From Guillardia theta CCMP2712 (Eukaryota > Protista > Cryptophyta), in assembly GCF_000315625.1 (NCBI RefSeq), contig NW_005434534.1, positions 62,925 through 126,924 on the forward strand: a stretch of DNA of 64,000 nt. The letters run 5' to 3'. Made by a program: the position numbers and the translations under genes. This document shows, piece after piece, positions 1 through 64,000 of the stretch (position 1 is its first letter; each line of letters begins with the position of its first letter). A model generated the notes under the pieces. It was not told where the DNA came from, made no database searches, and saw nothing but the letters and a program-made list of their open reading frames with translations.

Positions 1-19
1 ACAACAAGCAAACGTCGTC

Positions 20-290
20 ACATTCCAGATGCCAGATGCCAGATGTCAGATGTCAGATGTCAGATGTCGGATATGAGAAGTCAGAAGTCAGATGTCGGAT
101 ATGAGAAGTAAGAAGTCAGATGTCGGATATCAGAGTACAGACGTCACAAGTCAGATGTTGGAAGTCGGATGTAAGACATTGAAGTCAGAAGTCAGAAGTC
201 ATATGTTGGAAGTCAGATGCTGGTATTTAGATGTGACATGCGAGATGTCAGACATGAGATGTGTGGTGTTAGATGTTACAAGTCTGATCA
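20..290. repeat. Degenerate 7-bp tandem repeat (AGATGTC/AGAAGTC)
   Basis: Directly visible cagatgt/cagaagt units; explains the spurious 92..400 ORF. Confidence 0.85.
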
Positions 291-431
291 GAGCGCAAGC
301 CCTCTCACCTTCTCCTCCCCTCTCGCACCTCCTGTGCTCGGCGACTCTTCGGTTGTTGATTGCCTATAAAATCATCAATAGAATCAAGGATTTACATTAG
401 ATCTACGATAAACTAGCAATAAAGGCATGCA

Positions 432-2040
432 ATGAAATGGCTTGTGGTGCTGGTGGTGCTGCATGGCGCCTCTAGTCTGGTGGTGAAGCCGGAGAAGGGA
501 GAGGAGCTCAGGTGGGTCCCGGACGTCCCTCTGTGGATCCGATTGGACAAGAGCAGGAGGGAATGCTTTGACATCCATGTCGACGGGCTGTCGCAGACCA
601 TCGCGTGCGATAGCGACATCTTCATTGACGACCCAGGCATCGGCGAGCACTCGCTCCAGCTGTTTGCCACCTTCTTGCCGACAGCCTCGTCACTTGTCTA
701 CAACGAAACGTTCAGGCTCGTCGTCAAGGACACGATGCCTGACTGGCTGTCAGAAGACGGGAAGTACCAGTACCCCGAGAGTGTGGAGGGGTATCACCAG
801 TGGTGGTATCACAGTGGCGTGTGGTCAAACACATACTGGCGGGGTGTTGTATCTCATAAAGCGCCGACAGACATGTGGAACTACCAAGAGATCATACACG
901 AGATCAAACCCTCGGTGCTAGACACCTTTCTGCTGTCTTGCCGTCTTGACGAAGTTCGAAGGTTGTTCTTGAAGTCGGAACACGTTTTGGAGGCTCCACG
1001 CTGTTTTTCTCAGATGTCATGAAAGCAGTACATCAAACATCTGCATACAAGATATTGACCGTTGACATCGACCACGACTCGATCAACTCACAAGTGCGTT
1101 CGTCACGCCAACCTTGTCCTCTCTCACCCTTGGCAGTTGAACCGGGAGCCTCGCGTGGAGATTCTGACGGCACCATCGGCTTCGCTACGCGTGCAGAGAC
1201 GTTTGAAGGTGAGACGAGGTAGAGACATCGGGAGCTGAAGGAGAGCTGTAGGAGCTGAGAGATGAGCTGCCCGGGTCACTCTTCGTCATTCTGGATGGTG
1301 ATCATGGTTGGTGATTTCAAGTGCGATTGTTTGCCACTTGACCTTTGCCAAGGTGCCGACAACGTGACCCTCGAGCTGCAGGTTGTCAGCGCTCAGAGAA
1401 GTATGACGGTGTGATCGACGTGGCAGATGATCTCGCAGGTGCTGAGGAGAGGAGACTACGTGGTGGTTGAGGACACCAACCTTGTAAGTGAGCAGAGAGT
1501 CTCTTGTGCTGTCTTTACGCTTGAGCTCTTTGCCTCACGCTCTTCTAGGACGGCCATGAGTTTGCTGTTCATCCCAACTGGGGCCCGTGTCCGTATGATG
1601 CGGTGATTCAGTTCCTGGCGATGAACAGGTCAAAGCAACTCCCTCAATCCGCTCCTTTCTTACTTTACTTGGCTCCTAGAGAATTTTTCCGCCGAGACTT
1701 GCAGAGAGAAAGGAAGTTTGGTTTCTCGCAATCAGTATGCTGATCTTCATGTGGTTTGCTCTGAGCCTGGTGTTGAAGATGGCAGGTTTCCTTCGAGTTG
1801 TGGGCGAGGATCCTCAAAACATATATAGCCTCGAGCTACACAATCCTTACCTCGACATGTGATCTCATGACCTTGGTCCGCCTGCATTCAGATTATGCCA
1901 AAAGGTTCCCGACTCTTTCCTTGCTTCAGCATTTCAAATCACCATATCAGTATCGTCTAATATGAAAATTGAAAAGTTGAATATCTCAAAAAGTCTGCAT
2001 CATTCTTTGAAACTCTTTGGATTTTTATCACAGTTGGGGT
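432..2040 (+). CDS. CmcI / cephalosporin hydroxylase-family (rhamnosyl O-methyltransferase-like) SAM methyltransferase with signal peptide; multi-exon, 3' end approximate
   Basis: YHQWWYHSGVWSNTYWRGVVSHKAPTDMWNYQEIIHEIKPS, then spliced LEVGTRFGGSTLFF, ILDGDH, GDYVVVEDTNL, HPNWGPCPYDAV; hydrophobic N-terminus. Confidence 0.85.
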
Positions 2041-2533
2041 GAATTGTCAGGACAGTAGAGAGAAAACTGAAAATTTTCTTTGAATTTGATTATGCACTTT
2101 TCCGCTTTGTAGTCTGCAACTGAATCTCTATGTTGTCATCTTAGTAAATAAGGAAATTTCAGGTCTTGAATTCTACAACATGGCCAAATCCATGTTCCTG
2201 CTCAAAAAAACAAGCAGATCAGACTGAAACACCTGTGCTCACAACATGAGCCTCCTTTCTTTGTACGACGACGTGAACCTCAGGAGATCCATCAAGACTT
2301 TGGGATTCCGCTAAGGCAAATGACACAACCAAAGTGAGATCGCTTGTCTTTCATTAGTTGCATGTCGGAAATTTTAAGCTATGAGAATGTTTAGGGACCC
2401 TTGGGGCGCGTGCTGGCAAGGAAGCCGTTTGGTTGATTTCTTTGAGGAGAATGCTTGTTCACAGAGGCTTGCTCTAACCTGACGACAAGCCATAAACGTC
2501 ATCCTTGCGTTCAATCACTCAAAAGGGTCTCTG

Positions 2534-4408
2534 TCACCTTCTTATCCAACCAGACTCATCAGAGGACGAAGATTCTTCTTGGAACGACTCCTCCATTCTG
2601 CCTCCTGCCCTTCGATCCTCGGATAGCGAGCGCTCCATCTGACTTGAGTTTCTCGGACGTTGGGAATAGCTCAAGCTGTCGGACTTCATCTTCTTCTCTG
2701 CCTGCAGTATTGAATACATTTCACGTAAAGAATATTTTGCAGCCGAGAGTCCTCTACGACAACTGTACATATGATTCTTTAAGACACTTCCATGATTTGA
2801 TAGCCAAGACGATTGCAAAGTGTTTGCTACTAAACTCAGCTGCTCTTCAAGGAGGCTGACAGTTTCAATGCCTTGCCTTAGGCACAAATCCGCCTCCTCG
2901 GCACCTTCAACAGCATCTCTTGAGACGTGACCTCGTTCAGTATCCTCATGTTCGTGCATTCTCACTTCCATGATTCTTAAATAATTACCTGGAACCACGC
3001 CAAACCCTCCCTCAAGGTTTTGAACCAGGTACCAACCGTCTGCATGCCTGGCTTTGACTTGCAAGACCTCTCCACATTTAATGCTTAGTTCATCACGTTC
3101 GTTTGCTGAATAATCAAACAAACAAACGGCAGTAGTTCCTTTTGGGGTCGCATGTCCTGTAGTCCTCACTTGTATGAATTCTTTGGCTGGGGTTTCAAAG
3201 CAAAGCTCCAACGTTTCGTCATCTTGCTTGTATACCTTCTCTGAATCATGCGTCCCAGCGCCCAGCTCGTGAGCTTGTGGCTCCATGTGAATGTTGGAGT
3301 TATAGGAATGTACTTCATCGTTGAGCTTGCATGCTGAAGTGAATTGATCTATGGCTGCCATGTCAGAAGCATGTTGATCCAACATCTCCTCCTTGTCAGC
3401 ATGGGTCACGATCATCAATTCGCTTAGACGAGTTTCTTCAGGGCCGAGCCGTCTGAATGGTATGATGAGGGACTCTCCGTTCCCGGTGATGTTGGGAGCA
3501 AGCAAACCATCAATGTAGGCTACCAGGTCATCCTCATTCCCCTGCAGCACCAGACCGACGTCTAAGATGATGCCAGTGTAGCACAGACGAACGAATCCTT
3601 TGAGACCTAGATGGCAACATACTTGCTGATGCCACATGTCCATCTTAGGGGCACTAGCAGTCGGAATCAGTGTGCCTTGAAATTGTAGTGTACACTCGCA
3701 GGAACAAGAGGAAATGGCAATGGCGTCAGAAAGGGTTCGACGAGAGCCATCTTTGCACATGATCGCAACAGCTGAGCGAATCAGATCTTCCTTCCTCACG
3801 TTTTGCTCCTCATCTACAGAAATAGCATCCAAGATTTTGATGATGGATTCAGAATCCCAATCTCTTTGTTGCAGAAACTTATAGGCGTCTCGTCGTGAAA
3901 CTAAGCCAGCTCCAAGCCCCAACATCTGAGAGTTGCCAACGTTAGCATAAGACAAACTGAAACACCTGAAAAGATGAGATATATGTGGGCATATCTCTTT
4001 ACCTGCGAAAAGAGCATGACTGGACATCTGTTTTCAAATCTCTCTGAAAGTTTGACGCCATCCTTTTTACTTTCCGCCAGAACTGAAATAGAAAAGCCAC
4101 AACATTCGCAGATCTGAGCAAACAGATAAAGTAAGAACTGGAATCCTTGTCCATTTTCTGATGTTTTCGTATATAACAAACATAATACTTTTCTACTAGT
4201 CCATCACTTGTTCAAACTTGTGATCAGGCTTTCATGTCATTCTATACTCTAAACATTTAAGCCAGTGCATTCTAATTGCCGCTGCTTGTCGAAGACCCTG
4301 TTCTCATCTAGTCTTCAAGTCGCTCTCGGCGTCTCGTTTCGAGCTCATGCGTGACCTCACCAGCGTTCGTCTTGCTTCAGCCATACTTCCCGCCTTGAGC
4401 CCTTCCAT
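2534..4408 (-). CDS. SH3-domain protein with C-terminal helical region; multi-exon, ends approximate
   Basis: AVCLFDYSANERDELSIKCGEVLQVKARHADGWYLVQNLEGGFGVVPGNYL is a canonical SH3; probable first exon MEGLKAG at 4408; may continue below 2534 via a donor at the ORF end. Confidence 0.8.
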
Positions 4409-4570
4409 GCAGCTGTCAGCACAGAGATTTCGAGCTGCTACCGGTGCGAAAGAGGAGGGGTGGTATGATAGTAGGTCCGTTATAGGGGTGGGGTCAAGAA
4501 GCAGTAGGGGTTGTGCCTATCGAGACCTGGATGCATCTCAACCCCAGGATGATCGACAGATGATTCAGAT

Positions 4571-4738
4571 TCAATGTGAACATCCTTCTCTCAATCAATG
4601 TGAACATCCTTCTCTCAATCAATGTGAACATCCTTCTCTCAATCAATGTGAACATCCTTCTCTCAATCAATGTGAACATCCTTCTCTCAATCGATGTGAA
4701 CATCCTTCTCTCAATCGATGTGAACATCCTTCTCTCAA
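4571..4738. repeat. 24-bp minisatellite, ~7 copies (TCAATGTGAACATCCTTCTCTCAA)
   Basis: Head-to-tail near-identical units, last two with an A>G variant. Confidence 0.95.
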
Positions 4739-4827
4739 GCAATCATGTCAAGTGTTTATTTGAAACTTCTGGAAGCTCAAGCCACAAATCACTGCTCCCT
4801 TATTCCAGCTCGTGTTCAACACGAGTC

Positions 4828-6582
<1,755 letters not shown>

Positions 6583-6659
6583 GCGCCCAAGAAGGTCCCT
6601 CATCCCCGCACCCCAGCGGGGGGCACTTGGACACACTGCCACCGCCACTTCAAGGCTTG

Positions 6660-7050
6660 TGACTGGTGACTCGGACACCCGTGACTGCCCGTTGGATGGG
6701 CGGCCCGGCCCGGCCCGGCCCGGCCCGGTGACCGTCGTGGTGCACTGCGGAAGTCCGAGTCACGCGGCCACTGGTTGGACGGCCGGGTGGCCGACCGTAC
6801 CGGCCGCGTTGGAACTTGGCTGGGCCCGGCGCCGGCGATGGCCGTAGTATCGCGGCGCTCGACTCTCGGATCATCCGAGATAATCACTGACTCGTGAGCC
6901 GCTCACAGTTCGGAGGCACGGTGACCATCGGATCCGATCCGAGTCGGATCCGATCGGACAGTCACCGTCACGGTGGCTCAGTGCGGCGCCCGGAACTGTT
7001 ACTGATGAGGCCGCCGCCGTATAAGATACTACGGTGGCACGGGTTCTGCT
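6660..7050. promoter_or_regulatory. GC-rich CCGG/TGACTC/GATCCGATC palindrome-rich island upstream of the 6582 gene
   Basis: cggcccggcccggcccggcccgg, gagtcacg, tcactgactc, gatccgatccgagtcggatccgatcgg; same vocabulary recurs elsewhere in the window. Confidence 0.45.
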
Positions 7051-7070
7051 GGTTCTCATTTATTATCAAG

Positions 7071-8196
7071 TTACAGATACTTCATCTTTCGAATAATCTT
7101 AAATTGCTCTGGTATCTCCATCAATGCGTGCATGGCGAATACAGCATCAGGGTTTCTCCCAGGAGGAACTCGACTGTCGCAAGAAAAGTCAAAACTTTCC
7201 TGTTCAAAGGGATGAGCCACGAGTACCTCATCACTTTTTCAAACGGAACGAACTGAAAGTTGTCAAATTTCCTGCGTCATGGTTGTCGGTTAGTTAGCCC
7301 TTTGAAGATCTGTCTCTGCTGTGGATATACCGTGCAGGCAGCTGATCATCAAACTCTTCCATCTACACGCATCAAATTTCCAGTCAGCAAGTGCTATGCG
7401 CTCTCACGTAAGCCCTCACCATTTCCCAAGGCCCATCACCAACCCCTACAACAATGATGGACAATGCATAGCTTGAAGCCTCAACGATGGCATTTTCTGT
7501 ATCCTTGCGATTTGTGACTTGTCCGTCGGCAATGATGACCAGGATGTGGTAAGCATTCTCTTGCTTCACTATGGTGATAGCTTCGCGGATGACGGGGCCT
7601 AACAAGCATTAGGCACTCGCTCGCTTCCCTCGTCAATGACCGAAATTCGTCGGGCCTGCCAGGACGATGCCTGGCGTAATCTCATTGTACCGTGAAAGAA
7701 CCTGTCATGCTTGAGAATAGGAAGAGTAGAAATGCGAGACCTGCCTCCTCGAAGCCTTGGCAGGGGCGTTTGTCGGGAAAGAAGGGAAAGCATTGCTTGT
7801 CTGTCGTGAAGTTGTCACCGAAACCGTAGGCAGGAATGAGCTTGTCGTCATCAAAGGCCTCCAGTGTGCGACCAACTACGGAGATAACGCGCTGGTAGGG
7901 GTTCAAAGCAGCTGCATCAAGGTGGTGGAGACACCTTCCACCAAAACTCTTTTCGCCTGTCCATGTATTGGACTTGGTAAAGTCAATGCCTGCAAGCCCT
8001 TCACTCGAAATATCCTCCTCCTCCTCCTCCTCCTCCTCCTACCCAAGATCAAGTTACTGGATTCCAAACCCACATCTCTCAGCGCTTTCTGCACTTCTTC
8101 GATTGAGTTGTAATTGTCAGCGATTGCAAAAAAGCGATCGGGTGGCTGCGTTTTCCTGCTTGTTGATGCTTCTTTGTGCGAAAAACAATTCCCCAT
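7071..8196 (-). CDS. RGLG/copine-type vWA protein, N-myristoylation-type start, no RING domain
   Basis: MGNCFS start; LESSNLILGIDFTKSN, AFDDDKLIPAYGFGD, GFEEVLSRY, GPTNFGPVI, YHILVIIADGQV, SIIVVGVGDGPW, RKFDNFQFV, ALMEIPEQFK then stop. Confidence 0.9.
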
Positions 8197-8797
8197 CTTC
8201 GAGGACCGGCAAGAACAAGTCCCGACAAGACTCTGCCAATCGACTGAGTCAGGCAAGGCTTGAGAAGTCGGACATGGTTCAAAGACAAACTAAAGACTAA
8301 ACCTCACAAGAGTTGCATGCCATGGATGATAAGCAATCAGTCAAGGAAACAATGATGGGATAATGACAAACAAGAGGACAACATCAAGACACAAGCCCAT
8401 AGCTGCTCCTTTCTCGCTCCTTGACAAGAGTGTCCCTCATGACAAGAGTGTCCCTCATCTCAGTTGCCCCGAGCACATTCAGGATCAAGGTACACAACTT
8501 TTTGAGTTTTCTATGTTGTTATGTTGTTATAGGTGCCTTCTATTTCAATCTAATTTTAATCTGAGGCAGCCTCGTCCTAGTAGCTTGCTCTTACCACTTG
8601 CCGGGCCCGCCGGCCAGCTCAGCTGAGAGGAGGCAAGAACGTTACACGGAGTACAGTAGTGTTGGTGTTGACTATAACCGCTCATACGGAATTAGATCGC
8701 ATGGCTGTCGTGCGGGCTTGTAGTGCGCGTGGCGAGTAGGAGGGAGAGCAAGGAGACAATAAGAAGAGAAGGAGGAGTTTCAGGCAAGAGATTCTTG

Positions 8798-8885
8798 GGG
8801 AGGGAGGGAGGGAGGGAGGGAGGGAGGGAGGGAGGGAGGGAGGGAGGGAGGGAGGGAGGGAGGGAGGGAGGGAGGGAGGGAGGGA
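8798..8885. repeat. (GGGA)n microsatellite
   Basis: Direct observation. Confidence 0.95.
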
Positions 8886-9008
8886 TGTGAGGGAAAGGGA
8901 GGAGAGGGGTTGAAATCAAGGTTAGAAGAAGAATTTGTCAATGCAGCGTGCAATCCAGTGAATGTCCCTTCATTTTGGTTTTCTTGGTTGTTGATCCATA
9001 CTTCCAAG

Positions 9009-9825
9009 ATGTCGAGGACAACAGACGGATACCTCCGTCTCTCGAACGGGCAACGAGCAGCCTTTGTCGTGCTAGGTTCACCTTGACTTTCACGGAAAGA
9101 AATTCATGACGCGAGCAGGTACATTATTTTCGGTTGTGCTAGTAACTCTGCTTGGAGACGACAGGCTAGTTTCATATTTCAGTTTACGTTATATCTTACC
9201 AATGCTCCAGTGGATATCGTTCCACAATGTCTGCTCGTGGTGTTCAGACAAAGAGAGTGCTTGAAGGTACTCGCATCATCTTGTTTTGGGTTTAGCAAAT
9301 TTTCTGAAATATTAGCAGCCTTGCAAAATAGCGTTGAGGCCAAAAGTTTGTTCGGTGAAGCGGCAGGAGCAGGGTGGACAGGTCACACACATTTCGAGCC
9401 CAACCCAGGGGCAGACGTCGGGGTTGCGACGAGGTGAGAAAAGGCGGAATGAAAAAAACGATTGACGGGCTGCAGCAACTTTCCTGGTGACTACGTGGGA
9501 ACCTATGGGGGATACACAACGGACTACACAAATGACTTGGAGAGGCGAATGACGATGCACAGGTAGACAGCCAACTTGTTGTGGACAGAGGTAGCAGTTA
9601 AGTCGTTGTCAGGGGCTCAATTGTGGATGCCCAACTCAACCCTGATAGCGCTGATCCCAAGGTGAAGGGATACCTTGACGAAGCCAACAAGAAATTGGTA
9701 TGAGCAGCACTCCATTCCACATTCAGGATAATCGTTTCACAGGACATGCCGGGAATTCTCAGCTTTCCCTGAGCTTTGAACAACTTCACCTTGAATACCA
9801 AATTAATGCATCCGAGCAATGCTAA
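9009..9825 (+). CDS. Hypothetical multi-exon protein with an N-terminal hydrophobic anchor
   Basis: Manual splicing gives an open frame MSRTTDGYLRLSNGQRAAFVVLGTLFSVVLVTLLGDD...GDYVGTYGGYTTDYTND...INASEQC* using ~45-60-nt introns. Confidence 0.5.
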
Positions 9826-9930
9826 AATAAGCTAGCTTTTTCCGCGGTGTTGCCTGGTCGGAACAAGGAAGTGTGTAAGTGACTTCATTGTACACGAGAC
9901 GATCTTAGGAGAATTAAGTTAAAACGAAAT

Positions 9931-10918
9931 TCAGATATCGTCGATGTCGTCATCTTTGTCTGACTCTTCTGATTCCGATTCCCTTTCGTCCTCCTGAATC
10001 AAACGTTAGCTTCCCAATGGGACCTCTTATGCAACAAACCTCCTCTCCCCCACTTCCGAATTCAAAGTTGTCCTCTCCTCCCTCTTCGGTCTCGTTGAGC
10101 TTTACTGTTTCGGGAAGCTCATTTGCTGCCTTCAGGGCACGAACTTCATCCGGCATGTACTTGTCGATGACATCTGCTTTGTTATCCTGGAGAAAAAATT
10201 CAAACGGAGTTAACATGTGCATTGACTTCTGCACCTGAAATCCACGAAGACTGATGAGGACGATGTCTCCGACTGCGATGCGAACTTTGCGACCCATTTT
10301 GCCGCAAATGTGGCACATTCGCTTGACACCATCGAAGCAGTACGCCTCCAACCATGGCCCTCCATGCATCTTGAGCACTTGAGCATACTCTACGAATTCA
10401 AGTCAGCAGGACGTGATTGGCTGGAAGCAACGAGAGTCAGTCGCACCTTGTCCCTCGTCTGTATTCTTGAAATGAAGTTCACGCTTGCCATCACGATCAC
10501 TTTTGGCGCGTGATCTGTTCTTTCCTCCTTTTCCTGACAAGACCAAAACATGTCAAAATTGGTTGCATGGAAAATGAAAAATTGATCAGAACTCAATCCA
10601 AAATGTTCACTTTTGCGTTGTAATTATTGTTCAAAAACTGAATTCGCCAGAAAACAAACTGCTTAAATGTTCGAGGCTGTCTCAATGATTCAACACACAT
10701 GCCACCAATGTATCCAGAACAACTGAAACCACATGTATCCTCCAACTTCATCACGAAACTCAACTATTTTAAGGAAGACGTTCATCCCGCAACATACTCA
10801 TCAATACTGAGGACTGGCACATTCCGTTCTTCTCTTCTCTTCTCTTCTCTTCTCTTCTCTTCTCTCCTCTTCTCTTCTGTCCTCTCCTCTCCTCTCTCTT
10901 ACCTTTGTTCTTAGGCAT
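9931..10918 (-). CDS. EIF1A: Translation initiation factor eIF1A, diverged
   Basis: Exon 1 MPKNK(G) at 10918-10903, then [50 protein letters not shown], acidic tail ending DIDDI*. Confidence 0.92.
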
Positions 10919-10939
10919 GATGACGCGCACGCGAGGGAG

Positions 10940-11095
10940 ATGGTACCACCCACCCGGGTCCTGCCCGGTTTTGATACCCCCACCCCTTGAGCCCCATACC
11001 ACCCATGTACCCCACTTGTCCCATTGCTTTGCGAGGGATACGTGAGCCCCTAACCCCCCAGCCTGGGCTCAATCGCCGTTGCACCCCACCTTGCA
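10940..11095. promoter_or_regulatory. YACCCC/CCACCC motif cluster upstream of eIF1A
   Basis: taccacccaccc, tacccccacccc, gtaccccac, gcaccccacc. Confidence 0.5.
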
Positions 11096-12074
11096 CAGAG
11101 ATTTCAAATGTTAGTGGCAAGTTTGAATTCTATTTCTGGAAATTTATTGTTTACAATTCTTTTATAAAATGACAGTAACTTTTAACTAGTAGAGGTGAGA
11201 GATGCGTAGCGGAGGGAGGGAGGGAGGGAGAAGATGAGCATGCATAGTGTTTGTATGCATACACATGCGTACAAGCAGACTGAAAGGCTACATCGTGAAA
11301 CTCGATTATTCATATAACATGGGCAGATAGAAGACCCACCGTTGCAAACTATACTACAGCGTGTGGAAGTTTATACACCTGTTGTGAAAATATAAAGTCG
11401 AAGCTGTGTCCGTTGACATGAGACTTTTGGCGACTCATTTTTTCGGCAGAATGTGATAAGCCTGTTGTTTCACTAGAATTCATTAATGTTCAAATACCAA
11501 AGATCACGCAAGCTGGTGAACGCCATCCTGATGAATGCCGCCAAAGTGAAGAAATCTAAACATGTATGCTCTTGAAAGTTCTCAGTTTTCACGTTCTAAT
11601 TGGCTGTACAAACACACCACAATGTTGGACCAGTCGTGGTACCGACTTCATCTATGCTCACAATCCTATTTCAAAGGGAACACGTGACACCTCATCGACG
11701 GGAGAAGAAGAGATGCATTTTTTACCCCGAGTATGCCATAAACACAATGTTGGGTCTCTGACACCATCAGAGCTCGCTTCGTGACCTTCAGATTCATTAC
11801 CTGAAACCAGGCCAATGTCGGATAAGTTCAAGTAAGTGCATGAAAATCAGTAATCCGATCTCTCTCTCCTTCTCAGCCTTCTTTCGCTACACCATCCTAC
11901 CTAGGATACGCACTCACATGAGATCAACACTTAAAGAAATGCTTTGTTGGCTCTGCTTGAATTCTCCCTCAAACCTCCATTCCCTTCTAGTCACCGGCCT
12001 GTCCTCGTCTTGATGTTGTCTCCCTTCCCTGGACTCCATTTGCTATCTCCCCTGGACTCTCCTCGCCCTTGCTC

Positions 12075-12161
12075 TGTCTGTCTCTATCTCTGTTTCTATC
12101 TCTGTCTCCATCTCTGTCTGTCTGTCTGTCTGCCTGCCTGCCTGCCTGCCTGTCTGTCTGT

Positions 12162-12250
<89 letters not shown>

Positions 12251-12292
12251 TCCTCTGTCTGTCTGTCTCTCCCTCTGTCTGTCTGTCTGTCT
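12075..12292. repeat. (CCTG/TCTG)n compound microsatellite
   Basis: Direct observation. Confidence 0.95.
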
Positions 12293-12612
12293 ACCCTAGA
12301 CTCTTCTGAGAGACGACTTGTACCAACAGTGCCGCATAGGCTATAAATGCAATGAGTCATGTTCACACCTCGATCGGTACATCCATTACCATTTGATCCC
12401 TGCCTTGAGGTTGCCTCAAACACCATGTTTCTTGGCGTATAACAACACAATGCTAAATTGATCATTTTGTTTGTGCGGGTGTTTCAAGACTGAAAGATTT
12501 ATTGTCAAATATGAAAGATTCACGATTAAGGAATTACGGATATCTGAGGGAGGAAACATGACAGCATTTATAAACACCTCATTGAAGACGTACTCGAAGC
12601 ATCGTGATGCAA

Positions 12613-13290
12613 TTAGGCTCGCTTCTCCATTCTTGGTTTCCAGCAGTAGATTCTCTGTGACTTTCGATTCCGATGAGACACATCTTTCTTTGGTTTTGCG
12701 ATGACACAGATAGAATGCCTAGACAAATTTTCAGGAAGTGCTTTGCGAGCATCATTCTCCATGGGCACCAGAGGTTCTCTGTCTGAATGCTGATTGCGAA
12801 AGACAAGTGGCCACCTCAAGCCTGAAGGAGACTTGTTTAGAGCAGACTTAGAACCAGCTGATTTCATCTCCTTGATAGACGAATCTTCGTTTTCAAGCTC
12901 GTCGTCAGTGGCTGAGAAATCCTTCATTCCCATTTGTGGGCTAACAACTTCGTCAAAGTAGACAGATTTGAATTCTTCCCTCAACAATTGCAGTACTCTG
13001 TTCTTATCTCGCTTGATTTCAAGGTGATTCAAACCAACAGATGAATTCAGAGATGCTGTCATTTTGAAGGGAGAGAAGTTCAGAGGATAGCATCCAGCCC
13101 GTGGCTGCCTTCTGTTTCCCGTCTGTGTTGAATTCGAATGTTCGATTTGATATGTTCTCATGTTCGCTTCTCTTCTTTCTCTTTCTAGAACCTCTATAGG
13201 TATGAGCTCTGCATGGTCGCCGGTCATCGTGATACCACAGCCTTGGATGTGTAAGGGTATTGGGGCCTCGTGCGAGCGCCTCTTCTGCAA
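12613..13290 (-). CDS. Unknown-family paralogue 1 (GxYPxxFSP domain), intronless; likely start at the internal Met (MTGDH)
   Basis: RRQPRAGCYPLNFSPFKMT..LNHLEIKRD..FKSVYFDEV aligns with three other ORFs in the window. Confidence 0.7.
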   Translation of the reverse strand: MQKRRSHEAPIPLHIQGCGITMTGDHAELIPIEVLERERREANMRTYQIEHSNSTQTGNRRQPRAGCYPLNFSPFKMTASLNSSVGLNHLEIKRDKNRVLQLLREEFKSVYFDEVVSPQMGMKDFSATDDELENEDSSIKEMKSAGSKSALNKSPSGLRWPLVFRNQHSDREPLVPMENDARKALPENLSRHSICVIAKPKKDVSHRNRKSQRIYCWKPRMEKRA

Positions 13291-13539
13291 GCAATTTGAA
13301 GTAGAGCTGCTGTACAGTTCGATGAAAGCAGCAGCCTAAACAGTGTTGATTAGACGGCAGCTGCTGGAGCAAGACGAAGTAGCTGACTTGACACGTCTGA
13401 AGCAAGGCAGAAGAATGGAGGAGGAGGAAGTCAGAGCAGAGGAGAGGGAGGGGGCAGGTGCTGACGGAGAGCAGAGCTGGCGGCAAGGGAGGAGCAGCAG
13501 ACAGTTGAGGAGGGCGAGGAGTCTTCTTTTTTTTTCAGT

Positions 13540-13700
13540 TGACCCATCTACCCCCTCTTCCCCACGACCCCGAAGGGGGTAGGGTCGTGTGCATCTTGAA
13601 ATGTTGCACAGTTATGATGGGGTAGGGGTAGTCTCAACTTTATACAAAGTTTAGTTAATTCACCCCTCTAATGCCACCCCTACTTCCATTTCCCTGCTGC
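13540..13700. promoter_or_regulatory. GGGGTA/TACCCC motif cluster upstream of paralogue 1
   Basis: ctaccccc, gggggtagggtc, ggggtaggggtag, ccacccctac. Confidence 0.5.
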
Positions 13701-14499
13701 CAGATGAGCCCTCAAAACATGCCATCCCCACTCGCTCTCCTCCTCCTCCTCCCCTCGCCTTGTCCTCAGGCAACGGGGCCCTTCTCCTCCTCTTGCAACA
13801 TTTCCCCTCCTCTCATCTATCTTCGCCCCCACCCCTTCCTCTTTCCTGGCATGCTCGCAGTTGCAATCAGACGGGATCACTTCCTATGACAACACTGGAT
13901 CGAGAGACACTTGTATGAAGTTATCCTAACATTTTCTCACCCTTCATCAATCAACCTTGCAAATTAGCACACCGACACAAATCCCATCCCCTCTTCCCCC
14001 CTTCCCCCTGACTTTCTCCCTCCCCTGCACTTCCTTCTGCTTGCACTTCCACAAGCTTCCATGGATTAGAAGGCTGCAATATTCATCTACCCTATTTCTC
14101 CTGGCTCTTCTCCTGCCCCCATTACCTCGAGTATTTCTGTGACAGCTCAGTTGCTGACCTATGAGAAGAGCACACGCAGTTTGTACTTCGTTCTCTCCTG
14201 TGTATCCTTACTAGTAGATTCAATCTGCGATTGCGTTGCCGCTCCAAGGCTTGTCTTGCAAGAGGAGGCTTGTGAACTGACATGAACTTCGCAAGGTACT
14301 CTGCTGCTGCTAACTTAGCAACAGGTCGAGGGATTTGGTGAGGTTGAGTCACTTGTCAATTGAATCAAGGATTCATTTTGATCTCTCAGTCCTTCAAGAG
14401 TCTTCCATGCTGACACAGAACATCAGTTGTCCGATTGTGTTGTAATTTCCGCAATCTGGGCCCTTCAAGGCTTCGGTTGAATGATTCATTGGCAACCGT

Positions 14500-15060
14500 A
14501 ACGACGGTGCTCCGATGATCTGCTGGCCTGGTGCCGCCGCATGCCATGCTTGAATGCCCGCCGCCGCTCAGATCAGCCAAGTTTCGCCGCACTGGCGAGT
14601 TTCGACAGGCCCTTGAAACGAGTCACTGAGTCGGAGCCGAAGACCCCGGGTGGAGAGTCACGCGGAGTCAGGCTTGATCTTCGGGAGTCAGCGCATCCTA
14701 CTAGGCTAGTAGATTCGTGACTGGGTACCGTAGTGTCACTACTGATGACTAGTCGGACGGTGTGACCGTCCGTCCGGTGCCTTGCCAAGTTGACTGACTC
14801 TGAGTACCGCACTGCACGCCCGGTGACTGGCAGTCACTGACTCAGTGAGTGGCACCGTAGCCTACTCAGTGGGCCGGGACCCCGCGGGTACTACCGTCCC
14901 GTACTAATCGGCGGATCATGGGATGCCGGGCGCCGCGGCGCCGCCGGCCGGGGCCCGGGGCGGCCGGCCCGCGGCTCAGTGGTTGACAGTGACCAGTGAA
15001 ACGAGGCTTCAAGGCTTCCGGCGAGAGGAGCGCGCCTCGTGGCGGCACCGGGCCACCCAA
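14500..15060. promoter_or_regulatory. GC-rich CCGG/TGACTC island upstream of the RPAIN-like gene
   Basis: gagtcactgagtc, gtcactgactcagtgagt, ccggccggggcccggggcggccggcc. Confidence 0.45.
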
Positions 15061-15083
15061 CTAGCTGAGCGAAGAGTAGTACA

Positions 15084-16087
15084 ATGGCGGGAAGGAATGT
15101 GAAGGCAAAAGGTCAAGGACGTGAGAAGATGCTGGAAGAACTGCGAGAGAAGTGCAGGAGGAGACTGAAAGACGAGAGAAAGAACCTTGTTGACACGCTC
15201 AGAGGATTGGCACAAGGCAAGAATGTGCTGGACATGCACCAGGAACAGCTAGAGGCTGTCAGGGATTTTACGAGAAATCTAATCGAAAGAGTGAAAATGG
15301 ACGAGGGTGAGTACCAGGCAGGTCAAGAAGACTGCATGTTTTGCTTGACATTTCCTCACACTCAGGCATAAATGATCAAGAAGTTGGAGCCTTCAAGTCT
15401 ACAGCGGAAGCCTATCCTTCGCTTTATGATACCATTTCAACTTCACCAGATGCAACTGTGGAAGAAGGCGATGAAGAAATGCTTACATTCGAAGAGTACA
15501 TTGACATGATGACTAAGTTGGAAGAAGAGATGATTCTCGATATTCTCGAGACTGGTATGCGATCATTAGCAAGATTGAGGTTTAACGAGTTTGCAGAACA
15601 CAGACAAGCACTCGAATATCTTGGCTATGAGGAAGATGAAGCGTATGATTCCCTTGAAAGTCGTGGTGACGCGGTGAATTCCATACATGTGTTGATGTTT
15701 TGTGGTGATTTTACAATTGACAGGTTGTATGCCCTATCTGCCTCCGCTCAAACATTGAACTATTGTCGAACACATTTTTTTGTGCTTGTGGTATGTTTTG
15801 CTCTCTGGTTTAATTGCTTTGTTTTGACATCTTTCATGCTTGTTCATTGGAAGGTATGAGATTATCTTCCGAAATGGGACAAATATCCTTGGAAGAGCTG
15901 AAAGAGAGCATATCCGAGAGCTACGATGAACATAAAGCAATTTGTGAGCAGAAGCCTTCTTTTTCGATTCAGTCATGTGGAGGTCAAGATATGCTTGTAT
16001 GATGACGTGAATCAGCGGTTTGAATCTCTAATGATACAACAGGTACTTCAATGCCAGCTTTGTGAATTCATGAAGATCGTGGTGTAA
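15084..16087 (+). CDS. RPAIN: RPA-interacting protein (RIP/RPAIN)-like, multi-exon
   Basis: N-terminal LREKCRRRLKDERKNLVDTLR, acidic middle, C-terminal Zn-finger pattern CPIC..FCACG..H..C..KPSF..CQLCEFMKIVV*. Confidence 0.75.
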
Positions 16088-17449
16088 TGTCGCTGGATTT
16101 CTCGTATCTACAACTCAAACATCAACGAAAGTTGTGACCTCGCAGGGAGAACGTTGCACGAGTGGATGCCATGGGAAACAATAGTTGTAAAGGTTCATTT
16201 ATTTCCAACTTCAATCATTCTTTCCCGACGACATTATCTGCCAATTGCACTTTGTCGCACACGAAAACCTTCAGGAGTCAGCAAATAATCACTCACAATT
16301 GCAGTCTAAACGACATGACAGTATGTGATAACTTTGCCAAAACAAAAAGGAATTTGGAATAAGAATTGTAAACCTTTAGTGGTATCACTCTTAAAAACTG
16401 ATGCGCGGTCAAATTGACTTCAGAAAGATCAGCCCAAGCCATTCCGAGATCGCAGAGATCACTTGTTGATTGATAAGTACAGATCAATTTTTCACACGAC
16501 TCTATCTATGTGTATTGTATGTTTGAATTTGTCTATCCCAGTGATCATGCATGGGCTTTATATAGACCAGTGATCATGCATGGGCTTTACATTCAAACAA
16601 ACAACATTAGTTTTCGCTAATTGTACAACATTTGAACATTAGTTTTCGCTCATTGCACAGTAGTGGGTGAGGTAGGGGTCGCGGTATCGATCTTTCATAT
16701 TGCTACTGTTTGGCTATGCGTGTTGTAAAGTACATTCGTATTTGCATAAATGAAAATACAGAAATCATGACAATACGACAGCAATGAGATCTTTTTAATT
16801 ATGGCCGGGTATGGATAAGTATTGTATTCTTTGCCAACCTGTCGACACCAATGAGATTGTTTCATTTATAGATATGGATATAAGTGTTGTAGTCTTCGCA
16901 ACCTGGAACGATACAAACTGTCATGCAACAAGTCCAAGTTTGCAGTGACACTGTATGTGGCAACGGGACTGCAGTATCCTTCTTACTGTAGTTATCAGCG
17001 CAGTATACATACCTGCCTTAGAACAGTTGTTGCATGTGAGCATATCCATATTAGCACCATCATAGCATTGGATGTACAATACTAGAGAAGTTGAGCATCG
17101 ATGCTAGGCGCTATCTTTGGAGCTTGTTTTTCAGGCGTTGTGTTGTAGGCCAACATTGTTTATATCAGCTTCAATAGATAACAGGATCTTCGTCGCAGCG
17201 CTTTAAATAGTTCATCATTGTCTCAACAGATTCGGCAATCCTTAGATGCTTGTTTATTATGTTCGACAACAATATATCCAACATGATGGAATCCTACTTT
17301 GTTAATTCTTATCACTCAAGTCTGCAAGATGCCTGAGCCGGATTCATTGGATTATGGATAGCATGCTCGAATCATACATAATACATAAGTTGATCTATAG
17401 ACAGTCACAGCAGGAGAAGTCCACATGATGATACTATTGTGTCTACAAT

Positions 17450-18046
17450 TCAAATGATGATTGGGCTAAGGTATGCCTGTTGTTGAGTATTGGACATTAG
17501 GAAGGACCAGGGGTTGTGGTCGCATATCCCGAATGACACTGGCTTATCATGACATGTATGCTTCCTCTTTGGCAGCATATGAGTCTGTTTGACACCTCTC
17601 TTCTTTGCTTCATTCCCTGCCTTCGCGTCCATGTTGCCGGCACACCCCCATGTCCCTTCTCCTTGACAGTTGACCCCAGCATTAGAAGTATCTGTTGCAT
17701 TTCCATGAGCATAGATGCCCATACTTGAGTCATAGGCCGACATATTGCTTTCTTCAAAGTAGATAGACTTGAACTCTTGCCTCGTCCTCTCGCGTATCAA
17801 TTGAACATCCTCCTTGATTTCATGTTGATCTAGGCAAGTAAAATGAACCTTTGCCCCCGTCATTTTATAGGGAGAGAAGTTAGCTGGATACTGTCCAGCC
17901 TTCGGCTGCTTACGGTTTACCTTGCCTCGACTGGTTTGCAACACACCTCTATGAGATCTCTTGCTTTTCTTTGATCGTATCGTTGAACACCGAGGCCAAC
18001 CAGGTTTAGGAGCTGCACTTCGGTCATGAGCTCGAGCTTTGCACAT
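17450..18046 (-). CDS. Unknown-family paralogue 2 (GxYPxxFSP domain), intronless
   Basis: RKQPKAGQYPANFSPYKMT..LDQHEIKED..FKSIYFEE. Confidence 0.7.
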   Translation of the reverse strand: MCKARAHDRSAAPKPGWPRCSTIRSKKSKRSHRGVLQTSRGKVNRKQPKAGQYPANFSPYKMTGAKVHFTCLDQHEIKEDVQLIRERTRQEFKSIYFEESNMSAYDSSMGIYAHGNATDTSNAGVNCQGEGTWGCAGNMDAKAGNEAKKRGVKQTHMLPKRKHTCHDKPVSFGICDHNPWSFLMSNTQQQAYLSPIII

Positions 18047-18214
18047 CGTGCTGGGAGTGCGACGACTCTGACGCAGTCGTCACCCTTACGTTGTAGTTAA
18101 ACAACCAAGAGCATTGAGCTCACGCTCCGTCTTCCTGCCTTTGTCCTCCTGCCGCCATCGCTTGAACCGCTTGATCGCCCTCCGTTGATTCGCCGGCGAA
18201 GTGTATGAAGGAGA

Positions 18215-19150
18215 ATTCGGGGGTGGGGGTGGAGTTGAGGAAGAAATCGTCTTCTGCCAGGGGTGGTACGACTGTGTTTGCAGGGTACACGAGAGGATAT
18301 GGACGGGTGGTCGTTGTTAAGTAACATCCAAGGGGGTGGGGTTATAGTTCATGATGGGTACGGTCCGTTGGTCAGTGAGGGGAAGAGGGTACATTGATTT
18401 GAAAGTGTTTGGGGTGCTTAGGTGGTGTATGATCGTAGGATGTCCGTAGCTTCATAGGCGTGGGGGGTATACGTCCTATCCAGGTGGGTGGGGGTGGGAG
18501 ATTCAATAAAGGGGGTGGGTGGGGTAAAGCAGCAAGCAGTGACAGCATGATGTGTCAATCTGAACTCAATCGATTGAAATCAACGATTCAGTTCGATTTA
18601 TTCATTTTTTATCTTTTTTTTGGTTCTAAAACCCTTTTAAGAGCAGATACAGCTTTACCGACTAGAAGTAATTTTAAGTCTAAAAGTGTTGTAAAAGGCG
18701 GGAGGTGAATCGGAGGGACGAGCGGGGATGAGGGGCAAGCATCACGCGGCGCGAAAGGTCAAGGAGGTGACATAAGGCTAAACATGGGGGGTACCATGTG
18801 TGTGCTAGACCATACCCCTAGCCACCCCTACTACCCCCTTACCTGTCACCCTCCACCTGGCCCTTGCTCTTCAACAAACGGTAGGCCGGTAGACCCGTTA
18901 GATACCTGAGGGGGTAGTGGAATCATTCGTGAGGTCCTGGGGGTGGGTGGAGGGCAGAAGGGGTGCATGATGTTTTAAAGATGACGAACTCTAGTGGTGG
19001 CTTACAAGGGGGACTCCGAGGTACGGGTCACCGGAGGCGAGAAACGAGCAAAACAAAGTTCATGGGGTAGGGTACCCATTTGTCCGGGCAGTTGCAGAGA
19101 AGGTAGGGGGTACAGAGAGTGAAGGGGACATGATTCGAGGGTGGGGTGGT
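18215..19150. promoter_or_regulatory. GGGGTR/YACCCC motif cloud between head-to-head paralogues 2 and 3
   Basis: Dozens of ggggtgg/ggggtag/ctacccc units in the divergent spacer. Confidence 0.55.
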
Positions 19151-19425
19151 GCGGCGGCTTCTCCTCTTGTGCTGCAGCGGGGTCAAGCAGCTGCCTCGAC
19201 TTGTCCGGCCGAGGCTCCTCAGCTTTCAGCCCTCTCCTCCTCACTCCCTCGACGACCTCCCTGCCATCGAACGCCAGACAAGTACATCCTTCTTCTGGTT
19301 TCTCTGCCGTCACCTGGCTGGGTTGTCCAACTCTTGAGACCCTGAACGGTTTAAGGTAACACAAGGAGAAATACGACATTTGATCGCCCAACTTTTGTAA
19401 CACAACGAGATCTACATATCAGACG

Positions 19426-20046
19426 ATGTGCGACAACATCCAACCTGTCGCCCTAGATGAGCTAGAACAGGAGCTGTTAATTGGAGAGAGCGAAAAACAC
19501 CAAAGCAGTTGTAACGGCCAGAAGCCAAGACGGATCGCCCCTCGCAAGAGATTGCCCAAGCCCGGAAGCTACCCAGATGACTTCTCGCCCTTCAGGATGA
19601 CATCCGGTGACGGCATGGTCGTCAGCCTCTCTTACCTAGAGATCAAACGCGACCTGCAGACCATCAACGAGCAGTGTCGCGACATGTTCCAGTCCGTCTA
19701 CTACGCTGAGGTGGGTTGCGAGGACATGGAGCAGAGCAGCAAGGGCTCGAAGCCCTGTGCGCTATCGCCAGTGCGAGTACAATCAATCATCGCTGCAAGA
19801 AGAAGCAGAGGGCCGTGCATGAAGCAGCCGACCTCTAGAGCGGAGGAGACACGGATGATCATGGCAGCGGTCAGGGCTTCGTTGCAGGAGATCAGAAGCA
19901 GGCAGCAGGAGGACAATATAAGTGATGAAGAGAAGAGTGCTATCATGCGTATGAGGGCGAGCAAGCGACCGAAAGTAGAAGACAAATTCCCCGGCAACAA
20001 AGTTGCTAGTCAATGGATGGATACTTGTAGCTCGATCGTGATTTAA
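19426..20046 (+). CDS. Unknown-family paralogue 3 (GxYPxxFSP domain plus UIM-like motif), intronless
   Basis: RKRLPKPGSYPDDFSPFRMT..LSYLEIKRD..FQSVYYAEV; EETRMIMAAVRASLQE. Confidence 0.75.
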   Translation: MCDNIQPVALDELEQELLIGESEKHQSSCNGQKPRRIAPRKRLPKPGSYPDDFSPFRMTSGDGMVVSLSYLEIKRDLQTINEQCRDMFQSVYYAEVGCEDMEQSSKGSKPCALSPVRVQSIIAARRSRGPCMKQPTSRAEETRMIMAAVRASLQEIRSRQQEDNISDEEKSAIMRMRASKRPKVEDKFPGNKVASQWMDTCSSIVI

Positions 20047-20300
20047 TCTTTGTGAGTGTGAGTCTACTCTATGGTTAGTTTGTAGATCGTTAAAGCAGGA
20101 AGATGGTTTGTGGAAATGAATTTTGACTGCCATTACAACCCCACACCGCTACACTGAGAGTCAAAGACAGAAGTAGGCACGAGTCTGGAGTGAGCACGGC
20201 CAACTATTCGCACCTGCATTCCTGACATCATCGCCACGGTGTTCCGCAATCACGGGAACAGCGAATCAGAGCTCGTCGCTACTTTGACAACAGACCACGT
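19528..20300 (+). repeat. 773-bp direct duplication, copy A (copy B at 24240..25012)
   Basis: Constant 4712-bp offset, about 4 mismatches by eye. Confidence 0.95.
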
Positions 20301-20759
20301 GAGTACAAGCCTATTATCAAGTATGATTGTGTTGAACGCGACGAGATCGGGTTTCACATGCATGGTTCGTTGAATGCATTTGCTACGTTTCACATCAGTT
20401 GTGTTTTTCATTCAGAATTTTTTTTGATTTGTCCACACTTATGAGTTGCAAAGTCATCATCGTGTTTGGACGCTGCCTTAGCATATAATTTAGAAGGTTT
20501 CTTTCTGCATACGGGCATGCAGTATCAGCGAATGTGAATGGTGCTGTATACATATACATACAACAAGCTTGTCGGGAAGTTGTGGTTGTGCATAACAATG
20601 ATGTTGTACATCAACACGTTGAGCATGTTTTCATAGCATCTGGGCGTTTTAAGGACATGAAATTAAAGATTCACTTGCAAATAAGTCGGAAATGCAAAAT
20701 TTTGAGGCATCAATTGGCTTTGAAGGAATCATTTGCACTTCCACATCTCTCTTATGACA

Positions 20760-21420
20760 TCCTGCTCTCCTCTACTTATTATACTCTGCTTTTCCCTATA
20801 CCCTCTCCTGTCTCGTTACAATCTTGCTCTACTCACTCCATTCGCTCCTAAGTGCCCTAGTGCCTCGGTGCACGATTATATGCACTACGTTATTCCCTGA
20901 GCACTATTACACGGCTCTAAGCGACACCCTCTGCTCTACTGCACTTGTTGAAAGCTACCTACTGTACTGTACTTTGCTCTACACTAGTGTAACAAGCACC
21001 TCTGCTCTCATCTACTCTACTCCACACCCTGTGCTCGGCTGTGTGTAACTCCACTCTACTCTATTAGATTGCCTCTGCTCTGCTCTGCTCTGCTCTACAC
21101 CCTCTGCTCTGCTGTACTACACTGTACCGCTCTACTCGTACACGCTCTGTGTTACTGTACTACACTTGTCTGAACTCCTACACCCTCTGCTTGGTGCACT
21201 TGAAACCTTATTTACTCTGCTATACACCCACTGCTCTTCTGTACCACATCGGCCCGTAAAGACCCGCATGTGCCCTGCTCTATCCCTTCTGTGTGGCACT
21301 ATCTTGGTTCTCCTCTACACGCTCTCGTGCTCAAATCTTCTGCTCTACACCCTCTGCTCTGCTCCACTGCTCCCTTAGCTCCCTCAGCTCCCTAAGCTCC
21401 ACTGCTCTGATCTGGTGCAC
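20760..21420. repeat. Degenerate CT-rich low-complexity satellite (CTCTG/CTACAC units)
   Basis: Recurrent tacaccctctgctct and ctctgctctgctct. Confidence 0.7.
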
Positions 21421-21520
21421 ATGTTTTAAAAACATGTTTTAGGACGGCTTCGCCTCGTCACGTTACCTCAAATAAAAGTCACGTCCCCTCCGCGCGCCCT
21501 CCCCCAGCCTCCGTCTCCCA

Positions 21521-22168
21521 ATGGACAGATGCGGGGAAAGCTGGACGCGAATGTCTGTAACGCTCATTCATGGCACAATGGAACTAAAAGCATTCTATGA
21601 CGTGTGATTGGTTGTGTTTCCAACACCAACATGCCTTCATGTTCCTGGTGTTGGCATATTCATTGCGTCTGCTCTTTTGCCTCTAACTTGTGGTGCCTCA
21701 TTCGAATCTTTTTCGCAGACTTTCATTGCAGAGAGGGAGAACATGGTCTTCACTCGAGAACAATGTCTTCACACTCTTAGTAACACAGATCGACGTACTT
21801 ACGATGACTTTGTCTATTACTTTATTGATCGGTTTTCATTTTTGCAAGCTTCTTGAAAGTACATGGGGGAGGCAATTCTGAGAATGTTTGTTTGTAGGTT
21901 TGGATCAGCTCGACACTACAGGTGTGTAGTCCCCAGAGGACAATGAACATCGTTGGGTATGATGTAAGTCGTTCTGAATAATTCAGTTTTCACTGAATTC
22001 TATGAAGCATCTGAGACACAACTTGACCAAAATTATGGGATGAAAGATTGTCTGCCACAACCCGAACTTATCGAAGCTTTACGGGTTGCAGATGTCTACA
22101 GCGAATGCTCAAGGCGCCTCCGCTGGATCAACACAAAGGTGAAGAGTAGAGATGTAAAGTTTATTTGA
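21521..22168 (+). CDS. Hypothetical multi-exon protein with a hydrophobic segment
   Basis: Plausible exons GVGIFIASALLPLTCGA..FIDRFSFLQ / VWISSTLQ.. / SETQLDQ..LRVADVYSECSRRLRWINTK..*; a decayed copy of the last exon lies downstream. Confidence 0.4.
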
Positions 22169-23309
22169 CAACACAAATACACTGTCGATTCATGGCACAT
22201 ACACAGCAAAGGAAAGGACAGACCACCTTAGCAGTTGTTGACGATCCTTTCATAGTCGAGAAGAACCACCAGGGGTGGTGAGGCTCACGCACGAGCGAGC
22301 ATCCCTCGTGCGTCCGCTTAGATCTGCTGCCTGCTCCTCCTCGAGGTTCAGCCAATCGTACCAGTATGTACACAGTACAGGAGGTACCACCCGTACTGGT
22401 CACACTCTGTCGCCCAACAGGGGTTGTATTGCAGAGGTCCAGTAGCCGTGAGAGCCCTTGGTGTCCTCACCTCGTGGCTGTACGAGAAGACCATAGCTCT
22501 GTTGCTGCTCACTCCTGCTCAATAAAATTCCTTCCTGCGGAGGTTTGAGCTCGCCTTCGCAGAGCTCTGATATTGTCATGTCTGTAAGGGCTAGTGTAAA
22601 GTACATATGATACTTCCCAAGGATAGCATGATTGTTTGCAATAAGTAGCAAGAGCTAGAGCTTGTGTGAAATTGTTAGCAGTGGGGCATAATCTAAGGTT
22701 TTTACTTGAGAGCTGCAGACGTATACAGCAAATGCTAAAAGCGCCTCCACTGAATCGAACAGGAAGGATGCAGCGAGTAAACTGTGAGGCCGATGTAAAT
22801 GATGTCTCTCGTTTCCCACATCTCCGTCTTTACGGTGTGATTTTTCCGCTTTCCTTGACATCCCCGCCAACCCCAACCCCAACAAACACGAGGCCCCTTC
22901 TTCGAACCCGATGGTATCCGCGTGGATCTCTCGCTATAGAGCATCGACCAGTAATTTTCTGTTCCATGCTTTAGTGGAGCACACAGCTATCACATCACAG
23001 TACACGTCCTGCTCCTCAATTCCTTCGACATAGGCGGTCGTGACCTAGAGGAGGAGGCAGCAGCTGCCTCATGGGCCTGACGAGCTCAAGCCTGCATCCG
23101 TCAGCCTCACCCTGCGACCAGGGCTGGAGGCGCAAGTCACAACATGACGGCGGCGAGGGAAGAGTCAAGCATCAGATCGGTCACAATGGCTCTCGGGATG
23201 GAGGGACAGAAAATTTGTTTGTATCAACGAAGAGCCAAATATTTTGCTGTCTTTTGATATTTCGATGGTTCTGAGGCATGCTCATCATTTTTGAACCGAT
23301 AGAGGCAAA

Positions 23310-23605
23310 AGTGAATGTGGGTGGGTGGTCGGGTAGTTGCGGGTAGGGCTCGAGAGGGTGGGTGGGGAGGGAGATTCTGGTGAACTTTGACAGACAAGGG
23401 GTAGGTAGGGGTAAGTTGTGGAGGGGTGCATCAAACTTTATGTTCCTTGAATTCGTGGGGTGGGGTAGATGTGGAAGATTCTCGAGGATACATCAGATGG
23501 GGTAGAACTAGCAATCTTTGCTTGAGTAGGGTGGGTGTCATCCCGTCTGGATGGAGTGGGTAGGGGTCATGCTGTCCCTAGTGGGGGTGGGGGTAGGGTA
23601 GATCG
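23310..23605. promoter_or_regulatory. GGGGTR motif cluster upstream of paralogue 4
   Basis: gggtgggtgg, ggggtaggtaggggta, ggggtggggtag, gggggtgggggtagggtag. Confidence 0.5.
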
Positions 23606-23990
23606 ATCCGAGCACCAAAAAAACTTCTCCTCTCTTCCTCTTCCTCCCTCTCTTCCTCTCCCCCGCTCCCCCGGTCCGTCTGACCTTGTCCGCCCCTTGA
23701 GATTTACCTCCTCCCTTTCAGTTCTTATCGTCACCCTCTCCTTGCTTTCATGACAAACCTGCTCTGTTGATCTCTACCTGTTTCATAAACTGATCGCAGA
23801 GCATCCTCTACCAAACTGCTGGAAAGGGTCTCAGGCCCCAGCGATTCATCGTGTTCAATCAGCAGCTAAAAGCAAGCCTATTGCACAGAAGACGAACTCG
23901 TGAACACAAGCTTCTACCTTCCTCTGTTTATAGAGCTCGTCAGCCCTGTTCTAAACTTCAAGGAAAACAAGGAGCCAAACAAACTTTGGG

Positions 23991-24758
23991 GTGTGCAACT
24001 CAACCGTGTTCATGACTTACATGGATATCAACATGGACATTGACATGCATTTGAGAAAAAGCGAAGTCAACATGCCACAGCAACCTGTCGTCATTGATGT
24101 CAAAAGTAGCCAGATCGAAAACGCCTCGTATAAACCCGCCGTTGCAGCAGACATTGGCGACAGGGCGATTCAACTGAGCAATGCAGAGTTGGCTAAGGAA
24201 ACATCGCAATTGGAACCGAACGAAGCAAGCAAGAGGCCCAGACGGATCGCCCCTCGCAAGAGATTGCCCAAGCCCGGAAGCTACCCAGATGACTTCTCGC
24301 CCTTCAGGATGACATCCGGTGACGGCATGGTCGTCAGCCTCTCTTACCTAGAGATCAAACGCGACCTGCAGACCATCAACGAGCAGTGTCGCGACATGTT
24401 CCAGTCCGTCTACTACGCTGAGGTGGGTTGCGAGGACATGGAGCAGAGCAGCAAGGGCTCGAAGCCCTGTGCGCTATCGCCAGTGCGAGTACAATCAATC
24501 ATCGCTGCAAGAAGAAGCAGAGGGCCGTGCATGAAGCAGCCGACCTCTAGAGCGGAGGAGACACGGATGATCATGGCAGCGGTCAGGGCTTCGTTGCAGG
24601 AGATCAGAAGCAGGCAGCAGGAGGACAATATAAGTGATGAAGAGAAGAGTGCTATCATGCATATGAGGGCGAGCAAGCGACCGAAAGTAGAAGACAAATT
24701 CCCCGGCAACAAAGTTGCTAGTCAATGGATGGATACTTGCAGCTCGATCGTGATTTAA
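23991..24758 (+). CDS. Unknown-family paralogue 4 (near-identical to paralogue 3 except the N-terminus), intronless
   Basis: C-terminal ~172 aa identical to 19426 ORF except one R/H change; unique N-terminus. Confidence 0.75.
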   Translation: MCNSTVFMTYMDINMDIDMHLRKSEVNMPQQPVVIDVKSSQIENASYKPAVAADIGDRAIQLSNAELAKETSQLEPNEASKRPRRIAPRKRLPKPGSYPDDFSPFRMTSGDGMVVSLSYLEIKRDLQTINEQCRDMFQSVYYAEVGCEDMEQSSKGSKPCALSPVRVQSIIAARRSRGPCMKQPTSRAEETRMIMAAVRASLQEIRSRQQEDNISDEEKSAIMHMRASKRPKVEDKFPGNKVASQWMDTCSSIVI

Positions 24759-25012
24759 TCTTTGTGAGTGTGAGTCTACTCTATGGTTAGTTTGTAGATC
24801 GTTAAAGCAGGAAGATGGTTTGTGGAAATGAATTTTGACTGCCATTACAACCCCACACCGCTACACTGAGAGTCAAAGACAGAAGTAGGCACGAGTCTGG
24901 AGTGAGCACGGCCAACTATTCGCACCTGCATTCCTGACATCATCGCCACGGTGTTGCACAATCACGGGAACAGCGAATCAGAGCTCGTCGCTACTTTGAC
25001 AACAGACCACGT
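24240..25012 (+). repeat. 773-bp direct duplication, copy B
   Basis: Matches 19528..20300. Confidence 0.95.
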
Positions 25013-25653
25013 CAAAGGTCTCCATCAGGATGGTAGCAGCGGATAGCAGCGCTGCTACACATAACCTTCAGGAATGAGAGAGTACCAGAGCTCAACAAGA
25101 CAACAAGGAGACCCTTTCCTTGTGACATATTCCTCCACCCAACTCCCTACTGTACTTCCTTTCATCTCATTTGTTATTACTGTACTTTCTTTTCCCAGTG
25201 CTCTTGTCCTGCAATGCGTACACTCACATTCTCCTGCATATCCTCGTACCTCATTAGCAACAGATAACAGTGTCGAACAAGTAAGCAACAACGTTTCCAC
25301 GTGATATTAATGTAAACGCAAGACAATAATCTTTCAAAGATGAGATGGATTGTAATACTTCCCTACACAATCATGTTTCAGGTCAATAACGATGATATTC
25401 TGCATTATGGCCTATTGATTTGTTTCAGAGTATCGCTGTTCACTCAAAACGCCTCCCAAGCGATATTTGCCATCATCGACATTCAGACAAGGAGAGTACA
25501 TAGTATGTCAGCATGAGACAGACTACCAACATGCCGGATGATGGTGCGATGAAGATGAATAAGAAACGAAAGTTTATCCCCAAAAATCTCACATATGCAT
25601 TTTATTTATATCCACATGGCTGGGGTTTCGTCGCTTGCAAGCCACGCGAGATC

Positions 25654-28173
25654 TCACTTGTTCCATTTGATCTGTTCGTATGTCACAGAACTTTATGGAG
25701 TGAAAAAACAAAAGAGGGGCGGAGTTGAGGAGGAGGAAACGGAGGAGGGGGTGGTGGTGGGAAAGAAGCGAGGAGGGGGAGGAGGAGAAAGGAAGGAGGA
25801 GAATGAGGAGGAGGGGGAGGGGGGCGGGAAGAGGAGGAGGAAGAGGGCACCGGTGGAGTGATCATCTCGATCCCCTCGAGTCCCTTCGTCTTAGTCTTCT
25901 CATTGACCTGCTCGTCCCACGTTACCCCAGAGATTCTCGTCTCCTCCTCCCACCTGCTGCATCGGAGATTTCCCGTTGTTGAGCGACACTCCAACCAAGT
26001 TCGGACCAGAAACGCAGCTGGAGAGCAGTGAGGAGGACGGAGACCGCGAGCATGCAGACCTCGGGTCTACCCACTGGTCTCTCGGGTAGTCGTACGTGTT
26101 GGGGTGACAGAGAATCTGATAACAAGTGGCGCTCGACTGCCAACGCGTGTGAGAGACTGTTGGGTCAGCAGGAGGGAGAGGCGGGGGGACCTGCCCAGCT
26201 GCAATGACAGACCAGGCCAAGAAGAACTCCTGCGACCACATGAGCCTACCACAAGAAGATTGAGATGACATGGCACCTGAAGGCGGAAGAGATGCTTGCC
26301 CTTGGTGTGCTCGGAGATGGCATCGATCTTGCCCAGCAGGATGTCCGTCTTATGCGACATCCAGTTGTCGTACCACTGTACCCATCATATCAGAATCAAG
26401 TTCCACACTCAGCCCCTGCTCTCTTTCCTTCCCGCACAGCTTCATCCCCCTCCTCCAAACAATCTAGTACAATTCCCGTCCCTCACGAGTCTCTTTGCCA
26501 TCTACCTTGTGGAGGGTGTGCGAGTAGTGACGGCCGATGGTCTCAACAGAGTGCACCTGCTCTTCGTCACTCGCCACACTTTCCTCTTCTTCTCACCTCA
26601 AATCCTGCAAGCTCACACTGCTTGACGTACCTGCAGTGCAAGATTTATTTCAGTCGCTAAATTGTCAGAAATGCAGGAGTCGACCAGTTGAGAGGAGTGG
26701 AGGCGTCAGCACCAGGGAAGATGTACTTGCTCATGAAAAGACCCCATGCGACATCCTGTATGTGCCGTCCCCTTCAGCTCAAGGACAGTCCAACACTCCT
26801 CCTCGACCATCCCCAAGTACGTCCCTCTCCTCTTTCCCTCTCACCTCCCAGCTTGGGCCTTGACGAAGACCGGAGACCTGCGCAGCCGGTCACATGCAAT
26901 GAGCAGAAGCAGATGATTCACCTGCAGGAGAAACTTGGAGTCCTGAACGAGATACACGGTCAGAGCAGTGAGAGAAGACGAAAGTCGTACTTGCCTTCTT
27001 AGCCAGCATCTTTCTGACAGATACCAAAAATGGATCGACGAAGTTGGCAATGCCAACGTGTTCCGCCATCTCAATAGAGGCGATCTTGTCAAACTTCTGT
27101 CCTCCCGGAATCTCGCGATAGTCGCAACAGTGAATCTCCGTCGGAACTCCTTCGAAACATGTCACATATTAAAGCGTCGCTTGGCAACGAGTACCAGTCT
27201 CCTTGCTCGCATAGTCGCAGTACTTCTTCCCTTCCGACGACAGAGTCACGCCTGTTGCCTTCGCCCCGTAATGCTTCACGGCATGGCGGCACAGAGTTCC
27301 CCATCCGCATCCGATGTCCAGCAGCGTCTCGCCCTTCTGCAGCATCAGCTTGTCGCAGATCATGTTGAGCTTGTTGAACTGTGCTTCCTCCAGCGTCCCA
27401 TCCGCTGCTGACTTGGCATAGTCGCCATTGTATCCGTCCGAGGCGAAGGAGGGCACCTTGTGGAACACTCCACACGTGTACACCATGGCGCGACCCAGCA
27501 TGGAGGAGAAGACGTCGTTGCCCTTGTTGTAATGCTCGTCGATCTCCTTGTGCGTCTCCTTCACAGACTTGCCGCTTGACGATCCTCGTCCCAGTCCACT
27601 CCCTGTCATCCACCATGGCAGGAACTGCGAGATGAGCCACCAGATCTGTCGCCAAGTGACTTTGTAGTTAGCGAACTCGTGGCGATGGTACTGCAAGATC
27701 TTGTAGCAATCCCCTCCCTCGCAGCTTTCGTTCCAGTCGAACAACCCTTCGATGTACATCTCATACAGCTCACACATGGGAATCTTCCTGTGCTTGTAGT
27801 AGTTGGCCAGGCTCTCCTTCTTGAAAGTCAGGAACTTGGACGTGTCCACTCCCTTCTCTGTGCCCACCCCGTGGTATACAACATCCCACAAGAAGCGGGT
27901 AATCACATAGGGGCCCAGCACACCAGCCAGGAGCATTGCCGTCTTGTTCAGCTCCTCTCCTTGCAAAATGCTCGTCGAGAAGTTTGACGCCGCCGCATAA
28001 TTGAAGAGCTGCACCGCCTTGTACGCGGTGACTCCTATCATTGTGCCGGCGTACGGGATGATTCCCATGAGCATCATGGGTGGGTCCGTCCAACGAGTGG
28101 ACATGGCGATGCCTATCCTGAGCTTCTCCATGATGGAGCCTGAACACAACATGAGCGAACCGCGAGCATTCAA
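25654..28173 (-). CDS. Sphingolipid C9-methyltransferase-like (CFA-synthase superfamily), multi-exon; start approximate
   Basis: N-terminal TM segments, KIPMCELYEMY, HYNKGNDVF..LGRAMVYTCG, LLDIGCGWGTL, EMAEHVG, WGLFMSKYIFPGADASTPL, TIGRHYSHTL. Confidence 0.85.
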
Positions 28174-28619
28174 AAACTTCCTCCGAGCTCATTTCAAGTC
28201 TTGTTGCGTCACCCTAGCCTGATCCCTACCCTTCTACCTGCAGTCGGCCAAACTGAACAGAAATCTTTGACTGTGATAAGCAGATTAGGAAATTTTCCTT
28301 GAGCATGGTTTTCCTCTCAATAGATTTCCAACCCACACCATAGGATCTTGCCTCAGAACGCATCTACCTACTTACCTCACTTCAACCTGCTCGCTTCTCC
28401 TAATTTCTTCTCCGAACCCATCCAATCCAACGCTCTGTTCTGCTGCCTCGGCATTGCCCTCACCTCACCTCTTCTTTCACCTCTCCTCTCCCTCCCTCCC
28501 TCCCTTCCTCCCTCCCTCCCTCCCTCCCTCCCTCCCCCTCGCTCCCCTCCTCCTCTCCTTCTCTTCTCTCCCCTCGTCAGTCGTCACGAGATCAATCCAG
28601 TAGGGGAACTTTAGCGACG

Positions 28620-29400
28620 AGGAAGAACAACCCCCTCACCCCACCCCTCAACGCCCCACAGCAACCCCACCTTGTTCAAAACAGTACCCCACCCCTCTTC
28701 ATACTACCCCTCCTCTCTACTTCTGAACAGCTGCACTATAAAAAAGTTACTCGGTACCCCTAGGTAGTCACCCTACTAACCCAACAGGCCCTCGTCCATA
28801 TGTACCCCCCACCCCCCTTCTCCATCAGCGAAACCACGTGGATTTGAAAAAGACCCACCCCCCATTTATGTTCCCTTCCACCCCTATCCACATCTGATCA
28901 TTCCCCCACTGAAACTTACACCCCCGAAAGCAAAGATAAGCTCTCTACCCCATTTTTGGCAGAGAAAAGTACCCCTAGCATTGTAATACAACCCCATCAA
29001 ATCAAGGCCTGTTCATTACTGCCCCTACTACCCCACCCACCCATGTTCCCCACGCACAACGCTAAACCACCACCTCATCTCTTCACCACCCCACCACCCC
29101 CCTCTATTCCCCCAGCCCTGTATGCCTCATCCGGTTGCATCTCTATCAACAGAGTGACGGGGGTACCTCAGTCGTGCTGTGGTTCGCGATTCGAAAGAGT
29201 AGGGTGGGTTGATAATGGGTGGGTGGGTCCCTCCACCTTCATTCCCGTGGGGTCAATGAAATACAGAGTGACTATTTTCTGGGGTGGGGTAGAGTTCTAG
29301 TCCGGGTGGGGTGGATGATTTCCAAGGGTAGGGTAGTAACATATAAGAGAATTGCAAGGCCATGGATGTGACCACCAAGGATGGGACCATCCCCTCGAGA
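28620..29400. promoter_or_regulatory. YACCCC/GGGGTR cloud in the divergent promoter of the methyltransferase and carrier genes
   Basis: Dense tacccc/cacccc units switching to gggtgg/ggggta in the right half. Confidence 0.55.
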
Positions 29401-29703
29401 GCATGCAGAGAGTGCCGGTCAAGAAGTAGCTAGGTTGCAGAAGACTTAGGAGAGAAAGTGAGGAGAAGAGGAGAAGGAGCATGAGAGAAGATAAAGCTTG
29501 AGAAGATGGTTCCTCATACACTTCTCTTCCGTGACTTCAGACTTGTTGATTGAGGCCATCTGAGGTATTCGGAGCCATACAAGCGTGCAGTTGAGAAAAT
29601 GTTGTTTCATCGAGAGTTGTAGTAGGGTGTGACGAGCCGCCAAGACGCTAGAAATACGTGGCTGGGCTTAAACTTTGCCGAGAAAGACGCAAAGACATTC
29701 GAA

Positions 29704-30900
29704 ATGCAAGAGCAGCAGCTCAAACAACCACTTGTTGAAGTGCAATTACCTTCCAAGGGACATGCTCAACACTGCAAAATGTGTGCAACAATCTCTGGTG
29801 CTACAGCAGGAGCCGTTGGAGTGCTGGTGGGTCAGCCGTTCGATACTCTTAAAGTCAGGCTGCAAGTTTCAGGAGCTAAGAGCGTGGCGAGCACAGAGAC
29901 GAGGAGCTTCGTAAAGACATTGGCAATGTACTACAGGGGCTCAGGCCCCCCAGTCATCTCCTCTGGCTTGGTGTCCTCGTTGAACTTCACAGGATTCGAG
30001 GCGATCAAACGCTTGTTTCATCGTGAGGACATGCATAGAGCACCTCTCTTTGTCCATTGGGTTTCGGGCTTTGGAGGTGCGATCCCGGTTACTGTCATCA
30101 CGTGTCCATCGCAGAACATCAAAATCCTTCAGCAAGCAGGCGAAGAAAGGTTGGGGATGATTGAATGCTTGCGCAAGATCTTCAAGACATCCGGCTTGCG
30201 AGGGCTCTATAGGGGATACTGCATCCACTCTATTCTAGAAACTTTTGGTAAGTGCAGCCTTCCTAAAAGACCCGATGGCGTTGTTGACTTGTATGCAGGT
30301 CGGGGTTGGTACATGGTGACTTATGAAACTGTGAAGCGCAGGCTTGATGATACCCCTGAGGTTGACGACTCTCTCGTCCTTCAACCCTAACCATCCTCGT
30401 CATGAACCCCCTAAACTCTTTCCATCAGGTCCTTGGAGGTCAAATTTCCCTCCACAGACGAATGTTGGCGGGAGCATGTGCAGGCATGGCTGGTTGGAGC
30501 TCAATCTATCCGTTGGACGTCATTCGGTCGAGGATTATGGCGCAGGTCCTTCTCATTGCATTTGGGCATGGTTTCTGATATGCCCGAGCAGCCGCTGACT
30601 GAAAAAGAAAAGCTAGCAAATCCGAAGATGCTCTTCTCAAACAGTCTCGATTGCATCATGAAAACTTATAGCGAAGGAGGAATCCCTATCTTCTTCAGAG
30701 GTCGTGTGCCTCCAGCACCATCCTGCACGTCCCCCTGACTGATTTACCCACAGGGATCGGATTCTCACTCGTTCGGGCGGCACCGGTGGCAGCCTGTGAG
30801 TAAATCGGGGGACCTGTTGATGTGAATGACCGCTGTGCCAGGCGTACTTCCAACCTACGATCTTGCCTACAGCTGGCTGCAGTCTACCTTTGGATCATGA
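29704..30900 (+). CDS. Mitochondrial carrier family (SLC25) protein, carnitine/ornithine-carrier-like, multi-exon
   Basis: GQPFDTLKVRLQ and YPLDVIRSRIM signatures, GLRGLYRG, three-repeat layout. Confidence 0.9.
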
Positions 30901-31125
30901 AGAGAGTCTTCTTGCTGGGGACGAGATTCCAGCACTGTTCAAGCCTGCTCCTCACGGTTTCTGTGTACATTTTTTTGACTTTTAAAGAATTCCATAAGCA
31001 ACTGTACAGTAGAGCATACAGATGGAATATTATTTTGACATTGTCCGCTAATCGAACTTCATGGCGTCACAGAAACTTCCTGGCGTCGCTGCAATTTGCC
31101 TTCAGGCTTGCGCAAGCAAGATTGT

Positions 31126-32611
31126 TCAACAAGAGCAGTTGCTAGCTCCTTGGGTACCTCGAGAGCTGAAAAAAGCACTGAGTCTCGATCACGAGAGAGA
31201 GGCAAGCTTACGCAAGATTCAACCCCGAGACCTCGTTGTTAACCAGATGTGGAGAATCTAAGATCTTTTGTACAAGTTCCTCGAACGCTAGAAGAAGAAC
31301 AGATCAGGTGAGCAATGGAAACACATCAACAGATACCTTGCTGAATTCCAGTCTTCGCTTTTGCACTGCACTCAATGAATAGCTACGACATTTCATATCA
31401 CACATTCAAACAAGCCAAGAGCAAGCGCACCATCCCACGATTTCGAGCGAATTCTATTCCATCCGCACGAGTCACTTCGCGATTTGCCTTATCGATCTTA
31501 TTGCCCACCAAGAGTTTGACAACCTGTGCATGCGCTATCAACTGCCTCGCAACCAAAGTAGCAGATGCGATAGTACTCCGTCTCGGTTTGTGTACATGTC
31601 CACCTCTTTCAACCACTGCAGCTTGTTACAAACATGTGAACCAGAGATTTCGAGCTTCACCTGCTCAAGATTCTCGAACGTTTCCTTGCGAGTCACATCG
31701 TAAACTAGTAAAACATCAGCCATGTTCCTCATAAGATTTTTCTACCAAGAATAACGCCCTGGGCACCACGGTAATAGCTACTAGTCAAAGTGCGGAAACG
31801 CTCCTGCCCTGAAGATCCTTGCAGATAAGCAAACAAGTAGACATGTTGAATAAAACAGAAGATCTTGAGCTAGACTGACCGGCTGTGTCCCAGATCGTCA
31901 GTTTCACTTTCTTCCCTTCCACGTCGATTGATTTGACCTTCACAAACAATCACGAATAGCTTGCTCAATACCCAAGGAGATGAGATCGGGACCTTGAAAT
32001 CAACCCCTATGGTGGCAGGCTGATCCGTAGCAAAGGAATCATCCGTAAATCGAAGTAGAATGCTTGACTTGCCAACACCACTATTCCATGTAATTTGTCA
32101 AGCGCTTTTCGCGGGGTGTGGTTGGGATATTGGATGGAGAACAGGAGAAGGATGAATAACAGTATTCCCTGTTTCACAGCATGCTATTCAAGCAGAAGAG
32201 CCAGCAGACTCTGATTTCCATGAAAGTTGATGCAGGCACACGCATACAAGTAAGAACAGTGAGGGTCGAGCTCAGTTGATCATTTCAAATTCGAAAAATG
32301 GAAAGATGTAGCAAGTGTCTCAGTTTGAGGAGGTACTGTCAGAGCATTATTGGATGATGGTGAAGAAGTTTAGTATCACATCGGTCGATTTTCAGCATGT
32401 GGCGGGGTGAATTTCAAAAAAGTAGGTGTAGGCTATGGAGAAGGTGCCGGTGATGGGAGGAGGAGAGAGGACGAGGAAAAAGACAATGAAACAGCGGAGA
32501 AAGAGGGAAATGAGGGAGGAAGGTTGGTGAGGCATGCAGGATGGAGGGGTACCTGTCTCCTGTGAGAAGGAGCTTGAAGCGATGATCGAACGCGTCGCTC
32601 TCCTTGGCCAT
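31126..32611 (-). CDS. RAB18: Rab18 (RabC) small GTPase, multi-exon
   Basis: [75 protein letters not shown]-terminal CSC. Confidence 0.93.
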
Positions 32612-32619
32612 GGCTGCCA

Positions 32620-33000
32620 AATCTGCCACCCACGTGTAGAGGCTGCAAAGCAGGGGTAGTAGGGTCTTGGGTGGGTACAGTACCAGGCCGTCGGGGGTAC
32701 TGAGTCGAAAGGGGTACTGGGAGGAGAGATGGAGGGGTACCTGGTATGCTGCAATAAGATTCAAAAAGTTTAGGAGGGAGGCGGAGGGGTGGTTTTGATA
32801 TTTGAGGGGTAGGGATGGGAAGGGGTACAGAGGTAGGGGTGGGTCTTTCCTTGCGATTGTCATAGAGGCACGATGGGAGCACGTGGGGTAGGGTGAAGAG
32901 AAGGGGTGGTGGGGTAAGTGACATGTGAGGGTACGGGTCCAGCCATTCAAAAAGAGTAGATCAGGAGGCTGAGGGGTCCCCTCGTATGGGAGGGGTGGAG
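32620..33000. promoter_or_regulatory. GGGGTR motif cluster upstream of Rab18
   Basis: ggggtagtaggg, gggggtac (several), ggggtaggg, ggggtggtgggggtaag. Confidence 0.5.
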
Positions 33001-33006
33001 ACTTGC

Positions 33007-33078
33007 TTCCTCAACGGGGAATCGAACCCCGGTCTCCAGGGTGAGAACCTGGTATCCTAACCGCTAGACGATTGAGGA
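33007..33078 (-). tRNA. trnE: tRNA-Glu(CTC)
   Basis: Reverse complement TCCTCAA TCGTCTAGCGGTTAGGATA CCAGG TTCTCAC CCTGG AGAC CGGGGTTCGATTCCCCG TTGAGGA A folds as a full cloverleaf, anticodon CTC. Confidence 0.96.
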
Positions 33079-33119
33079 CTTCCCGATCTGTCCAAACGGA
33101 GGCCTGCAAAGTTTATATA

Positions 33120-33515
33120 GTACATCGGCCCGGGCCGCGACTCACGAGTCACTGAGTCCGACTCACCGGGGCCTGAGCCTCCGACCGTGGCACTGCACGC
33201 TTGCCGGAGAGTGCACCTCACTCCCATCAGCGACGCTCGGACGCCAAGCTGAGAGAGATGTTCGCAGTCGAGCTGACAGCCGACACCTTCAACTTCGGCA
33301 GGCCGCCCGGCCCCGCGGGCCCGGTAACTTACTGAGAACTTCGTGAGCAGCGCCGTACTAGGGCAGCCCGGCCCGGCCCGGCCGCCGCTCCGACGCTCCG
33401 GGCCGAGGCCGTACGGTCCGATCTGCTCAGCGGGCACCGCGGGCCGGGCCCGGGGTGCCACGGTCGGACTGGCTCGGACGCCGGCGGGCCGGGCGGTCGC
33501 CGGGTGACCGGGTGC
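33120..33515. promoter_or_regulatory. GC-rich CCGG/TGACTC island between tRNA-Glu and the large + gene
   Basis: gactcacgagtcactgagtc, cccggcccggcccggcc, gggccgggcccgggg. Confidence 0.45.
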
Positions 33516-33574
33516 AGTGCAGCGAGGGGATGGGGTCAGGGATGGGGTACTGCAGGTTCAGTCTGGTCGGGGAA

Positions 33575-34166
33575 ATGCACGACGAATTCCTTCTATTGTC
33601 GGTAATCCTCCTCGTCCTCGTCCTCCTCCTCGTCCTCCTCGTCCTCCTCCTTCTCCTTCTCCTCATCGTCCTCCTCCTCGTCCTCGTCCTCGTCCTCCTC
33701 GTCCTCGTCCTCGTCCTCGTCCTCCTCCTCGTCCTCCTCCTCCTCCTCGTCCACCTCCTGCTTCTCCTCCTTCTTCTTGTCGATCTCCTTCTCCTTCTTC
33801 TCGTCCTTCCTATCCTCCATCCCGGTCTTGTGCTCCCTATCGATGCCACAGATGAAGGAGAAGTTCCACAGCGCTTGCAATCTGCTGCTGCAACAAGCCG
33901 GCAACTATGACGCGCTGCTGGCTCTCTACTACCTGGTCGGCTATCTTGGCATGACCAGTCATTGGACTAGCACACCGAGGCAGCTACGCCTTCCTACCCT
34001 CAATGAAGCGCTATCGCAGACACTACTGCTAGTTCAACTGGAAGCTTTTACTNNNNNNNNNNNNNNNNNNNNNNNNNNNNNNNNNNNNNNNNNNNNNNNN
34101 NNNNNNNNNNNNNNNNNNNNNNNNNNNNNNNNNNNNNNNNNNNNNNNNNNNNTCCTTCCTCCTCCA

Positions 34167-34199
<33 letters not shown>

Positions 34200-35893
34200 C
34201 TCGTCCTCGTCCTCGTCCTCCCTCCTCCGTCCTCCTCCTCCTCCTCGTCCTCGTCCTCCTCCTCCTCGTCCTCCTCTCCTCTCCTTCTCCTCCTTTCTTC
34301 CTCCTTCTCCTCCTTCTCCTTCTCTTGCTTCTTTTCCTCCTCCCCCCCCTCCTCGTTCTCCTAACCCTTTTCCTTCTGCTACTGGTACTGGTACTACAAC
34401 AACCATTACTCCTATAGCCTCCTCTTCCTTCTGCTACTCCTGCTGTTCCTGCTCCTACTCTAATTCTACTCATACTGAACCACCGCATCCTGGCAATCCT
34501 GGCAAATCCAGCATATTCTCTTCCTTTCTTGGCATCCTCTTCTCATCCAAACTTGACTTATGCTGCTCTCCTCCTTTTCATGTGTGTTCCACCAGCTTCT
34601 TGTGTTGAGACATGATCAGGTGAAAGAGAGGGAGGCCGGACCATCGGAGGGATGTCTGCTGGGGTCAGTAAGGTGAGGGCGGGAGGGGACAATCGGCGAT
34701 TGTGACGATGAAGCAAGGAGAGACTCGGCGTGGATAGGGATGAAGGAGATGTACGCGGCTCTGCGATACGAGAGGAAGCTGACAAGATCGAGTATCGAAC
34801 GTGTAGCCGAGATGGCGAGCACGGAACAAGCCTGCTATCTCCTGCTCCTCCTCGCTCCTGAGAGCCGCAACTGTCTCTTGCGAGACGTTCTTGATCGTGA
34901 ACAGCATGACATGAAAGTGATGTTTTCGGCTCTTATCAGGCCACTTGTGGTGCATCTCGACGAGCAAAGTGTCAAGTTGCTGATAGATAAGACTATGACC
35001 AAGACAGCAGTCATGTTGCCCTCAGACCTCACCGACCTCGTCCGCCATGTCATGCCGGGCATTTCGTTCCTTGCCGAGCGAGAAGCTGAGAGAGGGCATG
35101 CCGAGGACCCCAGAGAGACAAGGATAGGTGAGACTTGCTGTGCTGCGAGCGTCGGTGAAAGCTCCATGCAGGGGCTGCTCTCACCTCGCTCCTACTTCAT
35201 CTGGGTATGGACGGCTGATCCCTGGCAGCTGTTGACGTTGTTTGCCAGGTTGGATTCCATTGTTGAGCTCAACGAGATTGTTTCCCGACACAAGAGACAT
35301 CTTGCTCACGTTGAGGTGGATGACGAGCAGGCGAAGGGGGATGACTGAGCCTTCACGCAGCTCGCCAGGGTGTCAGGAGCTGGAAGTCTTGCAAGAGATC
35401 AGAACCTTGCTCGGCATCACCCGGAACGCGATTGCTGCGCCCAAACTGAAAAGTGTTCAAGGGACTATGAACCAGCACTGGTCCATCAACCATGCATGTC
35501 AGACGCAACGATCCGCGAGGAGAAGATGTTTCGACAAGCTGGTGGACCTCACGCAGGCTTGCTTGTCTTGCTCGCACGAGAGTAGATGGCGATGGTGTGT
35601 CTCCCAAGATTGACTGTTTGAGTCTCCCAGGAGAACCGACGCGTGAGATCTCCGAGATAGAGGAGACGGTGAACAAAGTCGACACGGTAGAGTTGCTTCT
35701 GATTTACTAGGCGATGATGCGCTTTGCAGGATGTTCTCCCGACACTCGTCTGCGAAGTTTTACAGCACCTCCTCTCTACCGAGACCTTTCCGAAACTCAT
35801 GCTGCGACAACCAAGCTCTTCCTCTCTTCCTAGCTGGCTGCTTGTCCGCTTTACCATCGGGATGAACAAACTCTCTGCATCTCTTGCTCCTCC

Positions 35894-35939
<46 letters not shown>

Positions 35940-38900
35940 TCATGCACACAACCCTCGTCATCGTTGCGCAATCGCAAGAAAGTCGATCGCCTGCAGGACG
36001 ACGGGATCTGTCAGGTCTGACCTCCTCGCCTGTCACTTGCTCCTCATCATCTTTGCAGGTCGCCATCTTGGCTCTCCTTCATCCGAGGCTGCTGGTGGAG
36101 AAGATGGTGATGGAGGTGGCGGTTAAGAGGAGGCAGCCGAGCTTCGCTTTCAGCTGCTTGTCAACCTTCAGCGAGCTGGTGAGCTGCTGGGCTTGTCTGG
36201 ACCAGCTGACGAGTAGCAGGCAGAGGTGATGGTGGACAGAAGCTCTCTCCTCGTGCATGTTCTGCTCCAGCTCCTGTCCAGCTCTAACATTGACCTCTCC
36301 GCCCCGACGACCCGCGCTGCTTGCCTTCATCTCCTCCTCCTCCTCTCCTCCTCCCGTCAGTGTCACTCAGTGCGAGGCCTCCGGCTCCTCTCTCACCTCC
36401 TTCTTCCTTCTCTTCTTTCTACCTCTGCCTCCTTCACCTCTCCTCCTCGAGATCCTCGAGCTGCTTCCCAGCTCGGGTTCGTCATGCTGGCGCTTGTGCG
36501 CGTTGACTTGTCGTGGAGCACGGCGAGCAGGTCAGGAGCAGACGCGAAGGGGAGGAGGAGGTGACGCTGCTGCTCCAGCCGTGCCCGAGGGCTCCTGCTC
36601 GTCTCCTTGGTCTCTCAATTGTTGCGAATCCATGGGAGGAGAAATGAGCTGCTGCCGGCTGACATGACGTTGGCAGAGGTGTCCCTTGCTCCTGTCCTTT
36701 CTGCCAGAAGCCATGTTCACTTGTCCTCCTCCTCCTCCTCCTCCTCCTCCTCCTCCCTNNNNNNNNNNNNNNNNNNNNNNNNNNNNNNNNNNNNNNNNNN
36801 NNNNNNNNNNNNNNNNNNNNNNNNNNNNNNNNNNNNNNNNNNNNNNNNNNNNNNNNNNAGGGGAGGCAGTCAGCATGATCCACATCGCAGACCCCATCGT
36901 ATCAAAACTGCACGGGAAGCTCAGGGGGGGATCTCTGGGTTCCTAGTGGATCTTGGGACGAAGATGGGAGAGGTCTGGTGCTCCCAGCTCCTCGTCCCGC
37001 GCATGCTCGCCGTCCTCTACGACTGGACCTTCGGGTCGACGGAGGGGAGGAGAGGAGTGGCGGCACACAAGACGCTGGCAGAGGAGAGGTCCCCCGATGA
37101 TAGCGATGGGCAGAGGGCGGGCGGAGCTGGGAAGGACGGGAAGACTTTCACGCGCAGAGACTCTTTTCTGCTGATATACGACGGCCCGACCCAGAGCCTG
37201 CCCCCGGCAGCAGCCTGACTTCCATCGACTCCTCCTCCTCCTCCTCCTCCTCCCTCCTCCCTCCTCCTCCTCCTCCTCCCTCCTCCCTCCTCCTCCTCCT
37301 CCTCCTCTTCCTTCTACTCTCAGTCACTCATCTGTTCTCAACGATCGCATTCCAGGAGGCTCTGAGGATGTTTGCTGACAAGCTTGCGGAGCACGTCAGA
37401 AGGAAGGTGAGGAGGGAGGAGGAAGAGGTCTGACGCAGAGTAGGCGCTCGCACACAAATCCATCAGAGACCAGCTTGCTGCTTGCCCTGCTACAAGAAGC
37501 TCCCCTCCCCTCCCGAGTCGTCTGTGCCGGATTGATCTGGGTCTCTTCTACTTCTCCTCTCTTTCGCCTCCTTTCGTCACCCGCAGTCCCAGGAGCTACT
37601 CGAGCGAAACCGAAACAGCATGCGCCGCACGTTCACAGTGACTCTGACTCATGGCTCAGACAGCGACCGTACGCTGCAGGTCTGAACTGCCTCTCGTCAC
37701 CTGCATGCTTTACCCTCGCCTGCCTTCCTTTGCTGTGCTTCCTCTTTCTCCTCTCCTCTCCTCTCCTCTCCTCTCCTCTCCTCTCCTCTCCTCTCCTCTC
37801 CTCTCCTCTCCTCTCCTCTCCTCTCCTCTCCTCTCCTCTCCTCTCCTCTCCTCTCCTCTCCTCTCCTCTCCTCTCCTCTCTCATTTCAATGCAAGGTCGC
37901 TTCCCTCCTCGAAGCTTGCTGCTCACGTCTCTTCTTCCTCCGCGAGGCCGCCCCGAGCATCGTCTCGCTCCTGCAGGCGGCAGGTGCTTCGTGTGATCGG
38001 CTAGCCTGACAGGCAGCAGGAGGGCGAACATGCTCGCAAGCTTCTCCTGGTGTCTGCGGCTCTGGTGCTGACGCGCGTGGGAGAGAAGGAGGCGGTTGTC
38101 TTGTCTATACGCATCCTCCCGGCTCTCTTCAACGGTAGCTGATATTCCTCCTTCTTTCTCATCCTCCTCATCCTCCTCCTCCGCCTTCTCCTACTCCTAC
38201 CTGCTCCCTCCTCTTCCCTTTGACTCTCTTCCATCGTCCTCTCCTCCGTTTCTCTTCCTCCTCTTCCCTTCTCTCATCCCATCCATAGGTGACGTCAGCA
38301 CCCGCAAGTCCTCGGCCTTCTCTCTCTTCATGCAAGCTTGCACGACTATCCTGGTGCTCCCGCGCCTTCCGCCTGCTCCTCTCCCTTCCTCCCCACCTCT
38401 GACCTCCAGCAGGTCAGCAGCAACACCAGCAAGACGCAGGAGCACCTCCTAGCAGGGCTCGCGGCGTCGACTCGCTCGTATCTGCAGGGCATGGAGAGGA
38501 AGGGACCTCTGCTACCTCTCAGGTGCCTGACGTCACTCCCTCACCCTCCTGACGAGGATCAGACGCGCTTTCCACAGCTCCTGTGCCATGCTCAAGGACG
38601 TCACGGCAGAGGCTTCGAGTGAGACTCCTTTCCTCCACTTGATCTTGAGCTCTGAAAGTGTTGGAGGTCTCCAAGAGCAGCTGCTGGCTATCGTCCTGAG
38701 GTCCTCTTCCTCTCCCTCCGCTTCCACCGCTTGCTGACGCTCCTGCTCTCCTCTTCCTCCTCCACCTCCTCCATCGTTGCTTCCTCCTCGGCCTCTACCA
38801 CTATTTACAGCATCCTTGCTTCAATCCGCGACCTAGTGCTCAAAGGCAGCGAGGAAGACCAAAGGGACGTCAAGGCCGACATAGCGCGATCGATCAGATC

Positions 38901-39030
38901 TCTCAAATCAGCTCCGCAGGAGGAGCCGCTCATGGCAGTGCTGCGGACTATGGGGGAGTGCGAGGATAGGAGAGCTGGCGGGGAAGGGGCAGGGGAGGAC
39001 GGGGAGGAAGGAGAGAGAGGAGTAGGATGA
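33575..39030 (+). CDS. Large Leu-rich alpha-helical protein of unknown function, many exons, two gaps in introns; ends approximate
   Basis: Consecutive helical exons (e.g. 34740-35348, 35729-36015, 36059-36180) with GT/AG junctions; SSRs mostly in introns; no family recognised. Confidence 0.55.
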
Positions 39031-39249
39031 GTGCTGGCAACAATTGACGATCTCTCGTAACTTCACTTGAGCTGCTTCACCTCGAAATACTTGCAAACCG
39101 ACGACATGTCAGGGCGACTGCCATCAACCTCAGCTGACATCCAGCACACTTTGACAACGTCAAGGTCACCTTCGGACATCCTCATTGCCGCACATCTAGC
39201 ACAGCAACGTCAGCTCCTCCTCCTCCCCCCCCCCCCCCCCGAATGAGTT

Positions 39250-39745
39250 TGCCTTGGACTTGATATAGAGCAGGAAGAAGAGATACCAGCGAGGGTTGTG
39301 CTCTTGAAGGACGTGCTTCTCGAAACCGCTTCCGTTCTATGCAAGACAGTCAGAATTGACGGGAAGCATCAGGCCAAGACACACCTGGTCAATCTGAAAT
39401 CGTTCGAGGTTGCAGATGAAGCATGTGGACTTGAGATCGTTCTCTGCAGTCTCACGCTTGTCTCTCAGCCCGCTGAAGGCATCGATGACGATTCCGGTGA
39501 TGATGGCAAGCAGCACGTAGATGAAGAGCCACTGCAATCGCGGTCAGCCCTTCATCTTTGTTCACTGGACCACCTGATAGAGAAAGATCCCAGACGACTC
39601 TTGAAAGGAAGAAAGACGGAGATGATACTGTCTTCTACACTGTTTGATGGATAATGTCCGGGCTGGGTCGTGACATCTCTGATACCATCTCTCGCATTTC
39701 ATTGAATAAATAAGCAATGAAGCTCTGAAACATTGTTCTCTCCTA
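39250..39745 (-). pseudogene. IP3 receptor/ryanodine receptor-like pore and C-terminal fragment, frameshifted
   Basis: WLFIYVLLAIITGIVIDAFSGLRD, CFICNL, FEKHVLQEHNPRWYLFFLLYI; upstream TMFQSFIAYLFNEMR / DGIRDV / RVVWDL lie in different frames. Confidence 0.7.
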
Positions 39746-40107
39746 ATGTAGTTGCCCTCTTCCTCCTTGAATGATGTCCTTCGAAAGCCATCCTTCCCCN
39801 NNNNNNNNNNNNNNNNNNNNNNNNNNNNNNNNNNNNNNNNNNNNNNNNNNNNNNNNNNNNNNNNNNNNNNNNNNNNNNNNNNNNNNNNNNNNNNNNNNNG
39901 AGAAAGACATGCTGGGAAAATAAGTTCTATGCCATACATTTAAGTTGCATTCCAAAAGATATCGAATAGAGCAAGGTGAACAAAAAGTACTCCACCCAGA
40001 TACAGCATTTACATAAAATATCTCCCCTCCTCTCCTTATTCAAACAATTCCCCCCCCCCCCTTCCTCTCCCCTACATCCCCCCGGTTCTTCCCTGTTCCT
40101 TCCCCAT

Positions 40108-41872
40108 TCAACGCCCATCCCTTTCCTCACCTCCGCCAGTTGCTGCAGACTCTCCATGGCGTCGAGATCCTGCGAGACAATCTGTAAAAGATCGAGTGTG
40201 GGGCGGGGGGGGGGCGTTTGCGAGAAGAGGAGGAGAGAGCAAAGCGGAGGGGGAGAGAGGGAGTGGAGGAGGAGAGATGTTCAGCTTGACCCTAGCATCT
40301 GCCACCCCGTCTGTCATGCCCAGGAGCTCCTCCAGCAGCCTCCCATACGCGAGCACCTGCAGAATTTCAGCCGTGCGCACACCAAGATACCGTAAGCACT
40401 TCGAGGCGAAGGAGGAGAGGGACGGGGAGAGGAGCTTTCATGGCGTCGCGATGGAAGCAGAAGCTCGCCCCGAAGTCGAGCAAGCAGGCCCACCTGCTAG
40501 AGGGTGAGAAGGCGAGGAGGAAGAGTAGAGGGCTCACAGTGAGGAAGGCTCCACCAGGATGTTGTGTGCATACAAGTCGCCATGGCAGATACCGGCGTCA
40601 TGAAGTGCTGCAACGAAGTTGGTGATGATGATGATGAGAGAGGGAGGGAGGTGAGAAGTATGGAGGGGGAGAGGAAGAGAGTCTACACCTCTCAGGCCGT
40701 TGGCCATGGCATAGGCGATGGCGATCACAGCAGAGAGCGAGAGGGGACCGACAATGGTGTCATTGTGCTCGCCAGTTGTTGCTGAGCTCCTCGTGTAGAC
40801 ATCACGCGTGATGCTCGCAAGGCTCGGAGGTTTTGCCAGGATCTTCGACCCCTGAGGAGCGAGGTGTGTGATGGCTGCCAGCTTCGGCTCCTTCACTATG
40901 CCGATCAAGCTCTGCAACACCGTCACAGGAACCCCCAGCAGCAGGTCAACTCGCCTGCACGTCCCCACAGCTCACAGAGGAGGCGATGGCGATCTCATCC
41001 CACGGAGAGCCGTCAGAGATCGCTTCCTCCTCGTGAAAGATCTTCACCGCCACCGGTGTCCCCGTCGGACGGAGGAGGGCGCGATGAACGCAGCCTGACG
41101 CTCCTCTCCCGATCTGCTCGAACATCTCCAGGTCTTCCATGCTGTACGTCTTGGCGATGTTGTGAGGGGCGCGCGTCAGGTGCTCGTTCCCTGCTAGTCC
41201 GATCCAGGAGAGTCGGGGGAGGAGGAAGAGACGTTCAGGAATGGCCTCGAGGCGGTTGTTCGCCAGCCTGATCAGCTCAAGGTTGTTGCAGTCGGCCAGC
41301 TCGTCGGGGAGGCTCATCAGCTCGTTCTGGGCCAGCATGATCTTCTGCAGCTTCTGCAGTCTTCCTATCGATCGGGGCAGCTCAGCAATCTTGTTGTTGG
41401 TCAGGATGAGCGCCTTGAGGGAGAGCGGGAGCCGGTCCTCCCCGACCTCGACCAGCCTGTTGCCCTTGAACGAGAGAGTCTCGAGGTTGTGCAAGCCTTT
41501 GATGGCTGGGGGGATCCGTTCGAACTTGTTGCCGAGGAAGAAGAGAATCTTGAGAGAGACGAGGCCGCCGATGTCATCAGGGAGGGAGCTCAGGTTGTTT
41601 CCTCCCAGGTTCAGCAACTCCAGGGAGGGCAAAGAGCACACTTGAGCAGGGAGCTCGTTCATCTTGCAGTTGGAGAGGTCGAGGTGCGTCAGGTCCGACA
41701 GACTTCCGTCCTCTATCCCCTGCACCAGCTTCGTGATCTGCATCGCGTCCCCCCCCGCACTCCAGCTCCTCCCCGCCAGCTCTCGCATGGCGGCCAACCA
41801 ACTACCAGTTCACCTGGGGAGGGGTGAGCTCGCCCCGCCAGGGCTTACAGGAAAATCGCTGTCCTCGTCCAT
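40108..41872 (-). CDS. Leucine-rich-repeat protein kinase (LRR N-terminal, soluble, bacterial-type), multi-exon; ends approximate
   Basis: LRRs then IGRGASGCV, VAVKIF..SDGSP.DE, PPSLASITRD, GICHGDLYAHNIL, DFGAS, VLAYGRLLEELL. Confidence 0.85.
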
Positions 41873-42055
41873 ATGAAGACCTTTCATATGAATTATACAG
41901 ATTATTATTGCTGTCTTTAATCAGTTTCTATCAGAGATATTGAGGGGGACCCGAGAACAAGCTTGTCAAGAGAATCAACGGAAAGTGAGTGTAGATTGAT
42001 GCAGTGAGAGAGGAGGGGGGAACAGTAGGACAGGACAATCGGAGGATAGCCCATC

Positions 42056-43383
42056 ATGGCAACAGGTAGTCAGGCATGACAGTAGCTCTCAGTAGGGTAG
42101 ACGTACTCGGTTGTGACCGGGGATTGTTGACAGTGTTAGGGAAGAGGCAACAGAGAAGATGACTATGTGATGTGCAAGCCTTTCATTCCTCATTGTTTTT
42201 CTCGTGCACTTTCTTCAGATAGGAGGATGCAGCAGGAAAAGGCAGCGTGGGAGCTGTACGCTAATATACCCGACCCGCTTCATTGGGTTGCGTCCATCGG
42301 CGACCATGTCGCCATTCGACAGCTCGTCAGTGGCAGTGATGGAGCAAAGATGATTCCAAGGAGCGAACAAGACTCGTCGGCGAGGACTCCCTTGATGAAA
42401 TCTTGTGAGAGGATCAGTGGAATTGCTGTGTCTTCTTACTGTACACTCTGCAGGTTTCTGGGGGAAAGGCACAGCAACGCAACAGCTGATCGCTGAATAT
42501 CATCAGAAACCTCGTCCTGAACCGCTGCAGATCAATCAGGAAGGGCAAAATGTCTCATGCCCATCGACTTTGCATGACGATTCTGGCAGTGCGACAGTAT
42601 AGGATGGAACGCTCTGTTCTACGCAGTAGCAGGGGGAAACATGCAGACCGTTCGAATGATGCTCAAGAAACATGGACTGGACGTGAGTCATCGAGACATC
42701 TCGGGGAAGAACGTCCTGCACGTTGCGGCACAGCATTGTCAAGTGAGTCGAAAGAAAAACCTTCGATACATGTGGTATTCAACGCTGTGTTAGAGTTCAA
42801 TCCTCAGCCTGCTCCTGAAACTCGGACTCGACGTCAACTTGCAAGACAAGCATGGCAGAACTCCTCTCCACCTCGCAGCCTCTCTTCATTCAGCGTGATC
42901 TACTTCGCACTTTCTTCCTTCGTCGTCACCTTTTCTCTCAGGTCCCTACACTCAGTCTTGTCGTCATCGGCCACCGGGACAGGCAAATTCAAGATGGTGA
43001 AGCTCAACAGACCTCCCTTGCCTGGCGTCAACTTTCCTCTGCCGGTCAACAAAGGCAAGAACCTTGTGGACATAGAGAAAGAGTACCTACGTGCGTCATT
43101 GCTGCTATCCTGATCTCACTTCCCCCTGACACACTACTCAAGGAACGTGGAAGAAGACGGATGGAATCAGGCCATTTCCATTGGAGGAGCAGATCAAGTG
43201 CTGCAGCGCCCTTTTGCATGCGGGTGCGGATCGACAGATTGCTGACGAGCAGGGTTTGAAGCCGGTCCCTGACGCTGCTATCAAGATTGAGAGTCTGACT
43301 TGGTTTGCCGCCAGATTGATCTGTGTAACAACAAGGAGGAATCCTTGACCTCGATCCTCAAACCGGAAGAAGCTGAGCCATGA
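42056..43383 (+). CDS. Ankyrin-repeat protein, multi-exon
   Basis: PLHWVASIGDHVAIRQLV, RTPLMKSC, GWNALFYAVAGGN, GKNVLHVAAQH, LLLKLGLDVNLQD. Confidence 0.75.
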
Positions 43384-43539
43384 AATCAAAGATTCTTGTG
43401 TGCATGAAATGTAAATAAAGCGAGAGAGGGAATAGTGGATACAGTTCGATTCTTTCACAGCAGTTTCCAATCCCAAGAGGGAACAACGAGCAAAACAAAG
43501 TTCAGAGAATTGGAGCTCAAAATCTATAGTCTATCAGCT

Positions 43540-44618
43540 TCAGTTTCCACCTTGCGCCTTCTTATCGGCCGCTTGCTTGAGCCACATTTGCTGGTAAAGT
43601 ATCATCAACATCCTTCACGGCTCTCAGTCCCTCGTTCCCCTTACCATGCGTGCCTCCACTTCCTCCTGGCGCTTCTTCTCCTCCTCATCTCTCTGTCTGC
43701 GCCATTCCTCCTGCAACAAACATGAGTCGCCCCGCTTGCCATGCTCTTTCCTGCTCTACCTGCTCTGCATCCGATTCGATGGGCCCGCCCATCACCTTGC
43801 CGCCTCCGCTAGAGAAGACGTCGGCTGCTACATCCTTGGCTGATTCCTTTGGTGGTCCCCAGGTGCCTGCCTGCACCGAATACGAGGGCTTCACGTCCTC
43901 AATCACGTTGCCGAAGGCCTGACAAGTGCATCGGTCAGCCTTCTTTGGCCTCCTACCCGAGGACAAGAAAGCTCACATCCTTCACGACACCCTCCTTCTT
44001 CTTGCGCATGGCCATGTACTCCTCCCATGATCCAGGAGCACCCATATCAGACGTAGGGATCTTCAACGGGTCGACGATGACCCTTCCGGAGCGCTGTAAA
44101 AAAAATATCAGAATGTGGGGAACGCAAGAGCACAAGACTCACAGGGTCACGGTCGCCCTCCTTCAGCCTGCCACTGGTATCGAGACCGCTTCTAGCAGCG
44201 ATGCCTGGCCGGAGGAACGTCAAACCATGGGATGCCATCACAGTATAAAACAGTCGCAACACTTGATACCTTTCTCCTCTGCAATCTTCTTGGCTTCCGC
44301 AAGTCGCTGTTCCACGCGGGACTTGATCTGATCGGACCTGTTGATCTGGAACGAATAGTTTCAAGTCTGACAGACGCATTCTCTCTCTCATCTAACCTGT
44401 CCACGATCTGCCCCAGCCCCGTCGTACTCCTCCTCCTCACTCTTTTTGTCCCAGTCCCAGTCCACCATGCGGAGGGAGGTCAAGCTTGGACGGAGAGCAG
44501 GCTTGCATGCATGGTTAGCCAGCCTGGTGGGAGAAGAGGAGGAGAGGGAGGACAGAGGCGAGGTGATGAAGCCTGAGGCCAGAGCGGCGGAGGAGAGGAG
44601 GAGGAATCGTCTGTGCAT
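43540..44618 (-). CDS. Hypothetical protein with bipartite plastid-type leader, multi-exon
   Basis: MHRRFLLLSSAALASG-FITSPLSSLSSSSPTRL..SLRM leader; continuous spliced frame ending KKAQGGN*. Confidence 0.6.
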
Positions 44619-45837
44619 GTCAGATGCCCTTAAACCCAGTACCCCACCCCCTTCTTGACTCTAACAAGCGGGGTCCACCCCTGAACATACCCCCTTAAAA
44701 TCATAGGAGTCAGGGGGTAGTATATGAGGGGGGTGGGTCCTCCAGGAAGAACAATCTCGAACTACTTTTACTCAACTCGTTATAGTTGCAACAACCTGCT
44801 GGCCCGGCCGGCCCGGGCGAAGAGCGTCAGGTCATTCCCCTACTTTCTCGTGCACCGCTATGCAGGACGCGACAAGTGCAGGCCTCAACTGACCCCCCAG
44901 AGAACCTCCTGCTCAAAGCTACAAAGGTGTCTAGCTCCAGCTTCAGCTCCAGCTCAGGCTCCAGCTCCTATCTTTGCCAGCACTACCGCCTACTAGCTGC
45001 TTTTCTTCCCCCTTGATCCCGTTTCGTGGTGAGGGTATTTTTGCTGGCTGCTATTCTCTTGTATCTTCCACTCGAGAAGTTCCAAGCGTTCCAAGGTAAA
45101 TTTCTACACGTAGATTTCATCAACGCATGTCAGCATATGCCTCCCCGCTATCCCATAGCGGTAGAGGTCTACACAGCATGCGAAAGTAAGTTGGATCGCG
45201 AACAATCCGCATTCGAGCGAATGAGTTGCCGCTTGCGACATAAAGATCCATACATGCCTCTTCTCGTTGAGACCAAACTGTTGTATCTTGTTCCATGATT
45301 CTGACATGCTCCGTTCTTTAGGAGCGCAAGATCCAACAGTGTTTTGCCTTGGATAGATATTGTACATATGGTTTCATTGGGTTGTATTACAAAAAAGATA
45401 TTTGATTGCAAAACTCTCAAATTCCAAACTTTTTCGAGAAGTTCTTGACAATGTCATCGAGTTTTTGAAAGAACCCTTGATTGGTTTGTATCTGGGATTT
45501 CGTTTCGATCAGCACGCTACGTTGAGAAGGAGAGAATTACCTCAATGTCCGTAGATTTTTCCAAGTCTTGATGAGAGTTCAAGTCAGCTCAAAGAAATCA
45601 TTCAGCTGCATGTACCTTTCACGGGCTGGATAGGATTTTTTGGGTTCAATCCCTCTGCAAAAGATAGTGTCAAAAGGTAAATTTATCACTTTGCAAATGT
45701 CAATTGTTACCGCCTGCTGTTGGCTGATCCTGCACTATGGGATCCTTACCGGAGATTTCAACGTCATTCAGCTTCGTTTCAGTAGTTGCTTCAGGAACAG
45801 GCGCCTTCATCGTCTGCTTCTTCTTCTGTAATCATAA

Positions 45838-47530
45838 TTATGATCCTTGGATTTTGATTGCACTTCGATCATTGTAACTCACGTCCATAGATTCTGTCGC
45901 AAGAACCTGCTTGTTCTCTCCAGATTCCTCTTGTGGGAGGGGGTACGAAAGCCCTTCGCCACTGAGACATCCGTCAGCGGAGAAAGTTAAACCGAAATCC
46001 TCACGTCAAGTACATGTCACTGTCATTCTCTTCACGGAGCTCTTTGTCACTCCATCGTTGATCGTCAGGAGAGAAGTCCCCCTTTAACTCTTCGAAATGG
46101 AAGCCCTTGCGTCCAAGGAACCATTCTGCATCCCTCACCTTTTGAAATCAGAATGTTCACGCCCAACAAATCGCAGCAGCAACCGTTAGCATACTAGAAC
46201 ATATAGAAAGATCAGAACAGTTCACCTGCTTGATGTTGCCGTCCTCCATATCATTATCTTCAAGATAGTCTCCGCTCAACAAGTACTCTAAGGCGGGTGG
46301 ATAGCTCGCGCTCAGAGGCGTGTCCTCTTCATAGAAGTCATCTTCACTATCTTGGGGTCCGAGCAACGAGTCATCCAAGTCGTCCTCTAGCTGCTGAGAC
46401 TCAAGATATCTCATCAGAGGGCCCGGATACCTTCACATTTCGTTCAGAAAATGAATTCAAATGGGTTTCCCACAGGTATCGCGAATGTTACAGTGGTGCA
46501 CGAAAGTATCAATGGAAAGCAAATTGCGAGGAGAGGCTGAATCTCCAATCGAGCTCGCCTTTTGAAGACTAGAATTACCTGGCAACAAAAGTTTCCTCCA
46601 GCTGTACTCCCTGGCTTTCTTTCTTTCTTCGTGCGGGCTTGACCTTCACATTCTTCCCACTCAACAAGTCTTGTAAAGCTTGAGGATAGCGAGCCATTGT
46701 TGGGAGCTCCTCCTGCACTGCGAGACTTTCACCCATGTTGCTCAGCGATTCCAAATAGGCTTGCAAGGCTTGTGGATATCTGAGGGGAAAAAATCAGCTC
46801 CAAGAGACTCTGCGGGTGATTGCAAGAAACACGATGTGCGGAACAAACCAACTTGTCCTTGTACAGCATGACGCATGTATTCTCACCGTGCAGTAAGGGG
46901 CTGATCGGAATCTTTTTTCTTCGGGGTTCTCGCCGTTGAAGGTTTTGTCGACCTCTTTGTCTGTGAGCCGGGCCTGTCGCCCTGGTTTTCCGACGTGATC
47001 GCATCACTGGGGGGTGGCGTTGCAGCCTCGGAGCTGCCATGGGATGCTCTTCCTCCTCGTTTGTTTCTTGCAGATGGAGCTTCCTTTGCCACGGGTGATG
47101 ATGACTCTCCCTTTTGCTGCTGGGATTGCACTGACACGGTTGACGGCTTGGCAAGATCCTTGGGATCGGGTTGCTTTCCCAACGACAGCGCCTTTGCCCT
47201 CCGCTTTACCACGGATCCTTCTTGAAGAGTGACCGTCCACCAACCATTGTTGTATTGCGTCAGCACACCAGACTTACCGTCAGTTAGCACGGCATCTCCA
47301 ACCTCGAAGGCTCTGACGCTTTCCACCCTTTCCCCCTTGGCTTTCGCCATGCACACAAAAGAAGATCTGATTCGACTTGCCCGGCACTGGTCAGACACTG
47401 GGAGGCTGCGGATGAAGGCGGGGTGCTGGAGGGAACTCGTCTCAGATGATTCAAGAGCCCTCGTCGCTGCATGTAGCGCGCAGTAGAGCAGCATTCCCAC
47501 CCACCACCGGCCCCCTCCTTGCCCCACCAT
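45838..47530 (-). CDS. Hypothetical protein with leader peptide and KOW/Tudor-like beta-barrel, multi-exon; 3' end approximate
   Basis: Hydrophobic leader; FEVGDAVLTDGKSGVLTQYNNGWWTVTLQEGSVVKRRAKAL; downstream repeat RYPQALQDLLSG / SYPPALEYLLSG. Confidence 0.55.
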
Positions 47531-47549
47531 TTTCCCGCCGCCTATGATG

Positions 47550-48010
47550 ATGATACCCCTCCCTTCTCCTCACCCCACACCCCAGCAACTCAGACACCCC
47601 ACCCACTTTCATACCCACCCCGTGGGACCAATTCTTGTAAATGATGAATCACCCCTACAAAACACTATCAAAACCACCCGTTAAAATTCATTTTTCAATC
47701 ACCCCACCCTCAGTAAATCCTTGGTAACACTCACGTTCCCCCACTCGCAAACCCTACCGACTTACTCCGAAGAACCCCCTCTCATCCCCATTTCATCACG
47801 GGTGGGGTGGGTATTTTTTATCCACCATGGTCACCGGGTGCCGGACCGGGCCGGGCCGGGCCTCGCACTGAGTCGGGCGAGTCGAAGAGCGGTCAGCAGG
47901 TTATGAGCCTCTGATTGGGTTGTTGTCGGAGTTCTCGGGTCAAGAATGAGGAAGGGGGGGTACTCCTTGGTAAGATTTTACTCACAAGGGGGGTAGGGGT
48001 AATCACAGAT
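47550..48010. promoter_or_regulatory. YACCCC/GGGGTR cloud plus CCGG island in a divergent promoter (47530 gene / myosin)
   Basis: caccccac, tacccaccc, gggtggggtgggta, ccgggccgggccgggcc, gggggtaggggta. Confidence 0.5.
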
Positions 48011-48436
48011 AAGTGAAAATGTTCGGAACGGTCGAGTTCAAAACATGGCAGAAATCAGGGAGGGAGCGAGGAAGGGGGGGGGGGGGAGCGTGGGACGGAA
48101 GATGAAGTGCGAATTAGTTTTGTACCTTGTTACAAAGAAGGAGAGTTCACCTTATAACAAATCGTGGAGAGGCAAAGGATTGATCAAAAGGCAGTAGAAA
48201 CTTGAAGGACGTATCCAGCAAATGATCAACTGTGCGCCAAATTATCTTTGAGATAGAGAGAATATGCTCAACGCGTGCATTTTTGATATCAAAATCTGGA
48301 TACTTCTTCTTCATAGTAAGATCAACTTTCTGGAATGAAAGGTGTTTCGTTCAGAGCCTGACCCCTGACTTTGGCACCAAAACATAATGTTCTCAATCCA
48401 CGACTTTGTATAATCTGCAGTCTGCAGGCTCGACAC

Positions 48437-51400
48437 ATGGCGGGAAAGATTTCTTCAGATTGAGAAGACAGAGGGAATGAAGGGTGAGCTTGACGACCAT
48501 TGTTTGCCTCTCCGTGTTGCGCTCCCGTCCCTCCCCTCTGTTTACCCCCTCCCCTCCCCCTCCCCCTCTCGTCACCCCCGTCCCCTTACCCACCGACCTC
48601 TCAAGTTCATTTCAGAAACCTCCAGCAACGTCTGCTGGGTGCACACGTCCAACTTGCAATGGGATCTCGCTCAGATTGTCGAGACTACAGAGGATGACAG
48701 TTACTTGCTCAGGCTTTCCTGCGGCTCCTCAAAAACGGTAGGTGGAGGAGGAGGAGGAGGTAGAGGAGGACAGAATTCTGACTGTATCGCAGGTTCCGAT
48801 CTCCCAGACACTTCCAGTCAATGCGATCGACGCACAAGACATGGATGATCTGACCAAGGTGAGAAAGCAGGACCTTGAAGGGAGGGGAAAGAAGAGACGA
48901 GACAGAGACGGAGAGCAAAGGATAATAGAAGTTTAGGGAGGGTGGTCGTAGAGTCGGAGAGGCAAGGGCGTGGCAAATACATCATGACGTTCCTTCAGCT
49001 GCAGTACTTGGACGAACCGAACATCCTAAACGCGCTGAGGAGGAGGTATGCCGAGGATAAGATCTACACCTATACTGGCGACATTCTCATCGTCGTCAAT
49101 CCCTGGAAGGAGATTCCCTCGCTCTACAGCGCTGACTGCATGCAGCGATACCAGAGGATGGGAGCTGCACGCCTCCCGCCTCACGCGTTCGCCATGGCCG
49201 ATGCAGCGTACCACGCGATGCTGAGAGAGGGGAATCAGAGTGTGCTGGTGAGCGGGGAGAGCGGGTCAGGCAAGACGGAGGCGACGAAGCATCTCATGCA
49301 ACACCTCGCTGGCCTCAGTGGCCTAGAGGTTCAAGGGGACGGAGGAGGAGGAAGCAGCATCGAGCGGCAGGTGCTGGGGTCAAACCCGCTCCTCGAGGCC
49401 TTCGGGAATGCCAAGACCATCCGCAACGACAACTCTTCCCGGTTTGGGAAATTCATCCAACTGTTCTTCGAGAGGAGCGAGGGGAAAGGGTGCACGGCGT
49501 CGGCAGAGGATGGGGACGGAGAGGCTGACAGCAGAGGGGATGGAGGGGGGAGGGAGAGTGCTCACCTAGTTGGGGCAGCGATCCAAACGTACCTGCTGGA
49601 GAAGTCGCGTATCGTCAAGATCGCGGAGAAGGAGAGGAACTTTCATGTCTTCTACCAGCTCTGTGCTGCCGCCCAGCATCCGGATGCGGAGGAGTTGCAG
49701 GTCGCAGAGCTCGGGCTGGAGGCGGCCGACAAGTACGTGAGCCTGGCGGCAGGAGGAGCCGTGAGAGAGGAGGGCAAGGACGACCATGCCGCCTTCCTTC
49801 GCACTCTCAAGGCGATGGACCTAGTGGGGGTGCGGGAGGAGGAGCGACGTGAAATGTTCCGCGTGCTAGCTGCCATCCTCCACCTCGGCAACCTGGCGTT
49901 CACGTGGACCGGAGAGACCTGCGAGCTCGTGCCGGACCCCCGCGACCCGCTAGGCAAAGCTGCTGCCCTCCTCGGCTGCTCCTCCTCGCAGCTTCAGGAA
50001 GTTCTTCTGCGCCGACAGATCCGGGCAGCGATGGAGACGGTGAGCATGGAGTTGTCGGAGGAGCAGGCGGAGGCGTCACGGGATGCCATCAGCAAGGCCC
50101 TCTACTCGCAGCTCTTCCACTGGCTCGTTGCTCGCGTCAACCAGACGCTCCGCCTGCATGATGGCCGTCCAGAGAGGACGGACTCCTCCTCCTTTTTCCC
50201 TCCTGCCTCCTCCTCCTCCTCCTTCTCCCCTCCCTCTTCCCTGCGCATCGGGATCCTCGACATCTTCGGCTTCGAGATCTTGGAGACCAACAGCTTCGAG
50301 CAGCTCTGCATCAACTTTGCCAACGAACGTCTGCAGCAGCAGTTCAACCACTTCGTGCTGCGGAGGGAGCAGGAGGAGTACGTGGAGGAGGGGATCGAGT
50401 GGAGCTACGTGGACTTCAGCGACAACCAGGCGTGTGTGGAGCTGCTGGAGAACCGGAGCTCCGGCATCTTTGCGATGCTGGACGAGGAGGGTAGGGTCCC
50501 AGGAGGGTCGGACGAGGGGTTTGCGCACAAGGTGAGGAGGACGAGCCATGCGCACGTGGCGGCTCCGCGTCTCGCCCCCCTCAGCTTCCTCGTCCGCCAC
50601 TACGCGGGGGACGTGACGTACGAGTGCCGCGGGTTCCTTGCCAAGAACCAGGACATCCTCGGGCTCGACCTCCAGCTGTTCCTTACCTCCCGCTCCTCTC
50701 CCTTCCTCCGCTCTCTCTTTGCGGGCTCCGAAGCTGGTCCTGGAGACACCTGTTCTTCTCCCTCTCCCCGCTCTGAGGTGGGAGGTCAGCTGGGGAAGAG
50801 CTGGGGAAGGAGCTCGCTGCCGTCGGCAGCTGAGAGTCAGAGCTCGCAGTTCAAGCGCCAACTCCGTGGGCTGTGCGAGGCGATCGCGGCAACGCACCCT
50901 CACTTCCTCCGCTGTCTAAACCCCAACCCCTCCAAGATGCCCGCCCGCTTCTTGGACCCCCTCGTCCTCCTCCAGCTCCGCTGCGGGGGTCTCATCGAAG
51001 CCGTTCGCATCTGCCGTGCTAGCTTCCCAGCTCGCCTCTCCTTCCGGGAATTGATGCTTAGGTATGGAGGGCCCGCGAGCCTTCGCTGTCAACGGCCAGC
51101 CTCCTCCTCCTCCTCCTCCTCCTTCTCTCCCTCCAACGCTACAGTTGAGCATGTGCGGGAGCTACTGGCGGTGTGGGGGGCGAGCGAGGCCTCCTACAGC
51201 ATCGGGCGGACGAAGATCTTCATGCGAGCTGAGCTGGCGGAGCTGCTGGAGAGGGAGCGTGTCAAGGCCATCGCCGCCTCCTCGTCCATTCTCATGCGGG
51301 CAGGCAAGGCAGCGTGTGCTCGGAGAGAGCTGGGGAAGAAGAGGAGAAGCGCCTTGCTGCTTCAGGCATGCGCCAGGATGTCCATCGCGAGCCACGTGCG

Positions 51401-52742
51401 GGCACTGCGAATGTCGAGCAGCTCATTGCAGGCAGCAGTGCGAGCAAGCACAGCACGGGAGCAGCTGGACAAGACTAAGGATGCTGTCGCTTCTCTCACC
51501 CGGTTCCTCCTCTGCTCCTCCCCCTCCGTCCGTGAGAGGAAGCAAAGGATCGAAGATGAGCAGCGTGAGGAAGAAGCGTTGAGGGTGAAGCAAATCAGTG
51601 CGTCAGATCAAGTCGATGAGAAGGAAGTCAGAGAGAAAGTAGATCGAGAGGAGGAAGGTAAGATAGGAAAGAAAGGAGAGAGGGAGGAGAATGGAAGATA
51701 GGAAAGAAAGGAGAGAGGGAGGAGAATGGAGGTAAAGAGAAGAAGGTAGAGAGGGAGGAGAATGGAGGTAAAGAGAAGAAGGTAGAGAGGGAGGAGGAAG
51801 GTAAGTTAGGAAAGGAAGGAGAGAGGGAGCAGGAAGGTACAGAGGAGGAGGCGAAGCAAGGGAAGGGACGAAGGCTTGAGCCTCGCCCTGCTCAACTTTC
51901 GACCAGCCAAGAGGAGCACGAGGGAGCGTGCGCGCAGCTCCTGCTGGAGGAATCGCCGTCAGAGACTAGAGGAGGAAGGTGGTCGAGGACAAGGAGCATG
52001 ATGGGCAGCTGCACCAACCCAACTTGCTCCTTGTCCAAGAAATCTCTCGAGAATCGTCTGAGAGAGATGGAGGATGTGAGCTTCTCCTCTCCCTCCCTCT
52101 CCTCCTCCTCCTCCTCCTCTCTCTCTCTCTCCTCTCTTCTCCTCCTCCTCCTCCACATTCTTCTCCTCCACCACCACATCCTCCTTTCTCACTCTCTTAC
52201 CTTGTTTGCTGTCTCTGCTTTCACTTTCTTCTGCTCTTTCGCTTTCCTTTCCTTCTGTTTGTTGAGCGAGGTTGCAGGAGAAGAGGAGGATCGAGAATCT
52301 CTACTACGAGGAGGCGGCAGACAACAAGGCCCTGAGGAGGAAGCTGCAGGAGCTGAGGGAGGAGGTGGAGGAGCACAAGAAGAAGTCACTGGCGACCAAG
52401 ATGAGCGAGAGGAGGCGGCAGGAGGGGAAGGAGAACAGCTGGGAGGAGGAAAGGGACGAGCGACTGCGAGCGATGGAGGAGGAGGTCAAACGCTGCCGAC
52501 AGCGAGAAGAAGCGTAAGTGGAGAGGAGGAGAGCGAGAGAAAGTGAGAGAAGGGTGAGGAGGAGGGCAGGAGGAGGAGGAAGAAGGACGGTGTGGGAGCA
52601 GGAGTGTGCTGACTTGTGTCTCAGGCTAAAGGCTCAGAACACGAAGCTGCAGAAGCAGCTGAACATCAGCCAGAAGTTCGCGATCAGGCGCATCGGACAG
52701 ATCTGTGCCGCGTTCGGAGAAACGAGCGAGGAGGGGAGATGA
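48437..52742 (+). CDS. Myosin heavy chain (SH3-like N-terminus, motor, IQ-like neck, coiled-coil tail)
   Basis: GESGSGKTE P-loop, NPLLEAFGNAKTIRNDNSSRFGK, LLEKSR, DIFGFE, NSFEQLCINFANE, IGRTKIFMR. Confidence 0.95.
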
Positions 52743-52771
52743 GGAGGAGAAGAGTTGAAATGTACATGACA

Positions 52772-53293
52772 TCAAGGCTTGCTAAGAATTGTGACTAGCG
52801 TCCTCATCGCGGCTAGGAGAGACCTGGACCGCGAGCGGATGTCACCAGCCAGTTTGTCCATTTGCTCCTTGTGACTGTAGAAAGTGAGAAGAAAACCTTC
52901 CTCCACCTCCTCCTCTTCCTCCCCTCCTCCTCCTCCTCATTTCTCCTTCCTCACCATCCCCATCCCTCACTCACCTCCGGATCTGCCGCAACTCGATGTT
53001 CTCGCCCTCCAATGCTCTCTGCCATCCTGTCTCGTAGGCCTGGGCCGATGTGACTTGCAAGAAAAGGAGCGACGGGAGGAGAGGAGGGGAGAGCACGAGC
53101 AAGGAGAGGAGAGGAGGGGAGAGCACGAGCAAGGAGAGGAGAGGAGGAGTGAACCTGCTGGGCAGTAGCAAAGGAGGCGCAAGTAGTCTTGAAGTGGAGG
53201 AGGAAGTCGAGGATCCTCTGGATGCCGTTGATATTGTGGCTGTCCCTGCCCTTCACCTCACCCACCTCACAGTCTCCTCTTCCTCTTCGTCAT

Positions 53294-53324
<31 letters not shown>

Positions 53325-53404
53325 TCCATCATCATCTCCTCCTCCATCATCATCTCCATCATCATCTCCATCATCATCTCCATCATCATCATCTCCATCA
53401 TCTC

Positions 53405-53464
<60 letters not shown>

Positions 53465-56400
53465 GCTCATCATCATCATCTCACCTCGACACTTTCGCCT
53501 CCTCCTTGAGACTCATCAGCTTCTCGATGCCTTGATGGGAGTGCAACAGGAGCCGGCTGAGCTCTCTGTCCTCTCGCGCCATGAAGCTCTGCGATGAACG
53601 ATCCACTGAGCTTGTAGAAGAGAAGGGAAGAGGACGTGGAGGAAGGCAGGGAGGAGAGAGAGAGTGGAAGGGAGCAGGGGCAGCAGCAGGGCACCTCAAG
53701 CATTCGTGTCCAGTCCTTGAGGCATTCCAGCATTTTTTCCAGTGGAGAAGAATTCGGTCGAGCAGCAGGTACCCTACGACAAAAAGACGTCCTCTCCTGC
53801 AAACTCTTCATCCGCCGCCGTCCCCTCCTCCTCTCCTTGCCGCCTCCTCTGCCCTCCTCCTCTCCTCTCCCTTTCCTCACTTGTCGCTCCTCTCCTCTCT
53901 CTTCCTCTCCATCTTCCTTCTCTCCCTCCGTCCTCACCACCGTCACGAAGTAATCAGCCGTCGTCATACCAATCCTCCTCCTCATCTTCAGCTGCACGCA
54001 GGAATCGACCGGACCACAGAGGAGGTTCTCGATTTCGGCAGTCTCCATGCCCTGCACTGCGTGCTTGCCGATGGCAACAACCTGATCCCCTGCACCTCCG
54101 TCAGGCACCTCCTCCTCCCCGGGTCACAGCAAGACGCACCGATCATGATCGACCGTCCCTCGATCACTTTGCACAAGTCCATCACCTGCGACACCACCAG
54201 CTCCCCCCTCGTTGCCATCTGACACGTTCGTCACTTCCTGCCACCTCACGCCCCCACCCAATCACTCAAGCACCCTGCCTGCTCCTTCTCCTTCTCCCAG
54301 TCCTGCTCCTGCTCCTTCTCCTGCTCCCAGTCCTGCTCCTGCTCCTTCTCCTGCTCCCAGTCCTGCTCCTGCTCCTTCTCCTGCTCCCAGTCCTGCTCCT
54401 GCTCCTTCTCCTGCTCCTCCCCCTCTTTCCTTCTCCTCCCCCCTGCTTCGCCTCCTCCAATCTCGTCGCAGCCTCTCCCTTCTCATCCTTCCCTCCCTCT
54501 TTCCTCATCCCAGGGAAGAAAACTACCATTTCAGGGTAAAACCTCAATCCGACCGAAAATTGCAGCTCACTGTTTGAATCTTGAGACGACAAGAGTCAAA
54601 AACCTTCACACTGCAAGCAGAACCGACCGACCTGGCACAACAGTTCCAGACGACGACGCTGCCTCACTGCCTGCCGCTCGGATGCCGGACGCGGTGGCAG
54701 GGGATGGCTGAAGTCTTGAAGGCGCCACGTTGCAAGGTTGGTGGGTCATGACTTGCCTTTCCTCCCCTCGTGGGTCGGAGAGGTCTCGGGCGGCTGCTGC
54801 TGGGTAGCTGATAGAGACTCTCCCAAAGGAAGTCTGCGAGAGAGGGGTCGCCTTGTGCGCGTTTGACGCTGCCGAAGCTCTCGATATGGTAGCAGCTGCT
54901 GTTGTGTTCCTGATCGCTGACGACGTCGAAGATGGTGGTCGTGCCGCTGGTGTTGTTGTTGAGGATGACGATGATGCTATTGGTGATTTTGCGACTGCTG
55001 CTGTTGATGATGCTGTCACTGATGTTGATGATGACCTCGCTACTGCTCCCATGCCTGATGAAGTTGGTAATCTTGCAACTGTCGCTGTTGTTGAGAAGGA
55101 TGATGATGCTGCTTCTGCGCTTTGCGGTCGACCTGACGGCTGCAACCCTGCCGTTTTTGTCCGTTCTGCATGTTGCCCGGAGTTTTGAGAATTCGATGGC
55201 AGGTCAGAAGACAGAGAGGAGGAGGAGGGATTGACGAAGAAGCCCTGACGAATGACTAGCTCATTCTGGCGAGAGAGCGCGAGGATCTGACAAGTCCAGC
55301 CACAGTCAGACAGGGAGCAAATGATCCAAATCAAGGGGAAGAAATTCTGAGATGAGGAGGATGCAGGGAGGGGGGAGGGAGGAGGAAAGAAAGAAGCCTC
55401 TCACTTCTTGCAGTTCCATTATCGTTTTATGATCTTGAGCGAAGTTGAGACAAGGGTCATCTGCCGTCGTCTCCTTGCACATCATCAGGTCATATGCTCG
55501 CGCTGCAAGCTTGGCCGACTTGAAAGGGGAGTAGCTGATCTGCAGGTAACACAAGGTGAACACTCACTCTTCCCCTCCCCTCCCTGGCCCCAGTCCTTCC
55601 ATCATCCCCCAAGATTCATCGTCCTCACCTTTGAGCCATTGATGTTTGCGATTGCTCGATAGGTGCCGTCTGCGTTCCGTTCGATCCCCTTGTAAGGCGC
55701 TGGCAAGGTCCGTCGAGGCGGCTGGCAAAGGAACAAAATCAATCTCGGTCAGGAGAGAGAAGGCAATAAGTCACTTGAGAGGGAGGACGAGGAGCAGGAG
55801 GAGGAGACATCAGTTGAGCGTGAGGGCGAGCAATCTTGTTGTCACGAGGGTCAGCAGATGCGTCTGGTTTTCTTTTCAAGGGGGGGACTGGCCCTTTTTC
55901 CCTCTGGTGCCCAACTGCCTGGGGAAAAGGATTTAAATTCGAATTTGAAAGAAACCGGAAAACCGGGGGGGGGGGGGGGGGGGAGGAGGCTGGGGAGTTG
56001 ACAAATGAAAGTGACGCACCTGAGGATTCGCGGTATTTTTCAAACTCAAATCAGCACCGCCCGACTTCGCTTGCCTAACGTGGATCTCCTTGCACTGGGG
56101 CACGGCAACGAACAGCTTCTTCGTCGGGAAGTACTTCTGCTCGTAGAAAAAATTGTTCTCCTCCTTCACGAAGCGAGCCAACTCGCCGGGAGGGATCCCT
56201 GACTTGTGGACTATGTTGCAGGTAGTGGAAATGGTAGTAAGGTACTGTTCGTCGTAGTGGTCCGAAGCAAACACTTCCTTGGGGTGCCTCGGATCAGAGC
56301 AATGGACCTCGAACGACGAGTAGAACCAGTTGCATCGCATCATCTTGAAGCCGTCCGCAACGTTCTCCCACAGCTCCAGGACGCGGGCAAGAAAGTAAGG

Positions 56401-58733
56401 ATGCCCTTTAGGAGCGATCAACTTCACCGTCGACCCGATCCCAATCTTCTCCTCCTCCTTGAGCATGACCGCCTCATAGTACTTCCTCTCCTTCTCCTCC
56501 TTCACGCACTCTCCTACCCATCTGAACTGAGAGTGAATCTTCTTGAGCACCAGGAGCTCTGTTTCCCTGGCCCTTCTCGCCGCCTCGTCGCTCGTCTCCA
56601 CTATCAGGTCGTCACACTGGAAGTCTGCCGGCACATCCTCGCAGATTTGAGACTTCACCTCCTCTTCCTCCTCCTTTGCCTCCAAATCTCTTGCATTCTC
56701 CCCATCCTTCTCCTTCTCCTCTTTTCCCCTATCTTCTTCTTGCCCATTCCCAACCTTTTCTATCCTGTCCACCTCCTTCTCTCCCGCTCCCTCTTCATTT
56801 CTGCCCTCTCTGTTGTGATCCCCATGGTATGCGTTTGACGTCAGATGTTCACGCTCGCTCGTCTTGTCGCAATCGGACGATTCCACGTCTTCCGCCTCCT
56901 GCAAGATTCACGTCAGCGAGTGAGACGAACAACGAGCTTGTTCACCGAGGGAGAGTACTCTTGTGGAGACTCAGAGGCTGCAGCAACGTGTGAGGTGAAG
57001 TGAGGGCAGGAGCAGGAGGGCAAAACCTGAAATGTCGAGGTTGTCTTCGCTCTCTGTCCGCTCATCCAACACCTCTACCGAGTCATTTTCCGAGCTGCAC
57101 GCTGCCGATGACTTCTGCAGAGCGTCTTGTATACATCTCTCAGATATGGACTCGTACGAGATTGCCATGCGTATTCCTTGTGCGAGCCCAGGAACTTCGT
57201 CGACAAAGAATATTTGCTTCTGTGCTGCAGATGCCGGAAGCGGCTCCGAAAGAAACCTGATACCAAACTTTGTCTTCTTGTACAGCTTGTCTGCATCCTG
57301 GGAACAGCTTCGCAGATCACAAACGATCGGAATGCCATAATGTGTGTCCACGTCATCGATCTGCAGATCTCGACTCGCAGTCTCGTCGGGAGTCGCGCGA
57401 GCATTCATGAACGAGTCCAATGAGAACGCCAGAAACAAGCCAGACCAGAGGGATGAGGATCGTTCAGTCACGACGACAAGCACCTCGCCATCGGCTCCGG
57501 CAGCCCTGGAGACTCGAAAGACAAACGAAACTCCCTCACATGCCTCGGCGGTCACGAGATCTTCCGGAAGAGCATCATGCGGAATCGAAACACGAGCGAT
57601 GAGGAAGCTGCAAAAAGGGTCGGACCGATCGCGCCGAGAAGCTTCTTCACCATACAGTAGCTCATCATGCAGGTAGTCTGCGACATGTCGTCCTCTCAAG
57701 TGCTCTTGAAGTTTCGCTTTCCGAATGGTCATGGCTTGCAGCCTCAACAAACAGGACCATTCCTCTCCCTCTCCCTCTCCCTCTCCCTCTCCCTCTCCCT
57801 CTCCCTCTCCCTCTCCCTCTCCCTCTCCCTCNNNNNNNNNNNNNNNNNNNNNNNNNNNNNNNNNNNNNNNNNNNNNNNNNNNNNNNNNNNNNNNNNNNNN
57901 NNNNNNNNNNNNNNNNNNNNNNNNNNNNNNNCGCACGAGCGTGCTTCATCTTCCATGCCAACACGCTTTTCCTGATTTCGATGTCCCATTTGATCATCAA
58001 GAGGCGAGTCTTTGCTCCAACCTTCTCCTTCCCGCTCCTCCGGAGTTCCAAGTGAGGCACGGGGGTTCGTTTCAGGATTGACGTCCTTGGTTCTCGTTTC
58101 ATCCTCTTCTCGTCTGGTCCTCGGGGCTCGAGAAACCTCCTCCTGGGCATTCGAAATCTCCCTGCTACTACCAATCTCCTGTGACCCGTTTGAGGGGCTG
58201 CACAGCTCTATTCGCTCGCTATCCGACGACCCGTCCGACCCTATCGCTCTCGCTTGATTGGCCAACGGCAAGGAGTTGCTCGCACCCGAGGGACTCTCTC
58301 GAAGTCCTCCATCCTTGCTCGAAGCAGCACACTGTGTTCCTGCTTGTGTAAGATCTTCATCCGGGGCCCTCTTGCTGCAACCCTTGAAGTCTTTGGACGC
58401 GCTACCGCCTGCTGCACGTTCATTGCAGATCTGGTCCGGAGGTGGCCTGAGGTCAGATGGCCGCAAGTCCGCATCTGCTCCTGTATCGGGGCGATGTTTG
58501 TGATTGCTCTGGGACTCAGCATCAGCATCATCAGCATCATCAGCATCATCATCGTCGGATATCAGCAATATTGTGCCATCATCGCGCATGATTGAGAGGA
58601 GCTCACGTACTCCTATACTCTTGCCATGTGAGGGATTCTCATGCCCAGTGGACTCGATGGTCGTGGAGACAATGATGAAACTTATCCAGGGATCATCTAT
58701 GAGGAAACAGCCGTCAGACGGAAGCAACGCCAA
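52772..58733 (-). CDS. Multidomain protein: BAH + AP2/ERF DNA-binding domain + PDZ + coiled coil; 5' end uncertain (possibly ~59000)
   Basis: BAH (YFLARVLELWE..MMRCNWFY..EVFASDHYD), AP2 (YKGIER..TYRAIANING..FKSAKLAARAYD..LNF), PDZ (VGLRF..IGDQVVAIG..EIENLLCGPVDSCVQL), joined in frame by GT-AG introns. Confidence 0.8.
53288..53480. repeat. (CAT)n-rich microsatellite, intronic
   Basis: Direct observation; source of the poly-His/poly-Met ORFs. Confidence 0.9.
54275..54420. repeat. 30-bp intronic minisatellite (TCCTGCTCCTGCTCCTTCTCCTGCTCCCAG)
   Basis: About 4-5 tandem copies. Confidence 0.9.
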
Positions 58734-59497
58734 GTGAACATACTTTCGTCACATTCAATCCAACAAACACAACTGAGCTGCTATCTCAGGCATATCTGAT
58801 GAGACCATGAAGACAATAGGCCCCATATTTGCATAGACCACTTATGACATCAGACCCTTCAGTTCTCCATGTGGTGGACGTTGAATGCTCGTTTCTCAGC
58901 TTCTTCGCTTCATCATGCGCAAATCCTACCAACATGGTGTTCTTTGAACCATGCTTCCTCCAGATCAACGAACTTTCCTGCTCACTTCCTCGCATCGCCA
59001 TCAACTACCCTTCCCCTCTCAATCTAGCATTATCTCTCCTCCCCTCTGCCGCTCCCACCCGCCCATCCGAGTAGGATGCTGCATCGCATGTGAGACAGTC
59101 GTCCCGCCATGCAGTGGTCAGAGGTGGGATGTGGGCTAGTTTGGTAAGAATTCTCCCGGGCCCAGTCAGACCGGCGGCCCTGAGGAGGCCGTCTACCCGG
59201 TTGAGTAAAAGTTAGTACGGCATCGTTGGTGTTGTGCTCTGCCTGCTGGGAACGGTGGGAGCGATGCAGGGAAAGGGCGTGACGCGTACGGGAGAGGAGA
59301 CGGAGACGTAGAGCGGGAGGGAGACGGCGAGGAAGCTGAAGCAGAGCAGACGAGAGCTAGCGCGATCGTAAGATTGAAGTGTACTGTGACATCGGAAGCA
59401 GTGGAGGAAGGAAAAGGTATCCCAGGACCTCAGGACTGGAGGCGGTGTAAAGGGGGGAGGGAAGGAGTGAAATCCAATCTGGCAAGCAGCTGAAACA

Positions 59498-61376
59498 ATG
59501 CAAATGGAGAAAGCAAATTCTTTTCTTCTCCTTGCTGTCTTCATGGTATGCCTCACCGATGCTGTTCTCAGTTCAACTAGCAATCAAACTATTGCATGCG
59601 GAGGATGTACATTTGTAGTCTCGCCAGACGGATCCTTGTTCCGAGCTGGCGTCTGCAGCCAAGATTGCACCTTCCTCGACCTCTCGCTTCGCGGCATCAA
59701 GAATGTCTCTCAAGGCGCTTTCGCAGGCATGACCAACCTCTACCACCTCTCCCTCGCCTCCAACGAGCTCGCTGACTTGGATGCTGCCGCCTTTGACGGG
59801 CTTGCTGACCTCTACTATCTCTTCCTGTCGGGCAACCAGCTGACAAGGCTTCCTGCTGGGATCTTCGACGGGCTGTCGAGCCTCTACCTAGTGTCGCTCG
59901 AGAACAACAAGCTCGAGCAGCTGCAGGAGGGCGTCTTCGACGCGGTCTCGGGGAGCCTGCGGTTCCTCTTTCTCTCCAACAACCAGCTCACGGCGCTGCC
60001 CTCCAGGCTGATGAGTGAAGGGTCGAGCCTGTACTACCTCTTTCTCTCGGGCAACCAGCTGTCCAGCGTACCTGCCCAGACGTTCCATGGCCTCTACCAT
60101 CTCTACTTCCTGTCCCTGGACCACAACAAGCTCTCAAGCCTGGCCGTTGACACGTTCGACGTGCTCTACAGCCTGGAGTGGCTGCTGCTTGACAACAACA
60201 AGCTCCCATGTATACCGACGATGGCTTTCAGGTACCTGCCGCAAGCGTACATAGACGTCCGGAACAACTCGATCCAGTGCTACCAGACGCAATGGCCGTC
60301 GTTTCTCCTTCACGATGCCGCCCTGCGCCCCTGCAAGGAGTCGACGGACTGCAACGGCACGAGCAGGTCGGTGCTGTGTCCGGTAGGAAGCTACAGCAGC
60401 ACCGGCACCCTCAAGGACCTCGAGGACTGCGGGGGCATACGCGGACGGGGCGACTGTACTTGCGCCATGTCGTCCTTGTACTCGCCAAGCTTCGCCTGCA
60501 CCAACGGCTACGACAACAACCCCTTCAGCATCATGCACACGCAGTTCTACTCGACCAACTGGCTCCGGATCGACTTGGGCGCTGCCGACGGCTTGTCCAA
60601 GGACATCAGCCGAGTCAGCTTGGTGAGCCGAGCGGACTGCTGCTGGGACAGAGCCAGCTACAGCAAGGTATACATCGGCGACGACGACACGTCAGCCTTG
60701 AACAACGTCCTGTGCGGCACATACGGGGCCTTCACCTCTGGCACTGAGCAGCAGACGCTGGAGTGCCGGCTGAGGGGAAGGTACGCGTGGGTATACAAGG
60801 CGTACTCGACGGAGCCGATGAACTGGGCGGAGATCACGATCCGAGGGTGCGACCCATGCCCGGAAGGTCTTACGACAGAGGGAGAAGGAGCGACGTCGAT
60901 CGCCCAGTGCGTCAATCTGAGCGGCCATGGCCCTTTCATCAGCCATCAGGTCAACTCCAGCAGCTACCCAGCTGGATCCAAGATCCCCCCCATGAACTCC
61001 ATGGAGCACTGCCGACTGAACGCGTCGTGGTATCAGATCCTTTCCAACATAGACCGAAGCTCCCGCGCGGTGAAACTGAGCTACAAGACTGGGGGCCTCG
61101 GGAAGCTGATGACTCTGGGAGCGGAGGAGGTCTGGGTATGTCAATACGGGCACCCTTGCTCTCAGAACACGAGCAGCTTTGATCTGCTTCAGGTCAGTGG
61201 GAATTGCTCACAGCAGAACTGCTTTAAGTTCTTTGCAGGATGGACTTGACGCCTTCTGCTTCATCTATGACGAGATTGGGTGTACCTTGTTGCTGACAAA
61301 GCTCCTTAAGTGCTAACTTGTGATGTTCAGGGAAAAGTTTCGACCATGGGGGCTCATGTCAGAGCTGGGGCTGTAA
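59498..61376 (+). CDS. Secreted LRR protein with an F-type lectin (fucolectin) domain flanked by Cys-rich repeats
   Basis: Signal peptide; ~8 24-aa LRRs (LxxLxLxxNxLxxLPxxxF); HT..WLRIDLG..RADCCWDR..LRGRYAWV..WAEITI; CPVGSYS and CDPCPEGLTT..GATSIAQC. Confidence 0.88.
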
Positions 61377-61569
61377 CTTTCTATCGCCGAGTTGACTCGC
61401 TCATGCCCTCACTTTCGCCTACCATCCTTCTTTTGTACAAAATTTGTTTTGTGATACCTGCGTGGTACTCAGTCACAGGCTGTGACCCCCCGGATGAGAA
61501 TGCCAATATGCCAATGTTTCTTTACGGCACTCCGTAACTAGTAAAAGCCTTCAAGAAACCTGTCAAGCA

Positions 61570-61830
61570 AACACGGTTGTACCGCACCATCTACTGTGTC
61601 ACCGTGGCAGTCAGTTCAGCCTGACGCATACGGCCGCCGCCCCGCCGCCCCCCGGGCAAGCCGCCGTTGCCTCACACTGACGGTCTACCTCACGGTCTGC
61701 ACAAAGTGACTCGGGGGGGCCACGAATGCCGCCGGGGCCCTGCTGAGCCTCGGAGCCTGGGGCAGTGAACTGGGGCTGGAATTGGGGCTAGAACTGGGTT
61801 CCGAAGACCAGTCCGTGACGGATCACATGG
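61570..61830. promoter_or_regulatory. GC-rich CCG/ACGGT island
   Basis: cggccgccgcccgccgccccccggg, gtgactcgggg, repeated ctggggct. Confidence 0.35.
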
Positions 61831-62354
61831 ATCTTATGTTAGAGCCCAGACTTGCCGAGCCCAAAAAACTGATAAATTGTAACTCAGTGTTCTGGAACGG
61901 CGTATGGTACTCCATTCCGACTATTCGATGGAATGACCAGAGGAAGCATCCACGGGGCGGACAATACCCCTGGTTATCTGTATATAAGCATGGGGTTCTG
62001 TCTTCTTCTCCTATTTCACTCTGCCTTTCTCTCTCTCTCTTCCCTCCTCTCTCCTCCCTTCTCTGTTATCTTCCTATCTCTTGCTCTGCTTTATAAATAC
62101 TCTTATCTCAGAAGTCAATCACCTACCTGCTCTAACTTCGCTATAACTGCATACAATCCATCAGTCCGAAGACTGGTTCGAAGCCCTGTCCGATCAGCTG
62201 ACGTTCCGATCCGAAGCCGCAGTGGATCAGGCAGTGGATCCGAAGCAGGATCCGAAGACACTGGGGTGAGCTGAGCGGGGACGAGGGCTTCTCCCATATA
62301 AGGCTTGATGAGCAGCATGAGAACGAGAGGGGGAGGGAGGGGGGAGTGAAGTGA

Positions 62355-62560
62355 AGATAAGGTAAAGACGAGACAAGAGAACCATAGATGGTAGAAGATA
62401 AGGAAAAGACGAGACAAGAGAACCATAGATGGTAGAAGATAAGGTAAAGACGAGACAAGAGAACCATAGATGGTAGAAGATAAGGTGAAGACGAGACAAG
62501 AGAACCATAGATGGTAGAAGATAAGGTAAAGACGAGACAAGAGAACCATAGATGGTAGAA
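62355..62560. repeat. 41-bp minisatellite, 5 copies
   Basis: AGATAAGGTAAAGACGAGACAAGAGAACCATAGATGGTAGA at 62355, 62396, 62437, 62478 and 62519. Confidence 0.95.
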
Positions 62561-62639
62561 GTAAAGTTTGAGGATCAGACATGCATTTTGGGACTGTAGA
62601 AGATTGTTTGGACATTGATTCCATACCTCCAGGCATTCC

Positions 62640-63825
62640 ATGCTTGACAAGTCACTTCATGAATCTACTTGCAAGAAGAAGCTGCTGGCTGCACTGAGTT
62701 TCCTGCTGCTCCTTCAAGCCAGCGAGTCTTTCGTGCCGCACTTGGCGTTCCAACGTCGTCCTGGTGTCCGAGCTTGCCGGGCGCACCCACGCTGGGACAT
62801 GTCGACCTACGGCCTCGGGTTTGATTTCGGCACTTCAGGTGCTCGGATCAACGTCGTAGAGGAGGAGAACCTGGAGGTCGTGTATGAAGCTTCCTGCTCC
62901 TACAGCGACCAGACCCCGCAAGTCTGGGTGGACGCGCTCGAGTCCCTGACTACCAACGTCCCCGAGGAGGTTGGCTGGAGGACGACAGTGCGAGCATACC
63001 TGACGTTCCTGCAGATCCGAAAGTCCATCAAGAGGATCAGCGTTAGCGGGACTTCGGCGTCAGTGATGATATACAACACGAGGAAGGGGCTGGTGACCCG
63101 GGGCCCCCGCATGTATGACTTCTCCGCATCAGCTGACAGCGTCAAGGTCGTGTCAGGTAGACGAGTATGCTCTATCTCCTCTCGCTCACTCCTCCTCCTC
63201 CTCCTCCTCCTCCTCTCAGCGTTCGCACCGCCGGGTCACACTGTCCGCTCACCGACCTCCACGCTGCCCAAATTGATCATGTGGAACCAAGAGGAGAAGA
63301 TCGGAGCGGACGAAGTCTTGTGTAAGAAAGGAAGCAGCTTCTTGTTCCTGCGAGTGAAGTTTGTCCTGCCCAGGTCATCAGGCCGACTTCTTGTCGAGCC
63401 AGGTGCTCCTCGTACTCGACAACTCGATTCGTTGCACTCCCACTGTCGCTTCTCCTTCTCCTTCGCCTCCTCGTCCTCGTCGTCATACTGCTCTCCTTTC
63501 TCTCCAAATGCTCTTGTTCTGCTTCTCCTTATCGCAGAGTTCTCGCAGTTTTCAGGCAGGACTGACAGGTTTGTGTCGGACTGGAACAACGTTCTCAAAC
63601 TGGTTCGTGCGGTCATGCCCTGCTGCTGCTCTGCTGCTGCTGCTCTGCTGCTGCTGCTGCTGCTGCTTCTGCTCGTCTTCAGATTGTTCATTCATGACCG
63701 TGTTCATGTTTTGTTCTTGGGTCAATGATGATCTGTTTGCACTGACAGGGTTATGACGTCAAGAACTTGCAATATCCGCAGTGGATGGCTGACCTCTTTG
63801 CTGCTCAGAAGCTCTCGACTGACAT
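62640..63825 (+). CDS. FGGY-family carbohydrate kinase (XK1/D-ribulose kinase-like) with bipartite leader; runs off the window
   Basis: LLLLQASES-FVPH leader; GFDFGTSGAR, SVSGTSAS, SPTSTLPKL, HQADFL, SDWNNVLKLGYDV. Confidence 0.87.
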
Positions 63826-63879
63826 GTAAGAAATCCTTATGGAAGGAAGAAGAGGAAGGGGGGAGGAAGGAAGAGAGGG

Positions 63880-64000
63880 GGAGAGGGGGAGGAGGGGGAG
63901 GAGGGGGAGGAGGGGGAGGAGGGGGAGGAGGGGGAGGAGGGGGAGGAGGGGGGAGGAGGGGGAGGAGGGGGAGGAGGGGGAGGAGGGGGAGGAGGGGGAG
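63880..64000. repeat. (GGGGGAGGA)n purine repeat, intronic
   Basis: Direct observation after a GTAAG donor. Confidence 0.9.

What the first reader, a model, noticed from the sequence alone, without database searches (positions are those of the whole stretch)
12613..24758. Cluster of four intronless paralogues sharing an unrecognised ~55-aa domain
Seen: ORFs at 12613-13290(-), 17450-18046(-), 19426-20046(+) and 23991-24758(+) share R[KR]xP[KR][AP]GxYPx[ND]FSP[FY][KR]MT-x(7-8)-LxxxEIKxD-x(11)-F[KQ]S[VI]Y[FY]xE, while their flanks are highly diverged. Copies 1, 3 and 4 also have a similar upstream acidic helix (GDHAELIPIEVLERE / CDNIQPVALDELEQE / GDRAIQLSNAELAKE). All are intronless among intron-dense neighbours, copies 2 and 3 are head-to-head, and each has a GGGGTR cloud upstream. 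I do not recognise the family. The LxxxEIxxD helix only weakly recalls the Sds3/BRMS1 C-terminal helix and plant DUF1639. Inference: a lineage-specific expanding family of small nuclear regulators.
Basis: partly seen in the sequence, partly recalled or inferred. Interest (0 to 1): 0.78.

Follow-up and report, generated by a model that had tools for sequence, protein, structure and literature searches.

The report
Undescribed cryptophyte small-protein family cluster
The four small genes are real, expressed and conserved members of an undescribed protein family seen so far only in cryptophyte algae; the family is built from a new 55-residue core plus, in its full form, a ubiquitin-interaction-like helix, and its job is not yet known.

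Summary
The four ORFs share a gap-free core of about 55 aa. Within-genome E-values are 9e-11 to 6e-9, and paralogues are 43-47% identical in the core. The genome is Guillardia theta CCMP2712.

- A profile search of 1.84 billion proteins found 79 cluster representatives.
- Every named one is a cryptophyte (Guillardia, Hanusia, Rhodomonas, Cryptomonas); the rest are environmental.
- G. theta has only five loci: these four plus one on another contig.

The genes are real.
- Copies 2 and 3 each match an unspliced transcript contig.
- Copies 1, 2 and 3 each have a Hanusia phi transcript orthologue.
- dN/dS against Hanusia is 0.11 in the core.

Copies 3 and 4 share a 784-bp, 99.1% identical tract that starts inside the ORF.

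Nothing matches in Pfam, PDB sequences or by fold. AlphaFold gives isolated helices, not a globular fold.

New here: most members have a third conserved helix that resembles a ubiquitin-interaction motif. Profile-profile probability against G. theta's own UIMs is 83%. Copies 3 and 4 keep this helix; copies 1 and 2 lost it.

"Nuclear regulator" remains inference. The scan noted this same stretch once more in an overlapping window, and noted other, different cryptophyte-only small families elsewhere in this genome.

The parts
12613..13227 (-). Copy 1 coding sequence (204 aa from the ATG). It has the N-terminal acidic helix and the core. The UIM-like helix is degenerate.
   Evidence: ORF. Protein P0001. 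Colinear over its whole length with Hanusia phi P0002: 51% overall, 80% in the core; alignment.
12940..13119 (-). Copy 1 core (60 aa window around the conserved ~55 aa).
   Evidence: Coordinates; alignments.
13168..13212 (-). Copy 1 N-terminal acidic helix motif.
   Evidence: Translation; family-wide motif.
17201..18195 (-). Copy 2 transcript. It is unspliced, with a 149-nt 5' UTR and a 249-nt 3' UTR.
   Evidence: Transcript contig L007 (JGI sample 3300017164) matches at 100% over all 995 nt in one block.
17450..18046 (-). Copy 2 coding sequence (198 aa). It has the core only: no acidic helix and no UIM-like helix.
   Evidence: Hanusia orthologue P0008.
17741..17920 (-). Copy 2 core.
19184..20133 (+). 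Copy 3 transcript (contig end to contig end). It is unspliced, with a 242-nt 5' UTR.
   Evidence: Transcript contig L029 matches at 100% over 950 nt. It matches copy 4 at only 99.2% over 617 nt.
19426..20046 (+). Copy 3 coding sequence (206 aa) with the full architecture: acidic helix, core and UIM-like helix.
   Evidence: Hanusia orthologue P0006. dN/dS.
19441..19509 (+). Copy 3 N-terminal helix.
   Evidence: AlphaFold helix at residues 10-28, block pLDDT up to 92. Translation.
19540..19719 (+). Copy 3 core.
19828..19893 (+). Copy 3 UIM-like helix.
   Evidence: Translation. AlphaFold helix 138-164 with block pLDDT 90-97. dN/dS 0.028. hhalign against G. theta UIMs.
24021..24758 (+). Copy 4 coding sequence (245 aa from the ATG). 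It has its own N-terminus with an acidic helix. The body is identical or nearly identical to copy 3.
24168..24218 (+). Copy 4 N-terminal acidic helix motif.
24252..24431 (+). Copy 4 core.
24540..24605 (+). Copy 4 UIM-like helix.
19517..20300 (+). Shared tract, copy 3 side. It starts at codon 31-32 and ends 254 nt past the stop codon.
   Evidence: blastn gives 99.1% over 784 nt. There are seven differences, three of them in the first 11 nt.
24229..25012 (+). Shared tract, copy 4 side.
18220..19148 (.). Divergent promoter region of copies 2 and 3, holding two GGGGTR clouds (18220-18526 and 18911-19148). The clouds end about 25-40 nt from the 5' ends of the two transcript contigs.

Best explanation
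Shown: the four ORFs are genuine nuclear genes of Guillardia theta. They belong to an undescribed family of small (about 200 aa), mostly disordered proteins found so far only in cryptophyte algae. The family's full architecture has five parts. (1) An optional N-terminal acidic helix. (2) A basic KKRK-like stretch. (3) The ~55-aa core: an extended PxxGxYP...FSP[YF] segment followed by one amphipathic helix ending in SxYFxE. (4) A short basic linker. (5) A second long helix whose centre reads like a ubiquitin-interaction motif. Copies 3 and 4 keep the full architecture, copy 1 has lost the last helix, and copy 2 keeps only the core. Inferred: the proteins are adaptors. The core is a fold-on-binding docking module for an unknown conserved partner. 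The UIM-like helix binds ubiquitin or a ubiquitin-like protein. The basic stretch sends the protein to the nucleus. On this reading, copies 1 and 2 would bind the partner without the ubiquitin link and could act as competitors.
For: Real genes: transcripts exist for copies 2 and 3. Hanusia phi transcript orthologues exist for copies 1, 2 and 3. dN/dS against Hanusia is 0.105 in the core, 0.028 in the UIM-like helix and 0.22 in the linker. Family range: 79 representatives at E<=1e-3 and 41 at <=1e-10; named members are only cryptophytes. Architecture: column counts over 57 members show invariant P, G, Y, P, S, D and E in the core and a conserved EE-R-[RK]-Q-[LI]-x-A-A-[LIM]-x-A-S helix. Disorder with isolated helices: AlphaFold pTM is 0.30 for the whole protein and 0.41 for the core alone, with helices at pLDDT 90-97. 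UIM-likeness: hhalign of the family helix against 11 G. theta UIM-containing segments taken from the Pfam UIM matches (eight of the eleven are at or above the 21-bit cut-off, three at 18.7-20.9 bits) gives probability 83%, P=8.7e-6 and score 18.9 in the expected register. A column-permuted null gives 5.7 +/- 1.4, maximum 11.1, with 0 of 150 reaching the observed score.
Against: The Pfam UIM model does not pass: 1 of 57 members at E=0.16, and the window loci are not among the 20 best UIM matches in the genome. The acidic block that precedes a canonical UIM carries two basic residues here. No binding, localisation or partner data exist. Two of the four window copies lack the helix, so any ubiquitin link is not essential to the core. 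Taxon names were available for only some of the 30 clusters looked up, so restriction to cryptophytes is not proven.
Confidence: 0.4

Rival explanations
1. The family is the cryptophyte counterpart of the small disordered cyclin-dependent-kinase inhibitors (Kip/KRP/SIM type). The core helix plus its aromatic end would play the part of the inhibitor domain.
For: These are small, fast-evolving, disordered proteins with short conserved motifs and a basic stretch. No gene in the G. theta genome reaches the Pfam CDI cut-off; the best match is 18.2 bits over 15 positions. From memory, the spacing of conserved positions in the core helix resembles the first half of plant KRP inhibitor domains.
Against: Pfam CDI matches only 1 of 57 members, at E=0.68, which is chance level across 24,736 models. 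No conserved PLxGxYEW-type motif follows the helix in the sequences. A UIM-like helix is not a feature of known CDK inhibitors.
Confidence: 0.08
2. The first half of the core is only a nuclear import signal (a classical basic signal plus a PY-type signal for transportin). The family has no specific docking partner.
For: A KKRK-like run lies directly before the core in 46 of 57 members. P-[YF] is nearly invariant at core positions 55-56.
Against: A basic residue at the required distance before P-Y is present in only a minority, and the window copies lack it. Invariant G, Y-P, D and SxYFxE, plus thirteen conserved hydrophobic positions over 55 aa, are far more than an import signal needs. dN/dS is 0.105 over the whole core.
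Confidence: 0.1
3. The core is an acidic-aromatic histone- or chromatin-binding peptide, like the extended histone-binding segments of Spt2 or MCM2.
For: The top rows of the exhaustive structure comparison include Spt2-H3/H4 and the MCM2 histone-binding domain. The core ends in Y-F followed by acidic residues.
Against: Those matches have Z 2.1-2.2, which is chance level by the tool's own notes. There is no sequence similarity to them.
Confidence: 0.05
4. The ORFs are relics of a mobile element or virus, or are non-functional ORFs conserved by recent duplication only.
For: The genes are clustered and intron-free, and copies 3 and 4 share a 99% identical tract.
Against: There are only five loci in 87 Mb. 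No flanking repeats were found and the spacers are not paralogous. There are one-to-one Hanusia orthologues, purifying selection and transcripts. Relatives in environmental genomic contigs carry a spliceosomal-type intron inside the core. The fifth G. theta copy has a ~50-nt intron.
Confidence: 0.02

Closest known systems
UIM-bearing ubiquitin receptors and adaptors (Rpn10/S5a, Vps27/Hrs, epsin type; Pfam PF02809)
   Same: A single long helix has the hydrophobic-x-x-Ala-hydrophobic-x-x-Ser centre, preceded by Glu-Glu, and sits in an otherwise disordered protein. Profile-profile similarity to G. theta's own UIMs is 83% probability.
   Different: It fails the Pfam cut-off. The two residues before the helix centre are basic rather than acidic. 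The rest of the protein, the 55-aa core and the N-terminal helix, has no counterpart in any known UIM protein.
Small disordered CDK inhibitors of plants and animals (Pfam CDI, PF02234; SIAMESE-related proteins)
   Same: Similar size, disorder, fast-evolving flanks, short conserved helix-plus-aromatic motif and basic stretch.
   Different: No HMM support. The kinase-binding motif after the helix is missing, and a UIM-like helix is present.
Other cryptophyte-only small intron-free protein families noted by this scan in the same genome
   Same: Clustered, small, disordered, no Pfam match, and shared with Hanusia (notes by other agents, not checked here).
   Different: This family is low-copy in G. 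theta (5 loci). It reaches beyond Guillardia/Hanusia to Rhodomonas and Cryptomonas, and it has a defined multi-motif architecture. A look-up by sequence found no overlap with those notes.

Membership tests
UIM (Pfam PF02809) | Helix centre: hydrophobic-x-x-Ala-hydrophobic-x-x-Ser | tested here: met
   Present in 42 of 57 members. Present in copies 3 and 4 and in the C15 copy. Absent from copies 1 and 2.
UIM (Pfam PF02809) | Run of acidic residues directly before the helix centre | tested here: not met
   The family has E-E-R-[RK]-Q: two basic residues at the positions that are acidic in G. theta's own UIMs.
UIM (Pfam PF02809) | Score at or above Pfam's cut-off | tested here: not met
   1 of 57 members, at E=0.16. 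The window loci are not among the 20 best genome matches, which go down to 14.4 bits against a cut-off of 21.
UIM (Pfam PF02809) | Profile-level similarity to accepted UIMs | tested here: met
   hhalign probability 83%, P=8.7e-6, correct register. 0 of 150 column permutations reach the observed score.
UIM (Pfam PF02809) | Binds ubiquitin | not testable with these tools
   Needs a binding assay.
CDI, cyclin-dependent kinase inhibitor (Pfam PF02234) | HMM match to the inhibitor domain | tested here: not met
   1 of 57 members at E=0.68.
   No match at E<=1 to 10 in any window copy, Hanusia orthologue or the 57 members.
DUF1645 (Pfam PF07816; lead from the language-model atlas) | HMM match to the family model | tested here: not met
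   The atlas feature score of 0.89 is below the tool's 0.9 line. There is no Pfam match.
PY-type nuclear import signal | Basic region followed by [RKH]-x(2-5)-P-Y | tested here: inconclusive
   P is present in 51 and Y/F in 56 of 57 members, with a basic run before it in 46 of 57. The [RKH] at the right distance is present in only a minority and in none of the window copies.

The most novel reading that the evidence does not exclude
The family is a new class of ubiquitin-family reader restricted to cryptophytes. A charge-reversed UIM (basic instead of acidic before the helix centre) would read a ubiquitin-like modifier other than ubiquitin, and the new 55-aa core would couple it to a conserved nuclear partner. 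Helix-less paralogues (copies 1 and 2) would act as natural competitors. Alternatively, the family supplies the CDK-inhibitor function for which G. theta has no recognisable gene.
Probability: 0.1. Interest if true: 0.6.

Novelty: new variant of a known kind. Interest (0 to 1): 0.38.

Why it matters
Cryptophytes are ecologically important algae with four genomes per cell, and a large share of their nuclear genes have no annotation. This family is a well-defined, conserved, expressed and low-copy example with a clear motif architecture. It also has one testable handle, the ubiquitin-interaction-like helix, so it is a tractable entry point into cryptophyte-specific regulation. As it stands, it adds a new protein family and a new conserved core motif to the catalogue. 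It does not yet reveal a new mechanism.

Tried and rejected
- **Pfam.** Scans of the four ORFs, the cores alone, the Hanusia orthologues and all 57 aligned members gave no consistent family.
- **PDB sequences.** A profile search at E<=10 found nothing.
- **Fold searches.** Foldseek on the full copy 3 model found nothing. The exhaustive structure comparison with the core model gave a best Z of 2.5.
- **Language-model atlas.** It gave a DUF1645 lead at 0.89 and, for a typical member, nothing above 0.78. Neither was supported.
- **Word-indexed protein search.** It found only Guillardia/Hanusia and a few environmental members. The exhaustive profile search was needed to see the family.
- **Origin of copy 4.** I tested whether copy 4 is an old paralogue, orthologous to Hanusia P0011, whose body was overwritten by copy 3. 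Its N-terminus shows no significant similarity to P0011. Partial duplication and gene conversion therefore remain equally open.
- **Spacers.** I asked whether the ~4.7-4.8 kb spacing reflects a duplicated multi-gene unit. The spacers are not paralogous.
- **A UIM model built from G. theta's own UIMs.** Scored against single family members, the median was 1.7 bits, against 1.4 bits for the 99th percentile of shuffled sequences. That is weak, so I moved to a profile-profile test.
- **Literature.** No paper mentions the fifth copy's gene identifier, and none describes the family.
- The search for related loci with the 64-row alignment failed for lack of a conserved stretch; the 7-row alignment worked. 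I derived the coordinates from residue numbers instead and checked them with translate by reference.
- **Missing DNA.** DNA for the Hanusia orthologues of copies 1 and 2 is not on record, so dN/dS was computed for copy 3 only.
Full report
**What is there.** The window holds four ORFs at the stated places. They share a gap-free core of about 55 residues. Under eukaryotic rules the likely coding sequences are:
- copy 1: 12613-13227 (-)
- copy 2: 17450-18046 (-)
- copy 3: 19426-20046 (+)
- copy 4: 24021-24758 (+)

A six-frame search of the whole assembly with copy 1 recovers copy 2 at E=9.3e-11 and copies 3/4 at 4-6e-9. Core identity to copy 1 is 47% for copy 2 and 43% for copy 3. The similarity is therefore real. 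Copies 3 and 4 are not independent witnesses. A tract of 784 nt (19517-20300 and 24229-25012) is 99.1% identical. It begins at codon 31-32 of copy 3 and runs 254 nt past the stop codon. Upstream of the tract the two genes differ, although each encodes its own version of the acidic helix.

**Whose genome.** The assembly has 87.1 Mb in 669 contigs. A fifth family member on another contig is, letter for letter, GUITHDRAFT_104006 of Guillardia theta CCMP2712, annotated 'hypothetical protein'. Neighbouring ORFs carry only parts of their Pfam domains (myosin head, CMAS methyltransferase), as expected of multi-exon genes. A published table gives G. theta 5.3 introns per gene. It also shows that 21% of genes have no intron, and that the intron size mode is 47 nt (PMC6260743). 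Being intron-free is therefore not remarkable in itself.

**Real genes.**
- Transcript contig L007 matches 18195-17201 at 100% in one block, covering copy 2 with both UTRs.
- Transcript contig L029 matches 19184-20133 at 100%, but copy 4 only at 99.2%. Copies 2 and 3 are therefore transcribed, unspliced, and diverge from a 988-nt shared upstream region.
- No transcript with the exact product of copy 1 or copy 4 is on record. This does not show that they are silent.
- Copies 1, 2 and 3 each have a transcript-derived orthologue in Hanusia phi: P0002, P0008 and P0006.
- In a tree of 56 members, each pair joins with SH-aLRT 96-100. The three lineages are therefore older than the Guillardia/Hanusia split.
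- Conservation is concentrated. Copy 1 against P0002 is 51% identical overall but 80% in the core. Copy 3 against P0006 is 87% in the core.
- Nucleotide sequence is available only for the copy 3 orthologue. There, Nei-Gojobori dN/dS is 0.105 in the core, 0.028 in the third helix and 0.22 in the linker, while the two ends are unalignable.

**How wide the family is.** The word-indexed search saw almost only Guillardia and Hanusia. The exhaustive profile search of 1.84 billion representatives found 79 proteins at E<=1e-3 and 41 at E<=1e-10. I looked up thirty of these clusters. Every one that carries a taxon name is a cryptophyte: G. theta, H. phi, Rhodomonas abbreviata, R. salina and the colourless Cryptomonas paramecium. 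The rest are environmental assemblies. With the 57-member profile, the G. theta genome yields only five loci: the four here and the one on contig C15. This is a low-copy family, not an expansion.

**Introns.** The C15 copy has an intron of about 50 nt just before the core. Four environmental genomic contigs have the core split between its two halves, with a change of frame about 200 nt apart. Several database proteins stop at, or read through, that same point. The '55-aa domain' is thus encoded by two exons in some relatives.

**Architecture.** Counts over 57 aligned members and inspection of all sequences give five parts:
1. An N-terminal motif of the type [VI]-x-[VI]-[SP]-x-x-E-L-E-x-E-R. 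It lies about 30 residues before the core in at least 22 of 73 members.
2. A basic run, often KKRK-like.
3. The core, with invariant P, G, Y, P and S in its first half, one invariant D in the helix, and S-x-Y-[FY]-x-E at the end.
4. A basic linker with a near-invariant P.
5. A helix reading E-E-R-[RK]-Q-[LI]-x-A-A-[LIM]-x-A-S in most members.

Some environmental members add a C-terminal C-x-G-x-I-x-R-T-G motif. In the window, copies 3 and 4 have parts 1 to 5. Copy 1 has parts 1 to 3 and a degenerate part 5, and its lineage has gained its own conserved basic C-terminus. Copy 2 has parts 2 and 3 only.

**Structure.** AlphaFold with the 57-row alignment gives copy 3 a mean pLDDT of 72 and a pTM of 0.30. 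It predicts confident isolated helices at residues 10-28, 70-87, 138-164 and 167-179, with nothing globular. The core alone, with 64 rows, gives pLDDT 79.6 and pTM 0.41: one helix and an extended N-terminal half. Foldseek finds nothing. The exhaustive structure comparison peaks at Z 2.5. A profile search of PDB sequences is empty even at E<=10. This is the picture of a disordered protein whose conserved pieces fold on a partner.

**The third helix.** By eye it looks like a ubiquitin-interaction motif, so I tested that reading in four ways.
- The Pfam UIM model does not accept it. One of 57 members matches at E=0.16, and the window loci are not among the 20 best UIM matches of the genome.
- I fetched nine loci holding the genome's best Pfam UIM matches, six of them with a match over the 21-bit cut-off. 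In those UIMs, acidic residues come straight before the helix centre. The family has two basic residues there.
- A small HMM built from those UIMs scores single family members only weakly.
- A profile-profile comparison aligns the two in the expected register. It gives probability 83%, P=8.7e-6 and score 18.9. A column-permuted null gives 5.7 +/- 1.4 with a maximum of 11.1 (0 of 150). The family's other two helices score 11.0 and 3.6.

I therefore call it UIM-like, with a charge-reversed N-terminal cap. I do not file it as a Pfam UIM.

**Function.** Nothing here measures function. The best-supported reading has three steps, all inferred: an adaptor whose core docks on an unknown conserved partner, whose third helix reads ubiquitin or a relative, and whose basic run takes it to the nucleus. 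I put about 0.4 on that statement as a whole, and about 0.9 on the part that was shown (a real, expressed, constrained, cryptophyte-restricted family). Four rivals were considered.
- **A CDK-inhibitor-like role.** G. theta has no gene over the Pfam CDI cut-off. However, the family's CDI signal is at chance level.
- **A bare nuclear import signal.** The core is too strongly conserved for that.
- **A histone-binding peptide.** Only chance-level structural rows support it.
- **A mobile-element relic.** Copy number, orthology, selection and introns all contradict it.

- The GGGGTR clouds are real. They end 25-40 nt from the 5' ends of the two transcript contigs.
- Equally dense clouds lie between other genes of the window, so they look like a general upstream feature of this genome rather than a family mark.
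- The recollections of Sds3/BRMS1 and DUF1639 found no support.

**Earlier notes of the scan.** The same stretch was noted once more in an overlapping window. A look-up by sequence was blank. Other agents have reported several different cryptophyte-only small intron-free families in this genome. I did not check those reports. They suggest that such families are common here, which tempers the interest score.

**Verdict.** This is a sound observation of a genuinely undescribed family. Interest 0.38.

Noticed in passing
window 18220-18526, 18911-19148, 13549-13835, 23398-23595; also about 28500-29500, 32500-33000, 44500-45000 and 47500-48000: Dense clouds of GGGGTR (up to 13 per 500 nt, against a window mean of 0.9) lie in gene-upstream or divergent intergenic regions. 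At copies 2 and 3 they end 25-40 nt from the transcript contigs' 5' ends. In that divergent region, and upstream of copy 4, they are G-rich on the + strand whatever the gene's direction; upstream of copy 1 both strands carry hits. This may be a general promoter-side element of G. theta.
   Followed up: partly
L006:333-380 (Hanusia phi transcript) and L012:about 1449-1497 (G. theta contig C15): The Hanusia transcript of the copy 3 orthologue has an in-frame 48-nt GT...AG segment just before the basic run. The G. theta C15 paralogue has its ~50-nt intron at the same place. The Hanusia segment may be a retained intron. The 3/4 shared tract in the window also starts at this point.
   Followed up: partly
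whole genome G000: No locus reaches the Pfam cut-off for the cyclin-dependent kinase inhibitor domain. The best match is 18.2 bits over 15 positions, on contig C58. G. theta may lack a recognisable Kip/KRP-type inhibitor.
   Followed up: no
window 12049-12256: A long (CTGT/CTGC)n microsatellite lies directly downstream of copy 1. It produces spurious ORFs on both strands.
   Followed up: no
window 15341-15859 (+): A 172-aa ORF lies between copies 1 and 2. It has an acidic, helix-rich sequence, no Pfam match and no relation to the family.
   Followed up: no
L023-L026 (environmental genomic contigs): Family relatives have the core split by an intron between its two halves. Several database 'proteins' of the family are truncated at this intron or read through it.
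   Followed up: partly
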